Shown here: positions 1 through 64,000 of the stretch, in pieces
How the letters are laid out: every line of letters starts with the position of its first letter
Position numbering within the stretch: position 1 is the first letter of the stretch
Origin: Candidatus Heimdallarchaeum aukensis
GTDB lineage: Archaea > Asgardarchaeota > Heimdallarchaeia > Heimdallarchaeales > Heimdallarchaeaceae
Direction: 5' to 3'
Length of the DNA stretch: 64,000 bases
Assembly (NCBI GenBank): GCA_021513695.1
Contig: CP084166.1
Location: 1,536,001 to 1,600,000 of the forward strand
Program-made: the position numbers and the translations under genes
Notes under the pieces: generated by a model
Database searches by the model: none
What the model was told of the DNA's origin: nothing
The model's input: only the letters and a program-made list of their open reading frames with translations

Positions 1-327
1 TTTGGTTGAACGGTTCGTTGTTAAAACTCCAGGTAGAATTCCCGTCTCACAGAGAATTTGAAAACCGTTACATATTCCTATAACAAAATTCCCTTGCTCT
101 ACAAATTTAGGCAATTCTTGCATTATTGCTGTTTTTGCTGCAATAACTCCTGGTCTTAGGTAATCCCCAAAAGAAAATCCTCCTGCAATGATTAGAGCAT
201 TTAAATCTTTCAATTTATCTGCATCCTTTTCGTAAATCAGTACACCTTCGACACCAAATGATGAGAGAGCTCTTAAAACATCTTGTTCATTGTTTGTTCC
301 TGGAAATTTTGTTACCCCTATTTTCAT
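1..327 (-). CDS. purQ: Phosphoribosylformylglycinamidine synthase subunit PurQ (glutaminase), N-terminal part; gene continues past the window edge
   Basis: Reverse-complement translation from ATG at 327 gives MKIGVTKFPGTNNEQDV...GICNGFQILCETGILPG, including the class-I glutamine amidotransferase GxCNGxQ motif. Not in the ORF track because it is truncated at the window edge. Confidence 0.7.
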   Translation of the reverse strand, partial: MKIGVTKFPGTNNEQDVLRALSSFGVEGVLIYEKDADKLKDLNALIIAGGFSFGDYLRPGVIAAKTAIMQELPKFVEQGNFVIGICNGFQILCETGILPGVLTTNRSTK

Positions 328-339
328 TATCATCATCCT

Positions 340-1329
340 TTATTCAAAAGAGAAGTCTATTGAGTAAGTTTCAATTAGAGGATTTGCCAGAATTTCATTA
401 CTTATTGTTTCTGTGACATCCCAAAGTTTTGACCCAGGAGCAGATGTAAAACTAATAACAACGCTTTTTCCGATATTTACTTTTGATACCTGCTTGTAAC
501 CAAGACGTAATAAAGAGCGAATGGTTATATCTCCAGCAGGATCTAGAACTGATTCTTTCAAATCGATTGTAACTCTAACTTTAGTCTTTAACTCTATTTT
601 TGGAAGCTCTTTAATTTGTTCTAATCTAAGAGCAATGTCATTATAATGGTCTACAACGTTACCTAGATCTTTTCTATATCTATCTTTGTCTTTTATTTCC
701 CCAGAACTCATTTCCCATAGACGCATCGTATCAGCAGATATCTCATCAGCTAAAATGAGTTTGCCATCTGTTGTTCTTCCAAATTCTAATTTAAAATCAA
801 CTAAAGTTAAACCAATTTTCTTGAACACTTCTCTTAAAATATAGTTTACTGCTAATGTTACAGCTTTTATAATTATTTTTTCTTTTTCATTAATCCAACC
901 TAATCTTATTGCTACTTCTTCAGTAACCAAAGGGTCATGAAGTTCATCATTTTTATAAAAGAGTTCAACGATAGGTTTCTCAAAGGAAATACCTTTCTCT
1001 ACACCATATCTTCTACAGAAGCTTCCTGCTGTAATATTCCTACAAACTGATTCAACAGGAATAATTTCCACTTTTTTACAAATGAGTTCATTTGATGATT
1101 CTTGTTTCAAATAATGTGTTTCAACCCCATAATGGTGAAGAACTTCAAACAATATCCGTGATATTTTACAATTAGCTTCTCCCTTTCCTTTTAGTTCATC
1201 AATTTTGACACCATCAAATGCCGATATCGAATTTCTAAATACAATCTTAACTTTTTCATCATCAAGAATTATAACATCTTTTGCTTTTCCAGAATATAAT
1301 TGTTCCAACACAAACCACCATTGCACCAT
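340..1329 (-). CDS. purC: SAICAR synthetase (PurC) with a C-terminal PurS-like domain; apparent PurC-PurS fusion
   Basis: The N-terminal 235 aa or so align by eye to PurC (LYSGKAKDV, FRNSISAFDG, LVDFKLEFG, RLWE). The last 85 aa or so (KVRVTIDLKESVLDPAG...LANPLIETYSIDF) match the PurS family, including the ANP(V/L)IE motif. The gene lies directly upstream of purQ. Confidence 0.75.
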   Translation of the reverse strand: MVQWWFVLEQLYSGKAKDVIILDDEKVKIVFRNSISAFDGVKIDELKGKGEANCKISRILFEVLHHYGVETHYLKQESSNELICKKVEIIPVESVCRNITAGSFCRRYGVEKGISFEKPIVELFYKNDELHDPLVTEEVAIRLGWINEKEKIIIKAVTLAVNYILREVFKKIGLTLVDFKLEFGRTTDGKLILADEISADTMRLWEMSSGEIKDKDRYRKDLGNVVDHYNDIALRLEQIKELPKIELKTKVRVTIDLKESVLDPAGDITIRSLLRLGYKQVSKVNIGKSVVISFTSAPGSKLWDVTETISNEILANPLIETYSIDFSFE

Positions 1330-1549
1330 ATTGCAAATTTATTTGATGTTTAATTTGATACGAAAATTTTATTAGATTAATAAATGTTGCGGAATACAAC
1401 GAAAAAATAGCATAAAATGGTTAATAGCGAGAATAGAGCGTTAAAAAAACAGCCATCTAATGAGGAAGTGTTTTGCACCATTATGCAACACCCAATGTTG
1501 TTGCTTAAAAAAATTTAACAATGAGTATATTTTTATTGTTCTGAGTGCA

Positions 1550-2329
1550 ATGAGTTCATTAGATAGTTACTTTGATGCTAAAGAAAAGCTTATGGTTCTC
1601 AATCTACTAAGAATGGTTTTTAAAAAATTTACAACTCTTGAAGATCTTAAAACATATCTCGATAATAAAGGAGTGGAAATTTCAATAGCAAATTTATCTA
1701 GATATATTAATGGAAAAGCTCTTCCAAAATCAAAGTTAAAAGATAAATTATTAGAAGTGCTTGTTGGGAATAGAGAACTTGGTTTGGACATCGACTTACT
1801 TACACACAAGCATATTGAGATTTGGCCTAGCGAGTATGGGATAGCTGTCAACAATGGTCATTTGTTGAATGACTCAAAAGCTCTTAATGCGATATTGTTT
1901 ATGGCAATTTATAAACAGTTTATCCCAACTGATGTTGATAAAGTTATTACAGCAGAAGTTGATGGTATTGTAATTGCTAGTACTTTAGCTCATTTGCTAA
2001 ACATTGATTGTGTATATGCTAGAAAGAAAAAGCCTACAGGTTCATTTCGCTGTTTATCAGAGGATATTCAATCTGCAACAGCAAGTAGAATCGAAACTCT
2101 TTATTTTCCTGAGAAATATATAAGAAAAAATGAAAGGGTTATCATTATTGATGATATAATCCGTTCAGGTTCTACACAAAAAGCTTTAGTAAATCTTGTA
2201 AGAAAGGCAGGAGGAATCCCAGTTAAAGTAATTATTCTTATTGGTATTGGCTCTCATTGGGAGAAGATTACAAAATTAAGTAATATACCTTTTAAAGCCT
2301 TGACAGTTGTACCTCGGTCTGAAACCTAA
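1550..2329 (+). CDS. HTH plus phosphoribosyltransferase-domain protein, PurR/GfcR-like putative regulator; the ORF track starts at 1460, but the internal ATG at 1550 is the more likely start
   Basis: The C-terminal PRTase fold carries the PRPP-binding motif VIIIDDIIRSGST, and there is an N-terminal helical DNA-binding-like region. It is transcribed divergently from the purC-purS-purQ operon, as Bacillus PurR is from its pur targets. Confidence 0.55.
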   Translation: MSSLDSYFDAKEKLMVLNLLRMVFKKFTTLEDLKTYLDNKGVEISIANLSRYINGKALPKSKLKDKLLEVLVGNRELGLDIDLLTHKHIEIWPSEYGIAVNNGHLLNDSKALNAILFMAIYKQFIPTDVDKVITAEVDGIVIASTLAHLLNIDCVYARKKKPTGSFRCLSEDIQSATASRIETLYFPEKYIRKNERVIIIDDIIRSGSTQKALVNLVRKAGGIPVKVIILIGIGSHWEKITKLSNIPFKALTVVPRSET

Positions 2330-2454
2330 AATTTAGAAAAATTTTTTGTAACTAATTACACATTTTTCGAAACATAAACGAGTTTTAGAAAATTAAAATA
2401 TCCAATTTCCTATACCAAATGTTTTTTTAGAAGAATAGTATTATTCTAATTGTC

Positions 2455-3450
2455 ATGTCTACGACTGATGTTTATTCAAAACTGACAAGTAATTTAAGCC
2501 AATCAATTTTTTCTATCCTAATGGGGGCATTATTTAGTGCAGTTATTTTATTGTTGTTTCCTGAGACATCGACGCTTATCCTTTTTATATTTGAGATACC
2601 TTTAGGTTTCTTAATTGCTTTAATTATTACAACAGAGTGTTTGTATGAATACAGAGATGAAATATCGCTCGATACAACAGTTAAAATGATTGGTCCATTA
2701 TTTAAATCTATTTTAATTTCAATCCCTGTTATTTTCCTTTATAGCGCAATCATTATCATATTACAGGCAGTTATTCCATCTTTTCAAGAAGTTCTAGAAG
2801 AATTTTTAGCTAAAAACGTTCAAGCAATAAGAGAAACAATAATTGCGATTCCTATTTTATTTTTTATCCCAAACATTATCATGGCGGCTTGTATGCCCAT
2901 TTTTCTTTACTCATACGCAAAAATACATGTCTTACTCTTTGGAAAACCAAAAGAGAGAGCAAAAGCTAAAAAATCATTTGAACAAGAAAGAGCTGAGCTC
3001 GAATTTAAAGAAAAGAAAGAAGATGTTCTTAAACAAATTTATGATGAAAATATCCGAATGCAGCAATACCTTCTTGAGTTACAAGTTCTTCCTAAAGAAA
3101 TTGAAAAAATAAACAGTCATGAAAGCTATAAAGCATTACTTTCACGATTAGAAATGATGAGCTCATATGTAGAATCAGTAGGGGGTTTTTCAGATAAAAG
3201 TTATAAAAATATATTAGAGGAGGAAGATGTAAAAGAAAGTCTTTCAACTCTTAATATTCAAAGGAATGCTGTTGCAGAAAAAGTGAAAGAGTACATCAAA
3301 GATCTTAAGAAATCGAAGAAACAATATGAAAAGCCTATAGACGAAGAAGAATTTGAAGAGGAAGATGTAGAAGAAAAAGAAACCCATGAAGAGATCACGG
3401 AAGAAGAAAAAGAAACTGAAGAAAGAACAAATGAAAAAAAGACAGAATAA
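2455..3450 (+). CDS. Hypothetical membrane protein with a coiled-coil region and a very acidic Glu-rich C-terminal tail
   Basis: Several hydrophobic helices in the N-terminal half, a K/E-rich coiled-coil-like segment, and a poly-E tail. No motif recognised. Confidence 0.4.
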   Translation: MSTTDVYSKLTSNLSQSIFSILMGALFSAVILLLFPETSTLILFIFEIPLGFLIALIITTECLYEYRDEISLDTTVKMIGPLFKSILISIPVIFLYSAIIIILQAVIPSFQEVLEEFLAKNVQAIRETIIAIPILFFIPNIIMAACMPIFLYSYAKIHVLLFGKPKERAKAKKSFEQERAELEFKEKKEDVLKQIYDENIRMQQYLLELQVLPKEIEKINSHESYKALLSRLEMMSSYVESVGGFSDKSYKNILEEEDVKESLSTLNIQRNAVAEKVKEYIKDLKKSKKQYEKPIDEEEFEEEDVEEKETHEEITEEEKETEERTNEKKTE

Positions 3451-3480
3451 AAAATTAAAATATTGAAAATAAGGAAAAAA

Positions 3481-4161
3481 CTATTTTGCTTTTTTATAAG
3501 CATCTAGTAACTTAGAGATATATCCATCTTCAGGATATGCTCCTTCAAATTCGACTAACAACTTGTTTCCTTGCAGAATGACTGTTTTTGGTACTCCCAT
3601 AACATAATACTTCTGTGATAATTCTGGAAACTCTGTTGCTTCAACCATTTCTCCAGTTATATTAGGATTAGCCATAGCAGATTTGTGAGCTAATCTTACT
3701 GCTTGAGGGCAGTAGGGACATGTGGGAGTTATAAAAACTTGTATATGAAGAGCCTTATCAATTTTTTCGAGTTTCTTAAGTGTCTCTTCTTTTAATGTAA
3801 CTTTTCCTAAAGAGATGTCAAGAATATCTTCAATAATTGTTCCAAATTCGTATCCAGAGGGGATACCTGTAAGAAGAACTTTTCCTTTAACAATTGGTCC
3901 TTCGAGAATTATGGCAGGAAAATTTACTATACCATATTTTTCGATCTCATCATCATTTTCTCCAGTTTTATATTCTTCAAGTTTAATTTTTCCTTCTGGA
4001 GCAAGTTCTGCAATTATTTTAATAATTTCTTTTGTTTCGTTGCAAGTTAAACATCTGTCATCTGAAAGGAAAAGCTTCGCTATGACTGTATTTTCCATAT
4101 GCAAAAGCATTTCTCTTACTTGGTGTTTAATATCATCACTTATATTGATACTCATAATCAT
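3481..4161 (-). CDS. Protein disulfide oxidoreductase (PDO, glutaredoxin-like), two thioredoxin-fold units
   Basis: Two CxxC motifs (CLTC and CPYC) in a 226-aa protein, the same length and layout as archaeal PDO. Confidence 0.7.
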   Translation of the reverse strand: MIMSINISDDIKHQVREMLLHMENTVIAKLFLSDDRCLTCNETKEIIKIIAELAPEGKIKLEEYKTGENDDEIEKYGIVNFPAIILEGPIVKGKVLLTGIPSGYEFGTIIEDILDISLGKVTLKEETLKKLEKIDKALHIQVFITPTCPYCPQAVRLAHKSAMANPNITGEMVEATEFPELSQKYYVMGVPKTVILQGNKLLVEFEGAYPEDGYISKLLDAYKKAK

Positions 4162-4310
4162 TACCTTTTTGTTTTATATATATTTCTTCAAAATTATTTT
4201 TTTAAATATTAGCTTCTAACAAAAAAACATTACTCTAAATAAGAAACAAGAAAAATTACAATTTTTTATACAAGAAATATTAGTCAAATAAACTATCTAT
4301 TCCCCAAAAC

Positions 4311-4583
4311 TTAACCAGTTCTTTTAATGATATGAAATCCGAACTCAGTTTTAACAATATCAGATAATTCGCCCTTCTTCAAGGAGAAGGCAGCTTTTTC
4401 AAATTCTTTAACCATTTGACCATGGGTGAAAAAACCTAGGTTTCCTCCTCTTTTCTTACTTGGGCATGTTGAGTATTTTCTAGCTAATTCCGCAAAATCA
4501 GCTCCATCTTGTAATTCTTTCAATATTCTTTCAGCCTCAGATCTCTTTTTTACTAAAATATGACTTGCCTTAACTTTAACCAT
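4311..4583 (-). CDS. Parvulin-type (PpiC) peptidyl-prolyl cis-trans isomerase
   Basis: A 90-aa single parvulin domain with the ASHILVK...GG(N/K)LG(F)F...GFHIIKR pattern. Confidence 0.7.
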
Positions 4584-4652
4584 TTTATCACCATTTTATT
4601 AAGTTACATATTATTTTAAAACTATTCGTATAAAAGCAATAACTTATTTCTG

Positions 4653-4937
4653 TTATTCTTCTCTTTTTATGATGTGATAGCCTATTTTTGTTTTAACAAC
4701 ACCAGATATTTCACCTTTGTTGAGTTTAAAGGCCACATCCTCAAATTCCTTAATCATTCTTCCTTTTGAAAATTCAGGAAGTTTTCCACCATTTTTTCTT
4801 GTAGTACAAAGAGAATGGGTTTTTGCAAGGTTATTAAAATCAGCCCCATGTTTTAATTTCTCTAAAATTTGCTCAGCCTCGGAATATTTTTTTACAAAGA
4901 TATGGGATACCTTTACTTTATCTGTCACTTTTACCAT
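4653..4937 (-). CDS. Parvulin-type PPIase, tandem paralog
   Basis: A 94-aa paralog of the adjacent gene (VSHIFVKK...GYHIIKR). Confidence 0.65.
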   Translation of the reverse strand: MVKVTDKVKVSHIFVKKYSEAEQILEKLKHGADFNNLAKTHSLCTTRKNGGKLPEFSKGRMIKEFEDVAFKLNKGEISGVVKTKIGYHIIKREE

Positions 4938-5060
4938 CCTATTTTTTTTAGAGAATAGCCTATAATATAGAGAATACTAACAGCATATTTATAAAGGATA
5001 AATCCTATTTAACACTTTTGAATAAGGAAAGAATCTTTTTCCATTTTAAAAAAAAGAAAA

Positions 5061-5753
5061 TTATTCAAGTATTATTCTTGCATCTATTGCTTTTAAGCCC
5101 TCTTCAGTAACCATTACGGGATTTAAGTCCATTTCTTTAATTTCAGGATGGTCTTCAACAAGCTTTGAGATATTTAGAAGTAGAGACTTTAAATCATCCA
5201 TTTTCAAAGCAGGCATTCCTCTAAAACCTTCTAACATCTTTCTTCCTTTTATTTCACGGTACATTTCTTCTACATCATTTTCAGAGATTGGAATTAACCT
5301 AAAAGAAACATCCTTGTAAACTTCTACGAAAATTCCTCCAATGCCAAAAGCAATCATCTTTCCAAATTGAGGGTCGGTAGTTTGGCCTATCAACACTTCA
5401 ACACCCGAGACCATCTCTTCTATTGAGAAACCCTCTATTTTCGCTCCAGGATGGTAAGATGTTACCGATTCCATCATTTCTTCATATGCCTTCTTCAATT
5501 CTGAATCTGATTTTATACCTACCTTTACTCCTCCAGCTTCTGTTTTGTGAATAATATCCTCTGAAATTACTTTAAGGACTACAGGATAGCCGATTTCGTT
5601 TGCTTTTACTATGCACTCATCTAAATCTTTTGCTACTGCAATTTTGTTTAGAGGAACTCCAGCTAGTTCCATAACCTTTCTTGATTCTTCATAGGTTAGG
5701 ACATTACGTCCTTGACCCTTTACTTCTTCAAATATTTTATTAATTTCATTCAT
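5061..5753 (-). CDS. Acetyl-CoA synthetase (ADP-forming) beta subunit, ATP-grasp domain
   Basis: ATP-grasp-like sequence of about 230 aa directly downstream of the CoA-binding alpha subunit, with a start/stop junction at 5753/5754. Confidence 0.7.
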   Translation of the reverse strand: MNEINKIFEEVKGQGRNVLTYEESRKVMELAGVPLNKIAVAKDLDECIVKANEIGYPVVLKVISEDIIHKTEAGGVKVGIKSDSELKKAYEEMMESVTSYHPGAKIEGFSIEEMVSGVEVLIGQTTDPQFGKMIAFGIGGIFVEVYKDVSFRLIPISENDVEEMYREIKGRKMLEGFRGMPALKMDDLKSLLLNISKLVEDHPEIKEMDLNPVMVTEEGLKAIDARIILE

Positions 5754-7187
5754 TTATTTACACCCCTCATATCTTCTTGTTAAACTATCGACATTTTCTC
5801 TTCTGAGGAATTTTCCTCTATCAACTAATGCTTTCATCGCAATAACTGCTCTCTCAGCAGAAGGCAAGGTTGGTATACCTTTGTAGTTCAACCATTTGAA
5901 AGCTTCTAAATGGTCCATTCCAACAAAAGCACAAACTATAGGTTTTTTAGTTGTTGTGCTAACTTGATAAATTGCATCAGCAACTTTATCAGGAACAGCT
6001 CTTGACCCTGGATTAAATAAGGGACAAACACCATCAACTTCTGGAGCATCAACCAAAATTTGCAATACTTTTCTAAACCTAACATGATCTGCGTCACCGA
6101 TAATATCAACAGGGTTTTGTTTACTCCAAGTTGGAGGACAGACTTCATTTATTTTGGCAACTGTTTCTTTGCTTAATGTTGCTAGCTTCAACCCCACGTC
6201 TGCTGCCTTATCTGCTGAAATGACTATTATTCCTCCAGCATTACTCAAGATTGCGATATTTTCTCCATCAGGTGGAAGTTGAGTGCTAAATGCTTGAGCA
6301 ACATCAAATAATTCAAACCATTCTTTTGCTCGATATACCCCAGCTTGTTTAAAAGCAGCCTCATAACTTGCATCCTGTGTACTAATGGAACCAGTGTGAC
6401 TTGAAGCAGCAGCTGCTCCGTATGAAGTCCGCCCAGATTTTAAAACTACAATAGGTTGTCTCCAAGTAATTTTTTTAGCTTCTTCAAAGAATTTTCGTCC
6501 ATCTGGCATGCTTTCTACATAGAGTCCGATACATTTCGTTTTATAATCGTCAGCAAAATACTCCAGCAAATCAGCATCATCTACATCTGCTTTGTTTCCA
6601 ATACTAATGAAGTGAGAGTAACCTATTCCTACTTTATTGCTGTGCAGTATTGCTGAAATACAGAGAGCTCCTGATTGACTAATGAAAGCGAGAGTGCCTT
6701 TTTGTGGGGCTTCATCAGCGAATGTACCATTGAATTGAATATGCGGATTATAAATACCCAGACAATTTGGTCCTACAATTCGCATATTATAACTTCTAGC
6801 TATCTTTACTATTTCTTCTTCTGCATCTTTTTTACCAGTTTCTCCAAAACCCGCTGTAATAATAACTGCTGCTTTTACTCCTTTTTTTCCACATTCATGA
6901 AGAACAGAGATAACAAATTGGGGAGGAACAACAATAATTGCTTGATCTACCTCATCAGGCACATCTAAAATGGACTTATATGCTTTAAATCCCAGTATCT
7001 CGTCTGCTTTAGGATGAACTGGAAAGATTTTACCTTGAAATCCCTTTTTTCTATCAGTTTCACCCACTAAATAATGAACTATATTATCCATAATCCTGTT
7101 TCCTATTTTATCAGGAGTGGGAGTTGCACCTATAATAGCTACTGATTTTGGTTCAAAAAGAGCTTTTATTCCAGGATCGGTATTCAA
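5754..7187 (-). CDS. Acetyl-CoA synthetase (ADP-forming) alpha subunit, CoA-binding and succinyl-CoA-synthetase-like flavodoxin domains
   Basis: VAIIGATP...KIG N-terminal CoA-binding motif, and a GPNCLG motif typical of the NDP-forming acyl-CoA synthetase family. Confidence 0.75.
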   Translation of the reverse strand: MNTDPGIKALFEPKSVAIIGATPTPDKIGNRIMDNIVHYLVGETDRKKGFQGKIFPVHPKADEILGFKAYKSILDVPDEVDQAIIVVPPQFVISVLHECGKKGVKAAVIITAGFGETGKKDAEEEIVKIARSYNMRIVGPNCLGIYNPHIQFNGTFADEAPQKGTLAFISQSGALCISAILHSNKVGIGYSHFISIGNKADVDDADLLEYFADDYKTKCIGLYVESMPDGRKFFEEAKKITWRQPIVVLKSGRTSYGAAAASSHTGSISTQDASYEAAFKQAGVYRAKEWFELFDVAQAFSTQLPPDGENIAILSNAGGIIVISADKAADVGLKLATLSKETVAKINEVCPPTWSKQNPVDIIGDADHVRFRKVLQILVDAPEVDGVCPLFNPGSRAVPDKVADAIYQVSTTTKKPIVCAFVGMDHLEAFKWLNYKGIPTLPSAERAVIAMKALVDRGKFLRRENVDSLTRRYEGCK

Positions 7188-7349
7188 ATTTATCGACTCC
7201 AGTGTTTAGTTGAACAAAATTAAACTCATTTAAAACATTAATGTTAAGTAATTATAACAACAAAAGAAGATAAACCAATAGAATGGAGATATGTCTAAAT
7301 AGTAATATTCACCCATCATTTATATAAAAGAAAATGAGATTAACAAATA

Positions 7350-8993
7350 ATGAAAAAAAATCCCTTTTGGTTTCCAAAAATTTTGATAATTGTAATTTTT
7401 ATCCTTAATTTTTTTATTCTGCAAAATTCAACCCAATTTTTACTTAATGTTTCTGCTATAGAAAATGAAACAAATTATTATGGAATAAAGAGCCAACAAC
7501 CAATATTTATTGAAAGTGATGAAGATTTTGAAAAATATAATTTTAGAGGAGATGGAACTAGTTCCAATCCCTATTTAATTAAAAATTTAGTAATTATCGG
7601 AAAAACAATTGCAATTTCAGTAAAAAATACAACCAAGCATTTTACCATTGTTGATTGTAGAATCAGATTTTGCGATATTGGTATTTTTATTTTTAATGCA
7701 TCAAAAGGAACCGCTACCATAATAAATAATTCTCTTTCATACATCCAAGATCAAAATGCGTTGGGTTCAGTAGGTCAAGCAATTTTTGTATCAGAATCAG
7801 AAGGAGTAAGAATTGAAGGTAATAAAGTCATTGATTCTGATATCGCAATTTTTCTTTCCCAATCCTCGTATTCACAAGTACTTAACAACACTATAAAAGA
7901 AAAATATGGAATAACAGTTATTTCTTCCTCAAAAACTGTAATTGAGAATAATTCACTTACAAACTGTGGATTAAACATATATGGAAAATCAGAAATTGAA
8001 GAATATAATTCCTATATTATAAGAAACAACCTTGTAAATGGAAAAAAACTAGGATATTTTGTAGATCTTAATGATGTAATTATTGAAGAGGATATTTATG
8101 GTCAAATACTCCTAATCAATTGTACAAACTTTCTAATAGAAAATCAAGTTCTGGCTGATACGACAACAGGAATAACCATGTATTTTTCTAAGAATATTGA
8201 AATTTCTAATTCTTATTCTCGTTCTAATATTTTTGAAGGTATTGCAGTTTACGGTTCGTCAAACATTTACATTCATAATTCAATATTTGAAGAAAATGGA
8301 TTTGGGTTTACAGGTTGCGGAATTAGACTTAGAGAAACAGAAAATAGTATAATAGAGGACAATGTTATGAGGTATAACAAAGGAGATGGTGGAATATTAG
8401 CTTCACTTACTAATAATATAATAATAAGAAATAACGTTTTATCTTTCAATAAAGGAGAGGGTATTGCTCTAAAAACATGCAACAACACAGAAATTCAAGA
8501 AAACATTTGTTTTGGAAATGGGATTGATGGTTTGTCTCTTCTAGCTACAAATAACTCATTAATTACAGAAAACTATTTTGTTGAAAATGCTGAAACTGGG
8601 ATTTTTCTTTTCGACTCGAGTTACAATTCAATAATAAACAATACTATTATGAACAATTATAATTATGGTATAATGCTAATGGATGCAATTGCAGACAATA
8701 AAGTAAGATGCAGGGAGAATATTGTCTATCTCAATTTTTTTATCAACAATAATGCTAATGGAACATCTCAAGCATTTGATAACGGATACAATAACAAGTG
8801 GTATAATGAAACTATGGAAATTGGAAATTACTGGTCAGACAATTCTAAGAGAAAATATGCAATAAGTGGAACAGCAAATTCATTTGACAAATTTCCAATA
8901 GATCAAAATTTGAAGAGAGTCTCATTTATCAATTTTGGATTTGTTTTAATAGTGGTTTGCGTTGCCACGATAATAAAAAAAGTAAAGAATTAG
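7350..8993 (+). CDS. Secreted or cell-surface protein with right-handed parallel beta-helix repeats, N-terminal signal peptide and C-terminal TM anchor
   Basis: Hydrophobic N-terminus; many repeated N-x-I/V-x-x-N segments (NNSLT, NNTI, NNLV, ENNV) typical of pectate-lyase or NosD-like beta-helices; C-terminal hydrophobic stretch followed by KKVKN. Confidence 0.55.
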   Translation: MKKNPFWFPKILIIVIFILNFFILQNSTQFLLNVSAIENETNYYGIKSQQPIFIESDEDFEKYNFRGDGTSSNPYLIKNLVIIGKTIAISVKNTTKHFTIVDCRIRFCDIGIFIFNASKGTATIINNSLSYIQDQNALGSVGQAIFVSESEGVRIEGNKVIDSDIAIFLSQSSYSQVLNNTIKEKYGITVISSSKTVIENNSLTNCGLNIYGKSEIEEYNSYIIRNNLVNGKKLGYFVDLNDVIIEEDIYGQILLINCTNFLIENQVLADTTTGITMYFSKNIEISNSYSRSNIFEGIAVYGSSNIYIHNSIFEENGFGFTGCGIRLRETENSIIEDNVMRYNKGDGGILASLTNNIIIRNNVLSFNKGEGIALKTCNNTEIQENICFGNGIDGLSLLATNNSLITENYFVENAETGIFLFDSSYNSIINNTIMNNYNYGIMLMDAIADNKVRCRENIVYLNFFINNNANGTSQAFDNGYNNKWYNETMEIGNYWSDNSKRKYAISGTANSFDKFPIDQNLKRVSFINFGFVLIVVCVATIIKKVKN

Positions 8994-10879
8994 AGGAGTT
9001 TCATTGAATATTCTTTCATTGGTTCGAATAGTTTTACTCCAGTTCTTTCTTCCACCAAAGAAATGATTTTATCATATAATTTCTCATAATCAAACTCTTT
9101 AATATCATTCTTTCCTGGTAGTACTATTCCTTCTTTTTCTGCAATCTCTAAAGCTTCTTCATATCCTGCAGCAGCATGACGAAGAATTGCACTTAGAGGA
9201 TCCCAAGTTAATACTCTGAATAGTTTTTCTTGAGCTAGTCTTGTTCCATCTGCGACTATTACTTGTCCTGCATGTAAACTATATCCTACTCCTACTCCTC
9301 CACCACCATGATAGCTTACCCATGTTGCTCCCGTAAGTGCGTTTCCTAGTAGATTTAAAACAGGATAATCTCCAATTGCATCACTTCCATCTTTCATTCC
9401 TTCTGTTTCTCTATTTGGAGAGGCAACAGATCCTCCATCTAAATGGTCTCGCCCTATTATCACTGGTGCTTTTAGTTTGCCTTCAGCTACAAGTTTGTTC
9501 ATTAGCATTCCAAAAGCAGCTCTACCTATAAAACCAGCCCAAAATACTCTAGCAGGTAATCCTTTCTCAAATGGAATATATTTAGAAGCGAGATTTATCC
9601 AGTTTACAAGCTGTGGATCATCATAGAACAGTTTTTTGGCATACTCATCTGTTACTCTTATATCTTCAGGATCATTACTTAAAGCGGCCCATCTAAAAGG
9701 CCCTTTACCCACACAGAATAGGGGGCGAACATATGCAACAACAAATCCTGGAAAATTGAAAGCTTCTTCTACTCCAAGTTCATAAGCTTGTTGTCTAATG
9801 TTATTTCCATAATCAAAGGTTTCAGCCCCTCTTTTGTGTAGTTCAATCATAAGTTTTACATGTCTCTTAACTGTTTCTTTTGATCTTCTCAAATATTCAT
9901 CGGGGTCAGTTTTTCTTAATTGATCTGCTTCTTCACAAGTCATATTTTGAGGATAATAACCATTCAACAAATCATGAGCTGATGTTTGATCTGTCAAGAG
10001 ATGAGGAGTAATATTATGGTCAACCAGATATTGGAGAAGGTCAACAGCATTACAACAGACACCTATAGATACAGCTTCATTACGTTCTGCGTATTCTCTT
10101 GCAATATTTACAGCTTCTTCTATATCATCTGTCTTTATATCAAGGTATGGAGCTCCTTGATCTCTTCCTTCATTATACATTCTGTCTACTAATTTTGGAT
10201 TAATCTCAGCAATAATTGAGACCCTATTGCACATCTTTGCCGCTAAAGGTTGAGCCCCAGACATTAATCCAAGACCAGAGGAAATAAATAATTGTTTTTC
10301 AAAATCAGAGAGTTTTTCATAAGCTTCTTTACTTTGAGCAGATTTAATTGCTGCTGCGATAGTCTCATAAGTTCCTTGAATTATTCCTTGTAACCCTATA
10401 AAGATGAAAGATCCTGCAGTCATTTGTCCATATACTGTAAGTCCTGCATCCACCATTTCTTGAAAATAAGGAGTCCAATGAGGTACAATAACACTATTTG
10501 TTATTACTACTCTTGGAGCCCAGCGCGTTGTTTGCATTTTACCATAAGAAACTCCAGATTGTAAGAATAGTGTTTCATTAGGTTCTAGAGTTTTCAACAA
10601 CTCGATTGTTTCAAAAAAGGATTTCCAATCCCTTGCTACTTTACCTGAACCTCCATAAATATAAAGAGTTTTCCAATCTCTTCCGTTGTGAAGATTAGAA
10701 AGCATAGCTCGAATAACTGCCTCTGTTTCCCAACCCGCTTTGGTATGAGGTTTAAGAGCTTCTTCTCCCTTGGGTAAGGGAGGTATCTCTTTAGGCATGT
10801 GATCCATTCTTAATTTTTGCTCTTCAGAGAGCTTTTCTTCTCCCGCAATTATTTTTTCTAAACGGTTTCTATAACCCAT
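8990..10879 (-). CDS. hutU: Urocanate hydratase (urocanase)
   Basis: A 629-aa protein with the length and general sequence character of urocanase. Other Hut enzymes are present elsewhere in the window. Confidence 0.7.
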   Translation of the reverse strand: MGYRNRLEKIIAGEEKLSEEQKLRMDHMPKEIPPLPKGEEALKPHTKAGWETEAVIRAMLSNLHNGRDWKTLYIYGGSGKVARDWKSFFETIELLKTLEPNETLFLQSGVSYGKMQTTRWAPRVVITNSVIVPHWTPYFQEMVDAGLTVYGQMTAGSFIFIGLQGIIQGTYETIAAAIKSAQSKEAYEKLSDFEKQLFISSGLGLMSGAQPLAAKMCNRVSIIAEINPKLVDRMYNEGRDQGAPYLDIKTDDIEEAVNIAREYAERNEAVSIGVCCNAVDLLQYLVDHNITPHLLTDQTSAHDLLNGYYPQNMTCEEADQLRKTDPDEYLRRSKETVKRHVKLMIELHKRGAETFDYGNNIRQQAYELGVEEAFNFPGFVVAYVRPLFCVGKGPFRWAALSNDPEDIRVTDEYAKKLFYDDPQLVNWINLASKYIPFEKGLPARVFWAGFIGRAAFGMLMNKLVAEGKLKAPVIIGRDHLDGGSVASPNRETEGMKDGSDAIGDYPVLNLLGNALTGATWVSYHGGGGVGVGYSLHAGQVIVADGTRLAQEKLFRVLTWDPLSAILRHAAAGYEEALEIAEKEGIVLPGKNDIKEFDYEKLYDKIISLVEERTGVKLFEPMKEYSMKLL

Positions 10880-10978
10880 ATTGATGCCTTCTCTTTTTTT
10901 ATGTGAACATTTTCATCTATTAAAAAAAACTTTCCTTTTGTATTTTTGGTTTTAAATAGTATTATCTCACATAGTTAA

Positions 10979-11752
10979 ATGATAGATGTGACGACTTCTA
11001 GTGATAAGAGTAAACTAGAATTCAGCAATTTATTCTTTGCGACCATAGAACAAAGAATATCAGACTTATCTAGTTTTGACTCTTTGCAAAAAAAGAGAAG
11101 TGAAAGAATGATTATAGAACTTTCTCTCTTTTTCAATAAATTCTTCTCCAAAGAGATAGTACAAAAAACAGCTTTAGAACTTATCTTAAAATTAGAGAGG
11201 TTTTTCGAAAATGAAGTCAAATTACAGAGACTAACAAAAGTCCGAGTTGCACAATATTATTTAATATTGTTTGACACTAATCTTTCTCACCTAGGAGAAA
11301 AAATAACTCCAATACATCTTGAACTTTTAAAAAAGAATAAAATTATTCCAAAAAAAAGTAAAATATGTAGTTATCTAGAAATAAAGAAGAAACAAAAGGA
11401 GTTAGAAAGAAAAAAACTAATTCGGAAGGTTAATAATGTAAAATTTAGTGAATTGATTAAAAAACGTGTAAATAGTATCTTGCAAGAATGTGAAACAGAT
11501 GAGATTTTTAAAAATAAATTTGCCAACAAAATCAAAGAAAGAACCAATGTTCTTTTAAGTAAAGGAATAAAACCACATATCGATGCTAACCAAGCTGCAA
11601 TTGTTATCATTTTATCAATATGTAGAGATCTTAAAGTAGATAGAAAGATTTCAAAAAGAATAATGGAAAACTACTGTGAAAAGTATGATTTGGACAAAAA
11701 AAAGATTAGAAGGCAATATTATCAATTTAACAGACGAATTATAAGAGAGTGA
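10979..11752 (+). CDS. Hypothetical Lys-rich protein, possibly a cyclin-fold (TFIIB-like) protein without a Zn ribbon
   Basis: The C-terminal segment GIKPHIDANQAAIVIILSICRDLKVDRKISKRI...YDLDKKKIRRQYYQF resembles the second cyclin repeat of TFB/TFIIB. Weak, from memory. Confidence 0.3.
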   Translation: MIDVTTSSDKSKLEFSNLFFATIEQRISDLSSFDSLQKKRSERMIIELSLFFNKFFSKEIVQKTALELILKLERFFENEVKLQRLTKVRVAQYYLILFDTNLSHLGEKITPIHLELLKKNKIIPKKSKICSYLEIKKKQKELERKKLIRKVNNVKFSELIKKRVNSILQECETDEIFKNKFANKIKERTNVLLSKGIKPHIDANQAAIVIILSICRDLKVDRKISKRIMENYCEKYDLDKKKIRRQYYQFNRRIIRE

Positions 11753-11802
11753 TTTTCTAAATATAAAAGAGCGATTTTCTAAATATAAGAGAGTGATTTT
11801 CT
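11744..11802. repeat. Tandem direct repeat of about 22 nt, (A)GAG(A/C)GTGATTTTCTAAATATAA, 2.6 copies, at the end of the 10979-11752 gene and upstream of purP
   Basis: agagagtgattttctaaatataa / aagagcgattttctaaatataag / agagagtgattttct, read directly. Confidence 0.6.
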
Positions 11803-11882
11803 TGTTAACAAAATTTTTCATTAAGAAAAGTGCAATAACTTTCTATCAAAAATTTATTATAATTTTTATTTAAATGTAAATT

Positions 11883-13037
11883 ATGAATTCAAAAAAGAAT
11901 GATCCACTTGAAGAAAAAGATATAGTTGTTAAACAGACTCTTACAAGTGGACCTCTATTTAGTGAATTACTTGAACGATATAATAAAGAGAACATAACTA
12001 TTGGTGTTTTAGGTTCTCATTCTGCTTTAGATGTTTTAGATGGAGCAAAAAGAGAAGGATTTAGAACCTTAGTTGTCTGTGAAAAAGGGAGAGAAGAGCC
12101 ATATATCCGATTTAAAAGGATAATAGATGAGATTATTACTCTGGACCATTTTTCTGATATTTTTGATATTCAAGATGATTTAATCAATAAGAACACAATA
12201 TTTGTTCCAAACAGGAGTTTTACTGTTTACTGTGGAGCAAATAGAATAGAAAGAGGATTTAGAGTTCCAATTTTTGGAAGTAGAAATCTATTAGGAGTAG
12301 AAGAAAGACTAGGACCACACAATTATTACCAGATTTTGGATCAAGCAACTATAAAATATCCACGAGTTTATAATTCTCCTGATGAGATTGATGGCCCTGT
12401 AATAGTAAAAATGCCTCATGCAAAACAAAGAGTTGAAAGAGGATTTTTCATTGCCAAAAATAAAGAGGATTTCGAAAAAGAGTTTGAAAAAAGAGTCATA
12501 GAGGGAATAATAAAAATAGACGATTTAAAAGAAGCTTCTATAGAAGAGTTTGTATCGGGTGTTCCATTCAACTTCAACTTTTTCTATTCACCACTCTTTG
12601 ATAGAGTAGAATTAATGGGTATTGATAGGAGATTTGTAACTGACTTAGATGGAATTGTTCGAATCCCAGCAGAACAACAACTTAAGTTAGGATTAAAAGA
12701 AGAGATGAAAGAGATAGGTAATTTTGCTGTTACTCTTCGAGAATCAATGCTTAGATATGTTTTTCCAATGGGTGATTATTTTGTTGAAGCAACAAAAAAA
12801 CTCTATCCTCCAGGAATAATAGGGCCCTTTGCACTACAAACAATGGTAACAAAGGATTATGAATTCAAAGTTTTTGATGTAAGTATGAGAATGGGGGGAG
12901 GAACAAATTCATTCATGGGAATTGGTAGTAATTATTCCTCAATATACTGGGGAGAACCAGTTTCAGCTGGAAGGAGAGTGGCAATGGAAATTAAATTTGC
13001 TGTAAAACAACAAAGGTTAGCTTACATAGTCACTTAA
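11883..13037 (+). CDS. purP: 5-formaminoimidazole-4-carboxamide ribonucleotide (FAICAR) synthetase PurP, ATP-grasp
   Basis: N-terminal LGSHSALDVLDGAKREGF (PurP signature region), ATP-grasp C-terminal half, and purine-biosynthesis neighbourhood (guaA downstream). Confidence 0.65.
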   Translation: MNSKKNDPLEEKDIVVKQTLTSGPLFSELLERYNKENITIGVLGSHSALDVLDGAKREGFRTLVVCEKGREEPYIRFKRIIDEIITLDHFSDIFDIQDDLINKNTIFVPNRSFTVYCGANRIERGFRVPIFGSRNLLGVEERLGPHNYYQILDQATIKYPRVYNSPDEIDGPVIVKMPHAKQRVERGFFIAKNKEDFEKEFEKRVIEGIIKIDDLKEASIEEFVSGVPFNFNFFYSPLFDRVELMGIDRRFVTDLDGIVRIPAEQQLKLGLKEEMKEIGNFAVTLRESMLRYVFPMGDYFVEATKKLYPPGIIGPFALQTMVTKDYEFKVFDVSMRMGGGTNSFMGIGSNYSSIYWGEPVSAGRRVAMEIKFAVKQQRLAYIVT

Positions 13038-13299
13038 TTGCAGAAAAATGCAATAATTGTTTTTTACCATTTTAAAAAAACAAGAAAGATTTATACAATC
13101 ACCTATTTTTCTCATATTTTTGTCATCGTCAGACTCAGAGAAAAGTTTGTATTTGCAAAATGTTGTAAAGATGTTTTTATGGAAAATCTTTGAAAAAGGC
13201 TATAAAAAAAGCGAAAATGATAAGAATGAGCAAAATTGAGTTAGAAAAATAACTAAAAAAATATATACCATTCATTTTCGGTTGGTTTGAGGACCAATC

Positions 13300-14295
13300 A
13301 TGATAATTAGTACTGTTGGAAGCCATTCTGCTCTCCAAATTCTTTATGGAGCGAAAAAAGAGTCATTTTCAACAAAGGTTTACTGTTTGAAAGGCAAAGA
13401 ACAACTCTATAAAAGATATCCAGTTGCAGACCAAATAATTACATTAGATAGTTATAGTGATCTTTTAGATAGGAAATATGAGGGAGAAGAAATTTTTGTT
13501 CCTCATGGTTCTATTATTGCCACTTTAGGAAAAAGAGCACTTGACATTCCTATCCCAATGATAGGAAACAGAGAAGGAATGTATTGGGAGATGGTAAGAG
13601 AAAAAAATTTAGAATTACTAAACAAAGCAAAAATTAGAACACCTTATACATATAAACCAGAAGAAATTGACCGATTATGTATTGTTAAGTTTCCAGGAGC
13701 AAAAGGAGGAGATGGTTACTTTTTATGTTCAAGTTATCAAGAGTTTGAAGGAAAAATTGATACGATAATCAAAGAAAAAAAAGTCTCAGAGGAAGAAGCT
13801 TCGAATGCTCAAATTCAGGAATACATTGTGGGCGTAACAATGTATCCTCACTATTTTTACTCTCCAATCTTCGATAGAGTGGAGCTATTAGGAATCGATC
13901 GTAGATATGAAACCAATGTTGATGCATTAGGAAGACTCTCACAGTCATTCTCTAAAATTTATCCAACTTATACAGTAGTTGGGAATCAACCGTTAATCGC
14001 AAGAGAATCACTTCTACACAAAATATTAGATTACGGAGATTTGCTCCGAGAAGTGTCAGTAGACTCTTTTCATCCAGGTTTAATTGGTCCCTACTGTATA
14101 GAGATGGCATTAACTGATAAGGAAATTGTCGCTTTTGAATTTACCAGTAGAATTGTCGCTGGAACAAGCTTATACATCTCAGGTTCCTTATACTCAAAGA
14201 TATTATTTGATGAAGAAATGAGCATGGGAAGAAGAATTGCAAGAGAAATAAAACTCGCTAAGGAACAAAATAGATTAGATGATATTATTTCTTAA
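13300..14295 (+). CDS. PurP-family paralog (FAICAR synthetase-like)
   Basis: Shares [39 protein letters not shown] and other blocks with the upstream PurP (YSPLFDRVELMGIDRRF). Confidence 0.6.
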
Positions 14296-14310
14296 AAAGA
14301 GCTGAAAAAA

Positions 14311-15819
14311 ATGGATAAAATTGGCATATTTGATTTTGGTGGTCAGTATTGTCACTTAATAGCTAGAAGAATAAGAGAATTAGGTGTTTATTCCGAAATA
14401 ATCTATAAACCTAGTGAAGAATATGTAGCTTATATTTTGTCTGGTGGTCCTGGAACACTAACGGATTCAGAATCTCCTAAATTACATGAAAATTTCTTTG
14501 AAAAAATCAATGTTCCTATCTTAGGAATATGTTATGGACACCAAATGATAGCTCAATCTTTTGGGGGAGAAGTAGGAAAGGGAAAAGAGCGTGAATATGG
14601 GAAAAAAATCGCAACCTTAAAAACAGATTCTCCATTATTTAAGGGTCTAGTAAATAATGAACAAGTTTGGATGAGTCATTTTGACGAAATTAAAAAATTA
14701 CCAGATGGTTTTGAAGTAATTGCTCAAACAGACATATGCAAAATTGCTGCTTTTCAAAACTTGGAAAGAAAAATATTTGGTATCCAATTCCATCCTGAAG
14801 TTAAACATACAATTAACGGATTAAAAATCCTTGACAATTTTCTTGATATTGTAGGTTGTAGAAGAACCTATAACTTAGAAGATTGGGTAAACAAAAAGCT
14901 TACAGAACTTAAGAGAGAAATAGGTGACAATAAAGTAATAATGGCTTGTTCTGGAGGAGTAGATAGCACAGTAGCTGCGGTATTGTTAGCAAAAGCTGGA
15001 ATCAATGCACATTTTATTTACGTAGATACAGGATTAATGAGATTAAATGAAACAGAAGAAGTAAAAGAAATTTTTTCAGAACTAAATATTCCTAATCTTC
15101 ATGTAATCAATGCAGAAGAACGTTTTTTAACAGCGTTATCAGGAATTTCTGATCCAGAGAAAAAGAGAAAAATAATTGGTCATTTATTCATCGAAATATT
15201 TGAAGAAGAAGCTAAAAAATTGGGAGAATTCGATTATTTAGGACAAGGGACTATTTATCCTGATAGAATTGAAAGTGCTCAGCCTAGTAAACATGCTACT
15301 GTAATAAAATCCCATCATAATGTTGGAGGTCTTCCAGAAAAAATGAATTTAAAATTATGCGAACCTTTAGCAGATTTATATAAAGATGAGGTAAGAAAAG
15401 TAGGTAAAATGTTAGGTTTGCCAGAAAAATTCACTAGAAGACATCCTTTTCCAGGTCCTGCCTTAGCAATACGTATACTAGGTAAAATCGACAAAGAGAA
15501 AATAGAGATTCTAAAAAAAGCAGATGCAATAGTTACAGACATCATTAGAAATCACGGTCTGTATGACCAATTGTGGCAAGTTTTTCCTGCCTTAATTCCT
15601 GTTAAAAGTGTAGGGGTCATGGGAGATGAGAGGACTTATGAATGGATGATTGCCATTCGAGCCGTTGAATCAATTGATGCGATGACTGCAGATTGGGCAA
15701 AATTACCATATGATATTCTCGAGGAGATTTCTAACCAGATCATTAACAAAATTAAAGGAGTAAATAGAGTTTTGTTTGACATTACAAGTAAACCTCCTGG
15801 AACGATTGAATATGAATAA
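14311..15819 (+). CDS. guaA: GMP synthase (glutamine-hydrolysing)
   Basis: N-terminal class-I GATase (GICYGHQ catalytic Cys; H/E further on), a SGGVDS PP-loop, and a C-terminal dimerisation domain. Confidence 0.85.
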   Translation: MDKIGIFDFGGQYCHLIARRIRELGVYSEIIYKPSEEYVAYILSGGPGTLTDSESPKLHENFFEKINVPILGICYGHQMIAQSFGGEVGKGKEREYGKKIATLKTDSPLFKGLVNNEQVWMSHFDEIKKLPDGFEVIAQTDICKIAAFQNLERKIFGIQFHPEVKHTINGLKILDNFLDIVGCRRTYNLEDWVNKKLTELKREIGDNKVIMACSGGVDSTVAAVLLAKAGINAHFIYVDTGLMRLNETEEVKEIFSELNIPNLHVINAEERFLTALSGISDPEKKRKIIGHLFIEIFEEEAKKLGEFDYLGQGTIYPDRIESAQPSKHATVIKSHHNVGGLPEKMNLKLCEPLADLYKDEVRKVGKMLGLPEKFTRRHPFPGPALAIRILGKIDKEKIEILKKADAIVTDIIRNHGLYDQLWQVFPALIPVKSVGVMGDERTYEWMIAIRAVESIDAMTADWAKLPYDILEEISNQIINKIKGVNRVLFDITSKPPGTIEYE

Positions 15820-15934
15820 TTATATTTTGAGAAATGAGGAGTCCGATATACAACCAATATTTCACATTTAGGAGTTGTTTTCACACACATGTTTTTTGCA
15901 AAATCTATTTAAGCAGTCAGTTCACTTTATTTTT

Positions 15935-17296
15935 ATGAAGGTAGTAGTTATTGGTCATGGTTCGACTGGTTGGACAGCTGCAACCACCCTTCGTGCTTGG
16001 GATAGGAAATGTGAAATCACTGTTATTGACATGAAAAATTATGATGTTTATCATCCTTGTGCAATGCCCTATGTAATTGGTGGACTTTTTGAGGATGAAA
16101 CAGCAATCATTGAAAAACTGAATTATGAAAGAATGAAAATAAACTTTTTACGAAAGCACAAAGCAACAAAAATTGATAGAGAAAATAAAATTGTCAAAGC
16201 CATAAGTCTTGAAACAAACGAAGAAGTTGATTTAGAATATGATTATGTTATTATTGCTACAGGTTCAAAAGCAAAATTACCACCAATTGAAGGAATAAAA
16301 GAAGGTAAAAATGTCTATACATTAAAATGGATAGAGGACTCTGAAAAGATACGTAAAGCAGCCGAAAATGCCAAAAATGTAGTAGTTATTGGAGCTTCAG
16401 CAATTGGTTTAGAAGTTGCAACGGAACTTGCACACCGTGGAATTGATACTAAAGTATTAGTTCGTTCTCGTATTATGCGATTACTTGTTGATCCTGATTA
16501 CGGTGAGCTAATTGTAAATCTTCTAGAGGAGAAACTACCAAAACTGAAGTTTTTATTAGGCATTAATGCTCAAAGACTTGTCTTAAATGATGAGGGGTAT
16601 GTAACAAAAGTAATTACAACTGAAGGAGAAGAATTAGAAGCAGATCTGGTTATTGCTGCAGCAGGAGTTGCACCAGAGGCAACATTAGCTAAAGAAGCAG
16701 GATTAGAAATTGGTGAGACAGGTGCAATTGTGACTGACGAAGAACTAAGAACATCAGACAAAAATATTTTAGCTATAGGAGATTGTGCAGAAACCATTCA
16801 TCTAGTCTCAAAAAAACCAGTGAATTCTGCACTAGCAACATGTGGAGTAAGAATGTCAAGAGTTGCTGCAATGACTATTGCAAAACCAGGAACACTCAAA
16901 TTCCCAGGAACACTAAACAACTTTATAGTTCCATACATTGACATCCGAGTAGGTTCAGTAGGATTAACTGAAACTGCTGCTAAAGAATTAGGATTTGAAA
17001 CTGTCTCTGCAAAAATAAAAACATTTGATAAACCTCATTATATGCCTGATAAAACAGACTTTTACTTCAAGCTAATCGTAGACAAACAAACAGATAAAAT
17101 TCTAGGTGCACAAGCTATAGGTTCAGATTACACTATAACCAATCTCAATATTGTAGCTTTAGCTTTACAGAAAGAAATGACTTTTCAAGAATTACTAGAA
17201 GCAGACCTTAGCTATGCTCCTGCAGTCAACGAAACAATTTATCCTGTCACTCAAGCTTTAGAATTTATTGCAAGAAAAGTGTTAAGAAAAAGATGA
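15935..17296 (+). CDS. FAD-dependent pyridine nucleotide-disulfide oxidoreductase, CoA-disulfide reductase or NADH oxidase type
   Basis: VVVIGHGSTGW FAD-binding GxGxxG; single redox Cys in HPCAMPY (Nox/CoADR signature SFxxCxLPY); second Rossmann VVVIGASAIGLE; C-terminal dimerisation domain. The ORF track begins at 15875, but the likely start is the ATG at 15935. Confidence 0.7.
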   Translation: MKVVVIGHGSTGWTAATTLRAWDRKCEITVIDMKNYDVYHPCAMPYVIGGLFEDETAIIEKLNYERMKINFLRKHKATKIDRENKIVKAISLETNEEVDLEYDYVIIATGSKAKLPPIEGIKEGKNVYTLKWIEDSEKIRKAAENAKNVVVIGASAIGLEVATELAHRGIDTKVLVRSRIMRLLVDPDYGELIVNLLEEKLPKLKFLLGINAQRLVLNDEGYVTKVITTEGEELEADLVIAAAGVAPEATLAKEAGLEIGETGAIVTDEELRTSDKNILAIGDCAETIHLVSKKPVNSALATCGVRMSRVAAMTIAKPGTLKFPGTLNNFIVPYIDIRVGSVGLTETAAKELGFETVSAKIKTFDKPHYMPDKTDFYFKLIVDKQTDKILGAQAIGSDYTITNLNIVALALQKEMTFQELLEADLSYAPAVNETIYPVTQALEFIARKVLRKR

Positions 17297-17425
17297 GATA
17301 GAATTTTTCTTTTTTTAATTATCTTTTGTTAAAATAGTTTATTGACTTTTTTTCAAATTGTTGATATCCTTTATAGATTCTGAAAAACATTTATATCTAT
17401 AAAAAAAATCAATTAACTGATTACA

Positions 17426-18586
17426 ATGACAGAATTAAAAAAAACCCCCATGTGGAAAATCCATGAAGAAGCAGGAGCTCGAATGATTGATTTTTCAGGT
17501 TATTACCTTCCTGTTTCTTATACTGGAATAGATAAAGAAATTATGGCTACAAGAGAAAATGTCTCAATTGTAGAAGTCTCTGATATGGGACGTTATGAAA
17601 TCAAAGGAAAACATGCTTACAAGATTATGGAAATGGTTACTCCAAGAGACATTCAAGGAATGTCTGATATGAAATGTGGATATACTTACTATCTTAACGA
17701 AAGAGGAGGATACAGAGACGATACCATAATTGGAAAATTAAACAATGAACACTTCTTCAACGTATGTAACGCTGGGTCACAGACTAAGAAAGTCTTAGCA
17801 TGGGTGAAAAACTTTGTTAAAATTGTTGAAGATCTTACAGGAGAACCACATGAATTTATTGATTGGACAGAAAAAACAACAATGTTTGCTGTTCAAGGGC
17901 CAAATTATAAGGTTATTTTAGATAACTTGGGTGTTCCAGACACTGGACGGTGGAAAATAGTCGAAGCAGAAGTTGAAGGAGCTAAATGCTTATTCACTGG
18001 AACAGGGTACACTGGAGAGATGGGTTTTGAAGTAACAATATTTGATTCAACAGTAGAAAATCCAGAAAAAGGAATCAAAGTCTGGAATGCAATTCTAAAA
18101 GCTGGAGAAGAAGTAGGAATTGCCTTATGTGGTCTTGGAGCGAGAGATGCTTTACGTATTGAAGCAGGATTACCCCTATATGGAGAAGATATACATGAAG
18201 ATGTTAATCCCATTGAAGCGGGATATGATTTTCCAGTATTTATGAAAGTGGATAAGGAACCTTGGTTCTTTGGAAAAGAAGCCATCCTAAAAGCTAAAGA
18301 AGAAGGAGTAAAAATAAAGCATGTAGGTATTATTTTGTTAGAAAAAGGCATTTCTAGAGCTGGATACGACATTCTTAATCAAGATGGAGAAAAAATAGGT
18401 TATATGTGCAACGGAGTTAGATCACCTATCATGAATGCAGGTGTAGGAATGGGATACGTTGACATAGAATATTCAAAACCAGGAACAGAGCTTTTTGTAC
18501 AAATAAGAAAGAAACAAGTTCCAGCAAAAGTGTCAAAATTGCCATTTTATGATACTTCCAAATGGGGATGGAAGAGAAATAAATAG
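17426..18586 (+). CDS. gcvT: Glycine cleavage system T protein (aminomethyltransferase)
   Basis: A 386-aa protein upstream of gcvH and gcvP. Typical GcvT blocks (GYTGEMGFE). Confidence 0.8.
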   Translation: MTELKKTPMWKIHEEAGARMIDFSGYYLPVSYTGIDKEIMATRENVSIVEVSDMGRYEIKGKHAYKIMEMVTPRDIQGMSDMKCGYTYYLNERGGYRDDTIIGKLNNEHFFNVCNAGSQTKKVLAWVKNFVKIVEDLTGEPHEFIDWTEKTTMFAVQGPNYKVILDNLGVPDTGRWKIVEAEVEGAKCLFTGTGYTGEMGFEVTIFDSTVENPEKGIKVWNAILKAGEEVGIALCGLGARDALRIEAGLPLYGEDIHEDVNPIEAGYDFPVFMKVDKEPWFFGKEAILKAKEEGVKIKHVGIILLEKGISRAGYDILNQDGEKIGYMCNGVRSPIMNAGVGMGYVDIEYSKPGTELFVQIRKKQVPAKVSKLPFYDTSKWGWKRNK

Positions 18587-18703
18587 ATATTTTTTCTTTT
18601 TTTTTAATTATCTTCTTTTTTTAAACCTTTGTGGTCTCTGAACAAAATTTATAAACTTAGTTTCACTTTTCTTAACAATTAACATAATTTTGAGGTAATA
18701 GAA

Positions 18704-19126
18704 TTGACAGAAGAAATTGTGATAAAGGACAAATATGTTATAAAAAAAGAGCCATTCAAATACACAAAAACCCATGAGTGGTTACTTGAACAAGAAGATG
18801 GAACATGGCTCTATGGAATCACAGGATATGCAGCTACAGAACTTGGAGAACTCGCTTTTGTAGAGTTTCCAGAAGTAGGAGACACTTTTGAAGCTGAAGA
18901 ATCAATGGGTGTTATTGAGGCTTTGAAAACAGTATCAGATTATTACGCACCATTTGATTGTGAAGTAGTAGAAATTCACGAAGAACTTGAAGACGATGCA
19001 AATATCATCCATGAAGACTGTTATGGTGAAGGCTGGATGCTAAAAGTCAAACCAACAAATGGTACTGACACACTTATTACAGCTGAGGAATACGCTGAGA
19101 TTGTTAAAAAGGAAATTGAGCATTAA
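18704..19126 (+). CDS. gcvH: Glycine cleavage system H protein (lipoyl carrier)
   Basis: 140 aa, with the lipoyl-lysine motif region ESMGVIEALKTVSD. Confidence 0.85.
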   Translation: MTEEIVIKDKYVIKKEPFKYTKTHEWLLEQEDGTWLYGITGYAATELGELAFVEFPEVGDTFEAEESMGVIEALKTVSDYYAPFDCEVVEIHEELEDDANIIHEDCYGEGWMLKVKPTNGTDTLITAEEYAEIVKKEIEH

Positions 19127-19128
19127 AG

Positions 19129-20526
19129 GTGGGGGTGTTATTGTCTAATTTTTCTCACCCTTATATTGCCAATTCTGAGCAAGATAAAAAAGAAATGCTC
19201 GCTGAACTTGGTTTAAATAGCATCGATGAGCTATACTCTGATATTCCTGATAGTATTAGATTCAAAGGAAAACTAGAACTACCTCATTTTCAAAGCGAAT
19301 TTGAAGTAAAAGAGCACATCGAGAAACTTTTATCAAAAAATGTCTCAACAAGAGAATGTCGATCATTTTTAGGTGGAGGATTACTCGATGTTTACATTCC
19401 CGCAGCTCAAGATGAACTACTAAGAAGAACAGAATTTTATAGCGCTTACACACCATACCAGCCAGAAACAAGTCAAGGAACATTGCATACACTATTTGAG
19501 TATCAAAGTATGATTTGTGAATTGCTTGCTATGGATACAGCTAATTGCTCTATGTATGACTGGGCTACTGCATTAGGTGAAGCAGCTTTAATGACTGCAA
19601 GGATAAATAAGAAAGGGAACAAATTCTTGTATACAGCAGCTACTGCACCTAACAGAAAAGAAGTATTGAAAAATTACGTTTCTGGAGCCAAACTTGAAAT
19701 AATAGAGATCCCTTATGACAAAGAAACTGGTAAAATGGACAAGGAGAAAGCTATAGAATTAATGGGAGAAGGAGTTGTAGGAATATACTTTGAAAATCCC
19801 AATTACTTTGGAGTAATTGAAGATGAGATTGAAGAAGTAATTAAAGTTGCAAAAGAGAAAAAGATTGTCGTTGTTGCTGGTGTTGATACAAGTTCTCTTG
19901 GAATAATGGAAGCCCCTGGTAATTATGGAGCAGACATAGCTATTGGAGACGCTCAATCTATTGGAGCTGGTCCATTAAATTACGGTGGCCCTTTAGCAGG
20001 AGTTTTTGCAATGAAATTTGACAAGAAGTGGACTAGACAAATGCCAGGGAGGATAGTTGGAATCACACTCACTCCAAAGAAAGGCAAGTGGGCATTTACT
20101 AACACACTTCAAACAAGAGAACAACACATTAAGAGATTTAGAGCAACAAGTAATATTTGTACAAACGAAGCTCTAATGGCAATGAGTACAGCTTTTCATC
20201 TTGCATTACTAGGTCCTCAAGGACTAAAAGAAACTGGAGAGTCAATGTATTATAATGCACACTACTTGAAAGAAGAACTTGAAAAAATAGGCGTAAAAAC
20301 TGTCTTTAACTCTGAATTCTTCAATACGTTTTTGGTAGATCTTAAGATACCTAAAGATAAAAAAGAAGAATTTACTAAATTCATGTTAGAACGAAAGATA
20401 TTTGCGGGGATACCATTTTCTTTAGATGGAGAAACCTATGATTATCTAATCACTACGTCCTATTTGCTGAAGAAGAAAGACCTTGACGATTATGTTAAGG
20501 CAATAGAGGAATGGAGGAATGAGTAA
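19129..20526 (+). CDS. gcvPA: Glycine dehydrogenase (decarboxylating) subunit 1
   Basis: 465 aa. Operon position and sequence are typical of the P-protein N-terminal subunit. Confidence 0.8.
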   Translation: MGVLLSNFSHPYIANSEQDKKEMLAELGLNSIDELYSDIPDSIRFKGKLELPHFQSEFEVKEHIEKLLSKNVSTRECRSFLGGGLLDVYIPAAQDELLRRTEFYSAYTPYQPETSQGTLHTLFEYQSMICELLAMDTANCSMYDWATALGEAALMTARINKKGNKFLYTAATAPNRKEVLKNYVSGAKLEIIEIPYDKETGKMDKEKAIELMGEGVVGIYFENPNYFGVIEDEIEEVIKVAKEKKIVVVAGVDTSSLGIMEAPGNYGADIAIGDAQSIGAGPLNYGGPLAGVFAMKFDKKWTRQMPGRIVGITLTPKKGKWAFTNTLQTREQHIKRFRATSNICTNEALMAMSTAFHLALLGPQGLKETGESMYYNAHYLKEELEKIGVKTVFNSEFFNTFLVDLKIPKDKKEEFTKFMLERKIFAGIPFSLDGETYDYLITTSYLLKKKDLDDYVKAIEEWRNE

Positions 20527-22066
20527 AATGACTTACAAGCAAGCAACATATGATGAACCTTTAATTTTTGAGTTAGGAAAACCAGGAAGAAGAGGACATC
20601 TTCCACCAAAGACAGATGTTCCCCCTAGAGAAATTACTATACCTTCAAATATGAAAAGGAAAGAACCTCCACAATTGCCTGAGATACATGAAGGAGAGGT
20701 AGTACGACACTATCTACATCTTTCACAAATGAATTACTGTGTAGACACGGGTATCTATCCTCTTGGTTCTTGTACAATGAAATATAATCCTAAAATAAAC
20801 GAAGCTTTAGCTAGAAATGAAAAACTATGCTATATTCATCCATATCAACCTGAAGAAACAGTACAAGGAATATTAGAACTAATTTACAACCTTCAAAAGA
20901 TCTTATCAGAATTAGCAGGTCTTCCTTATTGTACGCTTCAACCAGCTGCAGGAGCAGCAGGAGAATACCTAGGGTTAAATCTTATTCGAGCATATCATCA
21001 TGATCGAGGAGACTATGACAGAATAGACATCATTACTCCAGACTCTAGCCACGGAACAAACCCAGCAAGTACAGTAATGAATGGGTTCAACATTATTGAA
21101 ATTGAATCAAATAAGGATGGACAAGTAGATCTAGAAGCACTAAAAGCAGTTGTTTCTGAGAAAACAGCAGGTTTCATGATTACGAATCCTAATACTCTTG
21201 GAATATTTGAATCACAAATTGAAGAAATATCCAAAATTATCCATGATGCAGGTGGCTTACTCTACTATGATGGAGCAAACTTTAATGCAATAGTAGGAAT
21301 GATACGCCCTGGAGAAATGGGTTTTGATGTTCTTCATTTCAATTTACACAAAACTTTCTCAACTCCACATGGTGGAGGAGGACCAGGTTCTGGAGCAGTT
21401 TGTTGTTCAGAAAGATTGTCACCATATTTACCTGTACCTATTGTAGAGTTCGATAAAGCAAATAATCGTTACTTCTTAAATTATGACATTCCTAAAACTG
21501 TAGGTAAAATCCATGGTTACTATGGTAATATAGCCATAGCTCTCAGAGGATATGCATATATCTGTGCTCTTGGAGCAGATGGATTAATCGAAACATCAAG
21601 ACAAGCTGTTCTTAATGCAAACTATGTTATGAGGAAACTAGAGGAAATTGATGGTCTAGTATTGAAATACAACAGAGAGCTACCTAGAAAACATGAATGT
21701 GTTCTTGATGCAACTCCATTGAAGCATGAAATTGGCGTTGGAGCTATGGATATTGCTAAAATGCTAATCAGTAGAGGGTATCATGCACCAACAGTGCTAT
21801 TTCCACTAATCGTACATGAGGCCTTAATGATAGAACCCACAGAAAATGAGAATAAAGAAAGTTTGGACAGATACATACAAGTATTCAAAGAAGAAATCGC
21901 AAAAGCAAAAGAGAATCCACAATATGCTCATGATGCACCATATAACACCGCTGTGGGAAGAGTAGATGACGCTTGGGCAACAAGAAACTTAATCCTATCA
22001 TGGAAAATGATTAAAGAATTAGAAAAGAAAGGTCAATGGCCTCCACAATGGCCAGAAGATCATTAA
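20519..22066 (+). CDS. gcvPB: Glycine dehydrogenase (decarboxylating) subunit 2, PLP-binding
   Basis: 515 aa. HFNLHKTFSTPHGGGGPG PLP-lysine region. Overlaps gcvPA by 8 nt. Confidence 0.85.
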   Translation: MSKMTYKQATYDEPLIFELGKPGRRGHLPPKTDVPPREITIPSNMKRKEPPQLPEIHEGEVVRHYLHLSQMNYCVDTGIYPLGSCTMKYNPKINEALARNEKLCYIHPYQPEETVQGILELIYNLQKILSELAGLPYCTLQPAAGAAGEYLGLNLIRAYHHDRGDYDRIDIITPDSSHGTNPASTVMNGFNIIEIESNKDGQVDLEALKAVVSEKTAGFMITNPNTLGIFESQIEEISKIIHDAGGLLYYDGANFNAIVGMIRPGEMGFDVLHFNLHKTFSTPHGGGGPGSGAVCCSERLSPYLPVPIVEFDKANNRYFLNYDIPKTVGKIHGYYGNIAIALRGYAYICALGADGLIETSRQAVLNANYVMRKLEEIDGLVLKYNRELPRKHECVLDATPLKHEIGVGAMDIAKMLISRGYHAPTVLFPLIVHEALMIEPTENENKESLDRYIQVFKEEIAKAKENPQYAHDAPYNTAVGRVDDAWATRNLILSWKMIKELEKKGQWPPQWPEDH

Positions 22067-22206
22067 ATCATTTTTTCTTCTTTTTTGTTTATTTTAGTTT
22101 TATTTTGTTTTAATAAAATCTGTATTCCTATTTACTATTAACCCGTATAAAATAGTTTAGAACAAGAACTTTATTATTAGTTAATTTACAATCCTATTGA
22201 AGAAAA

Positions 22207-25182
22207 ATGTCAATGGAAAATGTCCCAATGAAAAAAATTGATGAGGTAACATGGGAGATACCAACATCATATAAGAAAGGGATGAAAGTCCCAGCAAGAC
22301 TATTTTTAACACCAGAATTGAAAAAAGGAGTAGAACTTCGAGTAGTAGAACAAATAACTAATGTAGCGACATTGCCAGGAATAGTAAAATATGCAATAGC
22401 TTTACCAGACACTCATGCTGGATATGGATTCCCTATTGGAGGAGTAGCTGCAATGGATGTGAAGGAAGGAGTAATATCTCCAGGAGGGGTTGGATTTGAC
22501 ATAAATTGCTTACCAGGAGACACTTTAATTCTTCATAGCTTGGGTTATAGAAAAACTATTAAAGAATTTGAATCGGATTGGCGTAACACGGAATTATGTG
22601 TCTTCAATACATCAGAAAATTCTATGGAAACTGCGTCTATTGCCTATTTTCTTAAAAAAAGAGACACTGAAGTTTATACTATTCGCACTTATTGTGGTTA
22701 CACAATTAAGGCTACTCCTGATCATCCTTTACTTACTCCAGATGGCATGATTGAAACTCAGAATCTACATGTAGGTGACAAATTAGCCATTTATCCTTTT
22801 GAGGGTATAGATTATGAAGAACCAAAAAATGAAATTCTTCTAACTGAAGAAGATATCTTAAAGCTTGACCTAGGGTTTGATAATCAATCTATCGTTAAAG
22901 AGTTAAAGAAAAGAGATTTGCTCCCCCTTACTCTCAATAATCCTAAGCTACCATACCTGCTATCTATTATTGGTTTTATCCTTGGTGATGGAACAGTAAT
23001 AGTTTCATCAACAACAGAAGGAAAGAAAGGTTACATCACATTTTATGGAAAGCCTGAAGATTTAGATGAGATACGAGAGGATGTAAGAAAACTTGGATGG
23101 TCTCCCTCAAAAATTTACCATCGTACAAAAAAAGCACCTTTCTTCAAGAACGGATATGTAAAAGATATTATCTCTGAAGAATATTCATTTAAGCAAGTGT
23201 CACGTTCGTTTGTAAGTTTAATTGCTGCACTAGGCTTTCCTGTAGGAAGCCGAGTCTCTCAGGATTGGGTTTTACCAGAATGGTTGATGAAGGTTCCAAA
23301 ATGGATGAAACGATTATTTTTAGCTTCACTTCAAGGAGCAGATATGAGTACACCAACTACATTGACTTCTAACGAAGGTACATTTTACATGCCATATATC
23401 AAAATTCATAGAAAAGAATCATACGAACAATCAGGTCTTCAATATATTAAACAACTTCAACAACTTTACAATGAATTTAATATTAATACATCAATTTCAG
23501 AGCCAGTTTTACGATATACTAATGAAGAAGGAACAAAAAGCTATGCTATAACCATTTTCATAAAAGGTGATTCGCAAAACTTGATCAAACTTTTCTCTAC
23601 TATTAATTTTAAATATAACAAAAGAAAACAGTGGTTAGCTAATGCTGCTACAGTATACTTAAAACTTAAAGAAAAAGAAATTGAATCTCGTAACACAGCA
23701 AGAAAAGAAATAATAAAGTTGAAAGAAGAAAATAAAGGCATTACAGAAATTTCTAAATTAATGAACGATAAATACGGAGTAAACAGACGTTTTGTAGAAA
23801 GAACGATCTACGATGGTGTAGTTGATCATTCAAGGCCATCTAAAGCGTTTTTCTCATTTGAAGCATTTTTGGGTGCGTGTTGCGACAATTTGGAAGAAAG
23901 TGGCGTTGTCTGGGATAAAATAGTATCAATAGAAAAAGAAGATTTTGATGATTATGTCTATGATTTTACAATTAACCATGAATCACACAACTTTGTTGCA
24001 AATTCAATTATAGTTTCAAATTGCGGCGTCCGTATGTTATCTACACATCTTTCAGAATCAGAAGTTCGCCCTAAAATTTCAGAATTGATTAATAAGCTTT
24101 TTAGAGCAGTTCCTGCAGGTGTTGGAGTAAAAAGTACTCTTCGTCTTAATGATTCGCAGTTTAATGAAGTTCTTGAGACAGGAGCCACATGGTGTCTAGA
24201 AAATGGATATGCTTCTAAAGAAGATGTAGAGAGAATTGAAAGTGAAGGACACCTTCCTCATGCTGATGCGTCTAAAGTAAGTCAAAGGGCAAAACAACGT
24301 GGTCGTAGTCAATTAGGTACATTGGGTTCTGGAAACCATTATCTTGAGATTCAAGTTTTAGAAGAAGGAGATCTCTTCGATCCAGAGATAGGAAAAGAAC
24401 TTGGACTTACTCATGCTAAACAAATATCTGTTATGATACATTGCGGTTCTAGAGGTTTAGGTCATCAAGTAGCTTCAGATTACCTAAAAACTTGTGTTCA
24501 AGCTATGGACAAGTATAAGATACCAGTGTTGGATCAAGAGTTAGCTAGTGTACCCATTACTTCTAAAGAGGGTGAAGATTATTTTGCAGCAATGAATGCA
24601 GCAGCTAACATGGCTTTTGCTAATAGACAAATAATTACACATAAAGTTAGAGAAGTCTTTGAAGAGGTTTTCAAAAAAGACAGCGATGAACTAGGATTAA
24701 AGTTAATTTACGATGTTGCCCATAACATTGCTAAAATGGAAGAACATGAAGTTGATGGAAAGAAAAGAAAACTTGTTATTCATCGAAAAGGTGCAACGAG
24801 AGGTTTTCCACCTGGTCACCCAGAAATCCCTAAAGCCTATCAAAAAATCGGCCAGCCAGTAATTATTGGAGGTTCAATGGAAACAGGTTCTTATCTTCTT
24901 GTAGGAACACAAAAATCGATGGAGATTACTTTTGGTTCAACTGCTCATGGAGCAGGAAGAGTGATGAGTAGAGCACAAGCTAGAAGAGTCAAAAGAGGAG
25001 AAGAGGTACAAAGACAACTATCTAATAAAGGAATATATCTAAAAGGAGCATCATATAAGGGTATTGCAGAAGAAGGAGGGCATGCTTACAAAGATATAGA
25101 TGCTGTAATCCACGCATTAAAGGTAGCAGGAATATCCCATCCAGTAGCAAGATTAAGACCAATAGGCAACATTAAAGGTTAA
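22207..25182 (+). CDS. rtcB: RtcB 3-prime-phosphate RNA ligase (tRNA splicing ligase) interrupted by an in-frame intein
   Basis: Exteins: ...PGGVGFDIN | intein | CGVRM... reconstitutes the RtcB DINCGVR motif. C-terminal RtcB blocks GSGNHYLE, HRKGATRGF and GSMETGSY are present. Total 991 aa, of which about 486 aa is extein. Confidence 0.9.
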   Translation: MSMENVPMKKIDEVTWEIPTSYKKGMKVPARLFLTPELKKGVELRVVEQITNVATLPGIVKYAIALPDTHAGYGFPIGGVAAMDVKEGVISPGGVGFDINCLPGDTLILHSLGYRKTIKEFESDWRNTELCVFNTSENSMETASIAYFLKKRDTEVYTIRTYCGYTIKATPDHPLLTPDGMIETQNLHVGDKLAIYPFEGIDYEEPKNEILLTEEDILKLDLGFDNQSIVKELKKRDLLPLTLNNPKLPYLLSIIGFILGDGTVIVSSTTEGKKGYITFYGKPEDLDEIREDVRKLGWSPSKIYHRTKKAPFFKNGYVKDIISEEYSFKQVSRSFVSLIAALGFPVGSRVSQDWVLPEWLMKVPKWMKRLFLASLQGADMSTPTTLTSNEGTFYMPYIKIHRKESYEQSGLQYIKQLQQLYNEFNINTSISEPVLRYTNEEGTKSYAITIFIKGDSQNLIKLFSTINFKYNKRKQWLANAATVYLKLKEKEIESRNTARKEIIKLKEENKGITEISKLMNDKYGVNRRFVERTIYDGVVDHSRPSKAFFSFEAFLGACCDNLEESGVVWDKIVSIEKEDFDDYVYDFTINHESHNFVANSIIVSNCGVRMLSTHLSESEVRPKISELINKLFRAVPAGVGVKSTLRLNDSQFNEVLETGATWCLENGYASKEDVERIESEGHLPHADASKVSQRAKQRGRSQLGTLGSGNHYLEIQVLEEGDLFDPEIGKELGLTHAKQISVMIHCGSRGLGHQVASDYLKTCVQAMDKYKIPVLDQELASVPITSKEGEDYFAAMNAAANMAFANRQIITHKVREVFEEVFKKDSDELGLKLIYDVAHNIAKMEEHEVDGKKRKLVIHRKGATRGFPPGHPEIPKAYQKIGQPVIIGGSMETGSYLLVGTQKSMEITFGSTAHGAGRVMSRAQARRVKRGEEVQRQLSNKGIYLKGASYKGIAEEGGHAYKDIDAVIHALKVAGISHPVARLRPIGNIKG
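22507..24021 (+). mobile_element. Intein (505 aa) with a LAGLIDADG homing-endonuclease domain, inserted in rtcB
   Basis: Starts with Cys (CLPGDTLIL) and ends ...IVSN followed by the +1 Cys. Internal LLSIIGFILGDGTV is a LAGLIDADG-type motif. The insertion splits the conserved RtcB DINC|GVR site. Confidence 0.8.
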
Positions 25183-25213
25183 AAAACCTTTTTTCTGATT
25201 TTTTGATTTAATT

Positions 25214-26272
25214 TTAAGGTCTATTTCTTAGATCAACAATGTTTACGCTTAGCTTCATTTTTTTAGCCCAAGAAGAAATACGCTTTACAGCTTCATCTGT
25301 ACTTTCAAGTTGAGCTCCAGAAGCAGGTTTATGTCCTCCTCCATTCATTGTTTTAGCAAGTTTATCAACTCGTAAAAAGTCAATTTGTTCATCAGACAAC
25401 CTTTTACTCAACCTTAGACTTATTCTTGTAATATCAGGATACTCTGTTAAATATGCTGTCCCTTTCGCTCCCCTATACATCACTTCATGAGCAATGTAAG
25501 TAACATTATAATGTGAAGGTCTATCAATTAATATAACAAAATCTGCTATTTCAATTTCTTGGGAAACATCATGAGCCTTTTTTCTTCCGTATCTTAAATT
25601 ACTGATTTTTTTGTGAATAAACTCTACGTTAGGATTTTCTAGATCCCATAGACCTAGCCAACCTTTTTTTGAGAGAATATCGGTTAATATGGCATGATCC
25701 TCTAATGTAAAAGCTGTCTTACACGCATCCTCTAAGAACCATATTTTTGTATCTTCGTTAAAATCTTCTAGAGAGGATTCCAATTCAATTGGAGGTGGAA
25801 TCGAGTAACTTGCTGTATCAGTAATTTCTGTCATTTTGGCTAATTCAATAATATAATCGGGAAGAACAGAAGAATAATTTTTAGATAGTAGATAAGAGGT
25901 ACTTAATCCTCCTGCTTCAAAAAATATCTTTCGCGCATTAATTAATTTTCCAACTGCAGAAATGTGATGATCAACATATAGTTCCATCTCATTAAGATTA
26001 AACGGCTCTAAATCTACTATTGCAAACCAGTTAGCTTTCTCAAATTTTTTTCGAAGATTGGGATTATTAAGCAGTGAATAATCGATTGGCAAGTAAACTA
26101 GTTTTTGATTGTTCTCAAAGAGTTTCTTAACAATTGCTCCCGAAACTATTCCATCACAACAATTATAATGATAAGCTACCTTCATAGTTTTCCTTTTTTT
26201 AAGTTCAGAAAGGATTTTATTTCTGTATTCTTTCCTTTGCTTCTGTATATCAGATATTTCCATCTTAATCAA
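25214..26272 (-). CDS. DHH-superfamily phosphoesterase (NrnA/RecJ-like)
   Basis: HYNCCDG region and YVDHHIS (the DHH motif) in a 352-aa protein. Confidence 0.55.
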   Translation of the reverse strand: MIKMEISDIQKQRKEYRNKILSELKKRKTMKVAYHYNCCDGIVSGAIVKKLFENNQKLVYLPIDYSLLNNPNLRKKFEKANWFAIVDLEPFNLNEMELYVDHHISAVGKLINARKIFFEAGGLSTSYLLSKNYSSVLPDYIIELAKMTEITDTASYSIPPPIELESSLEDFNEDTKIWFLEDACKTAFTLEDHAILTDILSKKGWLGLWDLENPNVEFIHKKISNLRYGRKKAHDVSQEIEIADFVILIDRPSHYNVTYIAHEVMYRGAKGTAYLTEYPDITRISLRLSKRLSDEQIDFLRVDKLAKTMNGGGHKPASGAQLESTDEAVKRISSWAKKMKLSVNIVDLRNRP

Positions 26273-26278
26273 CTTCTA

Positions 26279-27067
26279 TCAACTAATATTTGCAAACTCT
26301 TTGAAGTTTCTTGATAATACTTCTGAAACTTCATCTATTGATAAGTTTTTTACTTCAGCTATTTTTTCAATAATTTGAGGGATAATAGCTGGAGAACCTA
26401 TTATTTTTTCTCCTTTTATCCAATATTTTACATTCCCGTCTGATTCAGTTAATAATTGCTCTAACCCCACCTCTTCTAGAACAAAACGATGTGTACTACC
26501 TCCTAAAATTGAAGGATTGATTGAAAAGAATACACCTTTATCTCTAAATTTGTAAAGCATTTTTTTCGGGCCTGAATACCAATGTATCAAAATGTTAGAA
26601 GGAGGAATCGAAAAAGAATCTAAGAGCTCATAAACTCTTTCTTCTGCCCCTTTTGAGTGAACGTTAATGGGAATTGAATTTTTCTCTGAGAGAGTAAGAA
26701 AGAAACTAAAAACTTCTTCTTGAAGAGGATAATACTGCTCTTTTTTAATAAAATGGTGATCTAATCCTATTTCCCCAAAAATCAGAGGAGAAACAGTTGC
26801 TACATAGTTAGAAATTTTGTTGATCTGTTCTTCAAGCATATTACGCTTTACTTTCCAAGGATGAATACCAAACCCAGGAATAATCTGCTTGTATTTTTTT
26901 TGAAGTTCAATTGCTTTTTCAATCTCTGTATATTTCATAGATACTCCTATAACATATTCCAAACCAAGATCTGACCATTGTTTCATAAAATTATCAATAT
27001 CTTTGTAAAAGTAATTAATAGGTAAATGGCAATGAGCATCGTGAAATTGCATGATAAAATTTATCAT
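26279..27067 (-). CDS. TatD-family metal-dependent hydrolase
   Basis: N-terminal HDAHCHL motif, GIHPW and GEIGLD blocks, about 260 aa. Confidence 0.7.
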   Translation of the reverse strand: MINFIMQFHDAHCHLPINYFYKDIDNFMKQWSDLGLEYVIGVSMKYTEIEKAIELQKKYKQIIPGFGIHPWKVKRNMLEEQINKISNYVATVSPLIFGEIGLDHHFIKKEQYYPLQEEVFSFFLTLSEKNSIPINVHSKGAEERVYELLDSFSIPPSNILIHWYSGPKKMLYKFRDKGVFFSINPSILGGSTHRFVLEEVGLEQLLTESDGNVKYWIKGEKIIGSPAIIPQIIEKIAEVKNLSIDEVSEVLSRNFKEFANIS

Positions 27068-27412
27068 AGAGTTTATTTATTTGTTTGGTAAAGTTTACAC
27101 TAAGAGGAATAAAATTATGTCAAGTTTAGAAGAAAGAGTTGAGAAACTAGAGAAAGAAGTAGAACGTTTACGTAATTTGCTCGAACAACATCTTCATCAA
27201 CATGGATGGCGCCCCCAACCAATAAAACCTAAACCTAACATCCCTCCAAAGCATCCTTTTAAACCAAATCATGATGATTTACACGAACCTTTTAAAATAG
27301 ATTAAAAGAAAATCCAGAGTAAGGATCACCAATTGGTTTTGTAAAAGCTTTGTTTTTCTATTAGAACAAACTCTTTATATTTAGATTTTTTAAAAGAATA
27401 TTGATGTAACTA

Positions 27413-28237
27413 ATGCCACAGAAGAAGAGAGATTTTGCAAAGATTGTTCGAAATATGATCAGACAAAGTGAAGTAGTTTGTGAAGTAATAGATGGACGTT
27501 TTCCATCACTATCCAGAGTTAGAAAATACGAAAATATGGTATTAAGAAATCCAAAAAAAAGTCTTGTAATAGCAATGAATAAAATTGACTTAGTTCCTGA
27601 CAAAGTAGTAAAAAAGTGGAAGAAAATTCTTGAAGAAGAAGGATTAAATGTTATTGCGGTAAGTGCAAGAGAAAGGTTAAGCACCTCTATATTAAGAAAA
27701 GAACTGCTTAAAGTTGCTCCACCAGAAACATACTTTGTAACTGCTTGTTTTATTGGTTTACCCAATACAGGCAAAAGTTCACTTATTAATATTCTAAAAG
27801 GAAGAGCTAGCGCTCCAGTTGCTCCGATCCCAGGTTACACAAGAGCAGAACAAGTATTAAGAATAACTACAAGATTAAGAATTTTTGATACACCTGGGGT
27901 ACTTACAAAAAATATTAACCCCAATGAGAGAATATTACTAGGTACTTATAGATGGGATCAGCTTGCAGACCATGTTAAAGCTTCTTGGGTGTTGGTTCAA
28001 GGAATAGAGAAGTATAACCCAGGAATTTTAACTGAAGTCTATGGAATAGAGTACCGTTCTCCTCCTGAATTTATTGAGAAATTCGCTGAAAAAAGGCATA
28101 GAAGAAAAAAAGGAGGAGTTTTAGATATTGAAGCAGCAGCTTCGATATTCATGAATGAGTATATTCAAGGAAAAATTCCGATATGGGAAGACCCTGAAAC
28201 GTATTTAAAAGAGAGAGAAGAACAAGAAGAGAGATAA
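27413..28237 (+). CDS. Circularly permuted GTPase (YlqF/RbgA or Lsg1/Nog2-like ribosome biogenesis GTPase)
   Basis: G4 (NKIDLV) precedes G1 (GLPNTGKSSLIN), followed by DTPG. This permuted motif order defines the YlqF/YawG family. Confidence 0.7.
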   Translation: MPQKKRDFAKIVRNMIRQSEVVCEVIDGRFPSLSRVRKYENMVLRNPKKSLVIAMNKIDLVPDKVVKKWKKILEEEGLNVIAVSARERLSTSILRKELLKVAPPETYFVTACFIGLPNTGKSSLINILKGRASAPVAPIPGYTRAEQVLRITTRLRIFDTPGVLTKNINPNERILLGTYRWDQLADHVKASWVLVQGIEKYNPGILTEVYGIEYRSPPEFIEKFAEKRHRRKKGGVLDIEAAASIFMNEYIQGKIPIWEDPETYLKEREEQEER

Positions 28238-28506
28238 AGATAATAAACATAGAGAATTAGTATATCAATTATAGATCAAACGCTTAACAATTCAGTTTTT
28301 GAAAAAATAGTTATTCGTTTTTTAATTTTACAAATTTACAACTAACAAATTTTTTTGTAGTTTTATAAATCGTTTAAATCCTTCTTTTAATTAGACAATA
28401 AATATTTACATAATACGATTGTTTTTTTTTATTAGGAGATAGTTCAATGAAAAAAAATATGTGTTCTTATTGTTAAAAGCATGTTCAAAAATTAATTTTT
28501 ATTAAT

Positions 28507-28983
28507 GTGGGGGTTTATGTCGGAAGTATGAGTTATTTCCAGATTTTAGACCCCCACAAAGTAAGAGAATTCATAGTCATTAATGAACCTTTCCTTAAGA
28601 AACTGGTGAAAGTGGAACCGAGAGAAAGTAAGAGAGGGAGAAAGAGAATAGCAGAAAGGTGGGTAATATTAGCAATAGCAATCATTGCTAGAATAGAAGG
28701 GATAGCTTGGAGGAAGTTAGAAGAAAAGTTGTCTCTATGCGCTTTTTTGATAGAAGAGGGGTGGATGAAGAAGATTCCTTCTAAATCCACTTTTCATGCT
28801 GTGTGGAGAGCGACAGAAAGTAAAATCTTAGAGCAGTGGATAATAGATTTAGGGGGAGAGATAGTGAGAAAAAAAGAGTTGAAAGCTATGGCGGTGGATA
28901 GTTCAGGGTTTAAAATTCGTCAAGCTTCTGTTTGGCGTTTTCTCAAGTGGTCAAGGGGAGCACTAAAGAAAATCTCCAACTAA
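28507..28983 (+). CDS. DDE transposase, N-terminal ORF of the IS element
   Basis: MAVDSSGFK (first Asp of DDE, as in AIDSTG), and the typical IS4/IS5 N-terminal region. Confidence 0.55.
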   Translation: MGVYVGSMSYFQILDPHKVREFIVINEPFLKKLVKVEPRESKRGRKRIAERWVILAIAIIARIEGIAWRKLEEKLSLCAFLIEEGWMKKIPSKSTFHAVWRATESKILEQWIIDLGGEIVRKKELKAMAVDSSGFKIRQASVWRFLKWSRGALKKISN

Positions 28984-29083
28984 ACTTTTCTGGAAGATAC
29001 ACCTTATAGTTGGTTTACCCTCCAGAGCTATAGTCTCTCTAGCACATTCTGCTAGTAACACTCACGATAGTAAAGTCTTCGGT

Positions 29084-29467
29084 TTGTTATGGCAGAAACT
29101 TCCTTCTGCACTCTTAAGACCTTTCTTGCGATTCTATGGTGACTGCGCCTATTGGACAGAAAATATCGTCGGTCTTCTTAGCCAACATTCTTTTTTCCCT
29201 GTTATTCCCCCAAAAAGTAATGCTCGTTATCCCTCTCCTCCTCCCATTGGACCAATAGTTCAAGCTCATCGTCTCTACCCTGGTCTCTATCGTCGTAATC
29301 ATCACCCCGAGTATCGTAGTAGTATTGAACACGTCTTTGGATTAGTCTTCTCAAACTCTCTCTTCCCCCAATCCTTGATCGTTTACCCTCCACCATCCTC
29401 TCTACCTTGTACAGTTCTCTCCTCTGTTACAACTACCTTTTACTCCTTCGGACCGTTTAGTAGGTGA
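29084..29467 (+). CDS. DDE transposase, C-terminal ORF of the IS element (separate frame or interrupted)
   Basis: YGDCAYWTENIV...FPVIPPKSNA resembles the C-terminal ADKGYDS...P.IP.K.N block of IS5-family transposases. It is separated from ORF1 by about 100 nt containing stops, so this is either a two-ORF (frameshift) arrangement or decay. Confidence 0.5.
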   Translation: MLWQKLPSALLRPFLRFYGDCAYWTENIVGLLSQHSFFPVIPPKSNARYPSPPPIGPIVQAHRLYPGLYRRNHHPEYRSSIEHVFGLVFSNSLFPQSLIVYPPPSSLPCTVLSSVTTTFYSFGPFSR

Positions 29468-29865
29468 AAAAGAATTTTTGGACATGCTTTGTTAATATTG
29501 TTGGGAAATTGAATAATTCTTCTTGGAGCACATTCTGGAACTAGCGAAACAACTACTCGTGCATTTTTAATAGAAAAAATAGAGATTACTGATAAGTTTG
29601 AAGGAACTACATCTACTCAATACAGAATACAAATTGGAATTCTTTTTGTAAGGATAGATGACTCTTCTGGTGCTACTTTCGATAATGACAAAAACTGTGG
29701 AGATTTAAGAACATTTCCAAAAGATTTTGATAACTATAATGGAGGTGGTGCCGATTTTTATGGTAATAAGTTATGTACCTTATATACTAAACATGTGATT
29801 TTTGTTCTTCTCTTTTCTTTTTCAAAGTAGAGGAAAAATAGAAGAAGAGAAGGTAGATTCTCTTC

Positions 29866-30108
29866 TTAACCTATGATTTTTAATTTTCCCTTGATAATAA
29901 GTATTGCACCACATCCAGAGATAATAATACTAAGGATTGCACCTGAAAACCAATACCAGTTAACATCTCCAGACTCTGTAAATGCCAAAAGAATAAATAT
30001 CAAAAAAAGAACGTTAAAAACAGTTGAAACTAGTAATATATTCAGAAATATGTTTTTAAATTTCGGCTTTTCAACGCTAGTTTGATAATTATTATCCTTT
30101 TCTTCCAT
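29866..30108 (-). CDS. Small membrane protein (80 aa, 2 TM), paralog of 32511-32759
   Basis: KPKFKNIFLNILLVS...IIKGKLKIIG versus KPSFSNIFLNMVLFD...IFKGKLKIVG. Clear paralogy, and both lie on the same strand as the SBP gene between them. Confidence 0.55.
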   Translation of the reverse strand: MEEKDNNYQTSVEKPKFKNIFLNILLVSTVFNVLFLIFILLAFTESGDVNWYWFSGAILSIIISGCGAILIIKGKLKIIG

Positions 30109-30333
30109 ACTAAATAAAATAGAAAAATGATTTTTATTTTTTGTTACTAAGAAGATGAAATTAGAAATATCAGGATAATTGGTTTATGTCTTTGAATTCA
30201 CTAACATAAAACAAACCATTTTCATGTTTAACTATGTAGATATCTGTTTTTAACACGACCAAGCGAGATGCTTTTACAAAGTTTTCTAATTGATTATTAC
30301 ATAAAGGTTTTAACCTTAAAAAAGAAAAAAAAA

Positions 30334-32280
30334 CTATTTTTTCCTTCTTCTAATTAACGGATAGGAAAAAATAGCAACTACAAAATATATTATTGTAAAC
30401 GGAACTGTAGTTGTATTTTCCTCGTAAACACCTGCTCTTTTTAACCATTCAATAGATGTATCAAGGTTATAGTCATACTTCATAATGTCGTTATAATACC
30501 AATATGATTGAATAGGATAAATGGGGCTTTGAGATATTAAATATTCTCCATCGTGGATCTCTCTGTTTATTTCCTCTCTATCTATTGCATATGATATTGC
30601 TTTTCTTATAGCAAGAGCCTTTGAATAGTTTTCATATCCTGTCTCATTTAAGAAGATAAAGTTATCATCACCTCCAATAAAGGGTCTTCTAAGGTTGAAT
30701 ATCATAAAATTCATGTAGTTTTTCAGTTTTGACTGAATTTCAAACTTAGGGTCATCTTGCATGCTTTTTCTCTCATCTATGAAAGTGTCCATTTCTCCTA
30801 ATAAATCAAGTCTTCCTGCTTTAAACTCTTCAAGTATTGTATTTAAATCTTGAATGAAACGCACATTGATAGTTTTAATATCTAGATCCTGTTCTGTCCC
30901 ATCAATAGCTCCAACACCAAACCAGAAGGGAGAAGCCCTCAAAACTGCAACTGTATCTTTTTCATGATAGTCTAGCATGTACTTACCACAACCAAATGCA
31001 GAATTTCCATATGTAGACCACTGAGGAGTGTTAAAAACACCATTATACAGTCCTTTCATTGGAACACCCCCAGTGGAGTAAGTGACTGTTTCATCTGTTG
31101 TGTTTAAGAAAAATTCTGGTAATAGTCTAACTGCTAGTGCTTCCAAGAATTGTGTGTATTTTTCTTTCTCTTCTGTCTCAGGATCACCATCTATTTCTAT
31201 CCAGAATGACAAAGGATCATTAGAATCAACCCATACATTGTGAATCCAGCAATAATCAGCTGCATCTCCATTAATAATAGGGTTAGCATAAGCAAGTAAA
31301 GTAAATACTGCATCTTTAGCAGTTACTTGTTGGTTACTTCCATCACTAAACTCACCATTATCACTTTTCATGAGTATTGATGGATCTACAATAGTTCCAT
31401 TATCATAAATTAAAGGGTCAGAACTGCTATCTCTTCCAGTAATGTTAAAAGATGGATTCCAGAAAACCTCATCACGCAGAGTGAATTTGTATAAGAGTTC
31501 ATTGTTTTCATCTTGTTGCCAATCAACAATTAAACCAGTTTTAATGGGTTCAAAACCAGGAGACATCTGGATTAGTGGTTCTGTAACTAGCGAAAAAATG
31601 TAGGAATTAGATGAATCATGTTGCACGAATGGGTTTAAATTTACCCATAAATCAGTATAATCATTTAATTCTTCAGTTGATTGTTGGCCTTCATGTAAGG
31701 AACTGAACTCCATGTATGGTAGGGATTCAACAACCCCCCACAGTGCATTATATCCGTCTAATGTAGCCCAATTAGCGACATATGAACGTGGACTGAAGAA
31801 TGGCAACATTGGCAAGATTTTGTCCATGATTAGTTGTTGCCATTTGTAATAGTGTTGTTGTCTTTCTTCAAGTCCCATGACAAGAGAGCCTTGTTCTAAC
31901 ATCTCTTCATTATCGTCACCATAAGGAATCTCTGAGTTTATACCAAAATAATTTAGAGAACCATTCTCACCAAATAATTCCATCTGATCATATATTGTTC
32001 CTCCACCAGTTAAACCTAAGAATGCAAGATCAAAATCATATGTAACAGTAAGAGTACCTATAAAGACTATCCATTCTTCATTCTTTATATTAACTTTAAT
32101 ACCTAATTTGTCCAAATATTGAGCAATGTAAAGACCATAATCAGGAAGATAACCACTACCACTAACTTTAAGGGTTAATACCGCAATTATATCAGCTTCA
32201 GCTTTTGTATTTAAAGCATAAAATGAACTAGTTATCAAAAGAGTAGAGAGCAGAATTAGATTGTACAATTTTTTTTTCAT
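30334..32280 (-). CDS. Extracellular solute-binding protein, family 5 (oligopeptide/dipeptide ABC transporter type), signal peptide plus C-terminal TM anchor
   Basis: 648 aa. N-terminal hydrophobic signal, general SBP_bac_5 character, C-terminal hydrophobic stretch followed by RRRKK (an archaeal-style anchor). Confidence 0.55.
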   Translation of the reverse strand: MKKKLYNLILLSTLLITSSFYALNTKAEADIIAVLTLKVSGSGYLPDYGLYIAQYLDKLGIKVNIKNEEWIVFIGTLTVTYDFDLAFLGLTGGGTIYDQMELFGENGSLNYFGINSEIPYGDDNEEMLEQGSLVMGLEERQQHYYKWQQLIMDKILPMLPFFSPRSYVANWATLDGYNALWGVVESLPYMEFSSLHEGQQSTEELNDYTDLWVNLNPFVQHDSSNSYIFSLVTEPLIQMSPGFEPIKTGLIVDWQQDENNELLYKFTLRDEVFWNPSFNITGRDSSSDPLIYDNGTIVDPSILMKSDNGEFSDGSNQQVTAKDAVFTLLAYANPIINGDAADYCWIHNVWVDSNDPLSFWIEIDGDPETEEKEKYTQFLEALAVRLLPEFFLNTTDETVTYSTGGVPMKGLYNGVFNTPQWSTYGNSAFGCGKYMLDYHEKDTVAVLRASPFWFGVGAIDGTEQDLDIKTINVRFIQDLNTILEEFKAGRLDLLGEMDTFIDERKSMQDDPKFEIQSKLKNYMNFMIFNLRRPFIGGDDNFIFLNETGYENYSKALAIRKAISYAIDREEINREIHDGEYLISQSPIYPIQSYWYYNDIMKYDYNLDTSIEWLKRAGVYEENTTTVPFTIIYFVVAIFSYPLIRRRKK

Positions 32281-32510
32281 TTTTATACCTCTATTTTATT
32301 TATCTATTGATGTAAGGTTAAAATTACTAATCAATAATTACAACCCTTCTTCTCTACAAAATATAGAATTTTAACCGATACATCGTCAACTTATATCCAA
32401 AGACACTTATAATAATATCGACAAATAGGTATTTTTTGAAAAGAATCATTTTTTATGTAGAAAAAAATTAAATAAATTTTAACAAAGATAAGCAAACAAA
32501 AATGATAGAA

Positions 32511-32759
32511 CTAACCAACAATTTTTAGTTTGCCTTTAAAAATAAAAATACTACCTATTCCAGAGATTACCAGCATAAATAAAGCTCCGATAAACCAATC
32601 AAAATTTGTTGTATCTTTTAGATATTGTAACAAGAAGATGACAAAAAGAGTACTAAATACTGCATCAAACAAGACCATATTCAAGAAGATGTTACTAAAA
32701 CTAGGTTTCTGGGAATCGTTTCCTAATGAATCTTTCTTTAACTCATTCATAGTTTTCAC
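32511..32759 (-). CDS. Small membrane protein (82 aa, 2 TM), paralog of 29866-30108
   Basis: See the paralog entry. Confidence 0.55.
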   Translation of the reverse strand: MKTMNELKKDSLGNDSQKPSFSNIFLNMVLFDAVFSTLFVIFLLQYLKDTTNFDWFIGALFMLVISGIGSIFIFKGKLKIVG

Positions 32760-32945
32760 TTCCTAAGGAAAGGTTTTTCGTCTCTTCTTCTATTGAAGCG
32801 TAAAACTATTAATTATTTTCTGTGAAAATATTAATGAAAAATTAAATTATTGCTTGGTTTCATTAATTTCATGTTTGAGCGAGAAAAGTAATGGTAGTGG
32901 TTTCTTCTTTATGTAAATTGTATCTCTAACAATAATTCTATGATT

Positions 32946-34148
32946 TCATTTTTTTAGTGTTTTAATAATTGTTACAGGAAGATGGTAGAGTACTTTTCTT
33001 AAAAACCTTCCATAGTCTAATATTCCCATTATCATCTTACCTACTAAGTCAGCTAATTTATCATCTTTAATAGCTAAATTGACAATTAGCTCCATTCTTC
33101 TCAAAGTTTTATATAGAAAGTTTTGGAGAAATAGCCCTGTTTTGCTTAAATCTTTACCAAAATCTTTCATCCACTTTTTCTGATAAGCTTTCAACGGTTT
33201 ACCATATTTTTTATTGTTGTATATAGCTTCTGCAGCAAATTTTCCTCCAGAAATACAATAATATAGTCCTTCACCTGTTACTGGACTAACAAATCCTGCA
33301 GCATCACCTACTAGCAAGAGTTTATGAAAAACGGATTTTTTTACAGGTTTCTTAAAAACTAGTGTATAGGACTTTGCTTTGGCTAATTTGATACCAGAGG
33401 GAATAAGATTCATTCCTTTTAACTGTTCAACAAATCGTTCATATACATTTTTTGGGCCAGTTTCTTTAATATCGACCCATGTAGCTCCAATACCGATGTT
33501 GATGTAACCTTTTTTGATGAAATACCACCCATACCCTCTGGGAACAACTCCAAAAAAGATTTGCAAGCTAGTCTTTTCTATACCTAAATCAGCTAATAAT
33601 TTCTGTTCGATTTCAGTTTCTGAATTAACACATATAGCGAGATAACCCTCTGGCCAGCGAGATCTAATACCCAGAGAACGAATTAACTTATTATTTTGAA
33701 CTCCTGTGGCAAGAATAACATAATTTGCAGTGATTATTCTTTTTGTGGTGACAATAGTGTATATATCATTATTGGAATCATGTTTTATTTCTAGAACTGC
33801 TTCACCATCAAAAATTATAACACCTTGTTCTTGAGCGTCACGAGCCATAGCTTCATCAAACTGTTCTCTAATAACAAAATAACCTTTGTTGCCCCTATTA
33901 ATGAAATGTTTAAGAGACGGTGAATAGATAGTAATATTGTCTATTGAACAATTAATAGACTGTTTGGCTTTTTCACCTAATAAGGATAAAGTTCTATAAG
34001 ATAAAGCTCCACCACAAGGTTTGTCTCTGGGATAAGCCTTTTTTTCAAATAAAATGGTTTTCAGGCCCATTTTTGCACAATAATAAGCTGATGAAGAACC
34101 AGCAGGCCCTCCTCCAATAATCGCAACATCATATAATTCGTTTGACAC
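32946..34148 (-). CDS. Geranylgeranyl reductase family flavoprotein (digeranylgeranylglycerophospholipid reductase-like)
   Basis: YDVAIIGGGPAGSSSAYYCAKMGLKTILFEKK FAD-binding N-terminus; about 400 aa; LLVGDAAGFVSPVTGEGL motif. Confidence 0.75.
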   Translation of the reverse strand: MSNELYDVAIIGGGPAGSSSAYYCAKMGLKTILFEKKAYPRDKPCGGALSYRTLSLLGEKAKQSINCSIDNITIYSPSLKHFINRGNKGYFVIREQFDEAMARDAQEQGVIIFDGEAVLEIKHDSNNDIYTIVTTKRIITANYVILATGVQNNKLIRSLGIRSRWPEGYLAICVNSETEIEQKLLADLGIEKTSLQIFFGVVPRGYGWYFIKKGYINIGIGATWVDIKETGPKNVYERFVEQLKGMNLIPSGIKLAKAKSYTLVFKKPVKKSVFHKLLLVGDAAGFVSPVTGEGLYYCISGGKFAAEAIYNNKKYGKPLKAYQKKWMKDFGKDLSKTGLFLQNFLYKTLRRMELIVNLAIKDDKLADLVGKMIMGILDYGRFLRKVLYHLPVTIIKTLKK

Positions 34149-34592
34149 ACACTCAAAAAAAGCTAATATTTAAAAAAATTTGCTGTAACCAAAAGTAATT
34201 TCTAATTGATTATTGTTTCATGTTTTGTACAATAGATTAATCACTGTTGGGCAGGGTATTACAAAAACATTTACTTATACAGTTAAAATTAAGGTAAATG
34301 ATTATCTTGAATTGAAAGTTAAGCTTTCCTCTATCAGGGATTAAAATGGAATGCAGTTGCAAAGTTACATACGGAATTGTTTACTCTTATACAACTAAAT
34401 TATATATCAAAGACACTACACAAGACCTCGAATTCTATATTGAATCTGATGATATGCTGACATCCTCGTTTATCAATGACCCAATCTTCTGGTTTAGTCC
34501 AATGGAATAAAACAGCAGAGGTGATATAAATTAAGAAGAGATTAGAGTTCTTCATTTTTTTCTTTCTTTTATTATTTGCTTATAGTAGTAGT

Positions 34593-36575
34593 ATGAACAT
34601 GAGCAGAATTAATAGTCTTTATAAAATTGAAGGCAACAATTATAATAAATTAAAACATGAAAAGTATTCATTTATTACAGATAACAATTTTAGGGATAGT
34701 AATTATAAAGAAAAAATGAAACAAAAATTAAATAATAACCAGCTGAATAAAAAAATAAAATCAGAAATAAGTTTTGATGTGGTTTTTGATAAAGATTGGG
34801 TAATTAATGAATCAATTACAGTTGTAGGAAAAACTATATTACTAAAAGGAAATCTAATTGTAAACTCAACAGGGAATATCACAATAGAGAATTCAATTTT
34901 AATATTTAACTCTTCGTGGATAGTTAATAATGGAAATCTTGTAGAAGAAGCTTTACAGATTAGAATTCTTGGAGGTAAAACTATTTTTATTAATACTACA
35001 ATATCAGTTTTAGTTCCATTTGTAGAATTAAGTTATAATCAAATACGTAATAATTACTTTACGATAAGCGCAGAAAAATCTTCCCAGTTGTACTTTATAA
35101 ACAGCGAATTGAAACATTTAGGAATTATAGATAACATAAATAGTGGGATAAATGTTAACCAAATAAGTGAGTTAAAACTAGAAAATTGTAATATTAATGC
35201 ATTATGGGGAATTCTTTATGCTAATAATACAGACAGAATCGTAATCAATAATTGCAAATTAAACTCAAGCTTGAGGGGAGATATGAGATTTGGAACAAAT
35301 TATACCATGGTAACTCTAAATGGTGGAATTGAACATATAATTACACACAACAATTTCTTTAGAAATGAGGAAACAAAGTCTATAGAATATTCAGAAGAAA
35401 AAATAGACAGGCTTGTTATCTTGAATTCAAAGAACAGTATTATTTCAGAAAACACATTTAAACAAGCAAGATCTTATGATAATTCCTTTGGTCTAAATGT
35501 TAGAAACTGCACTTCAACGATAATTAATAACAATAAGGGACCATCAATGCACATGCATTTAAAAGATTCTAGAAATATTACAATAACACAAAATCACTTT
35601 GGGCAACTAATGGTTCATAATACCTGCGAATTGTTACTTAAATTCAACATAGCTGAAAATCTGGAACTCGCTAACTGTTCTTATATAAACGTCAATTACA
35701 ATATTTTTAATGCTACAAAGGAAAGAATCTATGATATAGGATCTTGCGTTTTTCTAATGGGTTCAAATGAATATATTAATATTTCATGTAACATTAATGC
35801 AGTACCTATTTTGGAAAGTTCATTTTATACAATAACAGCAGAAATAAAGAACAGTTTCTTTTATATGAATAATCAAGTTGGCCCCATATATATAAATGAT
35901 TATCCAGATTTCTATGAGAAAGTGTTTAATTTCTCAATAGAAAATAAAAGAGAAATAGTAATAGAATACCCAAAACTATCAGTAAATCAATATTACAGTT
36001 ATAACAGTCAAGGTAATTTCTATTCAGCCGATATACAAGCAAGTTTAGAAAATATATTAGAAGATTTTAACAACGATGGTATAGGAGATGCATCCTTTCC
36101 AGTATCGTCCGTTCCTATAATAATGGATGAAAATCCATTAATGTTCCCCATTACGTTTAATAATAATTTCGATCAAAAAGCCCCAACTCTTAATCATAAA
36201 AATTATTTTCCAGGGGGCGATAATTCTATTTATGATACCATCTATGCTAGTGTAACTGACAATTTTATGTTGGCTACAATTGTAGTAGCTTATGATTTAG
36301 GTTCATCTGGTTCATGGACTTTTAAGACTATGATAAAGGATGAATTTACAGGAGAATTTATTGCAAAAATTCCTAAATTGACACAAGGGATAAATCAATA
36401 CTACTTTATTGTATGTGATATTTTTGGTAACGAAGCGAAAAGCGAAATTTATACTTATAAGGTTCCAATTATTACTTCACAGATTTCATGGCAAATCTTG
36501 AATTCCTTTCTAGGAGTATTACTTTTGATTTTTTATCTGAAAAAAACTAAACTCAAAAGGGTTCAAAAATGTTAA
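34593..36575 (+). CDS. Large secreted or surface protein with parallel beta-helix repeats and a C-terminal TM anchor
   Basis: Repeated N-rich beta-helix-type segments (NNCKLN, NNNKGP, TQNHF). C-terminal LGVLLLIFYLKKTKLKR anchor. Similar architecture to 7350-8993. Confidence 0.5.
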   Translation: MNMSRINSLYKIEGNNYNKLKHEKYSFITDNNFRDSNYKEKMKQKLNNNQLNKKIKSEISFDVVFDKDWVINESITVVGKTILLKGNLIVNSTGNITIENSILIFNSSWIVNNGNLVEEALQIRILGGKTIFINTTISVLVPFVELSYNQIRNNYFTISAEKSSQLYFINSELKHLGIIDNINSGINVNQISELKLENCNINALWGILYANNTDRIVINNCKLNSSLRGDMRFGTNYTMVTLNGGIEHIITHNNFFRNEETKSIEYSEEKIDRLVILNSKNSIISENTFKQARSYDNSFGLNVRNCTSTIINNNKGPSMHMHLKDSRNITITQNHFGQLMVHNTCELLLKFNIAENLELANCSYINVNYNIFNATKERIYDIGSCVFLMGSNEYINISCNINAVPILESSFYTITAEIKNSFFYMNNQVGPIYINDYPDFYEKVFNFSIENKREIVIEYPKLSVNQYYSYNSQGNFYSADIQASLENILEDFNNDGIGDASFPVSSVPIIMDENPLMFPITFNNNFDQKAPTLNHKNYFPGGDNSIYDTIYASVTDNFMLATIVVAYDLGSSGSWTFKTMIKDEFTGEFIAKIPKLTQGINQYYFIVCDIFGNEAKSEIYTYKVPIITSQISWQILNSFLGVLLLIFYLKKTKLKRVQKC

Positions 36576-36825
36576 ACATTTTATTTTTTTCTCTTAGACA
36601 GAACAATAAGAAAGAAAACTCAAACTCTTCAAGGTTAAGATGAATTGCGTAGTAAGCATACTAAAAGATTCATATAATATAATAAAGAAACAGCAGACTC
36701 TCCACCAATAATCCAACATCTAATTCATTTGTCATAAACCCAAAAAAAGTTATGGAAAAATTGTTATAAATAAAAATTACTAGTTAATCATTGTTTCACA
36801 ATTTTATGTTATAGATTTTGTTAGA

Positions 36826-37425
36826 TTAAGTTAAATGATCGGTATTATTGAATTGGCTAATATAAAAGAGACCATTCTCATAAACTATCTTTGAGATTGA
36901 ACTTGGTTTAGGGTAAACTCGCCAAAAGTTGGATGGGTGAGTTCTAGTAATATAAACAAATATTAAATTTATTACTGCTCCGTGAGTAACGAGAACAACA
37001 ACTTTTTCGTCTTGTTTTTCAAGTCGCTTAAACAATCTGTGAATTCGATCTAAAACTGTGTAAAATGTTTCTCCATTAGGAATAATAAAATCGTGTGGAT
37101 TAGAAAACCATTTTTCTTTCTCTTCTCCTACAAAAATTTCATCAAAGGTTTTTCCTTCCCAATCACCAAAAGACATGTCTAACAAATAAGGCTCTTCCTT
37201 AAAAATAGCTTTAGGATGATGGACTTTTATTTTCTCTGCTGACACTCTTGTTCTAGAAAGTTTACTATAATAAATAGCTTCTACAGGAACTTTAGCAAGA
37301 GCTTGTCCTGTTTCTTCTGCATGTTTAATTCCTAATTCAGATAGTGGGATGTCTTTTCTCCCTCTAAATCTAATAGCACCGACATTATAATCTGTTTCCC
37401 CGTGTCTTACTACGTATATTTCCAT
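36826..37425 (-). CDS. Histidine phosphatase superfamily (phosphoglycerate mutase-like) protein
   Basis: N-terminal IYVVRHGETDYN (RHG catalytic motif) and a THG motif later. Confidence 0.75.
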   Translation of the reverse strand: MEIYVVRHGETDYNVGAIRFRGRKDIPLSELGIKHAEETGQALAKVPVEAIYYSKLSRTRVSAEKIKVHHPKAIFKEEPYLLDMSFGDWEGKTFDEIFVGEEKEKWFSNPHDFIIPNGETFYTVLDRIHRLFKRLEKQDEKVVVLVTHGAVINLIFVYITRTHPSNFWRVYPKPSSISKIVYENGLFYISQFNNTDHLT

Positions 37426-37616
37426 TTTTAACGCAATTATTCAGAATATGCAATAGAAAAATGTTTCTCACCGAGTATTAACCAAATGGTTAAAGCTAAG
37501 AAAAACCATATACCTTCTTATATATAGACCCATCTAATAACTTACATTATTAGATGATAGGCGAACTTATGTCTACAACAATTAAGTTAAAATTATGAAG
37601 AGATAAAGAATTTCAC

Positions 37617-38045
37617 ATGGGAAAATATCGATTGCTTGAAGAGGAGACCACTGGTGATTTTGCATTTGAAGCATATGGTTCTTCTTTAGGAGAATTGTTT
37701 AAGTATGCAGGGTTAGCTACAATGAGTGCAATGGTCGACATTTCTCAACTTAAAGGAGACCAAGAATACTCATTCGAAATAGAATCGTCTAATCTTCAAA
37801 TGCTTCTTTATGAATTTCTCTCCGAAATAATCTTTGTTAAAGATGTGGAGATGGTATTTTTTACAGATTTTGAAATTGAGATAATAGAAAACAGTGGTTA
37901 TAAACTTCTTTGTAAAGCAAAAACAACGCCAATAGATAGTTTAAAACAAGACCACTTTACTGATGTAAAAGCTGCAACTATGCACCATTTAGTTGTAGAA
38001 AAACAGGGTACACAATGGTATTGTAAAGCAATTCTGGATCTCTAG
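37617..38045 (+). CDS. Archease (RtcB cofactor/chaperone family)
   Basis: 142 aa. N-terminal LEEETTGDFAFEAYGSSLGELF matches the archease pattern (LEHTADvg.eayG.sleE.F), and the length is right. Confidence 0.6.
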   Translation: MGKYRLLEEETTGDFAFEAYGSSLGELFKYAGLATMSAMVDISQLKGDQEYSFEIESSNLQMLLYEFLSEIIFVKDVEMVFFTDFEIEIIENSGYKLLCKAKTTPIDSLKQDHFTDVKAATMHHLVVEKQGTQWYCKAILDL

Positions 38046-38123
38046 TCTCAACTTTCTTATGAAATTTTATTATTTTTAAAAAATCTAGTTATTGGAACTA
38101 AAAAAGGGTAAAGAATAAGGATA

Positions 38124-38606
38124 TTACACTATCCTTTGTTTTCCTCCAGGAGGATTAATGAAAAATACTGTTAATAGTAATAGAAATATCCCTACAGATT
38201 CCTTAAATGTTACATTATTTACAATGTCTTGTGGTAATCCTTCTCTAAAGGCTGTAATTGCCTGGAAGCCAAAAAACACTATAAAGAGTTGTATAAAGAA
38301 ATATAGTATAACTGTGATAAATGCTCCTCTTATTAGATATCTCAAAAGTTTTCTATCTTCAGCTCTTCTTACTCTACTTAACAAATAATCTGTTACTAAT
38401 AATGATGAAGCTGTTAACACTATTGCACCAAATAGTGGAAAAGCAATTACTAAGCTAATATATCCTACCTGATTTAGTTGCACAATTTCACTGAGATAAT
38501 AATAGTGTGGTAATTGTGCAATCATGGATATTCCAAATAAGATTAAAATACTAGGTAAAGCTGCTTCTTTGTTCCAAAATCTTGATTGTTCACTCATAGC
38601 TTTCAT
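38124..38606 (-). CDS. Hypothetical integral membrane protein (4-5 TM)
   Basis: Hydrophobic throughout. No motif recognised. Confidence 0.4.
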   Translation of the reverse strand: MKAMSEQSRFWNKEAALPSILILFGISMIAQLPHYYYLSEIVQLNQVGYISLVIAFPLFGAIVLTASSLLVTDYLLSRVRRAEDRKLLRYLIRGAFITVILYFFIQLFIVFFGFQAITAFREGLPQDIVNNVTFKESVGIFLLLLTVFFINPPGGKQRIV

Positions 38607-38679
38607 TCCTTAACATTAGGGATGCTTTTGCTATAATCAACAGTGTTTTTTTTAACTTTTCTGTTCAAGTTTCTATTAG

Positions 38680-40311
38680 TTAATGCATATCTTCCTCAAA
38701 AGAATAACCTTTTTCTATTCTAAATTCGCAGTAATTGTATCCTGTTCCATGACATTTTGTTTCTGTAACAATTGGTGGGTCTTTCAGCAGTAATGCTAGT
38801 CTTCCTGCAATGTATCCTGAAGTGAAGTCACACAGCGTTTCACCTTTGCTTTCTCCATCTTCGGTAAGATTTATTCCAGAGGAATAGGCATTTTCATAGA
38901 TTCTAATGTACATTTCATCTTCGTCCTCCCCATCTATGACTTCAACAAAAGAATACTCTCTTTTTAGGATATTTGTAGGATGAGTGAGATAAAGTTTCAA
39001 GATTTCAACTGCTTTTTTTAGCGATTCGATAGGTAAACTTTCTTCTTCTAGTACATCGTAAATTATTGTTTTACCTGGTCCAATTACACCCAACTCTCTT
39101 CCTGCAGAGTATAGTAGAGCTCCACAGAATTTATCTCTGAACTTAAGTGACATTATCTGTTGTTGTAAGATGCTTATATGCACGTAATCCACGTCATTTG
39201 GTCGTAAAGCGTTAGTCATAAGTAAAGATTCAAATCCATTTTGACTTGTTTCATGAATTAGTTCAAAAAACATTTGCTTACGATATTCTGATTTCGGAAG
39301 ATCTCCTAAGTACTGAATGTTCTTTTTACTTTCATCAATTTCTTTTACTTTATATGGAGCTTTTCCTGGTTCTTTTCCTATATATACCTCAATCTCAAAT
39401 TCACAGTAAGGATCGCCAAGCCCTTTGCACTTTGTTTCCACAACAGATGTAGCAGAACCAGTCATTGCTTCAACCGTACCTGCAATTTTTCCTGCAGTAA
39501 AGTGACACAAAGGTTCTCCTACGTTAATTACTCCAGAAACAGTACAAAGATCATGAATTCTAAGTGTAGCCTTATAATTTTCAATACTTGCTATATCACA
39601 GTGAGTAGCTTGATAAATTGGAACATCGCTATTATGACTATACAATTTGGCTAATGCGATTAGAACTTCTTGAAAACGTTCTTCTGGATTTACAGCTTGA
39701 ACATTAGGATTAAGCACTGTTAGATAGTAAGGGTCTGCACCATAAATCCCTAATTCTCTTCCACTTTGATAAAGTAATTGAGGTACTAATGGGTCTAAAG
39801 CGAGTAATGATAAAACAACTTGCTGATATACGCTGATATGGCAATAATCCCCGATAGTTTTTCGAACAATATTCTGAGAAATGAGAGAAGAGATGGTATT
39901 TTTTGTAAGAACCATCATACTTTCTTTTCTCTGAGTTTTTTTATCAGAAGCTACCATCAAAGGAAGAATATGACTCCACAATTTGTCTTTGATATCGTCT
40001 TCAGTTATCATCCCTTGTGCAATTACGCTGTCATTCATCATAATAACAGGTACTGACATTACATTATATTGAGAAGCAATCTCAGGTTCCTCTGTTATGT
40101 CTACTTTTGTTACACTCACAAGATTTTTTAGAGAGGTCCCTGCTACTTGCTCTACAACATGTTCTACAGATGGGCACGCAAAACATGTAGGGCTTGTAAA
40201 TAGTAATAATCGAACCTTAGATTGCATTTCTTCTTCTGACATAGTAACCGCATTTACAAATTTCTTAATACTTATTATTCGTTTATATTGAAAAAGATTT
40301 CTTCGATGCAA
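38680..40311 (-). CDS. Thioredoxin/glutaredoxin-like domain fused to two V4R (Bet3/TRAPP-like) domains
   Basis: N-terminal CFACPS thioredoxin-type CxxC; two repeats ending CHFTAGKIAGTVEA...DPYCEFEIE and CDFTSGYIAGRLA...YNYCEFRIE, which match the V4R C.F..G...G pattern. Confidence 0.5.
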   Translation of the reverse strand: MHRRNLFQYKRIISIKKFVNAVTMSEEEMQSKVRLLLFTSPTCFACPSVEHVVEQVAGTSLKNLVSVTKVDITEEPEIASQYNVMSVPVIMMNDSVIAQGMITEDDIKDKLWSHILPLMVASDKKTQRKESMMVLTKNTISSLISQNIVRKTIGDYCHISVYQQVVLSLLALDPLVPQLLYQSGRELGIYGADPYYLTVLNPNVQAVNPEERFQEVLIALAKLYSHNSDVPIYQATHCDIASIENYKATLRIHDLCTVSGVINVGEPLCHFTAGKIAGTVEAMTGSATSVVETKCKGLGDPYCEFEIEVYIGKEPGKAPYKVKEIDESKKNIQYLGDLPKSEYRKQMFFELIHETSQNGFESLLMTNALRPNDVDYVHISILQQQIMSLKFRDKFCGALLYSAGRELGVIGPGKTIIYDVLEEESLPIESLKKAVEILKLYLTHPTNILKREYSFVEVIDGEDEDEMYIRIYENAYSSGINLTEDGESKGETLCDFTSGYIAGRLALLLKDPPIVTETKCHGTGYNYCEFRIEKGYSFEEDMH

Positions 40312-40488
40312 AAAAATCGAAAAGAAAAATAACAGACTAATCGGTCAATAAAACAATTTTTTATTATAAATAAAAAAAGACATATTTAAAATAAACATTT
40401 ATCCAATATTAATTTTAGAAATTTGAACTTTTCAGATAAAATTTTATTAATGACTAAAAAAAATGCACAAATGATTTGGTGAAAAAAC

Positions 40489-41694
40489 GTGACAGATATA
40501 ACCAAAATTGAACGAGTTGCAAAGTTGTTAAAAAGAGAAAGAAAACTGCGTCTAGCAAGATTAAATGATGTATATATGAGGCCTATTGAGGGTCCGACTG
40601 ATCGTCTTGTAACTAGCGAAAAAAAAGATTATATAATGTTAGGTAGCTATTCATATCTAGGTCTAATTAATCACCCAGAAATCAAAAAAGCAGCAAAAGA
40701 AGCTATTGATAAATATGGAACAGGGGCTGGAGGAGTAAGATTACTTACAGGAACACTGGATTTACACAAAAAACTTGAAAGAAAAATAGCTGAATTCAAG
40801 AATGCAGAGGATGCTGTAGTGTATTCAAGTGGTTATGTTACCAACGAAGCTATTTTATCTAGTATTTTTGGGAAAGGAGATCTTATTATTATTGACCGAT
40901 TTGCTCACGCAAGTATTTACAGTGGATGTACTCTTTCAAAAGCTGAATGGACAAGATTCCAACATAATGACATGGAAGATCTAGAAAGAGTTTTGAAAGA
41001 GAATAGAGAAAAATACGATAACATCGTTATTGCCGTCGATGGTGTTTACTCAATGGATGGAGATGTAGCTCATATGCCTGAAATTATCGAACTAGCAAAA
41101 GAATATGATGCTTTTACGATGGTTGATGAAGCACATGCCATTGGTGTTTTAGGTGAAACAGGAAGAGGAGTCGAAGAATATTTTGGATTGAAAAAAGATG
41201 ATATTGATATAAAAATGGGAACATTAAGTAAAGCCATTCCTTCTGTTGGCGGTTATATTACTGGAAAAAAAGAACTAATGACATTTTTAAGATACAGTTC
41301 TAATCCTTTTATTTTCTCCGCTGCTTTACCTCCACCTAGTGCTGCTGCAGCTTTAAAAGCTTTTGAAATCATAGAAAATGAACCAGAGCGAATAAAGCAG
41401 GTTCAGCATAATGCTAAAGAGTTCATAAAAGGTGTAAAAGAATTAGGCTTTGATACTCTAAAAAGCAAAGATACTGCCATTATTCCTGTTATTATAGGCC
41501 CAGAAGTAAAGACATTTCGCTTTGCACGAAAATTAGAAAAAGAAGGAATAATTGTTCCACCAGTCGTATATCCTGCTGTCCCTAGAGATGGGGGAAGATT
41601 AAGGTGCTGTGTAATGGCTACACATACAGAAGAAGACATGCAGAAAATACTAGAAAAATTTGAAAAAGTAGGAAAAGAATTAGAAGTAATATAA
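40489..41694 (+). CDS. Alpha-oxoamine synthase family PLP enzyme (glycine C-acetyltransferase Kbl / BioF / serine palmitoyltransferase-like)
   Basis: 401 aa. GTLSKAI PLP-lysine block, DEAHAIGVLG, and the class-II aminotransferase fold character. Confidence 0.7.
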   Translation: MTDITKIERVAKLLKRERKLRLARLNDVYMRPIEGPTDRLVTSEKKDYIMLGSYSYLGLINHPEIKKAAKEAIDKYGTGAGGVRLLTGTLDLHKKLERKIAEFKNAEDAVVYSSGYVTNEAILSSIFGKGDLIIIDRFAHASIYSGCTLSKAEWTRFQHNDMEDLERVLKENREKYDNIVIAVDGVYSMDGDVAHMPEIIELAKEYDAFTMVDEAHAIGVLGETGRGVEEYFGLKKDDIDIKMGTLSKAIPSVGGYITGKKELMTFLRYSSNPFIFSAALPPPSAAAALKAFEIIENEPERIKQVQHNAKEFIKGVKELGFDTLKSKDTAIIPVIIGPEVKTFRFARKLEKEGIIVPPVVYPAVPRDGGRLRCCVMATHTEEDMQKILEKFEKVGKELEVI

Positions 41695-42271
41695 ACTAAC
41701 TTTTTCTTTTCTTTAGTAATAAGTTCAGTCTACGTAAAGGAGAAGAAAAATTATTCCATTTTTTAAAGAATATACTACTTTCACCTTTTTAATTCAGATT
41801 GTAACTATCTGAATAAGCAAATAAAACAACTCCAATTGTGTTTCTAATAATTCTTCACATCTCTTTAGGTGCTTTAACACCAGTATGTCAGACATAAAAT
41901 AGGTAACAATTACAATGTCATCAATTATTAATACAGAATGGTATTTGTTATATTTCGAATTTTGCATATTAAAAAGGATTAAGTACGAAAAAATACATTT
42001 ACAAAAGACCTAATATTGACAAATGTTTTAATTGTGAAATACTGGATAACTAAAGAAAAAATCATAGAAAAACAAGAACATAATGAACTTAGTTACAAAT
42101 ATTTTTTTTATTGTAGATAACATTAGTAACGATCTAGTTACTACACAACTGGTATTTCAATGTGAGAAAAAAGTGAAAAGTATCTTTGTTTCTGTTATTT
42201 CAATTATTGAATTTGTTATCTTCATTAAACTAACTTGTAAAAAGCTCGAATATTAGAAAAAACAATTTAGT

Positions 42272-43138
42272 TTACACAAAAACTGATCGTAATTTGTAAA
42301 CTATACTAGAAAATGAAAGAACTTTTTTTCTACGAAGAATAGCTTCTCTTGTAAAAAGATCTACATAAGCAAAAAAACCATTTACTAAAGGACCAGGATT
42401 AATAAGCATAATATTTTTTTCAGTTTGAATAGCTTGTATTTCATGAATGTGCCCACAAAAAACAAAATCAAACAATAATGATTCAAAAATAAAAGAGGTG
42501 ATTTCTTGATTTCCTGCGTGATAGTTTCTTGAAGGAATTAGATCAATATGTGTATTCTTGGGGGGTTCATGGAAAAGACCAATAAATAGTTTATTTTCAT
42601 TCTTCTTTTTAAGAAGAAGAGCTTGTTCTTTTAGTTTAAGTAAATCTTTTCTTATAATGCTTATGTCTCTATTTGTAGGTGTTTGAACAGATGAGTATTC
42701 AGCTTTTTGGCAATACCCATACCCTAAAACAATAAATTTGTCATGCTCAACAATGCTTGATTCGATAAAAATTAAATTCGAATTTTGTTCTGTTTGTTTT
42801 TTAATATATGTAATTACTTCAGGAATATCTGTATTTCCGTGTGTAAAGAACACAGGTTTATTTAATCCACGCAGAAAATTCAGAATTTTCTTGGTTGTTT
42901 GTAATTGAAAATCAACAAATTCCTTATATTTTTCTCCAAATACAAGTTCCATGTATTTTTTTCTACTAATTCTTTTATATTTGATAATTGATTGAAAAAT
43001 AAGAGGTATACAAATAGTTCCTGCTATGTCTCCAGCAATAAAAATCACATCAACCTCTTCTAGTTCCTTTCTTAATCGTCTTAATAACTTTAATGACCCA
43101 TGAATATCCGCTATAACGATAGCTTTCAACTTACTCAC
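42272..43138 (-). CDS. Calcineurin-like metallophosphoesterase
   Basis: IADIHGS, AGDIAG, THGNTD and GHIHE motifs. Overlaps the end of hutH by 8 nt on the same strand. Confidence 0.7.
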   Translation of the reverse strand: MSKLKAIVIADIHGSLKLLRRLRKELEEVDVIFIAGDIAGTICIPLIFQSIIKYKRISRKKYMELVFGEKYKEFVDFQLQTTKKILNFLRGLNKPVFFTHGNTDIPEVITYIKKQTEQNSNLIFIESSIVEHDKFIVLGYGYCQKAEYSSVQTPTNRDISIIRKDLLKLKEQALLLKKKNENKLFIGLFHEPPKNTHIDLIPSRNYHAGNQEITSFIFESLLFDFVFCGHIHEIQAIQTEKNIMLINPGPLVNGFFAYVDLFTREAILRRKKVLSFSSIVYKLRSVFV

Positions 43139-44663
43139 CAGAAATTGAGAGTAATTCTTCTTCTGTAAATTTTAGTAGGCCCCCTGTCTTTACTTGTTCA
43201 ATAACCCAATATACATCCTCATCATATCGTCTATCATTAGCAATAGGCGGTATTTTTTTTCTGATGTGATTATAGATTTTCATGTTCACTGGTGAGAGTT
43301 TTCTCTCTCCTCGAAATTCCAAAGCTTGACATGCAGTAAAAATTTCTATCGCAATCATTTGTGAGACTATATCTCTTATTTTGTAAACTTTTTTACTAGA
43401 AGTTAACCCCATACTTACATGGTCTTCTTGATCAGCTGAAACAGGTGTATTATCTATCGATGCAGGAGTGCTTAAAATTTTATTTTCTGCTGATAAAGCA
43501 GCGTCAGCATATTGAAGAATCATCAATCCAGAATTTAATCCTGGTTTCCCTGTTAAAAAGGCTGGAAGACCAGAAAGCGCGGTATTTAATAATTGATTAA
43601 CTCTTCTTTCAGATATTGTTCCTAATTCGGTTAAAGCAATAGAAAGAAAATCCATGACTAAAGAAATTGGTTCTCCATGAAAATTTCCACCAGAGAAAGC
43701 ATGGTTATGGTTTACTGAAATTAAAGGATTGTCAGTAGCAGAATTCATTTCTACTTCTACTACACTCTTTACATATCTAATAGTATCGAGAACTGCCCCA
43801 TGAACTTGAGGAGAACAACGTATAGAATAGGGATCTTGTACTCTCGGAGCTTTAATGTGTTCAATATCACTTCCTTTTATAAGTTTTAACACTGTATCAG
43901 CAAAGTCAGATTGCCCCTTATGTTTTCTATTTTGCATGATGAAAGGAGAAAAAGCATCAGTATTTCCATGAAGTGCTTCTAAAACTAAAGCAACCGCTAT
44001 AGCTGAATGTTTCAAAATATTTAAAGAATCATAAATCGTATGAGCTGCAAAAGAAGTAAGAACATGAGTACCATTAACTAAGGAAAGACCTTCTTTTGAT
44101 ACAGGTGAGATAGGTTCTAGCCCCAACTTTGCTAGAATTTCTTTGCCTGTTAAAATTTGATCATTGTATTTTACTTTTCCTTCTCCTATTAACACACTAG
44201 CAATATAGGATAAAGGAGCGAGATCACCACTTGCGCCTAAAGAACCAATGCTAGGAACCAGAGGAATAACGTTATTATTTACTAAATCCACATAAAGCTC
44301 GACAGTGGATAAACGTATTCCACTGCTACCTTTACAATAAGAATTAATCGCAATAACCATAGCTCCTTTAACTATTTCATCAGGAAGAAACTCACCAAAA
44401 CTTATGCTATGAGAACGAATAATATTTTCTTGTAACTGTGATTGCTCATTAATTGAAATAAGTACATTTGCTAGTTTTCCAAAACCTGTTGAGACACCGT
44501 AGATGGGATCGTTTTCGGCGATTAAATTTTCAATTGCATTACGTGATTCTCTTATTCTTTCTTTACTGTCATCACTTAGTCGGATTTTATATCCTTGTCT
44601 TGTTATTTTGATTAAATCGTTTATATTTAGAGAGTTTCCATTAAGGACAATAAAATTGCTCAT
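43131..44663 (-). CDS. hutH: Histidine ammonia-lyase
   Basis: GSLGASGDLAPLS contains the ASG triad that forms the MIO cofactor; about 510 aa. Confidence 0.85.
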   Translation of the reverse strand: MSNFIVLNGNSLNINDLIKITRQGYKIRLSDDSKERIRESRNAIENLIAENDPIYGVSTGFGKLANVLISINEQSQLQENIIRSHSISFGEFLPDEIVKGAMVIAINSYCKGSSGIRLSTVELYVDLVNNNVIPLVPSIGSLGASGDLAPLSYIASVLIGEGKVKYNDQILTGKEILAKLGLEPISPVSKEGLSLVNGTHVLTSFAAHTIYDSLNILKHSAIAVALVLEALHGNTDAFSPFIMQNRKHKGQSDFADTVLKLIKGSDIEHIKAPRVQDPYSIRCSPQVHGAVLDTIRYVKSVVEVEMNSATDNPLISVNHNHAFSGGNFHGEPISLVMDFLSIALTELGTISERRVNQLLNTALSGLPAFLTGKPGLNSGLMILQYADAALSAENKILSTPASIDNTPVSADQEDHVSMGLTSSKKVYKIRDIVSQMIAIEIFTACQALEFRGERKLSPVNMKIYNHIRKKIPPIANDRRYDEDVYWVIEQVKTGGLLKFTEEELLSISGE

Positions 44664-45237
44664 GGTAATTACTTTATCAAAATAAATTTAAGAATTTGGA
44701 TAGACGGATGAAATTTAAGCAAAGAAAAATTGTACGATAATCGAAGGTTCTGTAAAAATAAAAAATAGGGTATTACACCCTACTTCTTTCTAACTGGTAG
44801 AGGAACTAATGAAGAAACTCTATGCTTATAATCTTTATATGCGCTGTATTTAGAAAGCAGTCTATTCTCCATAAGATACTTTTTTACGTAAAAAACTAAA
44901 TTTTTAGTTTGTGGAGTTATTAGACTAATAACAACCAGAAACACATTTGCATTAATAAAGAATATACAATATTATGGGTGTCACAACTTTTCCGCTGTCT
45001 TTATATATTCAATTATCATTTATCTAGTGTCTTGAGCTAGATGCTTAAAGACGTAGGTTTCATTCCTACGACACCCGGTCTTCCCTGTGGGAGTGATGAG
45101 TGCCCGGGATCAGGAGATGAACCCCTTAGAGAACTCACTTAAGACTGTGTCTTTCATGTTCTCTTAACCCAGTCTTCACAACTTTCGCTATGTTTGTTGA
45201 CTGGTTGGGTAGAGTCCTGAAGAAATTACGTAAAATT

Positions 45238-46049
45238 TCAACTCATAAGAGGGATGCTAATAAATATAAACAGCAGCGAAATAGAGATTGGCCCAATAAT
45301 CATCCACCAATTGCTTAAAGAAGAACCAAGTGCGAAGAAATATAATCCCCACCAGAAGGATATTTCTCCAAAATAGTTAGGATGGCGAGAATACTTCCAA
45401 AGTCCGATATAATTATTTCTCCTTCTCTTCTTCTTTTAGCAAAAACTCTTCGTTGTTCATCAGAGATTGCTTCAATCGCAATTGCAGCTATTGTGATAAC
45501 TATGCCTATGATATCTAGATAATTAAATTGTTCATTTTTAACGTTCACGGAAGGATAAATCGATAAACAACCTAGAAAAACTAGGACAGTGGGAAGCATC
45601 TGTAATCCTGAAAGATTAATCAATTCAAAAATAAACCTCGAGTGTTTTTTTCGATACAAAGTATATCTCCAATCTTCATCAGTTAAACCTTTCCATCCTC
45701 TTAACCAATTAACTGTTAATCTAATTCCCCAAATAGAAACAAGGATAGCAACAATTAACGGTTTTAAATAGATATCATTCGAGTTATTAATAAATAGCCA
45801 ATAAAAAGCGATAAATATAGGAATAACACTCCAGTAAGGGTCGTATACACTTGTATTTGCAAAGAGAACACTGAACAAGTAGACAATTATAGTAGCCAAT
45901 ACATCAGCAATAAAAGTTCTCCAAATAATGGAGATTGACCAATTAACATAATGAAGAAAACTCCAACCAGCAAAAATTGCTATGGCATAGACTAAAAAAA
46001 CACTCAATAATGAGGTCCAGTATTTAGTTTTAATAACCTTCAAACTCAT
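45238..46049 (-). CDS. DUF1295 / steroid 5-alpha-reductase-like (ICMT-type) membrane protein; the reading frame is broken by a 1-nt shift near 45410-45435
   Basis: The annotated frame (ends at 45315) loses the family signature. Shifting frame downstream of the AAAAGAAGAAGAGAAGGAGAAA run recovers GLWKYSRHPNYFGEISFWWGLYFFALGS... up to a TGA at 45238-45240. Confidence 0.55.
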
Positions 46050-46218
46050 AAATGGAAGAGATTTAAGGCAGTTTATAAAGATTTATTCAAAAATTTTGTA
46101 AATGGAAGTAAAAAAGAATAATGGTTAAAGTATTGGAAAATTCTATTTATCGGGATTAGAAATCAAAACAAGTTTTTTACAAAAAAAATAAATTAAAGTA
46201 CATAAAAGTTAAACTGAA

Positions 46219-47490
46219 ATGTTCCATGAAGAAAAAGAAGGAATTATTATTGCAAATATAGCTGAGCTTTTTTTAGGCGAAGTAAAAAAATATGAACCAT
46301 CTTATCCCAACGAGAAACCTGACGCTCTCGTTATAAAAAATGGAAAGATAGAAGCTATTGGTGAAACTGGGAGAATACTAGCTGACTACAATAGAACAGA
46401 TTATGAATATATTAATTGCAATAATGAACAGAGTGTTTGCCCAGGTTTTGTAGATTCCCACACACATCTTGTATTTGCTGGAAATAGATCCCATGAGCTA
46501 GAAATGAAAATTCAAGGAATAAGTTATAGTGAGATAGCTGCGAAAGGAGGAGGAATAAATTATACAGTTAGAGAGACTAGAAATGCATTAAAAAAAGAGT
46601 TGAAAGAAGCTGCATTAAAGGTATTAAATAAAATGTTATTACACGGAACAACAACTATTGAAGCAAAATCAGGATATGGATTAAACCACGAAAGTGAACT
46701 AAAAATATTGGAAGTAATTAATGAATTAAATGAAGAACATCCGATTGAGATAGTTCCAACATTTTTAGGCTGCCATATCAAACCTGAGGACTTCATGGGT
46801 AACACATATGAATACATCGAAACAATGATGTATTTGCTCCCTGAGATAAAGAGAAGAAATTTAGCTGAATATGTAGATATATGGACTGATTTAGGAGCAT
46901 TTACAGTAGAAGAATCAGAATTTTTCCTTAAAGAAGCAATAAAGCAGGGATTCAAAATAAGAGTTCATGCTGACGAAATGGACAATGTTGGAGCAGGAAT
47001 CATGGCTGCAAATCTGGGAGCAGTATCAGCAGATCATTTACTAAAATCGGAAGCTATAACTGCAGAAGCAATGGCAGAGAAAGAAGTTGTAGCAAATTTA
47101 TTACCAGGAACACCATTTGTTTTGATGAGTAAAAAATATGCTAATTATAGAATGTTTAGAGATGCAAATTGTACAGTTGCATTGAGCACCGATTTCAATC
47201 CCAATTGTTATATTCTAAACATGCAAACTATCCTAACACTGGGAACATATATGATGAAGATGACACCAAAAGAAGCTCTGAAAGCAGGAACATTTGGTGG
47301 AGCAAAAGCACTTAATAGAGAAAAAAGGATTGGATCTTTAGATCTAGGAATGCAAGCAGATGTCCTAATCTTAGACGTACCCTCAATAGACGATTTAGTT
47401 TATCAATTTGGAACAAATAATGTTTCAACAGTAATAAAGGAAGGAAAAATACTAGTAAAAGATAGAGAGATAGTTACAGAAACAAAATAA
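46219..47490 (+). CDS. hutI: Imidazolonepropionase (amidohydrolase)
   Basis: GFVDSHTHLVFAGNR metal-binding HxH motif; about 420 aa; the other Hut enzymes are present nearby. Confidence 0.8.
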   Translation: MFHEEKEGIIIANIAELFLGEVKKYEPSYPNEKPDALVIKNGKIEAIGETGRILADYNRTDYEYINCNNEQSVCPGFVDSHTHLVFAGNRSHELEMKIQGISYSEIAAKGGGINYTVRETRNALKKELKEAALKVLNKMLLHGTTTIEAKSGYGLNHESELKILEVINELNEEHPIEIVPTFLGCHIKPEDFMGNTYEYIETMMYLLPEIKRRNLAEYVDIWTDLGAFTVEESEFFLKEAIKQGFKIRVHADEMDNVGAGIMAANLGAVSADHLLKSEAITAEAMAEKEVVANLLPGTPFVLMSKKYANYRMFRDANCTVALSTDFNPNCYILNMQTILTLGTYMMKMTPKEALKAGTFGGAKALNREKRIGSLDLGMQADVLILDVPSIDDLVYQFGTNNVSTVIKEGKILVKDREIVTETK

Positions 47491-47520
47491 GAAAAAAAGT
47501 GCTGTAAACCTTAATTTGAT

Positions 47521-47542
47521 ATGTCGAGAAAAAACTCGACAT
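47521..47542 (+). terminator. Perfect 8-bp hairpin (atgtcgag-aaaaaa-ctcgacat) 30 nt downstream of the hutI stop
   Basis: Inverted repeat read directly from the sequence. Confidence 0.35.
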
Positions 47543-47833
47543 CAACTTTCAATTGTCGAAGTTTTATTAGACACTAACAAAAGTAGAATACACAAGAGTT
47601 CTTAAACGAATATATTACAGATAGCCATTTTTCTCCCAGAATTTTTACAAAATTAAGTAAAGTTGACTGACCGTTAATTTTATATATCAGTCTAAGTCGA
47701 ATTTTTACGGAAATTGTTTCTCGTGTAATAAAAAACAAAGAAAAAAATACAATTAAAGCAATTATCAAGTAAGAAATTCTAAAAAATAATAAATTATAAC
47801 ACAGAGAAATAAAAAACTAAAGGTGAAAAAAAA

Positions 47834-49498
47834 ATGTATGGGCAAGGCCAAGTACCAGTGATAGTCCTAAAAGAAGGAACAGAAAGGACAAAAGGAAAAG
47901 ATGCACAGAGAAATAACATAATGGCAGCACAAGTAGTAGCTGAAACAATTAAGACCACCCTAGGTCCAAAGGGTATGGATAAAATGCTCGTTGACGGGCT
48001 AGGAGATATTTTGATATCTAATGATGGTAAAACAATTCTTGACGAAATTGACGTCAAGCATCCTGCAGCAAAGATGATGGTTGAAGTAGCAAAAGCTCAA
48101 GACCAAGAAACAGGAGATGGTACCACTTCAAGTGTTACCCTTGCTGGAGAATTGCTAAAAAACGCTACTGATCTTTTAGACAAACAGATTCATCCTTCAA
48201 TAATTGTTGAAGGCTATAAAGCAGCTGCTGAAAAAGCTGAAGAGATCTTACAAGAATTAGCCAAGCAATTTGATCCTTTTGGCGATGAACAAATTCTGTT
48301 CAAGATTGCTAATACTTCATTAAACAGCAAATCTGTATCTGGCGCTAAAGAGCACATTGCTCAACTAGCAATTAACGCTGTAAAGAAGGTTGCAGATGAA
48401 GATAATGGCAATCATATCGTTGATCTTGATAACATTAAGATTTTACAAAAATCAGGTAAGAGTTTAGCCGAGTCTGAACTTATTGAAGGAGTAATTATTG
48501 ATAAAGAAGTTGTTCACCCTGGTATGCCAAAGCAAGTTAAAGAGGCAAAGATTCTTCTACTCAATCAAAACATTGAGATCGAAAAAGGAGAATTTGACAA
48601 AGAAATTAGAATTAGCGACCCTCTACAGATGCAAAGTTTCTTAGAAAATGAAGAAGCTATGTTAAGAGAGATGGTTGAGCAGATAGCTACTACAGGAGCC
48701 AATGTTTTAATCTGTCAGAAAGGAATCGATGACATGGCCCAATATTTCCTTGCAAAGAAGGGTATTATGGCTGTTCGTCGCGTTAAAAAATCTGACATGG
48801 AGAAACTTTCACGTGCTACAGGAGGAAAAGTAATTAGTAATTACAAAGACGCTAAAGCTGAGGATCTTGGCTATGCTGGACTAGTTGAAGAAGTCAAAAT
48901 TGGTGATGATGATCACGTTTTTGTTCGTGAATGTAAGAATCCTAAAAGCGTTTCTATTATTCTCCGTGGAGCTACAAAATACGTTACTGATGAAGCTGAA
49001 CGTGCTCTTCATGATGCTCTATGTGTAGCTCGTAATGCTGTTGAAGACAAAACCTATTTACCTGGTGGAGGAGCTACTTATCTTGAGCTTGCTAAACAGC
49101 TAAATGTTTTCGCTGAAGAGTTCAAAGACAAACGTCAAATGGCAGTTAAGGCTTTTGCTCAAGCTCTTGAGGTTATTCCTACCACTTTAATTGAAAATGC
49201 AGGTTTAGATCCTATTTCAATCATGAACGAATTAAAAGCTGCACATGCTTCTGAAAACGGTGTTTCTATGGGTCTAAATCTTTTTAAGAATGGTCAAGTT
49301 CTTGACATGTTTGCTGAAGGAATAATTGAACCTCTTCGAGTAGTTAGTCAAGCTGTTAAGTCAGCTTCTGAATCAGCTATAATGATTCTAAGAATCGATG
49401 ATGTAATTGTCGCTAAGGCTTCCTCTCCACAAGGTCCACCTGGCGGTGGTGGAATGGGCGGCATGGGCGGCATGGGCGGCATGCCTGGTATGATGTAA
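47834..49498 (+). CDS. ths: Thermosome subunit (group II chaperonin)
   Basis: [16 protein letters not shown] and VPGGGA motifs, and a C-terminal [16 protein letters not shown] tail. Confidence 0.9.
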
Positions 49499-49577
49499 TT
49501 TTTTTCTTATCAATTTTTTTTATTAACTTTGATTTTTCATTTTCTTACTTTGTTTATTCTTTGGGAAAATACTTTTA

Positions 49578-49904
49578 TTGTTCCTCTCTCACAATGTAGA
49601 TATGACCAAGCAAAATAAATCAAAATTTGATCGCATTACTTGGATTGTCACAGAGTTGATTATTGGCTTTGCTGCCGCAGGTTATGGAGTTTATGGTTTA
49701 TTTAAAGGTTTACCAGAACAAAAGATTGTCCACATAATTATTGCTTCTATTGGTGGGGTTCTATTATTACTTGCTTTTAGTCAGATTCTTATATTAAGAG
49801 GTAAAAAGAAAAGAACTAAAGAAATCAAGCATTGCCCCAAATGTGGAGCTGAAGTCCAAAAAGGAGATGAACACTGCAGAAAATGTGGAGAAAAATTAAA
49901 ATAA
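49578..49904 (+). CDS. Small membrane protein with a C-terminal zinc-ribbon (CPKCG...CRKCG)
   Basis: Two hydrophobic helices followed by a CxxC-x10-CxxC ribbon. Confidence 0.45.
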   Translation: MFLSHNVDMTKQNKSKFDRITWIVTELIIGFAAAGYGVYGLFKGLPEQKIVHIIIASIGGVLLLLAFSQILILRGKKKRTKEIKHCPKCGAEVQKGDEHCRKCGEKLK

Positions 49905-49922
49905 TAATTATTTGCTCTTTTC

Positions 49923-50309
49923 TTATTTCCAAACTTTTAGAAACTCTGGCATTTCTTCGAAGTTTACAATTGGTATTGATACGGGCCATCTAGCATCACT
50001 TACTTCATCAGCGAATTCGAACTCTTCCTTTGGACTTGTTCTATATCTTATAAATGATCCTGCAGGAGGTTCATCATTTTCTATCCAGACCACTATTGGA
50101 AGAGCTCTTAAGTTATAGTATCCTAAGCTAGTGTTGAACATGAAAAAAATATTCCTATTCGCTTCTTTTTCATAAAAATATCCAATATAACCAGTCACTC
50201 TATCTGATAAAGTTGAAGCAATGAGTTTTATTATATCTGATAATCCCTTAAGTTTTATTGACGCAGCTTTTTTTATATTATCTACTATTTCATCCATATT
50301 AACCACCAA
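49923..50309 (-). CDS. Hypothetical 128-aa protein of unknown family
   Basis: No motif recognised. It lies immediately downstream of the orphan ATPase c-subunit gene on the same strand. Confidence 0.35.
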   Translation of the reverse strand: MVVNMDEIVDNIKKAASIKLKGLSDIIKLIASTLSDRVTGYIGYFYEKEANRNIFFMFNTSLGYYNLRALPIVVWIENDEPPAGSFIRYRTSPKEEFEFADEVSDARWPVSIPIVNFEEMPEFLKVWK

Positions 50310-50328
50310 AAATAAAAAAATAAGAAGT

Positions 50329-50634
50329 TTAGAAGATTAATAGAATAGCTACAAGTAGACCATAAATTGCTACTGCTTCAATAAGCACGATGAACAAGAA
50401 GATTTTACCAAAAATCTCTGGTTTTTCAACTAATGCGCCTATACCAGCCGAACCAGCTGAACCCATTCCGAGTGCACTACCGATTCCTGCTAGACCTATT
50501 GCTAGAGCAGCGCCTATAGGTCTCATATCTCCTTCTTCACCTAGAGGAATTTCTGCAGCGAATGTACCTTTTGCGGTTATAATGATAAGCGCAACAATTG
50601 CTAGTAGTCCAATAATCAGATCATTTTTTTTCAT
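50329..50634 (-). CDS. A/V-type ATP synthase proteolipid (subunit c/K)-like protein, orphan copy
   Basis: GAALAIGLAGIGSALGMGSAGSAGIGALVEKPEIFGKIFLFIVLIEAVAIYGLLVAILLIF matches the A-type c-subunit hairpin with the carboxylate in IEAVAIYG. The likely start is the internal ATG at 50634; the ORF track starts at 50730. Confidence 0.6.
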   Translation of the reverse strand: MKKNDLIIGLLAIVALIIITAKGTFAAEIPLGEEGDMRPIGAALAIGLAGIGSALGMGSAGSAGIGALVEKPEIFGKIFLFIVLIEAVAIYGLLVAILLIF

Positions 50635-50834
50635 AATACGTCCCTTTTTCACGTGTTTAAAATTACAAATCATCGTTTCTTTATTAGTTTTTTGTATTGG
50701 ATACTTTTTAATATTGAATACTTTTTTCAATAAAAAAGTTTTAAGAATAACATATTTTATATTTCATGTATAAGTAAGAAAGCAAACCTATAATAAATGG
50801 GAAAACTTTATGATTATTAAGAAAAGATTCTATC

Positions 50835-51452
50835 GTGAGTAAAATGTTTGGAAACTTTATGAGATGGTTATTAGGAACTCAAAAATCAAGTAGAGACCAT
50901 ATAGTAAACCTTAAACTAACTATTCGCAGACTAGAAAGAGCTCAAAGGAAACTGGAGAGAGATGAATCAAGAATACAACTAAAAATGCGAACAGCTATTC
51001 AGCGTGGTGATTTAGAAGGTGCCCGTCTTTATGCTACAGATATTGTTCGTTCTCGTAAGTGGGTTTTAGGTTACCAGCGTTTAGTTTCTCGTATTAATGG
51101 TCTTATTTTTAAACTAGAACGAGCTGATTCTGCTGCTAACTTGGCAGCTGAAATGCATTCTATTGCAGGAGCTCTTCGACAAGCTAACGCTCAATTAAAT
51201 GTTCCTGATTTAGATCATGTTATTCAAGACATGGAACGTAGTATTGATGGAATTGAGGATTCAACTGAAACAATTGAAGATGGAATTGATGATCTTCTTA
51301 TTGCTGATACCGACCCAGCTGAAGTCGATAGGTTAATTGACCAAACAGCTACAGAGATGGGTGTTAGTGTAGGAGGAGAACTCCCTTCAGTAAGCGCTGT
51401 TGCAACAGACGATCTCGAGGAAGAGATTCAAAAATTAAGGAAAAAAGAGTAA
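50835..51452 (+). CDS. ESCRT-III (Snf7/CHMP family) protein
   Basis: 205 aa. N-terminal basic helices (LKLTIRRLERAQRKLERDE...), an acidic C-terminal half and a terminal LEEEIQKLRKK MIM-like helix. Confidence 0.75.
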   Translation: MSKMFGNFMRWLLGTQKSSRDHIVNLKLTIRRLERAQRKLERDESRIQLKMRTAIQRGDLEGARLYATDIVRSRKWVLGYQRLVSRINGLIFKLERADSAANLAAEMHSIAGALRQANAQLNVPDLDHVIQDMERSIDGIEDSTETIEDGIDDLLIADTDPAEVDRLIDQTATEMGVSVGGELPSVSAVATDDLEEEIQKLRKKE

Positions 51453-51467
51453 ATATGAGGTGTTTAT

Positions 51468-52127
51468 ATGGGTATGAAAAACTGGTTATTTGGAACCAAA
51501 CGCAAGGATGATGCTGAAGCTTTAGCTACACTCAAAGCTCAGATCAATCGATATGAGCACGAGTCCCGCAATTTAGAACGTCAAGCTGATGAACAAAAAT
51601 CTTTAGCTGCTAAGATGTTAAAGTCGGGTAATAAAGCTGGAGCTAAACAAGCTCTTAAGCGTCGAGCTATTTATATGAAACGTTTAAATCAGGTTCAAAA
51701 TATGCTAATGAACCTTCAGAGTCAGATTGATAGTATTCAAACTGCAACCTCTACTGTTGAAACAGTAAAGGCAATGGAGTTAGGTACGAAAGTTGTCAAG
51801 ACGAAGATGCAAGAAGTTGATGTAGAGAAAACTGAACGTGTAATGGATGAAGTTATGAGTCAACGTGATGAAATTGAAATGATGACAGAAGCTTTATCTG
51901 ATACTGCACTAAGTGAGAGCATTTTAGATTACGAAGATGATGTCGCAATTGATGATCAACTTGCTCAATTAGAAGCCGAGATGAATCTTGGTAAAACAGA
52001 AGAATTACCAGATCTTTCAGATCTTCCTTCAACTCCATCAGAAAAACCGACTGAAAAAGAAGAAGATACTTCTGACCTTGAAGCCGAATTAGCTTCTCTT
52101 AAGAAGAAGTTAAGTGATGACAAATAA
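51468..52127 (+). CDS. ESCRT-III (Snf7/CHMP family) protein, second paralog (Vps20/32/60-like; begins MG)
   Basis: 219 aa. Same basic-then-acidic helical hairpin organisation, ending ELASLKKKLSDDK. Lies directly upstream of Vps4. Confidence 0.75.
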   Translation: MGMKNWLFGTKRKDDAEALATLKAQINRYEHESRNLERQADEQKSLAAKMLKSGNKAGAKQALKRRAIYMKRLNQVQNMLMNLQSQIDSIQTATSTVETVKAMELGTKVVKTKMQEVDVEKTERVMDEVMSQRDEIEMMTEALSDTALSESILDYEDDVAIDDQLAQLEAEMNLGKTEELPDLSDLPSTPSEKPTEKEEDTSDLEAELASLKKKLSDDK

Positions 52128-52254
52128 TAATAATCAAATTCTTTTTTCAATTCTTTTTTTCATCATTTTAGAAACGAACAGTTTTTTAACGATAATGATG
52201 TTACTAGTTTAGTAATTCAATTAATAGGATTATTCAGTTAGAGAGGTTAAAGAA

Positions 52255-53400
52255 TTGAGCGCGCAAGGACTGATTGAACACGCACGTAAATTTGCAAAAA
52301 AAGCTTATGAACTTGATAAGGCAAAACAATACAATGAGGCAATACCACTTTATCTCGACGCTGCAGAAGCTCTAATGAAAGCAATAAAATTTGAAAGAAA
52401 TCCACAAGTGGGAAAGACATTAAAGAAAAAAGCAGAGATGTACATTGAACGAGCAAAAGATCTAAAAGAAATTATTGAGAAAAAAGCTGAAAAGGGGGCA
52501 GAAACAGGGTCAGACGAAGAATCTGATAAATTAGAAGGAGCAATTAGCGATATCATAGTTACAGAAAAGCCATCAGTTACTTTGGATGATATTGCAGGAC
52601 TAGAAGAAGCAAAACGGAATCTTCGAGAAGCAATAGTGTTACCTCTTGTAAGACCAGACTTATTTAGTGGTGCAAGAAGACCATGGAAAGGGATTTTACT
52701 TTTTGGCCCCCCAGGATGTGGAAAAACTCTTTTAGCAAAAGCAACAGCTGCAGAAGTAGAAGCTACGTTTTTTAATGTTAGTGCGTCCGCGGTTATATCC
52801 AAATGGTTAGGAGAATCTGAAAAATTAGTTAATACATTATTTAAAATTGCTCGTGAAAGGCAACCAAGTATAATTTTCATAGATGAAGTAGATGCTCTTA
52901 CCGGAGCACGTGGTGGCGAGCATGATGCTATGCGCAGAGTTAAAACTGAATTATTAACTTCTATGGATGGTTTATCTAGCTCTGCTCAAGATCGTCTTGT
53001 AGTTATTGGGGCTACTAACCTTCCTGAGTCTATTGATGGAGCTTTTCGCCGTCGTTTTGAGCGTCGTATTTACATTAAGCTTCCAGATTTTGAAGCGCGT
53101 AAAGCTATCTTTCAACTAAATGTCAAAGGAGTGGACTTAGCTCCCGATGTTGATTTTGAATCTTTAGCAGAGATTACAGAAGGTTATTCTGGAGCAGATA
53201 TTGCTATGGTTTGTCGCGATGCTATTATGACTCCTATTCGTGAACTTGATTTATCAGGAGACATTCATGACCCCAATATTAAAGCCAGACCAGTTACACA
53301 AAAAGATTTTCTTGAGTCTATTCAGTCAGTTAATCCTTCTGTAAGTGCAGAAGAAATCGAGAAATATGAGAAATGGAATGAAGAATTTGGTTCAGCGTAA
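52255..53400 (+). CDS. Vps4-like AAA+ ATPase with an N-terminal MIT domain
   Basis: MIT-like three-helix N-terminus (AKKAYELDKAKQYNEAIPLYLDAAEAL), Walker A GPPGCGKT, Walker B IIFIDEVD and a second region of homology; 381 aa. Confidence 0.85.
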   Translation: MSAQGLIEHARKFAKKAYELDKAKQYNEAIPLYLDAAEALMKAIKFERNPQVGKTLKKKAEMYIERAKDLKEIIEKKAEKGAETGSDEESDKLEGAISDIIVTEKPSVTLDDIAGLEEAKRNLREAIVLPLVRPDLFSGARRPWKGILLFGPPGCGKTLLAKATAAEVEATFFNVSASAVISKWLGESEKLVNTLFKIARERQPSIIFIDEVDALTGARGGEHDAMRRVKTELLTSMDGLSSSAQDRLVVIGATNLPESIDGAFRRRFERRIYIKLPDFEARKAIFQLNVKGVDLAPDVDFESLAEITEGYSGADIAMVCRDAIMTPIRELDLSGDIHDPNIKARPVTQKDFLESIQSVNPSVSAEEIEKYEKWNEEFGSA

Positions 53401-53707
53401 AAGGGTGTTTTTATGATTTACCTTTTTACGTAAGTTTTTCGCACTCGGTCTTTCAAGGGAGAAAACAGGAGTTTCATCACTTGATAACTCAACCACAACA
53501 TACAATGAAAGGAAACGTGGTTAAGACAGACGTCATACACGAATCGTGGGAATCATAAAGAAGGAAAAGAAAAAAGTAAGAAAGGAGAAAAGAAAGGAGG
53601 TTATCTCCTTCTTTATTCTACTTTCTTTTCTTTCCTTCACTCCACGAGAGACGAAAAAACAAACAAATAATCCTCTAACAAGAGAGAATGTAAGTTTATA
53701 TTTTCAT

Positions 53708-55161
53708 CTACTGGGGCTGCAACCAATGGCTGAGCCCTTGGCAAACAGTGAAATGAGTGAGACTAAATTTACGACCAGTGAGTAGATCAGTAATAGTTGT
53801 TGCACGGGGGCGGAAAAGAGAACTAAGGAGCAGACGAGCGATATTCATTGCTCCTGTTAGATCAGAGTGGAAGGTGTAATTGCAAGAGGGACAATAAACT
53901 AACCCTCTAACGGGGCGGGTAACTTTTTTTCCGCAACGGGCACAGTGAGATGATGTTCCTCTTTCCTCTATCGTCAGAATTCGGTGAGAGGGAAAACCTC
54001 TAAGTATTAGTGCACGACGGATAAAAGAAAGAACAAGAGCATAGTTCCACTGGTGAAGTTTTCTTCGTGACTTGCGATTAGTTACTCCCTTATTTTTTTC
54101 TCGTCGAATGTATTTAGGATAACCTATAACAACGAAAAGATTATAGATCCGAGCATAAACCTCTATTGTCCACACGATAGCACTTACAAATTGATTGATA
54201 TACGCTCGTCTGACGTTTCTATACCTCCGACGGAGACGTTTGAGAAAACGGTAAACTTGGTGTTTTTTACCCGATTGGTCGTTTAAAGCTGCTTTCCTCT
54301 GAAGACGGGAAAGTTTGAGTTTATATCGATGATTAACTTTATTCCACTGTTTGGTATACTAGAACTTTATTTCTTTACTTGTTACCTTCTTTTTCGGGGT
54401 CAGTAGCACTTCTACCGCAGGAATGTTTATCCCTAGATCTATTCCCAGCACAGCTGGGGGAAGAAAAGAAGAGTCAGAAGAAAGATTATCTCCCTGAAGG
54501 AAAGAAGAAGGAAGAACTTTTGAATGAAAATATATCCACCATTCACGTGTAGAACGTTTGTATCTTATTTCTAAACTTTTTACTCTTTCTTTAATTCTTT
54601 TTGATGAAACTCGCTCATCTCTAAAGGTAACCACAATCGCTGATGAAAACGTGTTTTTCTTTTCCACCTATCTAACGAGTCTCGTATTCCTACCCACCAA
54701 CGAGAAAGAGTGTTATTCTTATCTTTTGGTAGATGGACGAGGATGAACCTTTTTTTATTAATTAATTGTCTTCTTGCTCTCTTTCTTGGAGGACGAGTAT
54801 TGTTAGGTCTATATCCTTGCTCATATAGTTGCACAGCTATATCTCTACATTCTTGAAACTCATCGTGAGAACAATAGGGAAACATTTTCTTCATATCGTG
54901 AGGAACAGTCGTTCTTCTTTCTTCCTCTTTTTTTACTCTCGAGGTCGTTAATGTCAATTCGTCTAATTTTCCTTTATGTACTTTTATTTTCCCTTCTTTT
55001 GCTTTAATACCTATTTTTTTTCTGTTATGGTGTATAATTCTCACATACTTTTCTATTATTCTAGTATCTCTCCCCGTTATTCTCCTTAACTTTTCTTTTT
55101 TTCTCGTCGTCAATACTTCATTCTTCACTCTCACCTTTAACGTTTTGACGACGTCCTCCAT
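53708..55161 (-). pseudogene. Degenerate TnpB (IS200/IS605 OrfB; OMEGA-type RNA-guided nuclease family) split into at least three ORFs by frameshifts
   Basis: N-terminal part LKVRVKNEVLTT...; C-terminal zinc-finger block CARCGKKVTRPVRGLVYCPSCNYTFHSDLTGAMNIARL. Three overlapping minus-strand ORFs (54580-55161, 54359-54667, 53708-54175). GC content is well above the surroundings. Confidence 0.65.
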
Positions 55162-55329
55162 CCTTTTTTTCTCCTCTTATTTTACTCTCTCTTTTTTTCT
55201 ATTTTTTTCTCTTCTTTTACTTCTTCTCTTCCTCATTATACTTTTTTTCCCTATAAAAAGTCCTTTCTTTTCTTTTTTTCTCATTATTCTTCCTCAATTT
55301 TTATATAAAGTTATGTAAAATAGTAAATC

Positions 55330-56130
55330 ATGGCTACAATGGAAAAACAAAAAGATAATGAATTTGAGCAAATTGATCTTGAAAAATTGAAAGAAGAAAA
55401 GAAAATATCAGAAGATAAGCTTAAGCTTATTGAAGCCAGTATTAAGGGATTAAAAGTTTCAGAAGAAGAACTGAAGTCCACGAAACCTATTGTTAGAGAA
55501 GAAGCAAGATTAGAACTAACAGAAGACACAAAGACGAAGCTAATTAAAGAATTTGAGCAAAGTTTACCTGATTGGGTTAACAAGCCTTGGATGTATGTCA
55601 CCCCAAAAAAGGCAAATCAAGTTGAGTCTTGGTTAGACAGTTGGTCATCAGTCATGCTTGATTATACAAAGAAATTTGTTATTCATATTGTTAATGTCAA
55701 TTCTCTTAGAGAAACTTATCCTTTTTGTAATAAGAAAATAAGAAAAGAACTTACCATCGATCAAATTCGTGATATCATCGATTTTCTTGAAACAAAGGGT
55801 TTTGCTCTTTGGATAAATGATAGGACAAAATTCTTTGAGAAACTTTTTGCAAAGATACTTGGAAAACCTTTAACAAAAAAGATCCGTGCAAAGATAGAAT
55901 GGAAAACAAAAGAAGAATTTGCTGAAGATTTACTTAAATGGATGATTGAAACCGGTAGAGTAGTTGAAGTTCACTCTTTATATGATTTAACAAAATATGA
56001 ACAACCCTGGTCTTCTTTACCTTCAGATGATTTAATCCATGTATGCAATTTACTCGTAGAAAAAGGTTCTGCTAGATGGTTAAATAGAGAAAGAACTATA
56101 ATTTCCTTTGAAGCAACAAAGGTATTCTAA
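55330..56130 (+). CDS. ESCRT-II Vps25-like protein (tandem winged-helix) with an N-terminal charged coiled-coil extension
   Basis: About 170 aa C-terminal region with the PWMYVTPKKANQVESWLDSW...IRDIIDFLETKGFALWI pattern resembling Vps25 WH domains. Sits in the ESCRT locus. Confidence 0.5.
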   Translation: MATMEKQKDNEFEQIDLEKLKEEKKISEDKLKLIEASIKGLKVSEEELKSTKPIVREEARLELTEDTKTKLIKEFEQSLPDWVNKPWMYVTPKKANQVESWLDSWSSVMLDYTKKFVIHIVNVNSLRETYPFCNKKIRKELTIDQIRDIIDFLETKGFALWINDRTKFFEKLFAKILGKPLTKKIRAKIEWKTKEEFAEDLLKWMIETGRVVEVHSLYDLTKYEQPWSSLPSDDLIHVCNLLVEKGSARWLNRERTIISFEATKVF

Positions 56131-56183
56131 CTTTAATTTTTATTTTAATTTTATTTATTTACTATTTTTTGTGATGTAATGCT

Positions 56184-56621
56184 ATGTTTAAAAATTATAT
56201 ATTGAATAGACTTTTGAGATTTATGTCTTTAGACGATGAAGAATTACAAAGGATTCGAGAAAAAAAGGCACAACAACTTAGGCAAATTTTAGAACAGAGA
56301 AAATCAAAAATGGAACAACTTAAACAAGAGGAAACAGCGCCAAAAAGCATTACAAAAGAGGACAAGTATCGTTTAATGAATTATTTTCTAACTGATGACG
56401 CTTTTTCTTATTGGAAGAGTCTATATGAAAATCCACAAAAGCATAATACAGCAGAAACAATTTTCATTAATTTGCTCTATCTGATTAAGATTGGTTTTAT
56501 GGAAGGAAAACTTATCTCTCTTCTAGGAATTAAAAAATTAGAAAGAAAAATAGATAATATTCCTTCTAAAATCACAATAAAGAGAAAAGGAGAAAAAGAA
56601 AGATCCAAAGTTTTGGATTAA
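56184..56621 (+). CDS. PDCD5/TFAR19-like putative DNA-binding protein
   Basis: N-terminal LDDEELQRIREKKAQQLRQILEQRK matches the PDCD5 family opening motif, and the C-terminal LISLLGIKKLE...ITIKRKG is consistent with it; 145 aa. Confidence 0.4.
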   Translation: MFKNYILNRLLRFMSLDDEELQRIREKKAQQLRQILEQRKSKMEQLKQEETAPKSITKEDKYRLMNYFLTDDAFSYWKSLYENPQKHNTAETIFINLLYLIKIGFMEGKLISLLGIKKLERKIDNIPSKITIKRKGEKERSKVLD

Positions 56622-56697
56622 TAATTGACTTTTACTTATTAGGTTACATTTATTTAGGATAATGAAAATAAAGTATTAGAAAGGAGCTGATGGATAA

Positions 56698-56934
56698 ATG
56701 AAGTTGAGTATTGTTACCGCAATAGGAGGAGGTCTTTTAGAATTAGATGTTGATAGCCATCAAACAATTGCACAACTTAAAAGAGAAGTTTCAAGAATTA
56801 AAAAGATACCTGCAAATACAGTTATTTTGGTTCATCATGGTCAACAGTTAGATGATGGTGAAACAATTAAGAGTTGCGGATTACAAGAAGGAGATAAACT
56901 CTATCTAATTGCAAGAACAAAAGGTGGACTTTAG
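56698..56934 (+). CDS. Ubiquitin-like beta-grasp protein ending ...KGG-L
   Basis: HGQQLDDGETIKSCGLQEGDKLYLIARTKGG aligns with ubiquitin [30 protein letters not shown]. 78 aa, with a single residue after the di-Gly. Confidence 0.8.
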   Translation: MKLSIVTAIGGGLLELDVDSHQTIAQLKREVSRIKKIPANTVILVHHGQQLDDGETIKSCGLQEGDKLYLIARTKGGL

Positions 56935-57009
56935 CTTTTCTATTTCAAAATTTTTTTAGAAGAATAGAAACTGTTTTATTACTTCTAAAAGATATTTTTG
57001 TGAAAGTGG

Positions 57010-58014
57010 ATGTCTAAAGAAGGTAGATATGCGAGACAGACTCTCATACCTGGTTGGAATCAGAAGAAACTCAACAAATCAACAGTTATTATTGTTGGTG
57101 TGGGAGCAATTGGATCATATGTATCAACGATTTTAGCTTCTTCAGGAGTAAAAAATCTCATTCTAATTGATTTTGATACTATTGAAATCTCTAATCTTAA
57201 TCGTCAATTACTATTTCGGGATGGAGATATTGGAAAATCCAAATCTGAAATTGCAGCTATGCGATTATCGGAACTAAATCCAGATATTAACATTACCTTT
57301 CATCATAAGAAGATGCAAGATTTACCTATTTCTATTTACAAAAAAGCAGATGTCATTGTGGCTTGTCTTGATACCTTCATTGGAAGAAGATGGATAAATT
57401 CACTTGCTGTAAAAATAAACAAACCTTTAATTTTAGGTGGAATGTTTGCTTTTCTAGGAGATGTTCAAGTTGTTTTACCAAAAAAAACTGCTTGCTTTGA
57501 TTGTCAACCTTTAGTTGCAGAAAGAGAACTTGCGCAAGCTTGTACTCCATTCGGAGAAGAAAGGAAGAAAAACAGAGAAGAAAAAGAGGATGAAGCGAAA
57601 TTACCATCTGTAGCCACATTGTCTGCGATTATCGGAGGAATTATGGCACAAGAAGCCTTAAAACTTCTTTTAGACATAGGTGAACCAATCAAGAATTATC
57701 TTTTCTATGATGGATTACATAATGCAACAACAATAATTGAACTTGCAAGAAGAAAAAAAGATTGTCCAACTTGTGGAGAACTATATGAGTTGGAACAAGT
57801 CGAATTTGTGGTAAATAAAGATAATACCGTCAAAGAACTATTAATCCAATTAGGTTTACAATTCGGACTTGAGAGCCCAGACATTATGATTAAAGGGAGG
57901 ATACTCCCTCACGATTCAAAAATCCAAGAACTAGGTATAAAAAATAACATGAAGGTTTTTGTAATGGACAAAAATTTAGCTTCACCAATCAAGTTAAAGT
58001 TAAAGATTGAGTGA
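57010..58014 (+). CDS. E1-like ubiquitin-activating enzyme (ThiF/MoeB/UBA fold) with a C-terminal extension
   Basis: Rossmann GVGAIGSYV with IDFDTIEISNLNRQ; CFDC...CPTC zinc tetrad; about 70 extra C-terminal residues. Lies immediately downstream of the ubiquitin-like gene. Confidence 0.8.
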   Translation: MSKEGRYARQTLIPGWNQKKLNKSTVIIVGVGAIGSYVSTILASSGVKNLILIDFDTIEISNLNRQLLFRDGDIGKSKSEIAAMRLSELNPDINITFHHKKMQDLPISIYKKADVIVACLDTFIGRRWINSLAVKINKPLILGGMFAFLGDVQVVLPKKTACFDCQPLVAERELAQACTPFGEERKKNREEKEDEAKLPSVATLSAIIGGIMAQEALKLLLDIGEPIKNYLFYDGLHNATTIIELARRKKDCPTCGELYELEQVEFVVNKDNTVKELLIQLGLQFGLESPDIMIKGRILPHDSKIQELGIKNNMKVFVMDKNLASPIKLKLKIE

Positions 58015-58025
58015 AAAAAGAAAAT

Positions 58026-58751
58026 TTAGGTGTGTGACAGTCCAGGGAAATAATATTTAGTTCCTTCAGCATAGGAACTATCTACTCTTGCTATACCATT
58101 TTCTTCAAAAAATGATAAGCAACGATTAATTCTTTCCTCTGCCCACCCTGTTCTAAGTAATAGATCTTCTTTTGTTACAAATCCTGTTCTTGAAGCAATG
58201 TTTAATATTACATCATGGTCGGGACTGAATTCAACAGGAGCAAATTCTACTAGTTTCACTCCAGATTCTAAAACTTTGAAAGGTGGAATTAATTTTGAAT
58301 TTATGAGTTTCTCTAATGAACGATACAAGTCATCAATTGTAACTAGTTTTCCAGGTCTAGTTTTATTTAATTGGGTAAACAATTCACCTACAGACATTAT
58401 ACCTCCATTTTCTTCTATAAGTTTTTGACCCAAATCCATGATTTCGTTTGCTAAAACATCATAGAAACCTTTTCCTGTTAATCTATCTTTTAGAGTTGGA
58501 GCTTCTTTCCATTCATATCTCCCTATTTCTGTAGGTAAGCCTAGTTCTTCTCGCAGGCCAGCAAGTTTTTCATAATATTCTTTATTTTCAACTATTTTAT
58601 CACCATATTTCTTTTCAAATTTCTTTAGTTGCTTTTTAACTTGTTTAATATTTTCCAACATTTGTTCTAATTCTTTTATCATTAATTCGGCTTCTTTAAC
58701 TTGGAAAGCTGACTTCACTTTTAATTTCTTTTCAATATCTCTTAAGCCCAA
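58026..58751 (-). CDS. ESCRT-II Vps22/Vps36 (EAP30-domain)-like protein
   Basis: N-terminal coiled coil followed by a tandem winged-helix region (GGIMSVGELFTQLNKTRPG...IDDLYRSLEKL) resembling EAP30. Confidence 0.55.
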   Translation of the reverse strand: MGLRDIEKKLKVKSAFQVKEAELMIKELEQMLENIKQVKKQLKKFEKKYGDKIVENKEYYEKLAGLREELGLPTEIGRYEWKEAPTLKDRLTGKGFYDVLANEIMDLGQKLIEENGGIMSVGELFTQLNKTRPGKLVTIDDLYRSLEKLINSKLIPPFKVLESGVKLVEFAPVEFSPDHDVILNIASRTGFVTKEDLLLRTGWAEERINRCLSFFEENGIARVDSSYAEGTKYYFPGLSHT

Positions 58752-58823
58752 CTTTAATCACTATTTTTTATTTGTCAGTGAGATATAAAAAATATACTAT
58801 TTAATTTCGCAATTAGCTTAGAG

Positions 58824-59132
58824 TTAAAAAAGGAGAGGAAGTCTTCTAATCCACTCTTTAATTGAATTCATAAGCTTTTTAGATTCATTTGGAGGAAGAA
58901 AAGCTGCTAGTTTGTCTTTATAGTTTTTGTATAGTTTTTGATAAACGCTGTCCATTTCATCAACAATTGAATCATTTACCAAATTGATTTTTTTAACAAG
59001 ATGTTTTATCTCTTCCAACTCTTCTAAGATGTATGAACAGTCAATTTTTATTTCTAAGAGATCCATCAACTCGAATAAACTATCTTTTGCTTTATTATAG
59101 GTATTTTCTAAAGATTTTCTCCTAGAAATCAT
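58824..59132 (-). CDS. Small helical hypothetical protein in the ESCRT locus (possibly a Vps28-C/Vps37-like ESCRT-I accessory)
   Basis: 102 aa, predicted all-helical. Lies between the UEV/Vps23-like and EAP30-like genes on the same strand. No motif recognised. Confidence 0.3.
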   Translation of the reverse strand: MISRRKSLENTYNKAKDSLFELMDLLEIKIDCSYILEELEEIKHLVKKINLVNDSIVDEMDSVYQKLYKNYKDKLAAFLPPNESKKLMNSIKEWIRRLPLLF

Positions 59133-59168
59133 GTTTACTCCTCTAAAAAGGCTGGATAAAAGATAGGA

Positions 59169-60638
59169 CTACATATCTTTTAAAATTCGTCTAAATTCGT
59201 TTAACCATCTTGATGCTTGGAATTCTAGTTTTTCACAATCGTCTTCATTTATTATTTCACTTGGTTTATAATTTGAAAGAATGTCTTTCCAGTTTTTCAT
59301 ATCGCTGAGCATCCAATGATCTTGCGGAATAGATGGAAACGAGTGCAAAACATGAATTAGCTCTTCTACGTCAGCCAACAGCAAATCAGCTCGTGCGACT
59401 GATTTAAGCCTTGTTAGATCAATTAATTCAATTGCAGCTGAAACAAAATCAGCTGTTTTTACAGGCATTTTCTTTAAGGATTCAAATGGTATCATTTCAA
59501 CATCTTTAGTTCCAGTTCCTTCAGCCATTTGTAGCAATCTCATTCCTTTGTCAAATCTATTTAGCAGATTTTCTTGCTCTATAAACGAATCGAGATCAAA
59601 TCCACCTAATTGTTCCAGTTTCATTCTTGTTTTGAAAACTGTTCTTATTAGTGATCTTAACTGCTTTTTATATGCAACTTGCTCAATCTCACCATTTTCA
59701 TACCCTCTCGCTAAATTATCTAATGTCACTATTGCTGCATATAAATCAGCTTCAAAATCTAATCTTTTATCTAAATCACTAGGCATTACTTGTCCTCCAA
59801 CATTTTCTAAATAAGCTAATTTTTTATTTGTCTTATAACTTTCCACTGAATATTTTCTATAAAGTTTCAAGTAATCAACACTTGAAAGATCTCCATCATC
59901 AAATTTCTCATTTAATAGCTCTAATAAGTCATTAGATGCTCTTGAACTTGCTTTTAAATCATCGGTTACAGAAATTGTAAGTTCTTTTAATGAATGTGAA
60001 GGCTCAGCTTTCTTGATTAGAGCAGCTCTTTTTTCCTCAATTTGTTTATTTAGTTCGTTTATCTGCTGCTGATACGCTTCTATCTCTGCTTCAATAGTAC
60101 TTTTTTCTATCGATGTTTGACTCCGTTCATTAAAGGATGGTACACTTTGCTTACGTACAGTGTGACGTGAAACTGTTCTTGGTTTCATCGGTTGAACTAC
60201 AGATCTAGACACACTCCTAGCTGTAGACATATGCTTTGTTCTTAATGGTCTTGCAGGAACATTAGCAAATAATCGCCGAATATCATTTATAACTTGATAA
60301 ATATGATAGCGTGGTTTCCATTGAGCGAGTATTTGCAAACTAAGAAAGTCATTGTCGTCAACATTAGGATGATTTACTTTAGGAGTAATTTCAACTTGAG
60401 GAGGAATTCTTGGGAACTCTGGAGAGATATATATTGTAGCATAAACAGTTATCTTCGTTCCTTGAATTATCCCTACAGGGCCTTTCCACTTTCTTAAATT
60501 GCCTCCTACTGGCTCAAATCCTTCAACATTATTATAAATTAATTGCATCTCATTAGCAAGAATCTGATCTAGAGAAATTTGTCTCACCTTTACTCTTCTA
60601 TTATTGTTATAAACTTCAAAGTTTAAAAAATATTGCAT
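59169..60638 (-). CDS. UEV-domain (ubiquitin E2 variant) protein with a central coiled coil; ESCRT-I Vps23/Tsg101-like
   Basis: The N-terminal UBC fold has the HPNV motif, but the catalytic Cys position reads FLSLQIL rather than ICLDIL, so it is an inactive E2 (UEV). A long coiled-coil region and a C-terminal helical domain follow. Confidence 0.65.
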   Translation of the reverse strand: MQYFLNFEVYNNNRRVKVRQISLDQILANEMQLIYNNVEGFEPVGGNLRKWKGPVGIIQGTKITVYATIYISPEFPRIPPQVEITPKVNHPNVDDNDFLSLQILAQWKPRYHIYQVINDIRRLFANVPARPLRTKHMSTARSVSRSVVQPMKPRTVSRHTVRKQSVPSFNERSQTSIEKSTIEAEIEAYQQQINELNKQIEEKRAALIKKAEPSHSLKELTISVTDDLKASSRASNDLLELLNEKFDDGDLSSVDYLKLYRKYSVESYKTNKKLAYLENVGGQVMPSDLDKRLDFEADLYAAIVTLDNLARGYENGEIEQVAYKKQLRSLIRTVFKTRMKLEQLGGFDLDSFIEQENLLNRFDKGMRLLQMAEGTGTKDVEMIPFESLKKMPVKTADFVSAAIELIDLTRLKSVARADLLLADVEELIHVLHSFPSIPQDHWMLSDMKNWKDILSNYKPSEIINEDDCEKLEFQASRWLNEFRRILKDM

Positions 60639-60729
60639 TCAAAAAAAAGAGTCTTTTCTTGAGAAAAAAATATATGAAAAAAAATTGATTATAATTCTAA
60701 ATTACAATAGAACCTAGGAATAAACTCTT

Positions 60730-61272
60730 TTACTTTCTATTTTTGACTAAAAGTGTAGCTAGTTTCACAAATGCTTCTTGAACATGTTCTCCTGTAAGTG
60801 CACTTGTTTTTATGAAATCCAAACTATTGATTTTGTTTTGTAATGATTTACATTCATCATCTGATACAGCAATTTTATCTTCTAAATCATTTTTATTTCC
60901 AACTAAGATGGTAAGGGTGTTCTTTCCACAGTTTTTAACAAGTTCAGAGTTCCATTTCTCTAGATCAGTTAGTGTTGAATTCCTGGTTAAATCGAAAACC
61001 ATCAGTGCTGCTTTTGCTCCTTTAAAGAAAGTATGTCTTATAAACCTAAATCTATCTTGTCCTGCTAGATCCCAAATTGAAAGAGCTACAACTGTATTGT
61101 CCTCTAATGTAACAAATTTCTCACTCGGTTCCATACCTATTGTCATCAGATAACTTTGTTCAAAACGATTATGAACAAAACGTTGTACAAGAGATGTCTT
61201 TCCTACAGCGGCGGCACCTAATAGAAGTATTTTGAAATTGAAATCAGGACGAATTGAACGCATTATTCTCAA
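60730..61272 (-). CDS. Ras/Rab-like small GTPase
   Basis: G1 GAAAVGKTSL, G3 WDLAGQDRF, G4 GNKNDL, G5 SAL; 180 aa. Confidence 0.85.
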   Translation of the reverse strand: MRIMRSIRPDFNFKILLLGAAAVGKTSLVQRFVHNRFEQSYLMTIGMEPSEKFVTLEDNTVVALSIWDLAGQDRFRFIRHTFFKGAKAALMVFDLTRNSTLTDLEKWNSELVKNCGKNTLTILVGNKNDLEDKIAVSDDECKSLQNKINSLDFIKTSALTGEHVQEAFVKLATLLVKNRK

Positions 61273-61275
61273 CTT

Positions 61276-61572
61276 TTACATTTTTTTTGCTTTTACAAGC
61301 TCTTCTTTTAAACTTTTAAGATAGTATGTTTCAAAATTTTCTTCTGCGCGTTTAATAGTAGTAAGAGAAATACAGAGATCTAATATGAATTCATATTGTT
61401 CTTTTTTCTCTTTCTGTGGTTTGAATGCTTTAAATTTTTTTAATAAATACTCGGCTAACTTTGACGCTTCTTTTTTTGTTAATGTTCCTTGCTCATATAA
61501 ATTAATAATTAACTCCATTTTCTCTATAGTAATATCATTGTTAATCTCTTTTAACGACAAAATTTTACTCAT
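61276..61572 (-). CDS. Small helical hypothetical protein, apparently co-operonic with the small GTPase (4-nt spacing)
   Basis: 98 aa, K/E-rich. No motif recognised. Confidence 0.3.
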   Translation of the reverse strand: MSKILSLKEINNDITIEKMELIINLYEQGTLTKKEASKLAEYLLKKFKAFKPQKEKKEQYEFILDLCISLTTIKRAEENFETYYLKSLKEELVKAKKM

Positions 61573-61791
61573 ATGCTATCTATTCATTTTTTTCGGTTAA
61601 TATATGTTTTGCTGTTAAACTGGTTAGAAAATTGCTATCAGGGACTTATAATTAGATCAATAAATCAGATATTATATTTAAAATTGAGTAAGAAATTTCA
61701 ACAAGGATAACCTTTAGAAAAAGATAAAATAACCAAATAACTATTTTTGGGAGAAATATAAATTTAAAAATGGAAAAAAAAAATAATTTTA

Positions 61792-62499
61792 ATGACAAAA
61801 AAAACAATACTTGCTTGTTTTGCCCATCCTGATGATGAATTGGGTTGTGTTGGAACATTAGCAAACCATGCAAAAAATGGAGATAGAGTTGTAATTGCAT
61901 GGACTACTAGTGGTGAGATGGCTTCTTTTTTTGAAGGGATGAGTTTTGAAGAAGTAAAAGATATTAGAGAAAAACAAGGAAGAGAAATCGGTAAAATCAT
62001 AGGAAGTAATGTAGAAACTATTTTCTTAGGTTATGGTGACACAGAAGTCATTCCTACTAGGGAAAATGCTATTAAAATGGCAAAAATAATTGCTAAAATT
62101 AAGCCAGATGCCGTTATTAGTTGGGGATTTAATAATCGACACCCAGATCATAGAGGAACAGTACAATTATTGTATGATGCTATGACATATGCTAGAATCC
62201 CAAGAATAACAAGTCCTGACCCTCCTCACAGACCTCCATTTCATATACCCATGTTCTTATATTATGAGAAAATCAGCCCTTTACGAACAGTTTACGTAGA
62301 TATTAGTGAAACTTATCCTCAGGTAGAAAAAGCGTTTAGACTTTACGCTGATTTCTATGGATGGTCGGTAAGTGATTGGATTCATGTAAGAAGAAGAACA
62401 GATGGAATGGATTGCGGAGTAAAATTCGCAGAGAAATTTAATGTTTTTTCAAGATATGAGCCATATTCATCTTTATTACCAATAAATAATGATGCATAG
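61792..62499 (+). CDS. LmbE/PIG-L family N-acetylglucosaminyl deacetylase
   Basis: AHPDDE N-terminal motif and the HPDH metal-binding motif. Confidence 0.75.
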   Translation: MTKKTILACFAHPDDELGCVGTLANHAKNGDRVVIAWTTSGEMASFFEGMSFEEVKDIREKQGREIGKIIGSNVETIFLGYGDTEVIPTRENAIKMAKIIAKIKPDAVISWGFNNRHPDHRGTVQLLYDAMTYARIPRITSPDPPHRPPFHIPMFLYYEKISPLRTVYVDISETYPQVEKAFRLYADFYGWSVSDWIHVRRRTDGMDCGVKFAEKFNVFSRYEPYSSLLPINNDA

Positions 62500-62538
62500 A
62501 AAAATCTAGAAAAAATCCAGTGCTGATTTACTTTTTTA

Positions 62539-63162
62539 TTATTTTTCATCATCAGTTTGCTTCTCTTCTTTTTCTTCTTCATTTTCTTCTTCAAAGAAGT
62601 CATCATCAAACATTAATACACTGTCTAAAACAGAGTCAAGGGAAGGTCTTTCAGGAGGAGTTAATGGTATATCTGCTTTATCTGCAACAGAAATATCTAA
62701 AGATGAAAGATCTGCTCTCGCTCTTCTTCTCGTTGTTGGAGTCGTACTAACATATTGAATATTCTTTAACATTGATTTAACAGAACTGATTTCTTCTTTC
62801 AAATCTTTCAGAGAACTGAGTGCATTAATTTTTTCTAAAAGCTCATCTACTTTCTCTAACTCTCTTTTGGTTTTCTCTTCAAACTTTTTACTTGTTTCAG
62901 TTATCTTTGCAAACTGGCCTTCAGTTATGTTTATTCTTCTAGGAATTGAGGGTTCAGTGGGTGGAAAAAACAATGCAGGAGATGCTTTTAATTCTTCAAG
63001 AGAACCAAATTTTTCACTATGGTGTGCCTTGATTGACGCAAGAATTGCAGTTATAGGGTTTCCATATTCCGTCATTAAATCTTCAATCATATCCCATATT
63101 GCTATAGGAATTGGTACTTCTATTATTCTAGCTATCCTTTGCTTCTTTTTTTGAGAATACAT
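62539..63162 (-). CDS. Hypothetical protein with an acidic C-terminal tail
   Basis: No motif recognised. Poly-E/D C-terminus. Confidence 0.35.
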   Translation of the reverse strand: MYSQKKKQRIARIIEVPIPIAIWDMIEDLMTEYGNPITAILASIKAHHSEKFGSLEELKASPALFFPPTEPSIPRRINITEGQFAKITETSKKFEEKTKRELEKVDELLEKINALSSLKDLKEEISSVKSMLKNIQYVSTTPTTRRRARADLSSLDISVADKADIPLTPPERPSLDSVLDSVLMFDDDFFEEENEEEKEEKQTDDEK

Positions 63163-63397
63163 TATTTTCTACCAGATTAATTAGTAATTTGAGTATTTAA
63201 TTAAAGACCACTACTTTACACATCTCTGATAATACTTCTCTGTATATAAATATACTTTTTAATCTACTAAAATCAAAGAATGATAAATATTAGACAATAA
63301 TAGGAATTTTAACCTAATTAAAAAACAAACTGTTAAAATAAGAAGATAAGGTAGAAAGGAAAGATCCTTTCTCTCTCTCCCTTTTAATAGAATTTTC

Positions 63398-63670
63398 TTA
63401 TGCAGTGTCTGTTACTTTGCTTTCTTCTTGTAGGAACTCAAAAGTTTCACGTAACTCAGGAGCTAAGTAATAATAGACCGACCGCATATCTGATAGATTA
63501 GACATTTTCTTTAAAATGCCTTTTTCTAGAAGGCGTCTAATACCATAACGAACTGTTCGTTCTGGTTGTTCTACAGATGCTAAGATCTGTTTCTGTGTCA
63601 TTGGTCCTTTTTCGTCCAATACTTTTATTATATCTTCTCCGCCTCGGGGTAATTTTCGTCTTTTCATCAT
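63398..63670 (-). CDS. Small winged-helix transcriptional regulator
   Basis: 90 aa. MTQKQILASVEQPERTVRYGIRRLLEKGIL is a typical HTH recognition-helix region of the MarR/TrmB/ArsR type. Confidence 0.6.
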   Translation of the reverse strand: MMKRRKLPRGGEDIIKVLDEKGPMTQKQILASVEQPERTVRYGIRRLLEKGILKKMSNLSDMRSVYYYLAPELRETFEFLQEESKVTDTA

Positions 63671-63692
63671 GATTCACCTTTTTTTTGTTCAT

Positions 63693-63709
63693 CTAGTGTT
63701 TTACACTAG
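63693..63709. promoter_or_regulatory. Palindrome ctagtg-ttttaca-cactag in the promoter region of the winged-helix regulator gene; a second palindrome ttgag-cgtaa-ctcaa lies about 35 nt further on
   Basis: Inverted repeats read directly. Located 23 nt upstream of the regulator start codon, so a candidate operator. Confidence 0.3.
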
Positions 63710-64000
63710 CTTTAACACATGCATATTGAGCGTAACTCAATCAAACTACTGGGTTTATAAACTTTTGCCTAGTCCGAGAGCATCTCTGCTAATGCAATGA
63801 ATACGTATCATTGTTGCGTATGTTTATCCATACACACAACGCGGACTTAGGAATTCGCCCAAACCCCAAATTTATTGAAGTTACTGTTACTCAGTATTTA
63901 CTATTCTCATCTAAGTATATAATGATTTCTATGTAACAAAATAAAAAAATTATATATATTTAACCTATAAATTATTTAAAAAATCTCTTATTCTTTGAAG

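What the first reader, a model, noticed from the sequence alone, without database searches (positions are those of the whole stretch)
1..2329. Apparent PurC-PurS fusion upstream of purQ, with a divergent PurR-like HTH-PRTase regulator
The 329-aa ORF has a full SAICAR synthetase followed in frame by a PurS-like domain (KVRVTIDLK...ANPLIETYSIDF), and then by purQ 12 nt downstream. PurS is normally free-standing or fused to PurQ/PurL, so a PurC-PurS fusion is unusual. The divergent gene has a PRPP-binding PRTase domain plus an HTH, the architecture of Bacillus PurR and archaeal GfcR. That suggests PRPP-responsive control of this pur operon.
Basis: partly seen in the sequence, partly recalled or inferred. 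Interest (0 to 1): 0.5.

Follow-up and report, generated by a model that had tools for sequence, protein, structure and literature searches.

The report
Asgard purine operon: fused gene, regulator
The left end of this Heimdall-group archaeal sequence holds a real, conserved fusion of two purine-synthesis proteins (PurC and PurS). Beside it lies a sensor-type DNA-binding protein that most likely controls purine genes through a newly recognised 16-base palindrome, TTGCA-N6-TGCAA.

Summary
ORF 340-1329(-) is one frame with a full SAICAR synthetase (PurC) and a full PurS domain. purQ follows 12 nt downstream. The fusion is not an assembly error: more than 70 database proteins from independent assemblies carry it, always ahead of purQ-purL. 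It is fixed in Heimdall-, Thor- and Sif-archaeia and appears sporadically in bacteria. It is rare overall and is already present, unremarked, in databases.

The divergent gene (true start 1550, 259 aa) has an XRE-like helix-turn-helix plus a PRPP-type phosphoribosyltransferase fold. The best solved sequence match of its family is the effector domain of Bacillus PurR. It is not a member of the PurR or GfcR families.

The new result is a 16-bp palindrome, TTGCA-N6-TGCAA. It occurs three times in 64 kb (0.09 expected): twice flanking the purCS core promoter and once between the two purP genes. The same paired sites lie upstream of purCS in all 12 Heimdallarchaeaceae relatives examined. Sites also lie in purP or pyrF intergenic regions next to the regulator gene.

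I read this as a predicted purine/nucleotide regulon in Asgard archaea. Neither binding by this protein nor PRPP as its ligand has been tested. I rate it a new variant of a known kind, of moderate interest.

The parts
1..327 (-). 5' part of purQ (FGAM synthetase glutaminase subunit), cut by the window edge
   Evidence: TIGR01737 and PRK03619 match model positions 1-108, E about 1e-39. Pfam GATase_5 also matches. The start is 12 nt after the purCS stop.
340..1329 (-). purC-purS fusion gene. This is the maximal ORF of 329 aa; the likely real start is GTG 1311 or TTG 1308 (about 322 aa).
   Evidence: AlphaFold model: pLDDT 93.3, pTM 0.91. PDB fold hits: PurC 2z02 at TM 0.92 and PurS 1twj at TM 0.88.
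631..1302 (-). SAICAR synthetase (PurC) domain, aa 10-233 of the ORF
   Evidence: PF01259 E 2.9e-74; TIGR00081 scores 222.7 bits, above its cut-off.
583..630 (-). Linker of about 16 aa that replaces the purC stop, the intergenic gap and the purS start seen in unfused genomes
   Evidence: Alignment of 28 fusion proteins. Unfused purC (240 aa) + purS (83 aa) + purQ occur in Meiothermus.
355..582 (-). PurS domain, aa 250-325 of the ORF
   Evidence: PF02700 matches 76 of 77 model positions, E 7.4e-17; TIGR00302 scores 54.2 against 39. It matches PurS chains including 3d54_B of the T. maritima PurLQS complex.
1315..1319 (-). GGTGG Shine-Dalgarno-like motif ahead of the probable GTG/TTG start
   Evidence: Read from the sequence. 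A GGTG motif recurs after the proximal site in five loci. This is an inference.
1321..1336 (.). Proximal operator TTGCACCATATTGCAA. It lies in the probable 5' leader of purCS and overlaps the spurious ATG at 1329.
   Evidence: A site at the same position occurs in 12 related loci.
1377..1391 (-). Probable BRE/TATA of the purCS promoter (minus strand CGCAACA-TTTATTAA). It ends 40 nt before the proximal operator.
   Evidence: Conserved block in the 5-locus alignment. The same 40-nt spacing occurs in L100 and L101. The assignment as a promoter is an inference.
1473..1488 (.). Distal operator TTGCACCATTATGCAA. It lies 152 bp from the proximal one and 62 nt upstream of the regulator's ATG.
   Evidence: The half-sites are invariant and the spacer varies between genomes.
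1550..2329 (+). Candidate regulator gene, 259 aa: XRE-like HTH + PRT-fold sensor domain
   Evidence: AlphaFold model: pLDDT 92.3, pTM 0.89. Fold and profile hits to APRT and B. subtilis PurR.
1550..1810 (+). N-terminal all-helical DNA-binding domain. The probable recognition helix is aa 46-53 (1685-1708), followed by the invariant S-R-Y-x-x-G-x-x-x-P motif.
   Evidence: DSSP helices 3-24, 30-39, 46-53, 61-71 and 81-87. Invariant S50, R51, Y52, G55 and P59. Aligned distant homologues P0172/P0173 hit Pfam HTH_3 at 23.5 bits against a cut-off of 23.
1895..2275 (+). Phosphoribosyltransferase-fold domain. The PRPP-binding loop VIIIDDIIRSGST is at 2138-2176.
   Evidence: PF00156. D201, D202, G207 and T209 are conserved. 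The loop S-x-SS-x-RI-x-T is shared with PurR, where APRT has EYG.
13038..13053 (.). Third exact operator, TTGCAGAAAAATGCAA. It starts one base after the purP-1 stop and lies 246 nt upstream of purP-2.
   Evidence: One-mismatch sites lie in the equivalent purP-1/purP-2 junction of L014 (2904), L102 (1741) and L104 (7945).
13153..13168 (.). One-mismatch site TTGCAAAATGTTGTAA, 115 bp from the third exact site and directly after a TATA-like AAAGTTTGTATT
   Evidence: On its own it is not above chance (3.5 one-mismatch sites are expected per window). It is counted only because of its position.
11883..15819 (+). purP-1 (11883-13037), purP-2 (13300-14295) and guaA (14311-15819): further purine genes that appear to share the operator
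   Evidence: Pfam DUF1246/DUF1297, which I take from my own knowledge to be the PurP family. guaA is assigned from its 49% match to the GMP-synthase genes of the loci.

Best explanation
Positions 1-2329 are the head of the de novo purine operon of a Heimdallarchaeaceae archaeon. The closest genome is Ca. Heimdallarchaeum endolithica.

The fusion. The first gene encodes a true bifunctional polypeptide: SAICAR synthetase (PurC) joined by a linker of about 16 residues to PurS. PurS is the small structural subunit that the three-part FGAM synthetase (small PurL + PurQ + PurS) needs. The fusion arose by loss of the stop between neighbouring purC and purS in the ancestral order purC-purS-purQ-purL. 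It keeps both activities and ties PurS dosage to PurC. It may also tether the two enzymes physically.

The regulator. The divergent 259-aa gene is most likely a transcription factor rather than an enzyme. A dimer of its XRE-like HTH domains would bind the 16-bp palindrome TTGCA-nnATnn-TGCAA. One copy lies about 95 bp upstream of the purCS BRE/TATA. A second lies about 40 bp downstream of it, in the leader just before the ribosome-binding site. Occupying both sites, possibly with looping or oligomerisation, would shut off purCS-purQ-purL and the genes that follow. Further sites serve purP-guaA and, in relatives, pyrF. The PRT-fold domain would sense PRPP or a related phosphoribosyl compound and release or alter DNA binding, as in Bacillus PurR.

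What is shown and what is inferred. Shown: the fusion, the domain architecture, and the conservation, position and purine-gene association of the palindrome. Inferred: that this protein binds the palindrome, that it represses, and that PRPP is the ligand.
For: Fusion:
- Both domains are full-length in one frame.
- More than 70 fusion proteins come from independent assemblies.
- In every one of the 14 loci examined the fusion gene is followed by purQ, and by small purL wherever the contig extends that far.
- Meiothermus has the unfused purC-purS-purQ arrangement.
- The model is confident (pLDDT 93, pTM 0.91), and its parts match solved PurC and PurS structures.

Operator:
- There are 3 exact sites in 64 kb against 0.09 expected, and 0 of 100 shuffles reach 3.
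- All three lie next to purine genes.
- There are 17 exact sites in 121 kb of non-redundant relatives. Every one lies in an intergenic region beside purCS, the regulator gene, purP or pyrF.
- The half-sites are invariant, the spacer varies, and the central AT is kept in 25 of 30 half-oriented copies.

Link to the regulator:
- The two purCS sites persist where the regulator gene is elsewhere (L012, L013, L101).
- Sites lie beside the regulator gene when it sits next to pyrF (L021) or inside a purP cluster (L103).
- The regulator and purCS share a contig in at least 12 assemblies, inferred from matching contig lengths.
- The motif and close homologues of the regulator cover the same clade. The motif is absent from the more distant Heimdall and Thor purCS loci.

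Sensor domain:
- The best PDB hit of the family profile is B. subtilis PurR (E 3e-16).
- The family shares PurR's S-x-SS-x-RI-x-T loop in place of the EYG of APRT.
- The PRPP loop is conserved.
Against: - There are no binding data, and no transcription start site has been mapped.
- When the regulator gene is separated from purCS, its own promoter lacks the site in L012 and L101. Autoregulation is therefore not general, and the association rests on synteny.
- The PRT domain keeps a canonical PRPP loop and resembles APRT in fold (TM about 0.8). Residual enzyme activity cannot be excluded.
- Distant members of the family (about 30% identity) are mostly not next to purine genes. Only 6 of about 74 loci are, and several lie beside tRNA genes.
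- Spacing between the paired sites ranges from 115 to 156 bp with no helical phasing, which is not what a rigid loop predicts.
- A site at roughly +15 to +30 is an unusual position for an archaeal repressor.
- The N-terminal domain of the window protein itself matches no Pfam HTH model above threshold.
Confidence: 0.6

Rival explanations
1. The PurC-PurS fusion is an artefact: a sequencing or assembly frameshift, or a lost stop codon, has joined two separate genes.
For: purC and purS are adjacent and separate in most organisms, for example Meiothermus. In Vagococcus silagei one record holds a 326-aa fusion while RefSeq also holds a separate 90-aa PurS. Individual bacterial cases may therefore be errors.
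Against: The same continuous frame with an alignable linker occurs in more than 70 proteins. These come from NCBI, JGI, ENA and Logan assemblies, span 38-92% identity, and include a closed genome. None of the 14 loci examined has a free-standing purS between purCS and purQ.
Confidence: 0.02
2. The divergent gene encodes a working purine salvage enzyme (adenine or xanthine phosphoribosyltransferase) with an accessory N-terminal domain. On this view a different, unidentified transcription factor binds the TTGCA-N6-TGCAA palindrome.
For: - Sources name it adenine or xanthine PRTase.
- The best NCBIfam model is PRK08558, 'adenine phosphoribosyltransferase'.
- The best fold matches are APRTs.
- The PRPP loop is intact.
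- A salvage enzyme would also be expected to cluster with purine genes.
- The gene's own promoter lacks the site in L012 and L101.
Against: - The N-terminal 87 residues form a confident five-helix bundle. It carries an invariant SRY-x-x-G-x-x-x-P motif that aligns with HTH_3 in distant homologues.
- The catalytic-loop EYG of APRT is replaced by the PurR-type loop.
- The PRK08558 score is below its cut-off (149 against 184).
- No other conserved regulator gene accompanies the sites across the loci.
Confidence: 0.2
3. The palindrome acts at the RNA level. It would form a leader hairpin next to the ribosome-binding site, a terminator after purP-1, or a binding site for an RNA-binding PRT-fold protein in the manner of PyrR.
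For: The proximal copy is probably transcribed and sits 12-23 nt before the start codon, just ahead of the Shine-Dalgarno-like motif. The purP copy directly follows a stop codon and precedes a T6 run. PyrR is a PRT-fold protein that binds RNA (my own knowledge).
Against: - The predicted hairpins are weak, at -2.8 to -4.8 kcal/mol.
- The stems are invariant in sequence with no compensatory changes, and the loop keeps a central AT. This is the pattern of a protein-contacted DNA palindrome.
- The distal copy lies upstream of the purCS TATA and persists where no divergent gene would transcribe it (L012, L013).
- The protein has an HTH domain.
Confidence: 0.05
4. The protein binds the palindrome but activates transcription, as reported for Lactococcus PurR, rather than repressing it. 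On this view the distal site recruits the transcription machinery when PRPP is high.
For: The distal site lies about 95 bp upstream of the TATA, which is compatible with an activator. The archaeal PRT-type regulator GfcR is an activator (PMC10838023). The GfcR paper lists L. lactis PurR among PRT-type purine regulators. That it activates is my own knowledge.
Against: The conserved proximal site lies downstream of the TATA in the leader, which is typical of repression. A pair of sites bracketing the core promoter suggests occlusion or looping.
Confidence: 0.15

Closest known systems
Bacillus subtilis PurR (PRT-type purine operon repressor; PDB 1O57, 1P4A, 7RMW)
   Same: - It has two domains, an N-terminal DNA-binding domain and a C-terminal PRT-fold effector domain of almost the same length. 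Profile positions 127-233 align with PurR 128-234 at E 3e-16.
- The loop S-x-SS-x-RI-x-T is shared.
- The gene lies next to the pur operon it would control.
- There are two operator elements per promoter.
- PurR is released by PRPP and autoregulated (PMC8789054).
   Different: - PurR's DNA-binding domain is a winged helix. This protein has an XRE-like five-helix HTH.
- The PurR operator is two 14-bp PurBoxes with a central CGAA, 16-17 bp apart and upstream of -35. Here there are two 16-bp TTGCA-N6-TGCAA palindromes 115-156 bp apart that bracket a TATA box.
- The score on TIGR01743 is 56 bits against a cut-off of 258.7.
- This is an archaeal promoter context.
- (p)ppGpp is not expected to be a ligand here (my own knowledge).
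Haloferax volcanii GfcR (PyrE-like HTH-PRT regulator of sugar catabolism)
   Same: It is an archaeal transcription factor built from a PRT-fold domain with an N-terminal HTH. It was formerly mis-named as an enzyme (PMC10838023).
   Different: - GfcR derives from orotate PRTase, lacks the residues that bind the PRPP pyrophosphate, senses sugar phosphates and activates sugar genes.
- The protein here is APRT/PurR-like, keeps the PRPP loop and is linked to purine and pyrimidine genes.
- NF045507 scores 21.7 bits against a cut-off of 300.
NCBIfam PRK08558 ('adenine phosphoribosyltransferase', 238-aa archaeal model)
   Same: The alignment is full-length, model positions 7-235, at E 1.2e-43. It includes the N-terminal region. 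Distant relatives of 235 aa carry HTH_3 + Pribosyltran.
   Different: The score of 149 bits is below the 184 cut-off, and the Heimdall proteins carry insertions of about 20 aa. No experimental characterisation of this family was found in the searched literature. Distant members are mostly not linked to purine genes.
Three-component FGAM synthetase PurL-PurQ-PurS (T. maritima PurLQS, PDB 3D54) and large PurL with an N-terminal PurS-like domain
   Same: The C-terminal 76 residues are a canonical PurS (TM 0.83-0.88 to solved PurS chains, including 3d54_B). They are encoded directly before purQ and, in relatives, small purL. PurS is already known as a fusion partner in large and 'md' PurL (PMC3261824).
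   Different: Here PurS is fused to the C-terminus of PurC, an enzyme of a different pathway step, not to PurL. No solved chain spans both domains. The 2011 survey of archaeal purine genes does not list this fusion among the passages retrieved.
PAICS and other purine-pathway fusions (PurC-PurE in animals; PurN-PurH1 in haloarchaea)
   Same: Neighbouring or consecutive purine enzymes are joined into one polypeptide. The PAICS SAICAR-synthetase domain matches this model (6yb8). The same Asgard operons also carry purB-purM or purE-purM fusions.
   Different: The partner is a non-catalytic subunit of another enzyme, not the adjacent catalytic step.
Escherichia coli PurR (LacI family)
   Same: It is a functional analogue: a dimer binding a 16-bp palindromic operator at purine genes (PMC3159470 abstract; operator length from my own knowledge).
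   Different: The protein family is unrelated and the ligands are hypoxanthine and guanine. The operator sequence is different.

Membership tests
SAICAR synthetase (PurC; PF01259 / TIGR00081) | Whole-protein score above the curated cut-off and full domain coverage | tested here: met
   PF01259 scores 250 bits against 20 and covers model positions 1-230 of 233. TIGR00081 scores 222.7 against 189.9. The fold matches 2z02 at TM 0.92 and 48% identity.
PurS (PF02700 / TIGR00302) | Full-length PurS domain above the cut-off | tested here: met
   PF02700 scores 61.7 bits against 22.2 and covers positions 1-76 of 77. TIGR00302 scores 54.2 against 39. NF004630 scores 62.5 against 75, so that model is not met. 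The fold matches 1twj, 2yx5 and 3d54_B at TM 0.83-0.88.
Three-component FGAM synthetase system | purQ and small purL encoded with purS | tested here: met
   purQ starts 12 nt downstream in the window. Small PurL (701-730 aa, with the FGAR-AT linker) follows purQ in 12 related loci. L100 ends inside that gene. purL itself lies outside the window.
Three-component FGAM synthetase system | PurS assembles as a dimer with PurL and PurQ | not testable with these tools
   This needs co-purification or a multimer prediction. Only monomer models were available.
Bacillus-type PurR (TIGR01743 purR_Bsub) | Whole-protein score at or above 258.7 bits | tested here: not met
   The score is 56 bits and covers only the PRT domain.
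Bacillus-type PurR | N-terminal winged-helix PurR DNA-binding domain | tested here: not met
   No PuR_N hit appeared at E up to 10 or in any of the 20 family members. The model shows five helices and no wing. Distant homologues hit HTH_3 instead.
Bacillus-type PurR | PRT-fold effector domain with a PRPP-binding loop | tested here: met
   The family profile's best PDB hit is PurR, E 3e-16. The loop VIIIDDIIRSGST is conserved.
Bacillus-type PurR | PurBox operator: inverted 14-bp boxes with a central CGAA/TTCG, 16-17 bp apart | tested here: not met
   No CGAA-N(18-38)-TTCG lies in 1300-1600. The window has only 2 matches, both elsewhere, fewer than the 5.9 expected by chance.
Bacillus-type PurR | DNA binding relieved by PRPP | not testable with these tools
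   This needs EMSA or footprinting with and without PRPP.
GfcR (NF045507) | Whole-protein score at or above 300 bits; PyrE-like PRT domain | tested here: not met
   The score is 21.7 bits. The PRT domain is APRT/PurR-like, not PyrE-like.
PRK08558 (archaeal 'adenine phosphoribosyltransferase' with an N-terminal extension) | Whole-protein score at or above 184 bits | tested here: not met
   The score is 149.4 bits, but the alignment covers positions 7-235 of 238. I treat the protein as a divergent relative, not a member.
XRE / Cro-C1 type HTH (PF01381 HTH_3) | Pfam HTH_3 above the 23-bit cut-off in the DNA-binding region | tested here: inconclusive
   The window protein has no hit. The aligned distant homologues P0172 and P0173 score 23.5 bits over the segment matching ANLSRYINGKALP. 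The N-terminal profile has no significant PDB sequence hit.
Adenine/xanthine phosphoribosyltransferase (enzyme) | Curated equivalog scores and the catalytic flexible-loop E-Y-G motif | tested here: not met
   TIGR01090 scores 49.6 against 185.9 and TIGR01744 scores 62.6 against 164.5. The loop aligns as DIQSATAS opposite DLEYGT of E. coli Apt. The same difference shows against R. marinus APRT.

The most novel reading that the evidence does not exclude
Heimdallarchaeaceae, among the closest archaeal relatives of eukaryotes, run a dedicated nucleotide-biosynthesis regulon. It would cover purCS-QL and downstream genes, purP-guaA and pyrF. Its regulator is a previously unrecognised type: an XRE-like HTH fused to a PurR-like PRPP-sensing PRT domain, currently annotated as an adenine or xanthine PRTase. 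The regulator would bind paired TTGCA-N6-TGCAA operators that bracket the core promoter. This would be the first purine-specific regulator and operator defined for any Asgard archaeon. It would also be a second, independent recruitment of a PRT-fold sensor for purine control besides Firmicutes PurR.
Probability: 0.55. Interest if true: 0.6.

Novelty: new variant of a known kind. Interest (0 to 1): 0.5.

Why it matters
Transcription regulation in Asgard archaea is almost entirely unexplored, and few archaeal metabolic regulons have a defined factor, operator and ligand. This analysis provides three testable elements. The first is an exact operator sequence with conserved geometry. The second is a candidate regulator that can be expressed and assayed in vitro without culturing the organism. 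The third is a plausible ligand.

It also corrects database annotation in two ways. A family named 'adenine/xanthine phosphoribosyltransferase' is probably a transcription factor. Gene callers also over-extend purCS from an ATG that lies inside the operator.

The PurC-PurS fusion, together with the purB-purM and purE-purM fusions nearby, shows a clade-wide tendency to weld purine enzymes together. That is relevant to how multi-enzyme purine assemblies arise, but taken alone it is an ordinary fusion of adjacent genes.

Tried and rejected
- **Frameshift or assembly artefact for the fusion.** Rejected by conservation across assemblies.
- **Fusion in Meiothermus.** tblastn appeared to span both domains in L006 and L007. 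ORF listing of L006 shows separate purC and purS, so the join was an alignment artefact there; L007 was not inspected.
- **Bacillus PurBox.** None is present. The conserved TTCCGCAAC block that looked PurBox-like from memory is better explained as BRE/TATA.
- **Other inverted repeats in 1300-1600.** For example, TGCAACA-N8-TGTTGC at 1481-1508 is not conserved in Ca. H. endolithica.
- **RNA-hairpin reading of the palindrome.** The hairpins are weak and show no covariation.
- **Spacer variants of the motif (N3-N10).** Only N6 is enriched. The N8 hits in distant loci are scattered and mostly one repeated sequence.
- **A shared motif upstream of distant family members (about 30% identity).** None was found. 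Only L091 and L095 share an unrelated palindrome at their start codons.
- **Sequence search of the N-terminal domain against PDB.** Nothing significant was found.
- **Rfam and tRNA scans of the window.** Nothing relevant appeared in 1-2329.
- **Literature searches.** Searches for a described PurC-PurS fusion, an archaeal PRT-type purine regulator, or PRK08558 found nothing.
- **The afdb50 fold library.** It was unavailable.
- **The sigma-70 promoter scanner.** I did not use it because the organism is archaeal.

Full report
**1. What is in the sequence**

The region holds three genes.
- On the minus strand, a 329-aa ORF runs 340-1329. After a 12-nt gap it is followed by the first 109 codons of a gene that runs off the window edge (1-327).
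- On the plus strand there is a divergent ORF whose mechanical limits are 1460-2329.

Pfam and NCBIfam place a complete SAICAR synthetase in residues 10-233 of the 329-aa ORF (PF01259 E 2.9e-74; TIGR00081 222.7 bits against a cut-off of 189.9). A complete PurS lies in residues 250-325 (PF02700, model positions 1-76 of 77, E 7.4e-17; TIGR00302 54.2 against 39). The truncated downstream gene is purQ (TIGR01737 E 3.9e-39).

**2. Is the fusion real?**

A search of 5.8 billion proteins returned more than 70 proteins of 318-371 aa that carry both Pfam domains, at 38-92% identity. Sources name them as Heimdallarchaeota, Thorarchaeota, Sifarchaeia and the cultured bacterium Acetomicrobium hydrogeniformans.

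The closest genome is the closed chromosome of Ca. Heimdallarchaeum endolithica PR6, at 92% amino-acid identity.

In every one of the 14 loci I fetched, the fusion gene is followed directly by purQ, and by a small purL wherever the contig extends that far. These loci include Heimdall, Thor and Acetomicrobium examples.

Twenty-eight fusion proteins align through a linker of about 16 residues with no frame disturbance. Meiothermus, whose PurC is among the closest unfused homologues, has separate purC (240 aa), purS (83 aa) and purQ in the same order. The fusion is therefore the loss of one stop codon between neighbours.

An AlphaFold model built on the alignment is confident (pLDDT 93.3, pTM 0.91). 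Its two parts superpose on solved PurC (2z02, TM 0.92) and PurS (1twj at 0.88; 3d54_B of the T. maritima PurLQS complex). No solved chain spans both.

In an exhaustive search of representatives at 50% identity, about 16-19 of the best 150 clusters are full-length fusions, against 2,066 PurC-like clusters at E<1e-10. The fusion is rare but recurrent. Named examples include a Vagococcus silagei protein that UniRef already calls a 'Multifunctional fusion protein', and a cyanobacterial MAG. RefSeq also holds a separate 90-aa PurS for Vagococcus silagei, so that particular case may be an error.

I found no paper that discusses the fusion. The 2011 survey of archaeal purine genes predates the Asgard genomes, and none of the passages retrieved from it mention this fusion.

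**3. Start codons**

The ATG at 1329 lies inside a conserved palindrome. In Ca. H. endolithica a 1-nt indel puts the corresponding region out of frame. In L014 the called start is a TTG 13 nt after the palindrome. Homologues begin M-x-x-YSGKAKD.

The probable start is GTG 1311 or TTG 1308, preceded by GGTGG (1319-1315). This gives about 322 aa. Gene callers make the same over-extension in L013.

For the divergent gene, all 50 close homologues begin at the position of ATG 1550 with MSS..SY.DA.EKLM. The stretch 1460-1549 is promoter, not coding sequence.

**4. The divergent protein**

Pfam finds only the Pribosyltran domain. The best NCBIfam model is PRK08558, 'adenine phosphoribosyltransferase'. 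It aligns end to end (positions 7-235 of 238) but scores below its cut-off (149 against 184). The PurR (TIGR01743, 56 against 258.7) and GfcR (NF045507, 21.7 against 300) models are far below their cut-offs.

The AlphaFold model (pLDDT 92.3, pTM 0.89) shows an N-terminal bundle of five helices (aa 3-87) followed by a PRT fold.
- The segment I46-I53 plus the invariant S50-R51-Y52-x-x-G55-x-x-x-P59 has the look of an XRE/Cro recognition helix and the turn that follows it.
- The two most distant homologues in the alignment hit Pfam HTH_3 above threshold over exactly this segment.
- The window protein itself does not hit HTH_3, and a profile of the N-terminal domain finds nothing significant in PDB. 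I therefore rate the HTH subclass as likely but not proven.

By fold, the PRT domain is closest to adenine PRTases (TM about 0.8). Full-length B. subtilis PurR chains also match, at TM about 0.5 because the domains are oriented differently.

By family-profile sequence search, the best solved hit is B. subtilis PurR (E 3e-16). Positions 127-233 align with PurR 128-234. The loop S-x-SS-x-RI-x-T is shared with PurR, where APRTs have the catalytic ..EYG... The PRPP loop VIIIDDIIRSGST is conserved across the family.

The architecture is therefore PurR-like in logic and in its sensor domain, but it has a different DNA-binding module.

**5. A conserved operator**

Repeat analysis of 1300-1600 showed that TTGCACCATATTGCAA (1321-1336) and TTGCACCATTATGCAA (1473-1488) are each imperfect palindromes of the form TTGCA-N6-TGCAA.

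The pattern occurs three times in the 64-kb window. The expected number is 0.09, and no shuffle out of 100 reached three. The third copy (13038-13053) starts one base after the stop of the first of two purP genes. It lies 246 nt before the second purP, which is followed by guaA.

In related Heimdallarchaeaceae loci the picture repeats.
- Two sites, 123-156 bp apart, lie immediately upstream of purCS in L001, L012, L013, L014, L020, L022, L100, L101, L102 and L104. In some of these loci one or both sites carry a single mismatch.
- The half-sites never vary among the exact sites, while the six central bases differ between genomes except for a preferred central AT (25 of 30).
- A multiple alignment shows a BRE/TATA-like block (consensus CCGnAAAG-TTTATTAA) between the sites. 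It ends 40 nt before the proximal site in the three loci measured (window, L100, L101).
- The proximal site ends 12-23 nt before the start codon, with a GGTG motif in between.

In 121 kb of non-redundant relatives there are 17 exact sites. All lie in intergenic regions next to purCS, the regulator gene, purP or pyrF. The more distant Heimdall (L016, L017), Thor (L018) and Acetomicrobium (L019) loci have no exact site. The three archaeal ones also have no one-mismatch site upstream of purCS.

**6. Linking the operator to the protein**

The evidence is comparative.
- (a) The regulator gene is divergent from purCS in the window and in L001, L014, L020, L022, L100, L102 and L104.
- (b) Where the regulator gene lies elsewhere (L012: 4 kb away; L013: not within 5 kb; L101: two genes upstream), both purCS sites remain.
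- (c) Where the regulator sits away from purCS, the motif can still lie beside it. In L021 it is divergent from a pyrF-like gene, and pyrC, pyrK and pyrD lie beyond it, assigned by eye. Two exact sites lie in that intergenic region. In L103 it is the second gene of a purP-regulator pair that is divergent from purP-guaA. The only exact site in 12.7 kb lies in that intergenic region.
- (d) A site recurs at the purP-1/purP-2 junction in the window, L014, L102 and L104.
- (e) No other regulator-like gene is conserved next to the sites.

Two points weaken the link. The regulator's own promoter carries no site in L012 and L101. Distant family members (about 30% identity, from other archaea) are next to purine genes in only 6 of about 74 loci: L045 and L065 (guaA), L071 (purB), L091 (weak PurF match), L095 (purF-purD) and L099 (purP-purP). 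Several lie beside tRNA genes instead.

**7. Mechanism proposed**

A dimer would bind each 16-bp palindrome. The half-site centres are 11 bp apart, so both fall on one face of the helix. One site lies about 95 bp upstream of the TATA box and one about 40 bp downstream of it.

If transcription starts the usual distance of about 25 nt after the TATA box (my own knowledge of archaeal promoters), the proximal site lies at roughly +15 to +30. Bound protein there would hinder polymerase recruitment or escape. The upstream site could stabilise it by looping or oligomerisation. B. subtilis PurR likewise uses two boxes and spreads along the DNA (PMC8789054).

The range of spacings (115-156 bp) argues against a rigid, phased loop.

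The ligand is inferred to be PRPP or a related phosphoribosyl compound, from the conserved PRPP loop and the homology to PurR. The direction of control (repression or activation) and the ligand are both untested.

An RNA-level role for the palindrome is unlikely for three reasons. The hairpins are weak (about -3 kcal/mol). The stems show no covariation. The distal site is kept upstream of the TATA box even where nothing would transcribe it (L012, L013).

**8. What the fusion does**

Both domains are intact, and the small PurL in relatives requires PurS (PMC3261824). The simplest reading is a bifunctional protein. Fusion guarantees that PurS is made with PurC.

PurS acts as a dimer in the PurLQS complex, and bacterial PurC is commonly dimeric (both from my own knowledge). 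A PurCS dimer could therefore deliver the PurS pair and dock SAICAR synthetase onto FGAM synthetase. The high pTM (0.91) suggests a defined orientation between the domains, but this is not evidence of a complex.

The same operons carry purB-purM (L001, L012, L013) or purE-purM (L018) fusions. Fusing purine enzymes is therefore a habit of this lineage.

**9. Comparison and novelty**

Taken alone, the fusion is a further, clade-wide example of a familiar phenomenon. It is already visible in databases, so it is of low novelty.

The regulator works like Bacillus PurR, but it is not a member of that family or of the GfcR family. Its DNA-binding domain, its operator and its promoter context all differ.

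I found no description of a PRT-type purine regulator, or of this operator, in archaea. The only archaeal HTH-PRT regulator described in the papers I found, GfcR, controls sugar catabolism.

**10. Verdict**

The finding is a new variant of a known kind. Interest is moderate (0.5). The cis-element is strongly supported, the identity of the binding protein is probable, and the ligand is speculative.

Noticed in passing
L001:10252-12582; L012:9249-end; L013:9265-end; L018:9834-11270: There are further purine-enzyme fusions in the same operons. A purB-purM fusion (776-795 aa: Lyase_1 + ADSL_C + AIRS + AIRS_C) occurs in Heimdallarchaeaceae closest to the window. A purE-purM fusion (478 aa) occurs in a Thorarchaeia locus. 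Other Heimdall loci (L014, L016, L017, L102, L104) have a separate purM directly after purE.
   Followed up: partly
window 11740-11802: A tandem repeat of a 22-nt unit (TATAAGAGAGTGATTTTCTAAA), 2.9 copies at 90% match. It spans the stop of the unannotated 257-aa ORF (10979-11752) and the region upstream of purP-1. No TTGCA-N6-TGCAA site lies in this intergenic region, so purP-1 may be controlled differently.
   Followed up: partly
window 1329 and L013:5001: An ATG inside the proximal operator is in frame with purCS, and gene callers use it. This adds 6-7 spurious N-terminal residues. The ORF from 1460 similarly adds a cysteine-rich 30-residue false N-terminus to the regulator.
   Followed up: yes
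window 15875-22066; L103:1-1837: Directly after purP-purP-guaA come a pyridine-nucleotide-disulphide oxidoreductase and the glycine-cleavage genes gcvT, gcvH, gcvP1 and gcvP2. These supply one-carbon units. The guaA / oxidoreductase / gcvT adjacency is conserved in L103. No operator site was seen there.
   Followed up: partly
window 22207-25182: A 991-aa RtcB tRNA-splicing ligase interrupted by an intein. Pfam Intein_splicing spans residues 108-605, and the RtcB domain resumes at about residue 596.
   Followed up: no
window 51239-51313 (+): A borderline Rfam hit to the C/D-box snoRNA family SNORD36 (31.9 bits against a gathering score of 30, E 0.38). It lies inside a 205-aa ORF (50835-51452). 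It may be an archaeal C/D-box sRNA or may be chance.
   Followed up: no
L021:4852-9794; L104:11259-12780: In some relatives the regulator gene sits among pyrimidine genes. In L021, pyrF is divergent and pyrC, pyrK and pyrD lie beyond the regulator on the opposite strand, assigned by eye from the translations. In L104, OMP decarboxylase and dihydroorotase are assigned by Pfam. This hints that the regulon covers pyrimidine as well as purine synthesis.
   Followed up: partly
window 4311-4937 (-); L103:6818-7548: Two tandem small parvulin-type peptidyl-prolyl isomerase genes (90 and 94 aa). They lie near an ADP-forming acyl-CoA synthetase pair (5061-7187) and a urocanase gene (8990-10879). The same gene set is syntenic with the regulator in L103.
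   Followed up: no
L091:3090-3110; L095:444-464: Two distant family members (26-29% identity) lie next to purF or purF-purD. They share a different palindrome, TCATGTAATTTTTACACATGA, that overlaps their start codons. It could be the operator of another branch of the family.
   Followed up: no

Follow-up and report, generated by a model that had tools for sequence, protein, structure and literature searches.

The window, i.e. the whole stretch of 64,000 nucleotides from Candidatus Heimdallarchaeum aukensis that was analysed, contains a gene encoding a protein with an N-terminal thioredoxin (Trx) domain and two V4R modules (Table 1). It is 99 % identical to Ca. Heimdallarchaeum endolithica PR6 (CP084167.1). 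The mechanical open reading frame (ORF), 38680..40311 on the minus strand, begins with a TTG and comprises 543 aa. Judged from the homologues, which are 517–524 aa long and share the same N-terminus, the true start is probably the ATG 23 codons further inside (MSEEEMQSK...), and the extension upstream of it is probably untranslated. A database protein of 99 % identity is likewise composed of 520 aa, and the residue numbering of this 520-aa protein is used throughout.

Table 1 Features of the Trx-V4R-V4R locus (positions in the window)
Feature	Position	Strand	Basis or remark
Gene of the 520-aa Trx-V4R-V4R protein	38680..40242	−	including stop codon; ORF list, ATG at 40242, homologues
Upstream in-frame extension to TTG	40243..40311	−	mechanical ORF only; homologues begin at the MSxxE position
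Thioredoxin-fold domain, aa 8–95, small archaeal MJ0307/PDO type	39958..40221	−	
CxxC active-site motif C20-F-A-C23	40174..40185	−	direct translation
Helical tether between Trx and V4R module 1, aa 96–120, part of helix 81–120	39883..39957	−	AF2 model
V4R module 1, aa 121–290, the more strictly conserved module	39373..39882	−	Pfam, internal repeat, fold matches, conservation
R-x3-G-D-Y-x-H-x4-Q motif of module 1, R127...Q140	39823..39864	−	translation, RKTIGDYCHISVYQ
Predicted zinc site 1, C246-x22-E269-x2-C272-x7-C280	39403..39507	−	translation
Inter-module linker, aa 291–316	39295..39372	−	pLDDT about 60, no regular structure (AF2); length variable in the alignment
V4R module 2, aa 317–512	38707..39294	−	second Pfam V4R stretch; repeat of module 1
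R...D-Y-x-H...Q-Q motif copy of module 2, R347...Q361	39160..39204	−	alignment and residue tables
Predicted zinc site 2, C471-x22-E494-x2-C497-x7-C505	38728..38832	−	translation
160-aa orphan membrane protein, four hydrophobic segments, no Cys	38124..38606	−	ORF, hydropathy; 73 bp downstream

Thioredoxin domain, tether and V4R modules

A first-pass annotation, made from the DNA letters and their ORFs, had proposed a Trx-like domain followed by two V4R domains, and Pfam agrees with this call. Thioredoxin_3 (PF13192) matches with an E value of 9e-11 (42 bits, cut-off 24.8), PF00085 is another thioredoxin-fold match above its threshold (34 bits, cut-off 23.5), and V4R (PF02830) is found in two stretches with an E value of 2.4e-27 (95 bits, cut-off 31). 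The annotation had named the lack of any V4R or TRAPP profile match as the outcome that would speak against it; the strong V4R matches are the opposite of that outcome. The motifs which it had read, CFAC in the Trx domain, CHFTAGKIAG...ETKC...YC at site 1 and CDFTSGYIAG...ETKC...YC at site 2, were recovered by translation.

C20, C23 and the cis-proline P65 are invariant in an alignment of 27 sequences with identities down to 30 %, and in the alignment with the MJ0307 thioredoxin 1fo5 they coincide with its active site. About 66 of the 70 aligned representatives have retained both the CxxC motif and the cis-proline; of the others, two (P0080, P0083) are without CxxC and two are truncated at the N-terminus. 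The central dipeptide varies widely across the family. From this conservation the domain looks catalytically competent. Its best sequence matches are MJ0307-type thioredoxins and the C-terminal unit of archaeal PDO (1fo5, 1a8l, 1j08), with which the FTSPxCxxCP active-site context and the cis-proline are aligned; it differs from them by its fusion to V4R modules and by the dipeptide CFAC. Since it reaches 54.8 bits in TIGR00411 (MJ0307 family thioredoxin), below the equivalog cut-off of 92.75, it is a related domain and not an orthologue of the MJ0307 thioredoxin. The helix which leads from the Trx domain to module 1 is of low confidence in the AlphaFold (AF2) model (pLDDT 53–74, below 50 at residues 96–100). 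The tether is probably mobile, so that the Trx domain could reach the V4R sites.

The two modules of about 195 aa are paralogous repeats (32 % identity, E value 5e-25), and a V4R match was obtained for all of the 20 modules tested from the family. In a structural comparison with the PDB, module 1 matches the fold of Thor-TRAPPC3, Bet3, PoxR, MopR and MJ1460; the modules thus have the V4R/Bet3 alpha-beta fold. Sequence searches of the PDB with the whole protein or the whole family returned thioredoxins only, and a module-only profile was needed for V4R matches, which then comprised MJ1460, PoxR and MopR. The AlphaFold pTM of 0.87 for a two-module construct and of 0.75 for the full-length protein suggests that both V4R modules form one rigid body, the pseudo-dimer and the interdomain geometry being judged from these pTM values only. 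Furthermore, the R, D, Y, H and Q of the R-x3-G-D-Y-x-H-x4-Q motif in module 1 are almost invariant among about 70 representatives, and the same motif occurs in Trx-less tandem V4R proteins of DPANN archaea. The copy in module 2 is less conserved, with N-E in place of D-Y in subfamily B. The near-invariance of the module-1 motif points to a specific ligand or interface.

Cysteine sites, family range and gene neighbourhood

Both modules contain a C-x22-E-x2-C-x7-C motif with a spacing identical to that of C149/E172/C175/C183 in XylR. A zinc site of this type is proven in PoxR/MopR/DmpR, where it is regarded as structural, and the ligand residues align with those of PoxR/MopR in hmmsearch; zinc binding by both V4R modules is predicted from this correspondence. 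Site 1 has the form [C/D]-E-C-C in all representatives. Its first cysteine is replaced by an aspartate in P0025, P0036 and P0038–41, with which metal binding is possible and a disulfide impossible. Site 2 is kept in most members and lost in P0062, P0065, P0073 and P0083. A coupled loss of CxxC and V4R cysteine sites was considered and rejected: the CxxC motif is intact in P0062, P0065 and P0073, which have no module-2 site, and P0080 and P0083 keep the module-1 site without CxxC.

The spacing of the cysteine triad in both modules (26 and 8) is also that of C206/C232/C240 in MaMsvR, and MsvR, a protein of methanogens with an HTH and a V4R domain, thus has the same three V4R cysteines. In MaMsvR, DNA binding no longer depends on the redox state after the exchange C206A, the V4R cysteines are redox-sensitive, and oxidised MsvR is reduced by TrxR and Trx. 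MsvR (NF053755) is the best NCBIfam match of the V4R part (3e-15, model positions 168–236), although the 56.6 bits stay far below the equivalog cut-off of 220, and no HTH family was found in the Trx-V4R-V4R protein. In contrast to the homodimeric MsvR, the protein has no DNA-binding domain, carries two V4R domains in one chain and Trx in cis, and is found in Heimdallarchaeia instead of methanogens.

The Trx-V4R-V4R architecture comprises 49 clusters, about 36 representatives at 50 % identity and 53 genome loci. The named carriers belong almost all to the Heimdallarchaeia, including Hodarchaeales. It is a novel domain architecture of known parts, and as far as these sequences reach, the fusion is stable across the Heimdallarchaeia in a Rosetta-stone manner. 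Among other proteins, the family is most closely related to tandem V4R proteins of DPANN archaea, namely the Aenigmatarchaeota cluster of MBU5557894.1 and OYT40194.1 of Altiarchaeales with an N-terminal Zn-ribbon. They resemble the family in having two V4R modules in the same order, the GDxxH...Q motif and the Cys sites. They differ in the missing thioredoxin domain, which is replaced by a Zn-ribbon in some of them, and in their occurrence in other archaeal lineages. Because these Trx-less tandems show the order module 1 then module 2, the Trx domain must have joined a pre-existing cassette. Elsewhere the same tandem cassette is fused to a KaiC ATPase, a Zn-ribbon or Roadblock, and a single V4R to SpoIIE.

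The adjoining membrane protein on the same strand, to which the first-pass annotation had drawn attention, is real. A homologue lies 74–105 bp downstream on the same strand at all 25 group-A loci, the clade of the window, and is absent at the loci of groups B and C. No oligo-T run was found in the 73-bp gap between both genes. The protein matched no Pfam or NCBIfam family, and a homology search of the databases gave three close relatives only. For the window's clade, and for no other, it may be an operon partner. A DsbB/VKOR/CcdA-like thiol partner was rejected because the protein has neither a cysteine nor a family match.

In subfamily B a thioredoxin-dependent peroxiredoxin of the PrxQ/Bcp type is encoded 0–155 bp downstream on the same strand (10 of 13 loci), and in subfamily C the neighbour in divergent orientation encodes a Roadblock/LC7 protein (3 of 6 loci); at the locus of P0046 an Arf/Ras-like GTPase gene follows about 500 bp downstream. 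Clustering of 493 neighbouring ORFs from 44 loci gave no neighbour conserved in the whole family, the synteny being subfamily-specific. A link to histidine utilisation, suggested in the window's clade by HAL and an amidohydrolase in the vicinity, and at P0046 by an adjoining urocanase, was dismissed as inconsistent across clades. A scan for bacterial-type promoters and terminators yielded counts at background level, with a model that is not applicable to archaeal promoters.

Relation to TRAPP and other possible functions

For the function, the first-pass annotation had left the choice between a TRAPP-related eukaryotic-signature protein and a redox-linked small-molecule sensor. What stands of the TRAPP part is the three-dimensional fold which the modules have in common with the TRAPP Bet3 family; a relation at the sequence level to eukaryotic Bet3/TRAPPC3, Trs31/TRAPPC5 and Trs33/TRAPPC6 (PF04051) does not. 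PF04051 (TRAPP) gave no Pfam match at E ≤ 10, neither with the whole protein nor with any of the 20 modules, and human TRAPPC3 as positive control scored 8e-44. The profile–profile comparison with Bet3 suggested in the annotation turned out negative, with an hhalign probability of 0.1 % against TRAPPC3 and of 0.06 % against a metazoan Bet3 profile, a weaker result than that with PF04051 because this profile consists of metazoan orthologues of at least 71 % identity. Neither Bet3 nor Thor-TRAPPC3 was found at E ≤ 10 when the PDB was searched with the module profile by hmmsearch. The TRAPPC3-like proteins of Thorarchaea (PDB 7yh2, 7yh3), which show no sequence-profile similarity to the modules, differ also in having a single domain in about 155 aa, no Trx and other positions of the zinc ligands. 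Mouse TRAPPC3 has a hydrogen bond where the zinc site would be (Tran et al.). The modules are ordinary prokaryotic-type V4R domains with their nearest relatives in DPANN archaea.

One could still imagine a proto-TRAPP scaffold. Related to the Bet3-Trs33/Trs31 pairs in the core of TRAPP, the tandem would form a Bet3-like pseudo-dimer which cooperates at membranes with small GTPases and Roadblock/longin proteins; Trx would be an accessory. The modelling of the modules as a rigid pair would fit, as Bet3-family proteins and Thor-TRAPPC3 pair via N-terminal helices. So would the Roadblock/LC7 adjacency in subfamily C, the GTPase gene near P0046, the known fusions of two V4R domains to Roadblock (P0113, P0153) and the fact that the conserved downstream gene of the window's clade encodes a membrane protein. 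However, Asgard genomes are rich in Roadblock and GTPase genes, so that little can be concluded from their adjacency in one or two lineages, and the modules of P0113 and P0153 are devoid of the N-terminal motif of the family. Besides the negative Bet3 searches, the equally good fold match to bacterial V4R sensors, the PoxR type of zinc-site geometry and the DPANN tandems as closest relatives count against such a scaffold, and separate single-domain TRAPPC3-like and longin-TRAPPC3 proteins in Heimdall genomes are better candidates. It is therefore considered quite improbable. Even less credit is given to a redox-gated variant, in which a single-chain Bet3-type dimer would link the thiol redox state, via Trx, to membrane or GTPase-regulatory machinery. 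This machinery would consist of Roadblock/longin proteins, small GTPases and the adjacent membrane protein, in the host lineage closest to eukaryotes.

The redox-linked sensor is the better supported of the two readings, given the conserved CxxC and cis-proline, the MsvR cysteine spacing and PrxQ downstream in one subfamily. Nevertheless, some of the evidence may be read in another way. The tandem V4R could sense a small molecule, probably a hydrophobic or aromatic one, in the manner of MopR/PoxR/DmpR; its zinc sites would be purely structural, and the ligand would govern the access or activity of Trx toward external clients, e.g. the PrxQ peroxiredoxin. Internal cavities of the V4R/Bet3 fold bind phenols or palmitate, and the fold matches to ligand-bound MopR/PoxR/DmpR are good. 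The invariant polar R-D-Y-H-Q residues, common to the Trx-less relatives, suggest a specific binding site, the fusion of the cassette to other effector-like domains is expected for a sensor module, and PrxQ lies directly downstream in subfamily B. An aspartate for the first cysteine in some lineages would fit a structural metal site. However, the PrxQ adjacency is confined to one subfamily, and the precedent of MsvR, which ties such cysteines directly to thioredoxin, is left unused. Moreover, the sensor (A) domains of PoxR/MopR/DmpR/XylR come with XylR_N, an AAA+ sigma-54 activator domain and an HTH. With Pfam, XylR_N, the AAA+ sigma-54 interaction domain and the HTH were not found in the Trx-V4R-V4R protein, which instead combines two V4R domains and a Trx in a single chain. 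Altogether, a ligand-gated thioredoxin is rather unlikely, though to be taken seriously.

A catalytic role of the Cys/metal cluster of module 1, with the fused Trx as reductant for a reductive or C–S bond reaction on a small metabolite, is improbable. Trx fusions commonly serve reductases, and in module 1 the invariant polar R, D, Y, H and Q resemble an active site, with a relaxed module 2 as in pseudo-dimeric enzymes. ATC_hydrolase (PF14196) matches 4 of the 20 modules weakly (best E value 0.012), and precomputed matches to it exist for P0017, P0018 and P0033. V4R, ATC hydrolase and MetOD1 have a Cys cluster in common (Galperin et al.), and a catalytic centre was suggested for the latter two. 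On the other hand, the similarity to ATC hydrolase remains under the Pfam thresholds, a conserved metabolic operon was not found around the gene, the Trx-less relatives retain the same motif, and the literature searched contained no V4R protein with demonstrated enzymatic activity.

A candidate thiol-redox switch

The explanation tentatively preferred is a cytoplasmic redox switch or sensor, specific to Heimdallarchaeia, that works through zinc thiolates and resets itself. In an older archaeal cassette, two V4R domains would pack against each other within one chain and form a pseudo-dimer of the kind that Bet3/TRAPPC3 and PoxR form between chains, with one Zn(Cys3Glu) site in each half. This cassette would have gained a thioredoxin of the MJ0307 type at its N-terminus, attached by a flexible helical tether. 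Oxidants would hit the zinc-thiolate cysteines of the V4R domains, either directly or via a peroxiredoxin relay, whereupon the conformation of the pseudo-dimer and hence the binding of a ligand or partner would be altered. The tethered CxxC would then re-reduce the V4R cysteines and reset the switch, as the free thioredoxin system does for MsvR. A thiol-disulfide exchange between Trx and V4R is presumed, as is the nature of the output: since the protein has no output domain, its effect must come from the binding of a partner or a ligand. In Hsp33 and RsrA the oxidation of zinc-bound cysteines changes the conformation and thioredoxin reduces them back, an analogy in function only, as the folds are unrelated.

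In favour of the switch count the retention of CxxC and cis-proline, the MsvR spacing, the stable fusion, PrxQ in subfamily B and the combination of a rigid V4R pair with a mobile tether. Against it count the structural character of the zinc site in PoxR/MopR/DmpR, the aspartate for the first cysteine of module 1 in several lineages and the members P0062, P0065 and P0073, in which the module-2 site is lost and CxxC kept. A pure redox model offers no explanation for the R-D-Y-H-Q motif, which Trx-less relatives have as well, neither an output domain nor a family-wide conserved neighbour exists, and the Trx domain may have external clients instead.

With regard to eukaryogenesis the result is mostly cautionary, as an Asgard genome that encodes a V4R/Bet3 fold does not for that reason alone carry a TRAPP signature. 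The family is a clade-specific innovation of Heimdallarchaeia including Hodarchaeales, the Asgard lineage ancestral to eukaryotes according to Eme et al. (2023). The use of the tandem V4R as a reusable cassette, combined with Trx, Zn-ribbon, KaiC or Roadblock, provides a lead on what V4R pseudo-dimers sense. If the Trx domain acts on the V4R cysteines, the fusion would be independent genomic support of the Rosetta-stone type for the view that the conserved Cys3 site of V4R domains is a redox element under the control of thioredoxin and more than a zinc site of structural importance; so far this view relies mainly on the biochemistry of MsvR.

Domain architecture and predicted structure

The reading frame, described in the first-pass annotation as a thioredoxin-like (Trx) domain fused to two V4R domains, is real, and its domains were confirmed by Pfam matches and by motifs recovered on direct translation; only the strand (minus) and the probable start codon had to be corrected. 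Since homologues of 517-524 aa begin at a point coinciding with the ATG at 40242 and a 99 % identical database protein has 520 aa, this ATG is taken as the start. Thioredoxin_3 is matched above gathering score (E 9e-11), and two stretches match V4R (E 2.4e-27). The two halves following the Trx domain, here module 1 and module 2, share 32 % identity over ~195 residues (E 5e-25) and are, by sequence comparison, clearly paralogues.

Positions of the gene, its domains and the neighbouring genes mentioned (in the window unless a locus, L, is named)
Feature	Position	Strand	Remark
Single ORF	38680-40311	minus	543 aa from TTG
Gene as taken	38680-40242	minus	ATG at 40242, 520 aa, N-terminus MSEEEMQSK
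CFAC motif	40174-40185	minus	direct translation
CHFTAGKIAG...ETKC...YC motif	39403-39507	minus	direct translation
CDFTSGYIAG...ETKC...YC motif	38728-38832	minus	direct translation
Trx fold	aa about 8-95		AlphaFold2 model
Long helix	aa 81-120		AlphaFold2 model, low confidence (pLDDT 53-74)
Module 1	aa about 121-290		AlphaFold2 model
Disordered linker	between modules 1 and 2		AlphaFold2 model
Module 2	aa about 317-512		AlphaFold2 model
Histidine ammonia-lyase	43131-44663	minus	Pfam 2e-178
BioF/Kbl-family PLP acyltransferase	40489-41694	plus	divergent upstream gene
Archease	37617-38045	plus	Pfam 6e-33, just past the membrane-protein gene
Asn-rich protein	34593-36575	plus	660 aa, hydrophobic C-terminal segment, no Pfam match
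Geranylgeranyl-reductase-like flavoprotein	32946-34148	minus	Pfam GGR_cat, FAD_binding_3
Two Snf7 (ESCRT-III) genes	L001 4472-5753, L002 1007-2303		directly upstream in the 80 % identical relative
Histidine-utilisation-type genes	L001 11011-12540 and 12839-13557, L005 3064-5052		amidohydrolase in relatives, urocanase upstream of P0046
Arf/Ras/Roc-type small GTPase	L005 7969-8529		~500 bp downstream of P0046 (35 % identical)
V4Rx2-Roadblock/LC7 (P0113)	L062 2580-4028		between two aminotransferase genes

An AlphaFold2 model of the full protein, calculated from a 27-sequence alignment, is confident, with a mean pLDDT of 82.9 and a pTM of 0.75. The two V4R modules modelled alone (403 aa) gave a pTM of 0.87, which is beyond the reach of two independently oriented 190-aa domains; the prediction is therefore a single rigid body in which the modules form an intramolecular pseudo-dimer. 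Pairing in V4R/Bet3-fold proteins usually occurs between chains, via the N-terminal helices, and the packing judged from pTM would have a geometry like that of these dimers.

The nearest matches of the Trx domain are MJ0307, a small archaeal thioredoxin (1fo5, E 2e-11), and the C-terminal unit of protein disulfide oxidoreductases, with the FTSPxCxxCP context and the cis-proline aligned. All 27 aligned sequences have C20, C23 and P65, which are also retained in every full-length representative except P0080 and P0083. The central CxxC dipeptide varies widely (CFAC, CYAC, CGPC, CKFC, CAKC, CAPC and others). Judged from its residues, the domain has the hallmarks of a functional thiol-disulfide oxidoreductase and is not a degenerate or KaiB-like Trx fold.

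The V4R modules and their relation to TRAPP

Both modules contain a C-x22-E-x2-C-x7-C site (C246/E269/C272/C280 and C471/E494/C497/C505), aligned in a module-only profile with the bacterial phenol sensors PoxR and MopR. The spacing of the cysteines (26, 8) is the same as in MaMsvR, a methanogen V4R regulator in which C206/C232/C240 are the conserved V4R cysteines and C206A abolishes the redox dependence of DNA binding; oxidised MsvR cysteines are reduced by the M. acetivorans thioredoxin system. The thorarchaeal TRAPPC3-like protein (Thor-TRAPPC3), the best structural neighbour of the modules, binds zinc via cysteines. Among ~70 representatives the module 1 site, [C/D]-E-C-C, is almost invariant, as is a polar motif, R127-x3-G-D132-Y133-x-H135-x4-Q140. 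The module 2 copy of this motif is relaxed (D-Y to N-E in one subfamily), and the module 2 cysteine site is absent in P0062, P0065, P0073 and P0083.

The proposed kinship to V4R and TRAPP holds for V4R and for the fold common with Bet3, but membership of the Bet3/TRAPP family is not borne out by the sequence searches. Structural matching of a module scored 14.6 for Thor-TRAPPC3 (7yh2), 12.8 for the phenol sensor DmpR, 12.4 for Bet3 (2cfh_A), 12.3 for PoxR, 12.0 for MJ1460 and 11.5 for Trs31/TRAPPC5, and Foldseek returned the same mix of V4R-type and Bet3-type matches. All of 20 family modules match PF02830 (V4R) and none PF04051 (TRAPP) at E<=10, with a human TRAPPC3 control at 8e-44. A module profile searched against the PDB matched MJ1460 (1.8e-7), PoxR and MopR, and found neither Bet3 nor Thor-TRAPPC3; hhalign against TRAPPC3 or a narrow (metazoan) Bet3 profile gave ~0.1 % probability. 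The protein is thus a V4R family member with an ancestral fold common with Bet3. A TRAPP scaffold is one of the less likely readings; the separate single-domain TRAPPC3-like and longin-TRAPPC3 proteins of Heimdall (Tran et al.) are better TRAPP candidates.

Distribution and gene neighbourhood

The full architecture was found in 49 protein clusters with identity down to 30 %, in ~36 representatives at 50 % clustering (exhaustive HMM search) and at 53 loci among GTDB species genomes; because the genome scan relied on peptide patterns specific to the family, absence elsewhere means 'not detected'. Across the locus, identity to the complete Ca. Heimdallarchaeum endolithica PR6 genome (CP084167.1) is 99 %. 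Named sources are nearly all Heimdallarchaeota/Heimdallarchaeaceae, among them Hodarchaeales and Ca. Hodarchaeum mangrovi. A few contigs are labelled Thorarchaeota, Bathyarchaeia or Hermodarchaeota, which look like binning or labelling problems because their loci are syntenic with Heimdall loci. L014 (JBHLQZ010000002.1), L048 (DATKZI010000026.1) and P0342, labelled Thorarchaeota, Bathyarchaeia and Pacearchaeota, show Heimdall-type synteny or match the window's membrane protein at 93 % identity; they are probably MAG sequences that were mis-binned or mislabelled. The architecture was not found described in the searched literature on V4R with thioredoxin or on V4R in Asgard archaea, and database labels are limited to 'V4R domain-containing protein', 'thioredoxin family protein' and 'predicted hydrocarbon binding protein'; known domains are combined here in a new, clade-specific way.

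Outside the family, the next-best module-profile matches are Trx-less tandem V4R proteins of Aenigmatarchaeota, Altiarchaeales proteins with an N-terminal Zn-ribbon, KaiC-ATPase + V4Rx2, V4Rx2 + Roadblock/LC7 (P0113, P0153), and bacterial-type V4R + SpoIIE and Cache + V4R. In DPANN tandems the N-terminal module prefers the module 1 HMM and the C-terminal one usually the module 2 HMM, so the V4R duplication seems older than the Trx fusion. The tandem is a reusable cassette to which thioredoxin was attached in Heimdallarchaeia. The R...GDxxH...Q motif also occurs in Trx-less relatives and hence belongs to the cassette's own function (ligand binding or interface). In the metagenomic P0113 and P0153 (Pfam V4R 2e-38, Robl_LC7 2e-8), a single chain carries two V4R domains, with the Bet3 fold, and a C-terminal Roadblock domain, which is related to the longin fold; the N-terminal GDYxH motif is missing from their modules. 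Another partner is the KaiC-like ATPase of P0050-P0053 and P0125 (~585 aa, weaker matches).

Clustering of 493 neighbouring ORFs of 44 loci yielded no neighbour common to all subfamilies. Subfamily A, the window's clade (25 loci, >=68 % identity to the window protein), has a 155-166-aa orphan membrane protein on the same strand 74-105 bp downstream in 25/25 loci, so that the adjacency noted at first pass recurs throughout; wider synteny (thermosome, glycine-cleavage genes) is also conserved. In an 80 % relative the membrane gene is displaced by 2 kb. The window's copy contains four hydrophobic segments and lacks cysteine; it matches no family and has almost no detectable homologues. In subfamily B (13 loci, 36-42 %) this position is occupied in 10/13 loci by an AhpC/TSA peroxiredoxin of the thioredoxin-dependent PrxQ/Bcp type. 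Subfamily C (6 loci, 30-32 %, Hodarchaeum included) has a divergently adjacent Roadblock/LC7 gene in 3/6 loci and a GT87-like membrane protein as convergent neighbour. Overall, gene context offers one clear redox hint (PrxQ) and weak ones at GTPase regulators.

Further neighbours were observed. The Roadblock/LC7 proteins of L051, L053 and L054 (114-138 aa, Pfam 8.5e-16) lie about 290-480 bp upstream on the opposite strand, and in 5/6 subfamily C loci a conserved downstream pair of unannotated genes (c27, ~253 aa; c24, ~598 aa) has no significant Pfam match. The Snf7 arrangement of the 80 % relative is absent from the window. Histidine-utilisation-type genes within a few kb in different clades may be coincidence or loose synteny. 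For the acyltransferase, the best NCBIfam matches (glycine C-acetyltransferase, 8-amino-7-oxononanoate synthase, serine palmitoyltransferase) are all below equivalog cut-offs. An RtcB-like ORF (by eye) lies ~4.8 kb downstream of the Trx-V4R-V4R gene in other subfamily A loci (cluster c8, 11/25). The geranylgeranyl-reductase-like cluster, also ~4.1 kb downstream in L051/L053/L054, is the only one that the window's genome shares with subfamily C, at similar distance (~4-4.7 kb), probably by chance since it occurs in only 1/25 subfamily A loci. The Asn-rich protein is possibly a repetitive surface protein.

A proposed redox switch with built-in reductant

The mechanism proposed as the likeliest is a zinc-thiolate redox switch carrying its own reductant. 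The V4R pseudo-dimer would be the sensing and binding body; its cysteines, presumably zinc-bound, would be oxidised directly or via a peroxiredoxin relay, changing its conformation, and the tethered CxxC would then reduce them as free thioredoxin does in MsvR. Zinc binding by this protein, intramolecular Trx-V4R exchange and the output are inferred. What the analysis shows is the architecture, the conserved active site, the match of the motifs with established zinc sites and with the redox cysteines of MsvR, a fusion stable across a class and PrxQ adjacency in one subfamily, together with the predicted rigid module pairing and mobile tether.

Against it, the zinc site is regarded as structural in phenol sensors, in some lineages the first Cys of module 1 is an Asp, and the module 2 site is lost without accompanying loss of CxxC. 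The conserved polar motif, moreover, suggests a specific ligand. Nearly as plausible is the main rival, in which the V4R pair would respond to a small molecule and control how the Trx domain acts on external clients, PrxQ for instance; this model is compatible with the redox switch. An enzyme is less likely. The family is of value mainly as support, from genomes, for the idea that thioredoxin controls the V4R cysteine site, and as a warning that a V4R fold in an Asgard genome should not be taken for a TRAPP signature.

Follow-up and report, generated by a model that had tools for sequence, protein, structure and literature searches.

A ubiquitin–ESCRT gene cluster in Candidatus Heimdallarchaeum aukensis and its interruption by a degraded TnpB element

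Results

Gene content of the cluster

Proteins encoded in the 64-kb window (the whole stretch of DNA analysed) are 100% identical to Candidatus Heimdallarchaeum aukensis entries; the contig thus belongs to the Heimdallarchaeaceae, within the Asgard archaea, a placement the initial annotation had proposed as a test. Positions 50835–61572 carry two convergent gene strings, which we identify, with a probability of about 90%, as the ubiquitin–ESCRT gene cluster of this organism. The plus-strand string runs ESCRT-IIIA, ESCRT-IIIB, Vps4, Vps25, a PDCD5-like protein, ubiquitin and E1; the minus-strand string runs from a 98-aa helical protein through a Rab-like GTPase, a UEV-Vps23-Vps28 fusion and a free Vps28-C-terminal-domain-like protein to Vps22. 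All nine named components passed the curated Pfam cut-offs, and the Snf7, Vps4, ESCRT-II, EAP30, UEV, ubiquitin and ThiF families were all recovered. Every family assignment behind the earlier description of a eukaryote-like ESCRT plus ubiquitin set within 11 kb held, and with it the reading of the locus as the eukaryotic-signature gene set of Asgard archaea, as did its coordinates apart from one start codon (56184) and one ORF (50329–50730). The latter was rejected as an ESCRT gene; it encodes an A/V-ATPase proteolipid (ATP-synt_C).

Compared with Ca. H. endolithica PR6 (88–92% DNA identity to the window), every cluster gene, including the three small ones, exhibited a dN/dS of 0.003–0.13. 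All of them are under strong purifying selection, and these low values indicate that the ORFs are real genes rather than chance ORFs. Synteny of this gene set extends to 30 genome loci and 12 metagenome loci (~40 Heimdallarchaeaceae loci). Furthermore, the orthologous locus of Candidatus Heimdallarchaeota archaeon AB_125 has a published asCOG annotation that matches gene by gene (Makarova et al. 2024, PMC10936438 Table S2), in agreement with the earlier statement that the broad arrangement is known for Asgard archaea, and its proteins have been characterised biochemically (Hatano et al. 2022, PMC9192718). The cluster is already published and its components are catalogued; as a set of membrane-remodelling genes it is real and biologically important.

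ESCRT-III, Vps4 and ESCRT-II

Two ESCRT-III subunits are encoded on the plus strand, one of the Vps2/24 (ESCRT-IIIA) type (50835–51452; 205 aa; Snf7, 71 bits against a Pfam cut-off of 27.3 bits) and one of the Vps20/32 (ESCRT-IIIB) type (51468–52127; 219 aa; Snf7, 93.8 bits). The first shares 76% identity with its AB_125 orthologue, annotated as Vps24 family (cog.001760), and has a dN/dS of 0.005; the orthologue of the second is annotated as Vps20 family (cog.001938), and the two genes are neighbours in 21/21 loci. The Vps4 AAA ATPase (52255–53400, plus strand) contains MIT (52.3 bits), AAA (144.6 bits), AAA_lid_3 (54.3 bits) and Vps4_C (48.4 bits) domains, and its translation shows the Walker A motif GPPGCGKT, the Walker B motif IIFIDEVD and the pore loop KWLGESE.

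ESCRT-II is represented by Vps25 (55330–56130, plus strand; ESCRT-II, 59.2 bits at residues 87–224; dN/dS 0.036; AB_125 orthologue cog.003176), which carries an N-terminal helical extension, and by Vps22/EAP30 (58026–58751, minus strand; EAP30, 80.9 bits at residues 2–224), which carries an N-terminal coiled-coil/steadiness-box-like extension. The AB_125 orthologue of Vps22 (HeimAB125_14050, cog.002769) homodimerises in vitro (Hatano et al. 2022, PMC9192718).

ESCRT-I fusion and the free Vps28-C-terminal-domain-like protein

The ESCRT-I gene (59169–60638, minus strand) encodes a 489-aa protein that joins a UEV domain (UQ_con, 45.5 bits at residues 47–139), a coiled-coil stalk with the Vps23 core (Vps23_core, 24.7 bits at 227–268, under the Pfam cut-off of 26.8 bits) and a full Vps28 (VPS28, 45 bits at 297–486, the whole profile). 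The UEV domain keeps HPN, has Ser at the position of the catalytic Cys and contains no Cys at all in its E2-like part; among the 19 orthologues read, the catalytic position is never Cys. Judging by these residues, the E2-like domain is catalytically dead. An inactive E2 with a coiled coil had been annotated here, which was correct as regards inactivity but incomplete, the protein being the known Heimdallarchaeal UEV-Vps23-Vps28 fusion. In vitro, ubiquitin binding has been shown for its orthologue HeimAB125_14070 (Hatano et al. 2022, PMC9192718). Binding of UEV to ubiquitin is also documented by surface plasmon resonance.

A 102-aa protein (58824–59132, minus strand) forms a free-standing four-helix bundle similar to the C-terminal domain of Vps28; its closest known counterpart is that domain of the yeast protein (PDB 2g3k, 2j9u, 2j9v, 2j9w). 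It had been put forward as a possible unrecognised ESCRT-I/II subunit: it is indeed ESCRT-I-related, but it is already recognised in the asCOGs (cog.004115, 'Vps28 protein, C-terminal region'). Sequence similarity to Vps28 is undetectable, with no Pfam VPS28 match in 18 members of its family and an hhalign probability of 0.4% against the C-terminal domain of the ESCRT-I fusion. Four-helix bundles resemble many unrelated proteins.

PDCD5-like protein, ubiquitin and E1

The small protein annotated at 56184–56621 as another candidate ESCRT-I/II subunit proved by homology to be a divergent member of the PDCD5/TFAR19 (dsDNA_bind) family and no ESCRT subunit. Its true start is at 56223 (56223–56621, plus strand; 132 aa) instead of 56184 (145-aa ORF). 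The window protein has diverged such that it gives no match to Pfam's model (PF01984), and 4/16 relatives match it at E of at least 0.003; the family profile, in turn, produced full-length matches, of which 8/10 tested exceed the PF01984 cut-off. The motif (D/E)ELxxIRxxK in the N-terminal helix is common to the window protein, human PDCD5 and SSO0352 of Sulfolobus. Homologues are named 'DNA-binding TFAR19-related protein' by JGI, and the AB_125 orthologue is assigned to PDCD5 (cog.000798/arCOG04179). In Heimdallarchaeaceae the gene is positioned beside ubiquitin and E1, adjoining ubiquitin in 17/23 loci. PDCD5 may have a role in the ubiquitin–ESCRT cluster.

Ubiquitin (56698–56934, plus strand; 78 aa; Pfam ubiquitin, 51.2 bits; phmmer against human ubiquitin, E = 8e-10) ends in RTKGGL, that is, GG and one capping residue (L), and such a single-residue cap is found in 24/26 orthologues. 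The neighbouring E1-like ubiquitin-activating enzyme (57010–58014, plus strand; ThiF/Uba5-like; ThiF, 218 bits) shows GVGAIGS and two CxxC motifs (CFDC, CPTC), and has a C-terminal ubiquitin-fold-like tail, with weak, below-cut-off matches to Ubiquitin_5, ubiquitin and ThiS at residues 256–321; its AB_125 orthologue is cog.000308.

The absence of a canonical E2 from the window, as initially annotated, was confirmed by phmmer in all six frames, which detected no second E2; neither RING nor JAB genes occur among the window's other ORFs. This locus does not by itself supply a complete ubiquitylation cascade, since the 64-kb window encodes no E2, E3 or deubiquitinase. This is expected, because the E2, RING and JAB proteins of AB_125, for which two genuine E2s are reported, are encoded at a separate locus.

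Comparison with AB_125 and eukaryotic ESCRT

AB_125 has the same gene set (Vps24-type and Vps20-type ESCRT-III, Vps4, Vps25, Vps22, free Vps28 C-terminal region, UEV-Vps23-Vps28, ubiquitin, E1, PDCD5 and Rab-like GTPase), with 51–78% amino-acid identity to the window proteins, and both loci have AtpK and arCOG04275 neighbours. AB_125 and most other members of the family have the order PDCD5-ubiquitin-E1-fusion-Vps28C-Vps22, whereas in H. aukensis and Ca. H. endolithica, PDCD5-ubiquitin-E1 is relocated after vps25 and the GTPase gene pair abuts the fusion gene. A Znr-PH-coiled-coil-steadiness-box gene, found next to 15 other loci, is absent from both the window and the PR6 locus.

Domains homologous to those of eukaryotic ESCRT are the UEV, the Vps23 core, the N- and C-terminal parts of Vps28, Vps22, Vps25, both ESCRT-III classes and the MIT-AAA Vps4, and the cluster likewise encodes an E1 and a ubiquitin with the GG end. 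Compared with the yeast set (Vps23-Vps28-Vps37-Mvb12; Vps22-Vps36-Vps25x2; Vps20-Snf7-Vps24-Vps2; Vps4), however, the cluster lacks Vps37, Mvb12 and Vps36, as well as ESCRT-0 and Bro1/Alix, and has only two ESCRT-III paralogues. Vps23 and Vps28 are fused, with an extra free Vps28-C-terminal-domain-like protein, and Vps22 is reported as a homodimer in place of the Vps22-Vps36 pair.

Discussion

Proposed pathway

The direct observations are the identities of the genes, their synteny and purifying selection, and the folds of the small proteins; the mechanism, which we consider likely, is drawn from domain content and published work on the AB_125 orthologues. Ubiquitin would be trimmed after GG, activated by E1, and transferred to an E2 and a RING E3 whose genes lie elsewhere in the genome. 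The UEV domain of a dimeric ESCRT-I fusion would then bind the ubiquitylated cargo, and the Vps28 part of the fusion, possibly together with the free Vps28-C-terminal-domain-like protein, would contact a Vps22 homodimer with Vps25 (ESCRT-II). Vps25 would nucleate the Vps20-type ESCRT-III, which would co-polymerise with the Vps24-type on the membrane, and Vps4 would bind the polymer via its MIT domain and take it apart. The process served may be vesicle budding, sorting or division; to our knowledge, no in vivo function has been established for Asgard ESCRT-I or ESCRT-II.

Of the steps above, ubiquitin–UEV binding and Vps22 dimerisation have been shown for the orthologues, and yeast two-hybrid links connect ESCRT-I with ESCRT-II, Vps25 with ESCRT-IIIB, and ESCRT-III with Vps4 (AB_125, Hatano et al. 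2022, PMC9192718). This chain, which leads from ubiquitin through UEV, Vps22 and Vps25 to ESCRT-IIIB, makes it unlikely that ESCRT-III and Vps4 serve mainly cell division, like TACK Cdv, while ubiquitin and ESCRT-I/II serve proteasomal or regulatory ubiquitylation instead of cargo sorting. ESCRT-III and Vps4 are established division proteins in Sulfolobales (discussed in PMC10936438), and a membrane-trafficking phenotype has been shown for no Asgard archaeon; but CdvA is absent from the locus, and the ESCRT-I/II genes are linked tightly and universally to ESCRT-III/Vps4 in Heimdallarchaeaceae.

The GTPase gene pair

The Ras/Rab-like small GTPase (60730–61272, minus strand; 180 aa; Ras, 153.9 bits) shows GAAAVGKT, DLAGQ, NKND and TSAL motifs and a C-terminus without a prenylation cysteine; its AB_125 orthologue is annotated 'Rab-like GTPase' (cog.003850). 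Directly upstream, across a 3-bp gap in H. aukensis, lies the gene for a family-restricted 98-aa four-helix-bundle protein (61276–61572, minus strand). The small-GTPase operon described earlier as lying inside the cluster is present, but at the cluster's edge. The pair occurs together in 22/22 loci and abuts ESCRT-I in the genus Ca. Heimdallarchaeum only, through a genus-specific rearrangement.

The pair may have a role in the ubiquitin–ESCRT cluster. That it constitutes a genuine ESCRT regulatory arm is unlikely; in that reading the 98-aa protein would be either a GTPase effector or an unrecognised partner resembling the ESCRT-I headpiece (Vps28-N or steadiness-box-like). Consistent with such an arm, the pair stays adjacent and within ~3 kb of ubiquitin–ESCRT genes across the family, in Heimdallarchaeum shares the strand of the ESCRT-I fusion gene and lies 91 bp upstream of it, and has a parallel in the Hodarchaeial UEV–ubiquitin cluster, which likewise holds a Rab-like GTPase. 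Furthermore, the top PDB sequence matches of the 98-aa family profile are four yeast Vps28 N-terminal core constructs (E = 0.12–0.22).

TnpB insertion between vps4 and vps25

The transposon relic reported to split the cluster was confirmed as a 1,914-bp insertion with a degraded IS200/605-type TnpB gene (53416–55329, minus strand; Cas12f1-like_TNB, 40.1 bits), found in this genome only among 24 loci: vps4 and vps25 are adjacent in the 23/23 others. Three minus-strand ORF pieces (54580–55161, 54359–54667, 53708–54175) belong to one broken gene. This Cas12f-like copy has the C-terminal zinc-ribbon/TNB domain and matches overall an intact ~500-aa TnpB on another Heimdallarchaeial contig, but differs in being a pseudogene, with one frameshift and one in-frame stop relative to the intact homologue (L029). 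No TnpA was seen with the element, and no second TnpB copy within the 64-kb window.

The insertion sits precisely at the junction of the vps4 stop and the vps25 ATG, where Ca. H. endolithica has only AGAGGTGATTAT, and cuts off vps25-PDCD5-ubiquitin-E1 from the upstream promoter. In Ca. H. endolithica, vps25 is preceded by the Shine-Dalgarno sequence GAGGTGA; in H. aukensis the insertion has pushed this sequence to its far side. At the insertion edge, a TATA-box-like element, TTTATATA (55300–55307, plus strand), can be read ~27 nt before the start codon of vps25; such a distance would be that expected for an archaeal promoter with a leaderless mRNA, and TTTATATA is a possible replacement promoter of vps25. 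A half-disabled cluster, in which a polar insertion leaves vps25, PDCD5, ubiquitin and E1 little or not expressed and the pathway decaying, would accord with the uniquely broken junction and the lost ribosome-binding site, but is very improbable given the four intact downstream ORFs (dN/dS 0.027–0.055 against the sister species), the promoter-like spacing, and a TnpB that has already decayed, yet left clean genes downstream. That decay also indicates that the insertion is not brand new.

Components of the ubiquitin-ESCRT cluster

We assigned the components of the cluster through ORF listing and Pfam scans, judged by Pfam gathering scores, which confirmed every one named in the initial annotation (two ESCRT-III proteins, Vps4, Vps25, Vps22, a UEV protein, ubiquitin, E1, and a GTPase). 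The two ESCRT-III (Snf7) genes, Vps24-type ESCRT-IIIA (50835–51452, +) and Vps20-type ESCRT-IIIB (51468–52127, +), scored 71 and 93.8 bits, respectively, against a cut-off of 27.3; their C-termini, DDLEEEIQKLRKKE and DLEAELASLKKKL, appear MIM1-like (MIT-interacting motif) in a by-eye reading only, and ESCRT-III–Vps4 contacts have been reported for Asgard systems by yeast two-hybrid. The Vps4 gene (52255–53400, +) exceeded the cut-offs for MIT (52.3 bits), AAA (144.6 bits), and Vps4_C (48.4 bits) and also matched AAA_lid_3, with Walker A (GPPGCGKT), Walker B (IIFIDEVD), and the pore loop (KWLGESE) legible in the translation. ESCRT-II is represented by Vps25 (55330–56130, +; PF05871, 59.2 bits) and Vps22/EAP30 (58026–58751, −; PF04157, 80.9 bits). 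Pfam scans of the window ORFs revealed no Vps36 subunit (GLUE/PH domain), which is reported absent from Asgards, with a Vps22 homodimer in its place (Hatano et al. 2022, PMC9192718).

The left boundary of the cluster had been placed at 50329; by Pfam, the ORF at 50329–50730 (−) is no ESCRT gene but a lone A/V-ATPase proteolipid (ATP-synt_C), whose internal Met is probably the real start (~101 aa). This gene and that of a 128-aa arCOG04275-type protein (49923–50309, −) are divergent from ESCRT-IIIA, and the two are adjacent in 16/16 loci of the family Heimdallarchaeaceae.

The ESCRT-I gene (59169–60638, −), annotated initially as an inactive-E2 (UEV) protein with a coiled coil, matched UQ_con (45.5 bits). 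Alignment to UBE2D2 and UBC13 revealed an E2 fold with HPN kept, Ser in place of the catalytic Cys, and no Cys anywhere in the domain; the catalytic position was never Cys in 19 readable orthologues. The Vps23 core scored 24.7 bits against PF09454, slightly below the 26.8 cut-off, and the VPS28 match (PF03997, 45 bits) spanned profile positions 2–188 of 188 within residues 297–486. The inactive-E2 reading therefore stands, and the description as a whole was too small: the protein is a UEV-Vps23-Vps28 fusion. A stalk and steadiness box have been described for its orthologue in Candidatus Heimdallarchaeota archaeon AB_125 (Hatano et al. 2022, PMC9192718).

Neither Vps37 nor Mvb12 was found in the window, and its small helical proteins match neither. 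The gene for the Znr-PH-coiled-coil-steadiness-box protein (AB_125 As_001-p_01324), which the literature predicts to be an Asgard ESCRT-I component, was absent from both the window and the locus of the sister species Ca. Heimdallarchaeum endolithica PR6; 15 other loci carry it beside their ESCRT-III genes (L006–L026, from other Heimdallarchaeial genomes, compared). Where this gene would stand (47834–49904), the window has a thermosome gene and one for a small membrane zinc-ribbon protein.

Ubiquitin, E1, and the location of E2

The ubiquitin gene (56698–56934, +; PF00240, 51.2 bits) ends in RTKGG-L, and GG followed by a one-residue cap is found in 24/26 orthologues. The E1 gene (57010–58014, +) matched ThiF at 218 bits; its product has two CxxC motifs, and its C-terminus gives a weak signal for a ubiquitin fold.

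The initial annotation saw no canonical E2 in the window, and our searches bear this out: phmmer queries with two eukaryotic E2s returned the UEV as sole match among all window ORFs in six frames, and Pfam scans of the other ~40 window ORFs found housekeeping metabolism instead of RING or JAB genes. The 64 kb thus hold no catalytically competent E2, E3, or deubiquitinase. In AB_125, a separate locus groups an E2 with a membrane RING protein, a JAB/MPN protein, and a second ubiquitin-like gene, and two genuine E2s have been counted in that genome (Hatano et al. 2022, PMC9192718). The missing E2 is therefore the family norm and no anomaly.

A known system and its proposed mechanism

The finding is real, was correctly interpreted, and is already known; it is no new kind of system. 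This follows from a public, annotated genome (circularised; PMC8813620), from orthologous genes annotated gene by gene in asCOGs (Makarova et al. 2024, PMC10936438), and from biochemical tests of the AB_125 proteins, in line with the earlier statement that the broad arrangement is known. Two window proteins are 100% identical to Ca. H. aukensis NCBI entries, which speaks against the non-Asgard lineage that had been raised as a refutation. The details initially described as unusual amount either to norms of the family or to minor events at strain or genus level.

The published ubiquitin-ESCRT model is the best-supported one, and from it we infer the cellular process. Once trimmed after GG, ubiquitin would be activated by E1 and then conjugated by an E2 and an E3 whose genes lie elsewhere; the UEV domain of a dimeric ESCRT-I fusion would then read ubiquitin, and its Vps28 elements would relay to the Vps22 homodimer with Vps25, and on to Vps20-type and Vps24-type ESCRT-III, with Vps4 presumably recycling the ESCRT-III polymer. 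In vitro work on the AB_125 orthologues has demonstrated binding of ubiquitin by the UEV and dimerisation of Vps22 (Hatano et al. 2022, PMC9192718), and ESCRT-I–ESCRT-II, Vps25–ESCRT-IIIB, and ESCRT-III–Vps4 contacts have been observed by yeast two-hybrid. Ubiquitin-ESCRT clusters of Asgard archaea rank as central evidence that the membrane-trafficking machinery of eukaryotes is older than eukaryotes themselves, and the window offers a clean instance of one, in a complete genome of the clade closest to eukaryotes.

Gene order across relatives

We investigated synteny through tblastn of every window protein against the loci of relatives. An EAP30 search returned 30 genome loci, all Heimdallarchaeota/Heimdallarchaeaceae, the best being PR6 with 98% amino-acid identity; DNA identity between the window and PR6 was 88–92%. 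The family order runs from a wH protein through a 98-aa protein, the GTPase, a 207-aa protein (opposite strand), PIG-L, a PDCD5-like protein, ubiquitin, E1, the fusion, and a 102-aa protein to Vps22; facing this string on the other strand are Vps25, Vps4, ESCRT-IIIB, and ESCRT-IIIA, then AtpK and the arCOG04275 protein. Counting genes that are adjacent and co-directional per locus, the fusion neighbours the 102-aa gene in 28/28 loci, which in turn neighbours Vps22 in 28/29; E1 and the fusion are paired in 25/26, Vps4 and Vps25 in 23/23, the 98-aa gene and the GTPase in 22/22, and the PDCD5-like gene and ubiquitin in 17/23.

The window and PR6 are exceptions to this order: the PDCD5-ubiquitin-E1 block is relocated behind vps25, and 91 bp separate the 98-aa/GTPase pair from the fusion gene downstream of it. 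The GTPase and the fusion were neighbours in 1/16 other loci, that of PR6, so the GTPase position is a genus-specific rearrangement. The small-GTPase operon, which the initial annotation put inside the cluster, stands at its edge. A single inversion does not account for the difference, since the orientations of PIG-L and the 207-aa gene do not fit, and at least two events are needed. That this rearrangement shifts PDCD5-ubiquitin-E1 and 98-aa/GTPase as intact modules is possibly a useful minor point.

The 207-aa protein (62539–63162, −; uncharacterised asCOG cog.009137) is kept beside the GTPase pair across the family and has no Pfam family; its N-terminal domain is conserved, its centre forms a coiled coil, and a conserved PPERPxLDSVLDSxLxFDD motif precedes its acidic tail. 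In PR6 (L001, 16164–17353), ~1.2 kb separates ESCRT-IIIA from AtpK, compared with ~50 bp in the window; the sister species carries an insertion here.

A TnpB relic between vps4 and vps25

The transposon relic reported to split the cluster was corroborated as a broken TnpB insert between vps4 and vps25. PR6 has nothing that corresponds to this segment (53416–55329, 1,914 bp); there, AGAGGTGATTAT alone spaces the vps4 stop from the vps25 ATG. Compared with the intact homologue at L029, a locus from another Heimdallarchaeial genome, the TnpB gene within the segment (−; Cas12f1-like_TNB, 40.1 bits) shows a single frameshift and a single in-frame stop; its RuvC-like nuclease ORF is not intact, and it is thus a relic. 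No second TnpB copy was found in the window.

The insertion displaced the Shine-Dalgarno sequence of vps25. At its right edge (55300–55307), ~27 nt upstream of the vps25 ATG, lies TTTATATA, which, judging from its sequence and position, could drive transcription of a leaderless vps25 mRNA. The genes downstream are still under strong purifying selection, with dN/dS values (vs Ca. H. endolithica) of 0.036 for Vps25, 0.027 for the PDCD5-like protein, 0.043 for ubiquitin, and 0.055 for E1. This natural "operon-split" allele beside an uninterrupted sister species may be of some minor use. At L029, the intact TnpB (11274–12695, ~40% identical) directly follows vps22, and vps25-vps4-ESCRT-III do not follow; TnpB elements may have landed repeatedly in the ESCRT cluster, or the L029 contig may be rearranged.

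The small helical proteins

We then evaluated the three small proteins proposed as unrecognised ESCRT-I/II accessory subunits. The ORF at 56184–56621 has its true start at 56223 (+) and encodes 132 aa. A profile built from 28 members of its family retrieved 23 proteins from among 1.84 billion representatives; 8/10 tested distant matches (E = 4e-15 to 5e-4) pass the PF01984 dsDNA_bind cut-off, a link that is transitive for the 132-aa protein itself, whose direct Pfam match is sub-threshold. Several homologues are named by JGI as PDCD5/TFAR19-type, and the AB_125 orthologue is cog.000798/arCOG04179 PDCD5. With hhalign, the family aligned to an approximate human PDCD5 sequence over the first 17 residues only, and it is the profile search that carries the assignment. 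By homology, the protein is a predicted PDCD5/TFAR19 (PF01984 dsDNA_bind) member and not the ESCRT subunit that had been suggested. Less likely still than the GTP-switch reading considered below, this divergent PDCD5-like protein, locked to ubiquitin-E1 in the family, might serve the ubiquitin system of archaea as a cofactor; in Lokiarchaeum, a PDCD5 gene adjoins an E2. The nearest PDCD5 relative outside the family (P0064) lies on a 767-bp contig with an uninformative neighbourhood.

For the 102-aa protein (58824–59132, −), structure prediction from shallow alignments (8 and 5 rows for the small proteins) gave a four-helix bundle of up-and-down topology that can be superposed on solved structures of the Vps28 C-terminal domain. 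By sequence, PF03997 was found in 0/18 family members, hhalign to the fusion's own Vps28 C-terminal domain gave 0.4% probability, and Vps28 was not among the matches of a PDB profile search. The fold is consistent with the proposed role as an ESCRT subunit; the sequence profile shows no similarity to Vps28. The NCBI name, YtzH-like, was rejected (Pfam 25.8 bits, below cut-off, in 3/18 members only). A single-sequence database search returned the protein itself alone, and a search with the concatenated 98-aa and 102-aa alignment returned 12 proteins, every one from Heimdallarchaeaceae.

The 98-aa protein (61276–61572, −) exhibited no significant sequence or structural similarity to the ESCRT-I headpiece hairpin (Vps28 N-terminal core/steadiness box). 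UPF0175 was rejected as a family assignment (E = 2e-4, below cut-off, 2/12 members), and a metagenome scan found the same family only. By hhalign, the 102-aa and 98-aa families matched each other at ≤1.6% probability, as did either family with the UEV, stalk, Vps23 steadiness-box, Vps28-N, Vps28-C, Vps22-N, and Vps25-N segments of the locus.

The partner of the 98-aa protein is a Ras-superfamily, Rab-like GTPase (60730–61272, −; PF00071, 153.9 bits) with G1–G5 motifs (GAAAVGKT, DLAGQ, NKND, TSAL) legible in the translation. We consider it unlikely that this obligatory, Heimdallarchaeaceae-restricted pair constitutes an unrecognised GTP-switch module steering the ubiquitin-ESCRT-I/II recruitment site, captured in the genus Heimdallarchaeum into the transcription unit of the fusion, 102-aa protein, and Vps22. 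As an invariant, uncharacterised partner of the GTPase, the 98-aa protein may nonetheless merit minor note.

Other genes in the window

Zero Pfam matches were obtained for a 660-aa ORF (34593–36575, +) even at E = 0.01, and the ORFs at 2455–3450, 10979–11752, 28507–28983, and 38124–38606 had no Pfam match. Histidine-utilisation enzymes, comprising urocanase, an aromatic amino-acid (histidine) ammonia-lyase, and an imidazolonepropionase-like amidohydrolase, are scattered at 8990–10879 (−), 43131–44663 (−), and 46219–47490 (+). Tandem DUF1246/DUF1297 (PurP-type ATP-grasp) purine-biosynthesis paralogues (11883–13037, + and 13300–14295, +) adjoin GMP synthase and a glycine-cleavage operon at 17426–22066. 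The RtcB tRNA ligase (22207–25182, +) contains a large intein (Intein_splicing over residues 108–605 of 991), and its cofactor archease (37617–38045, +) is encoded 12 kb away.
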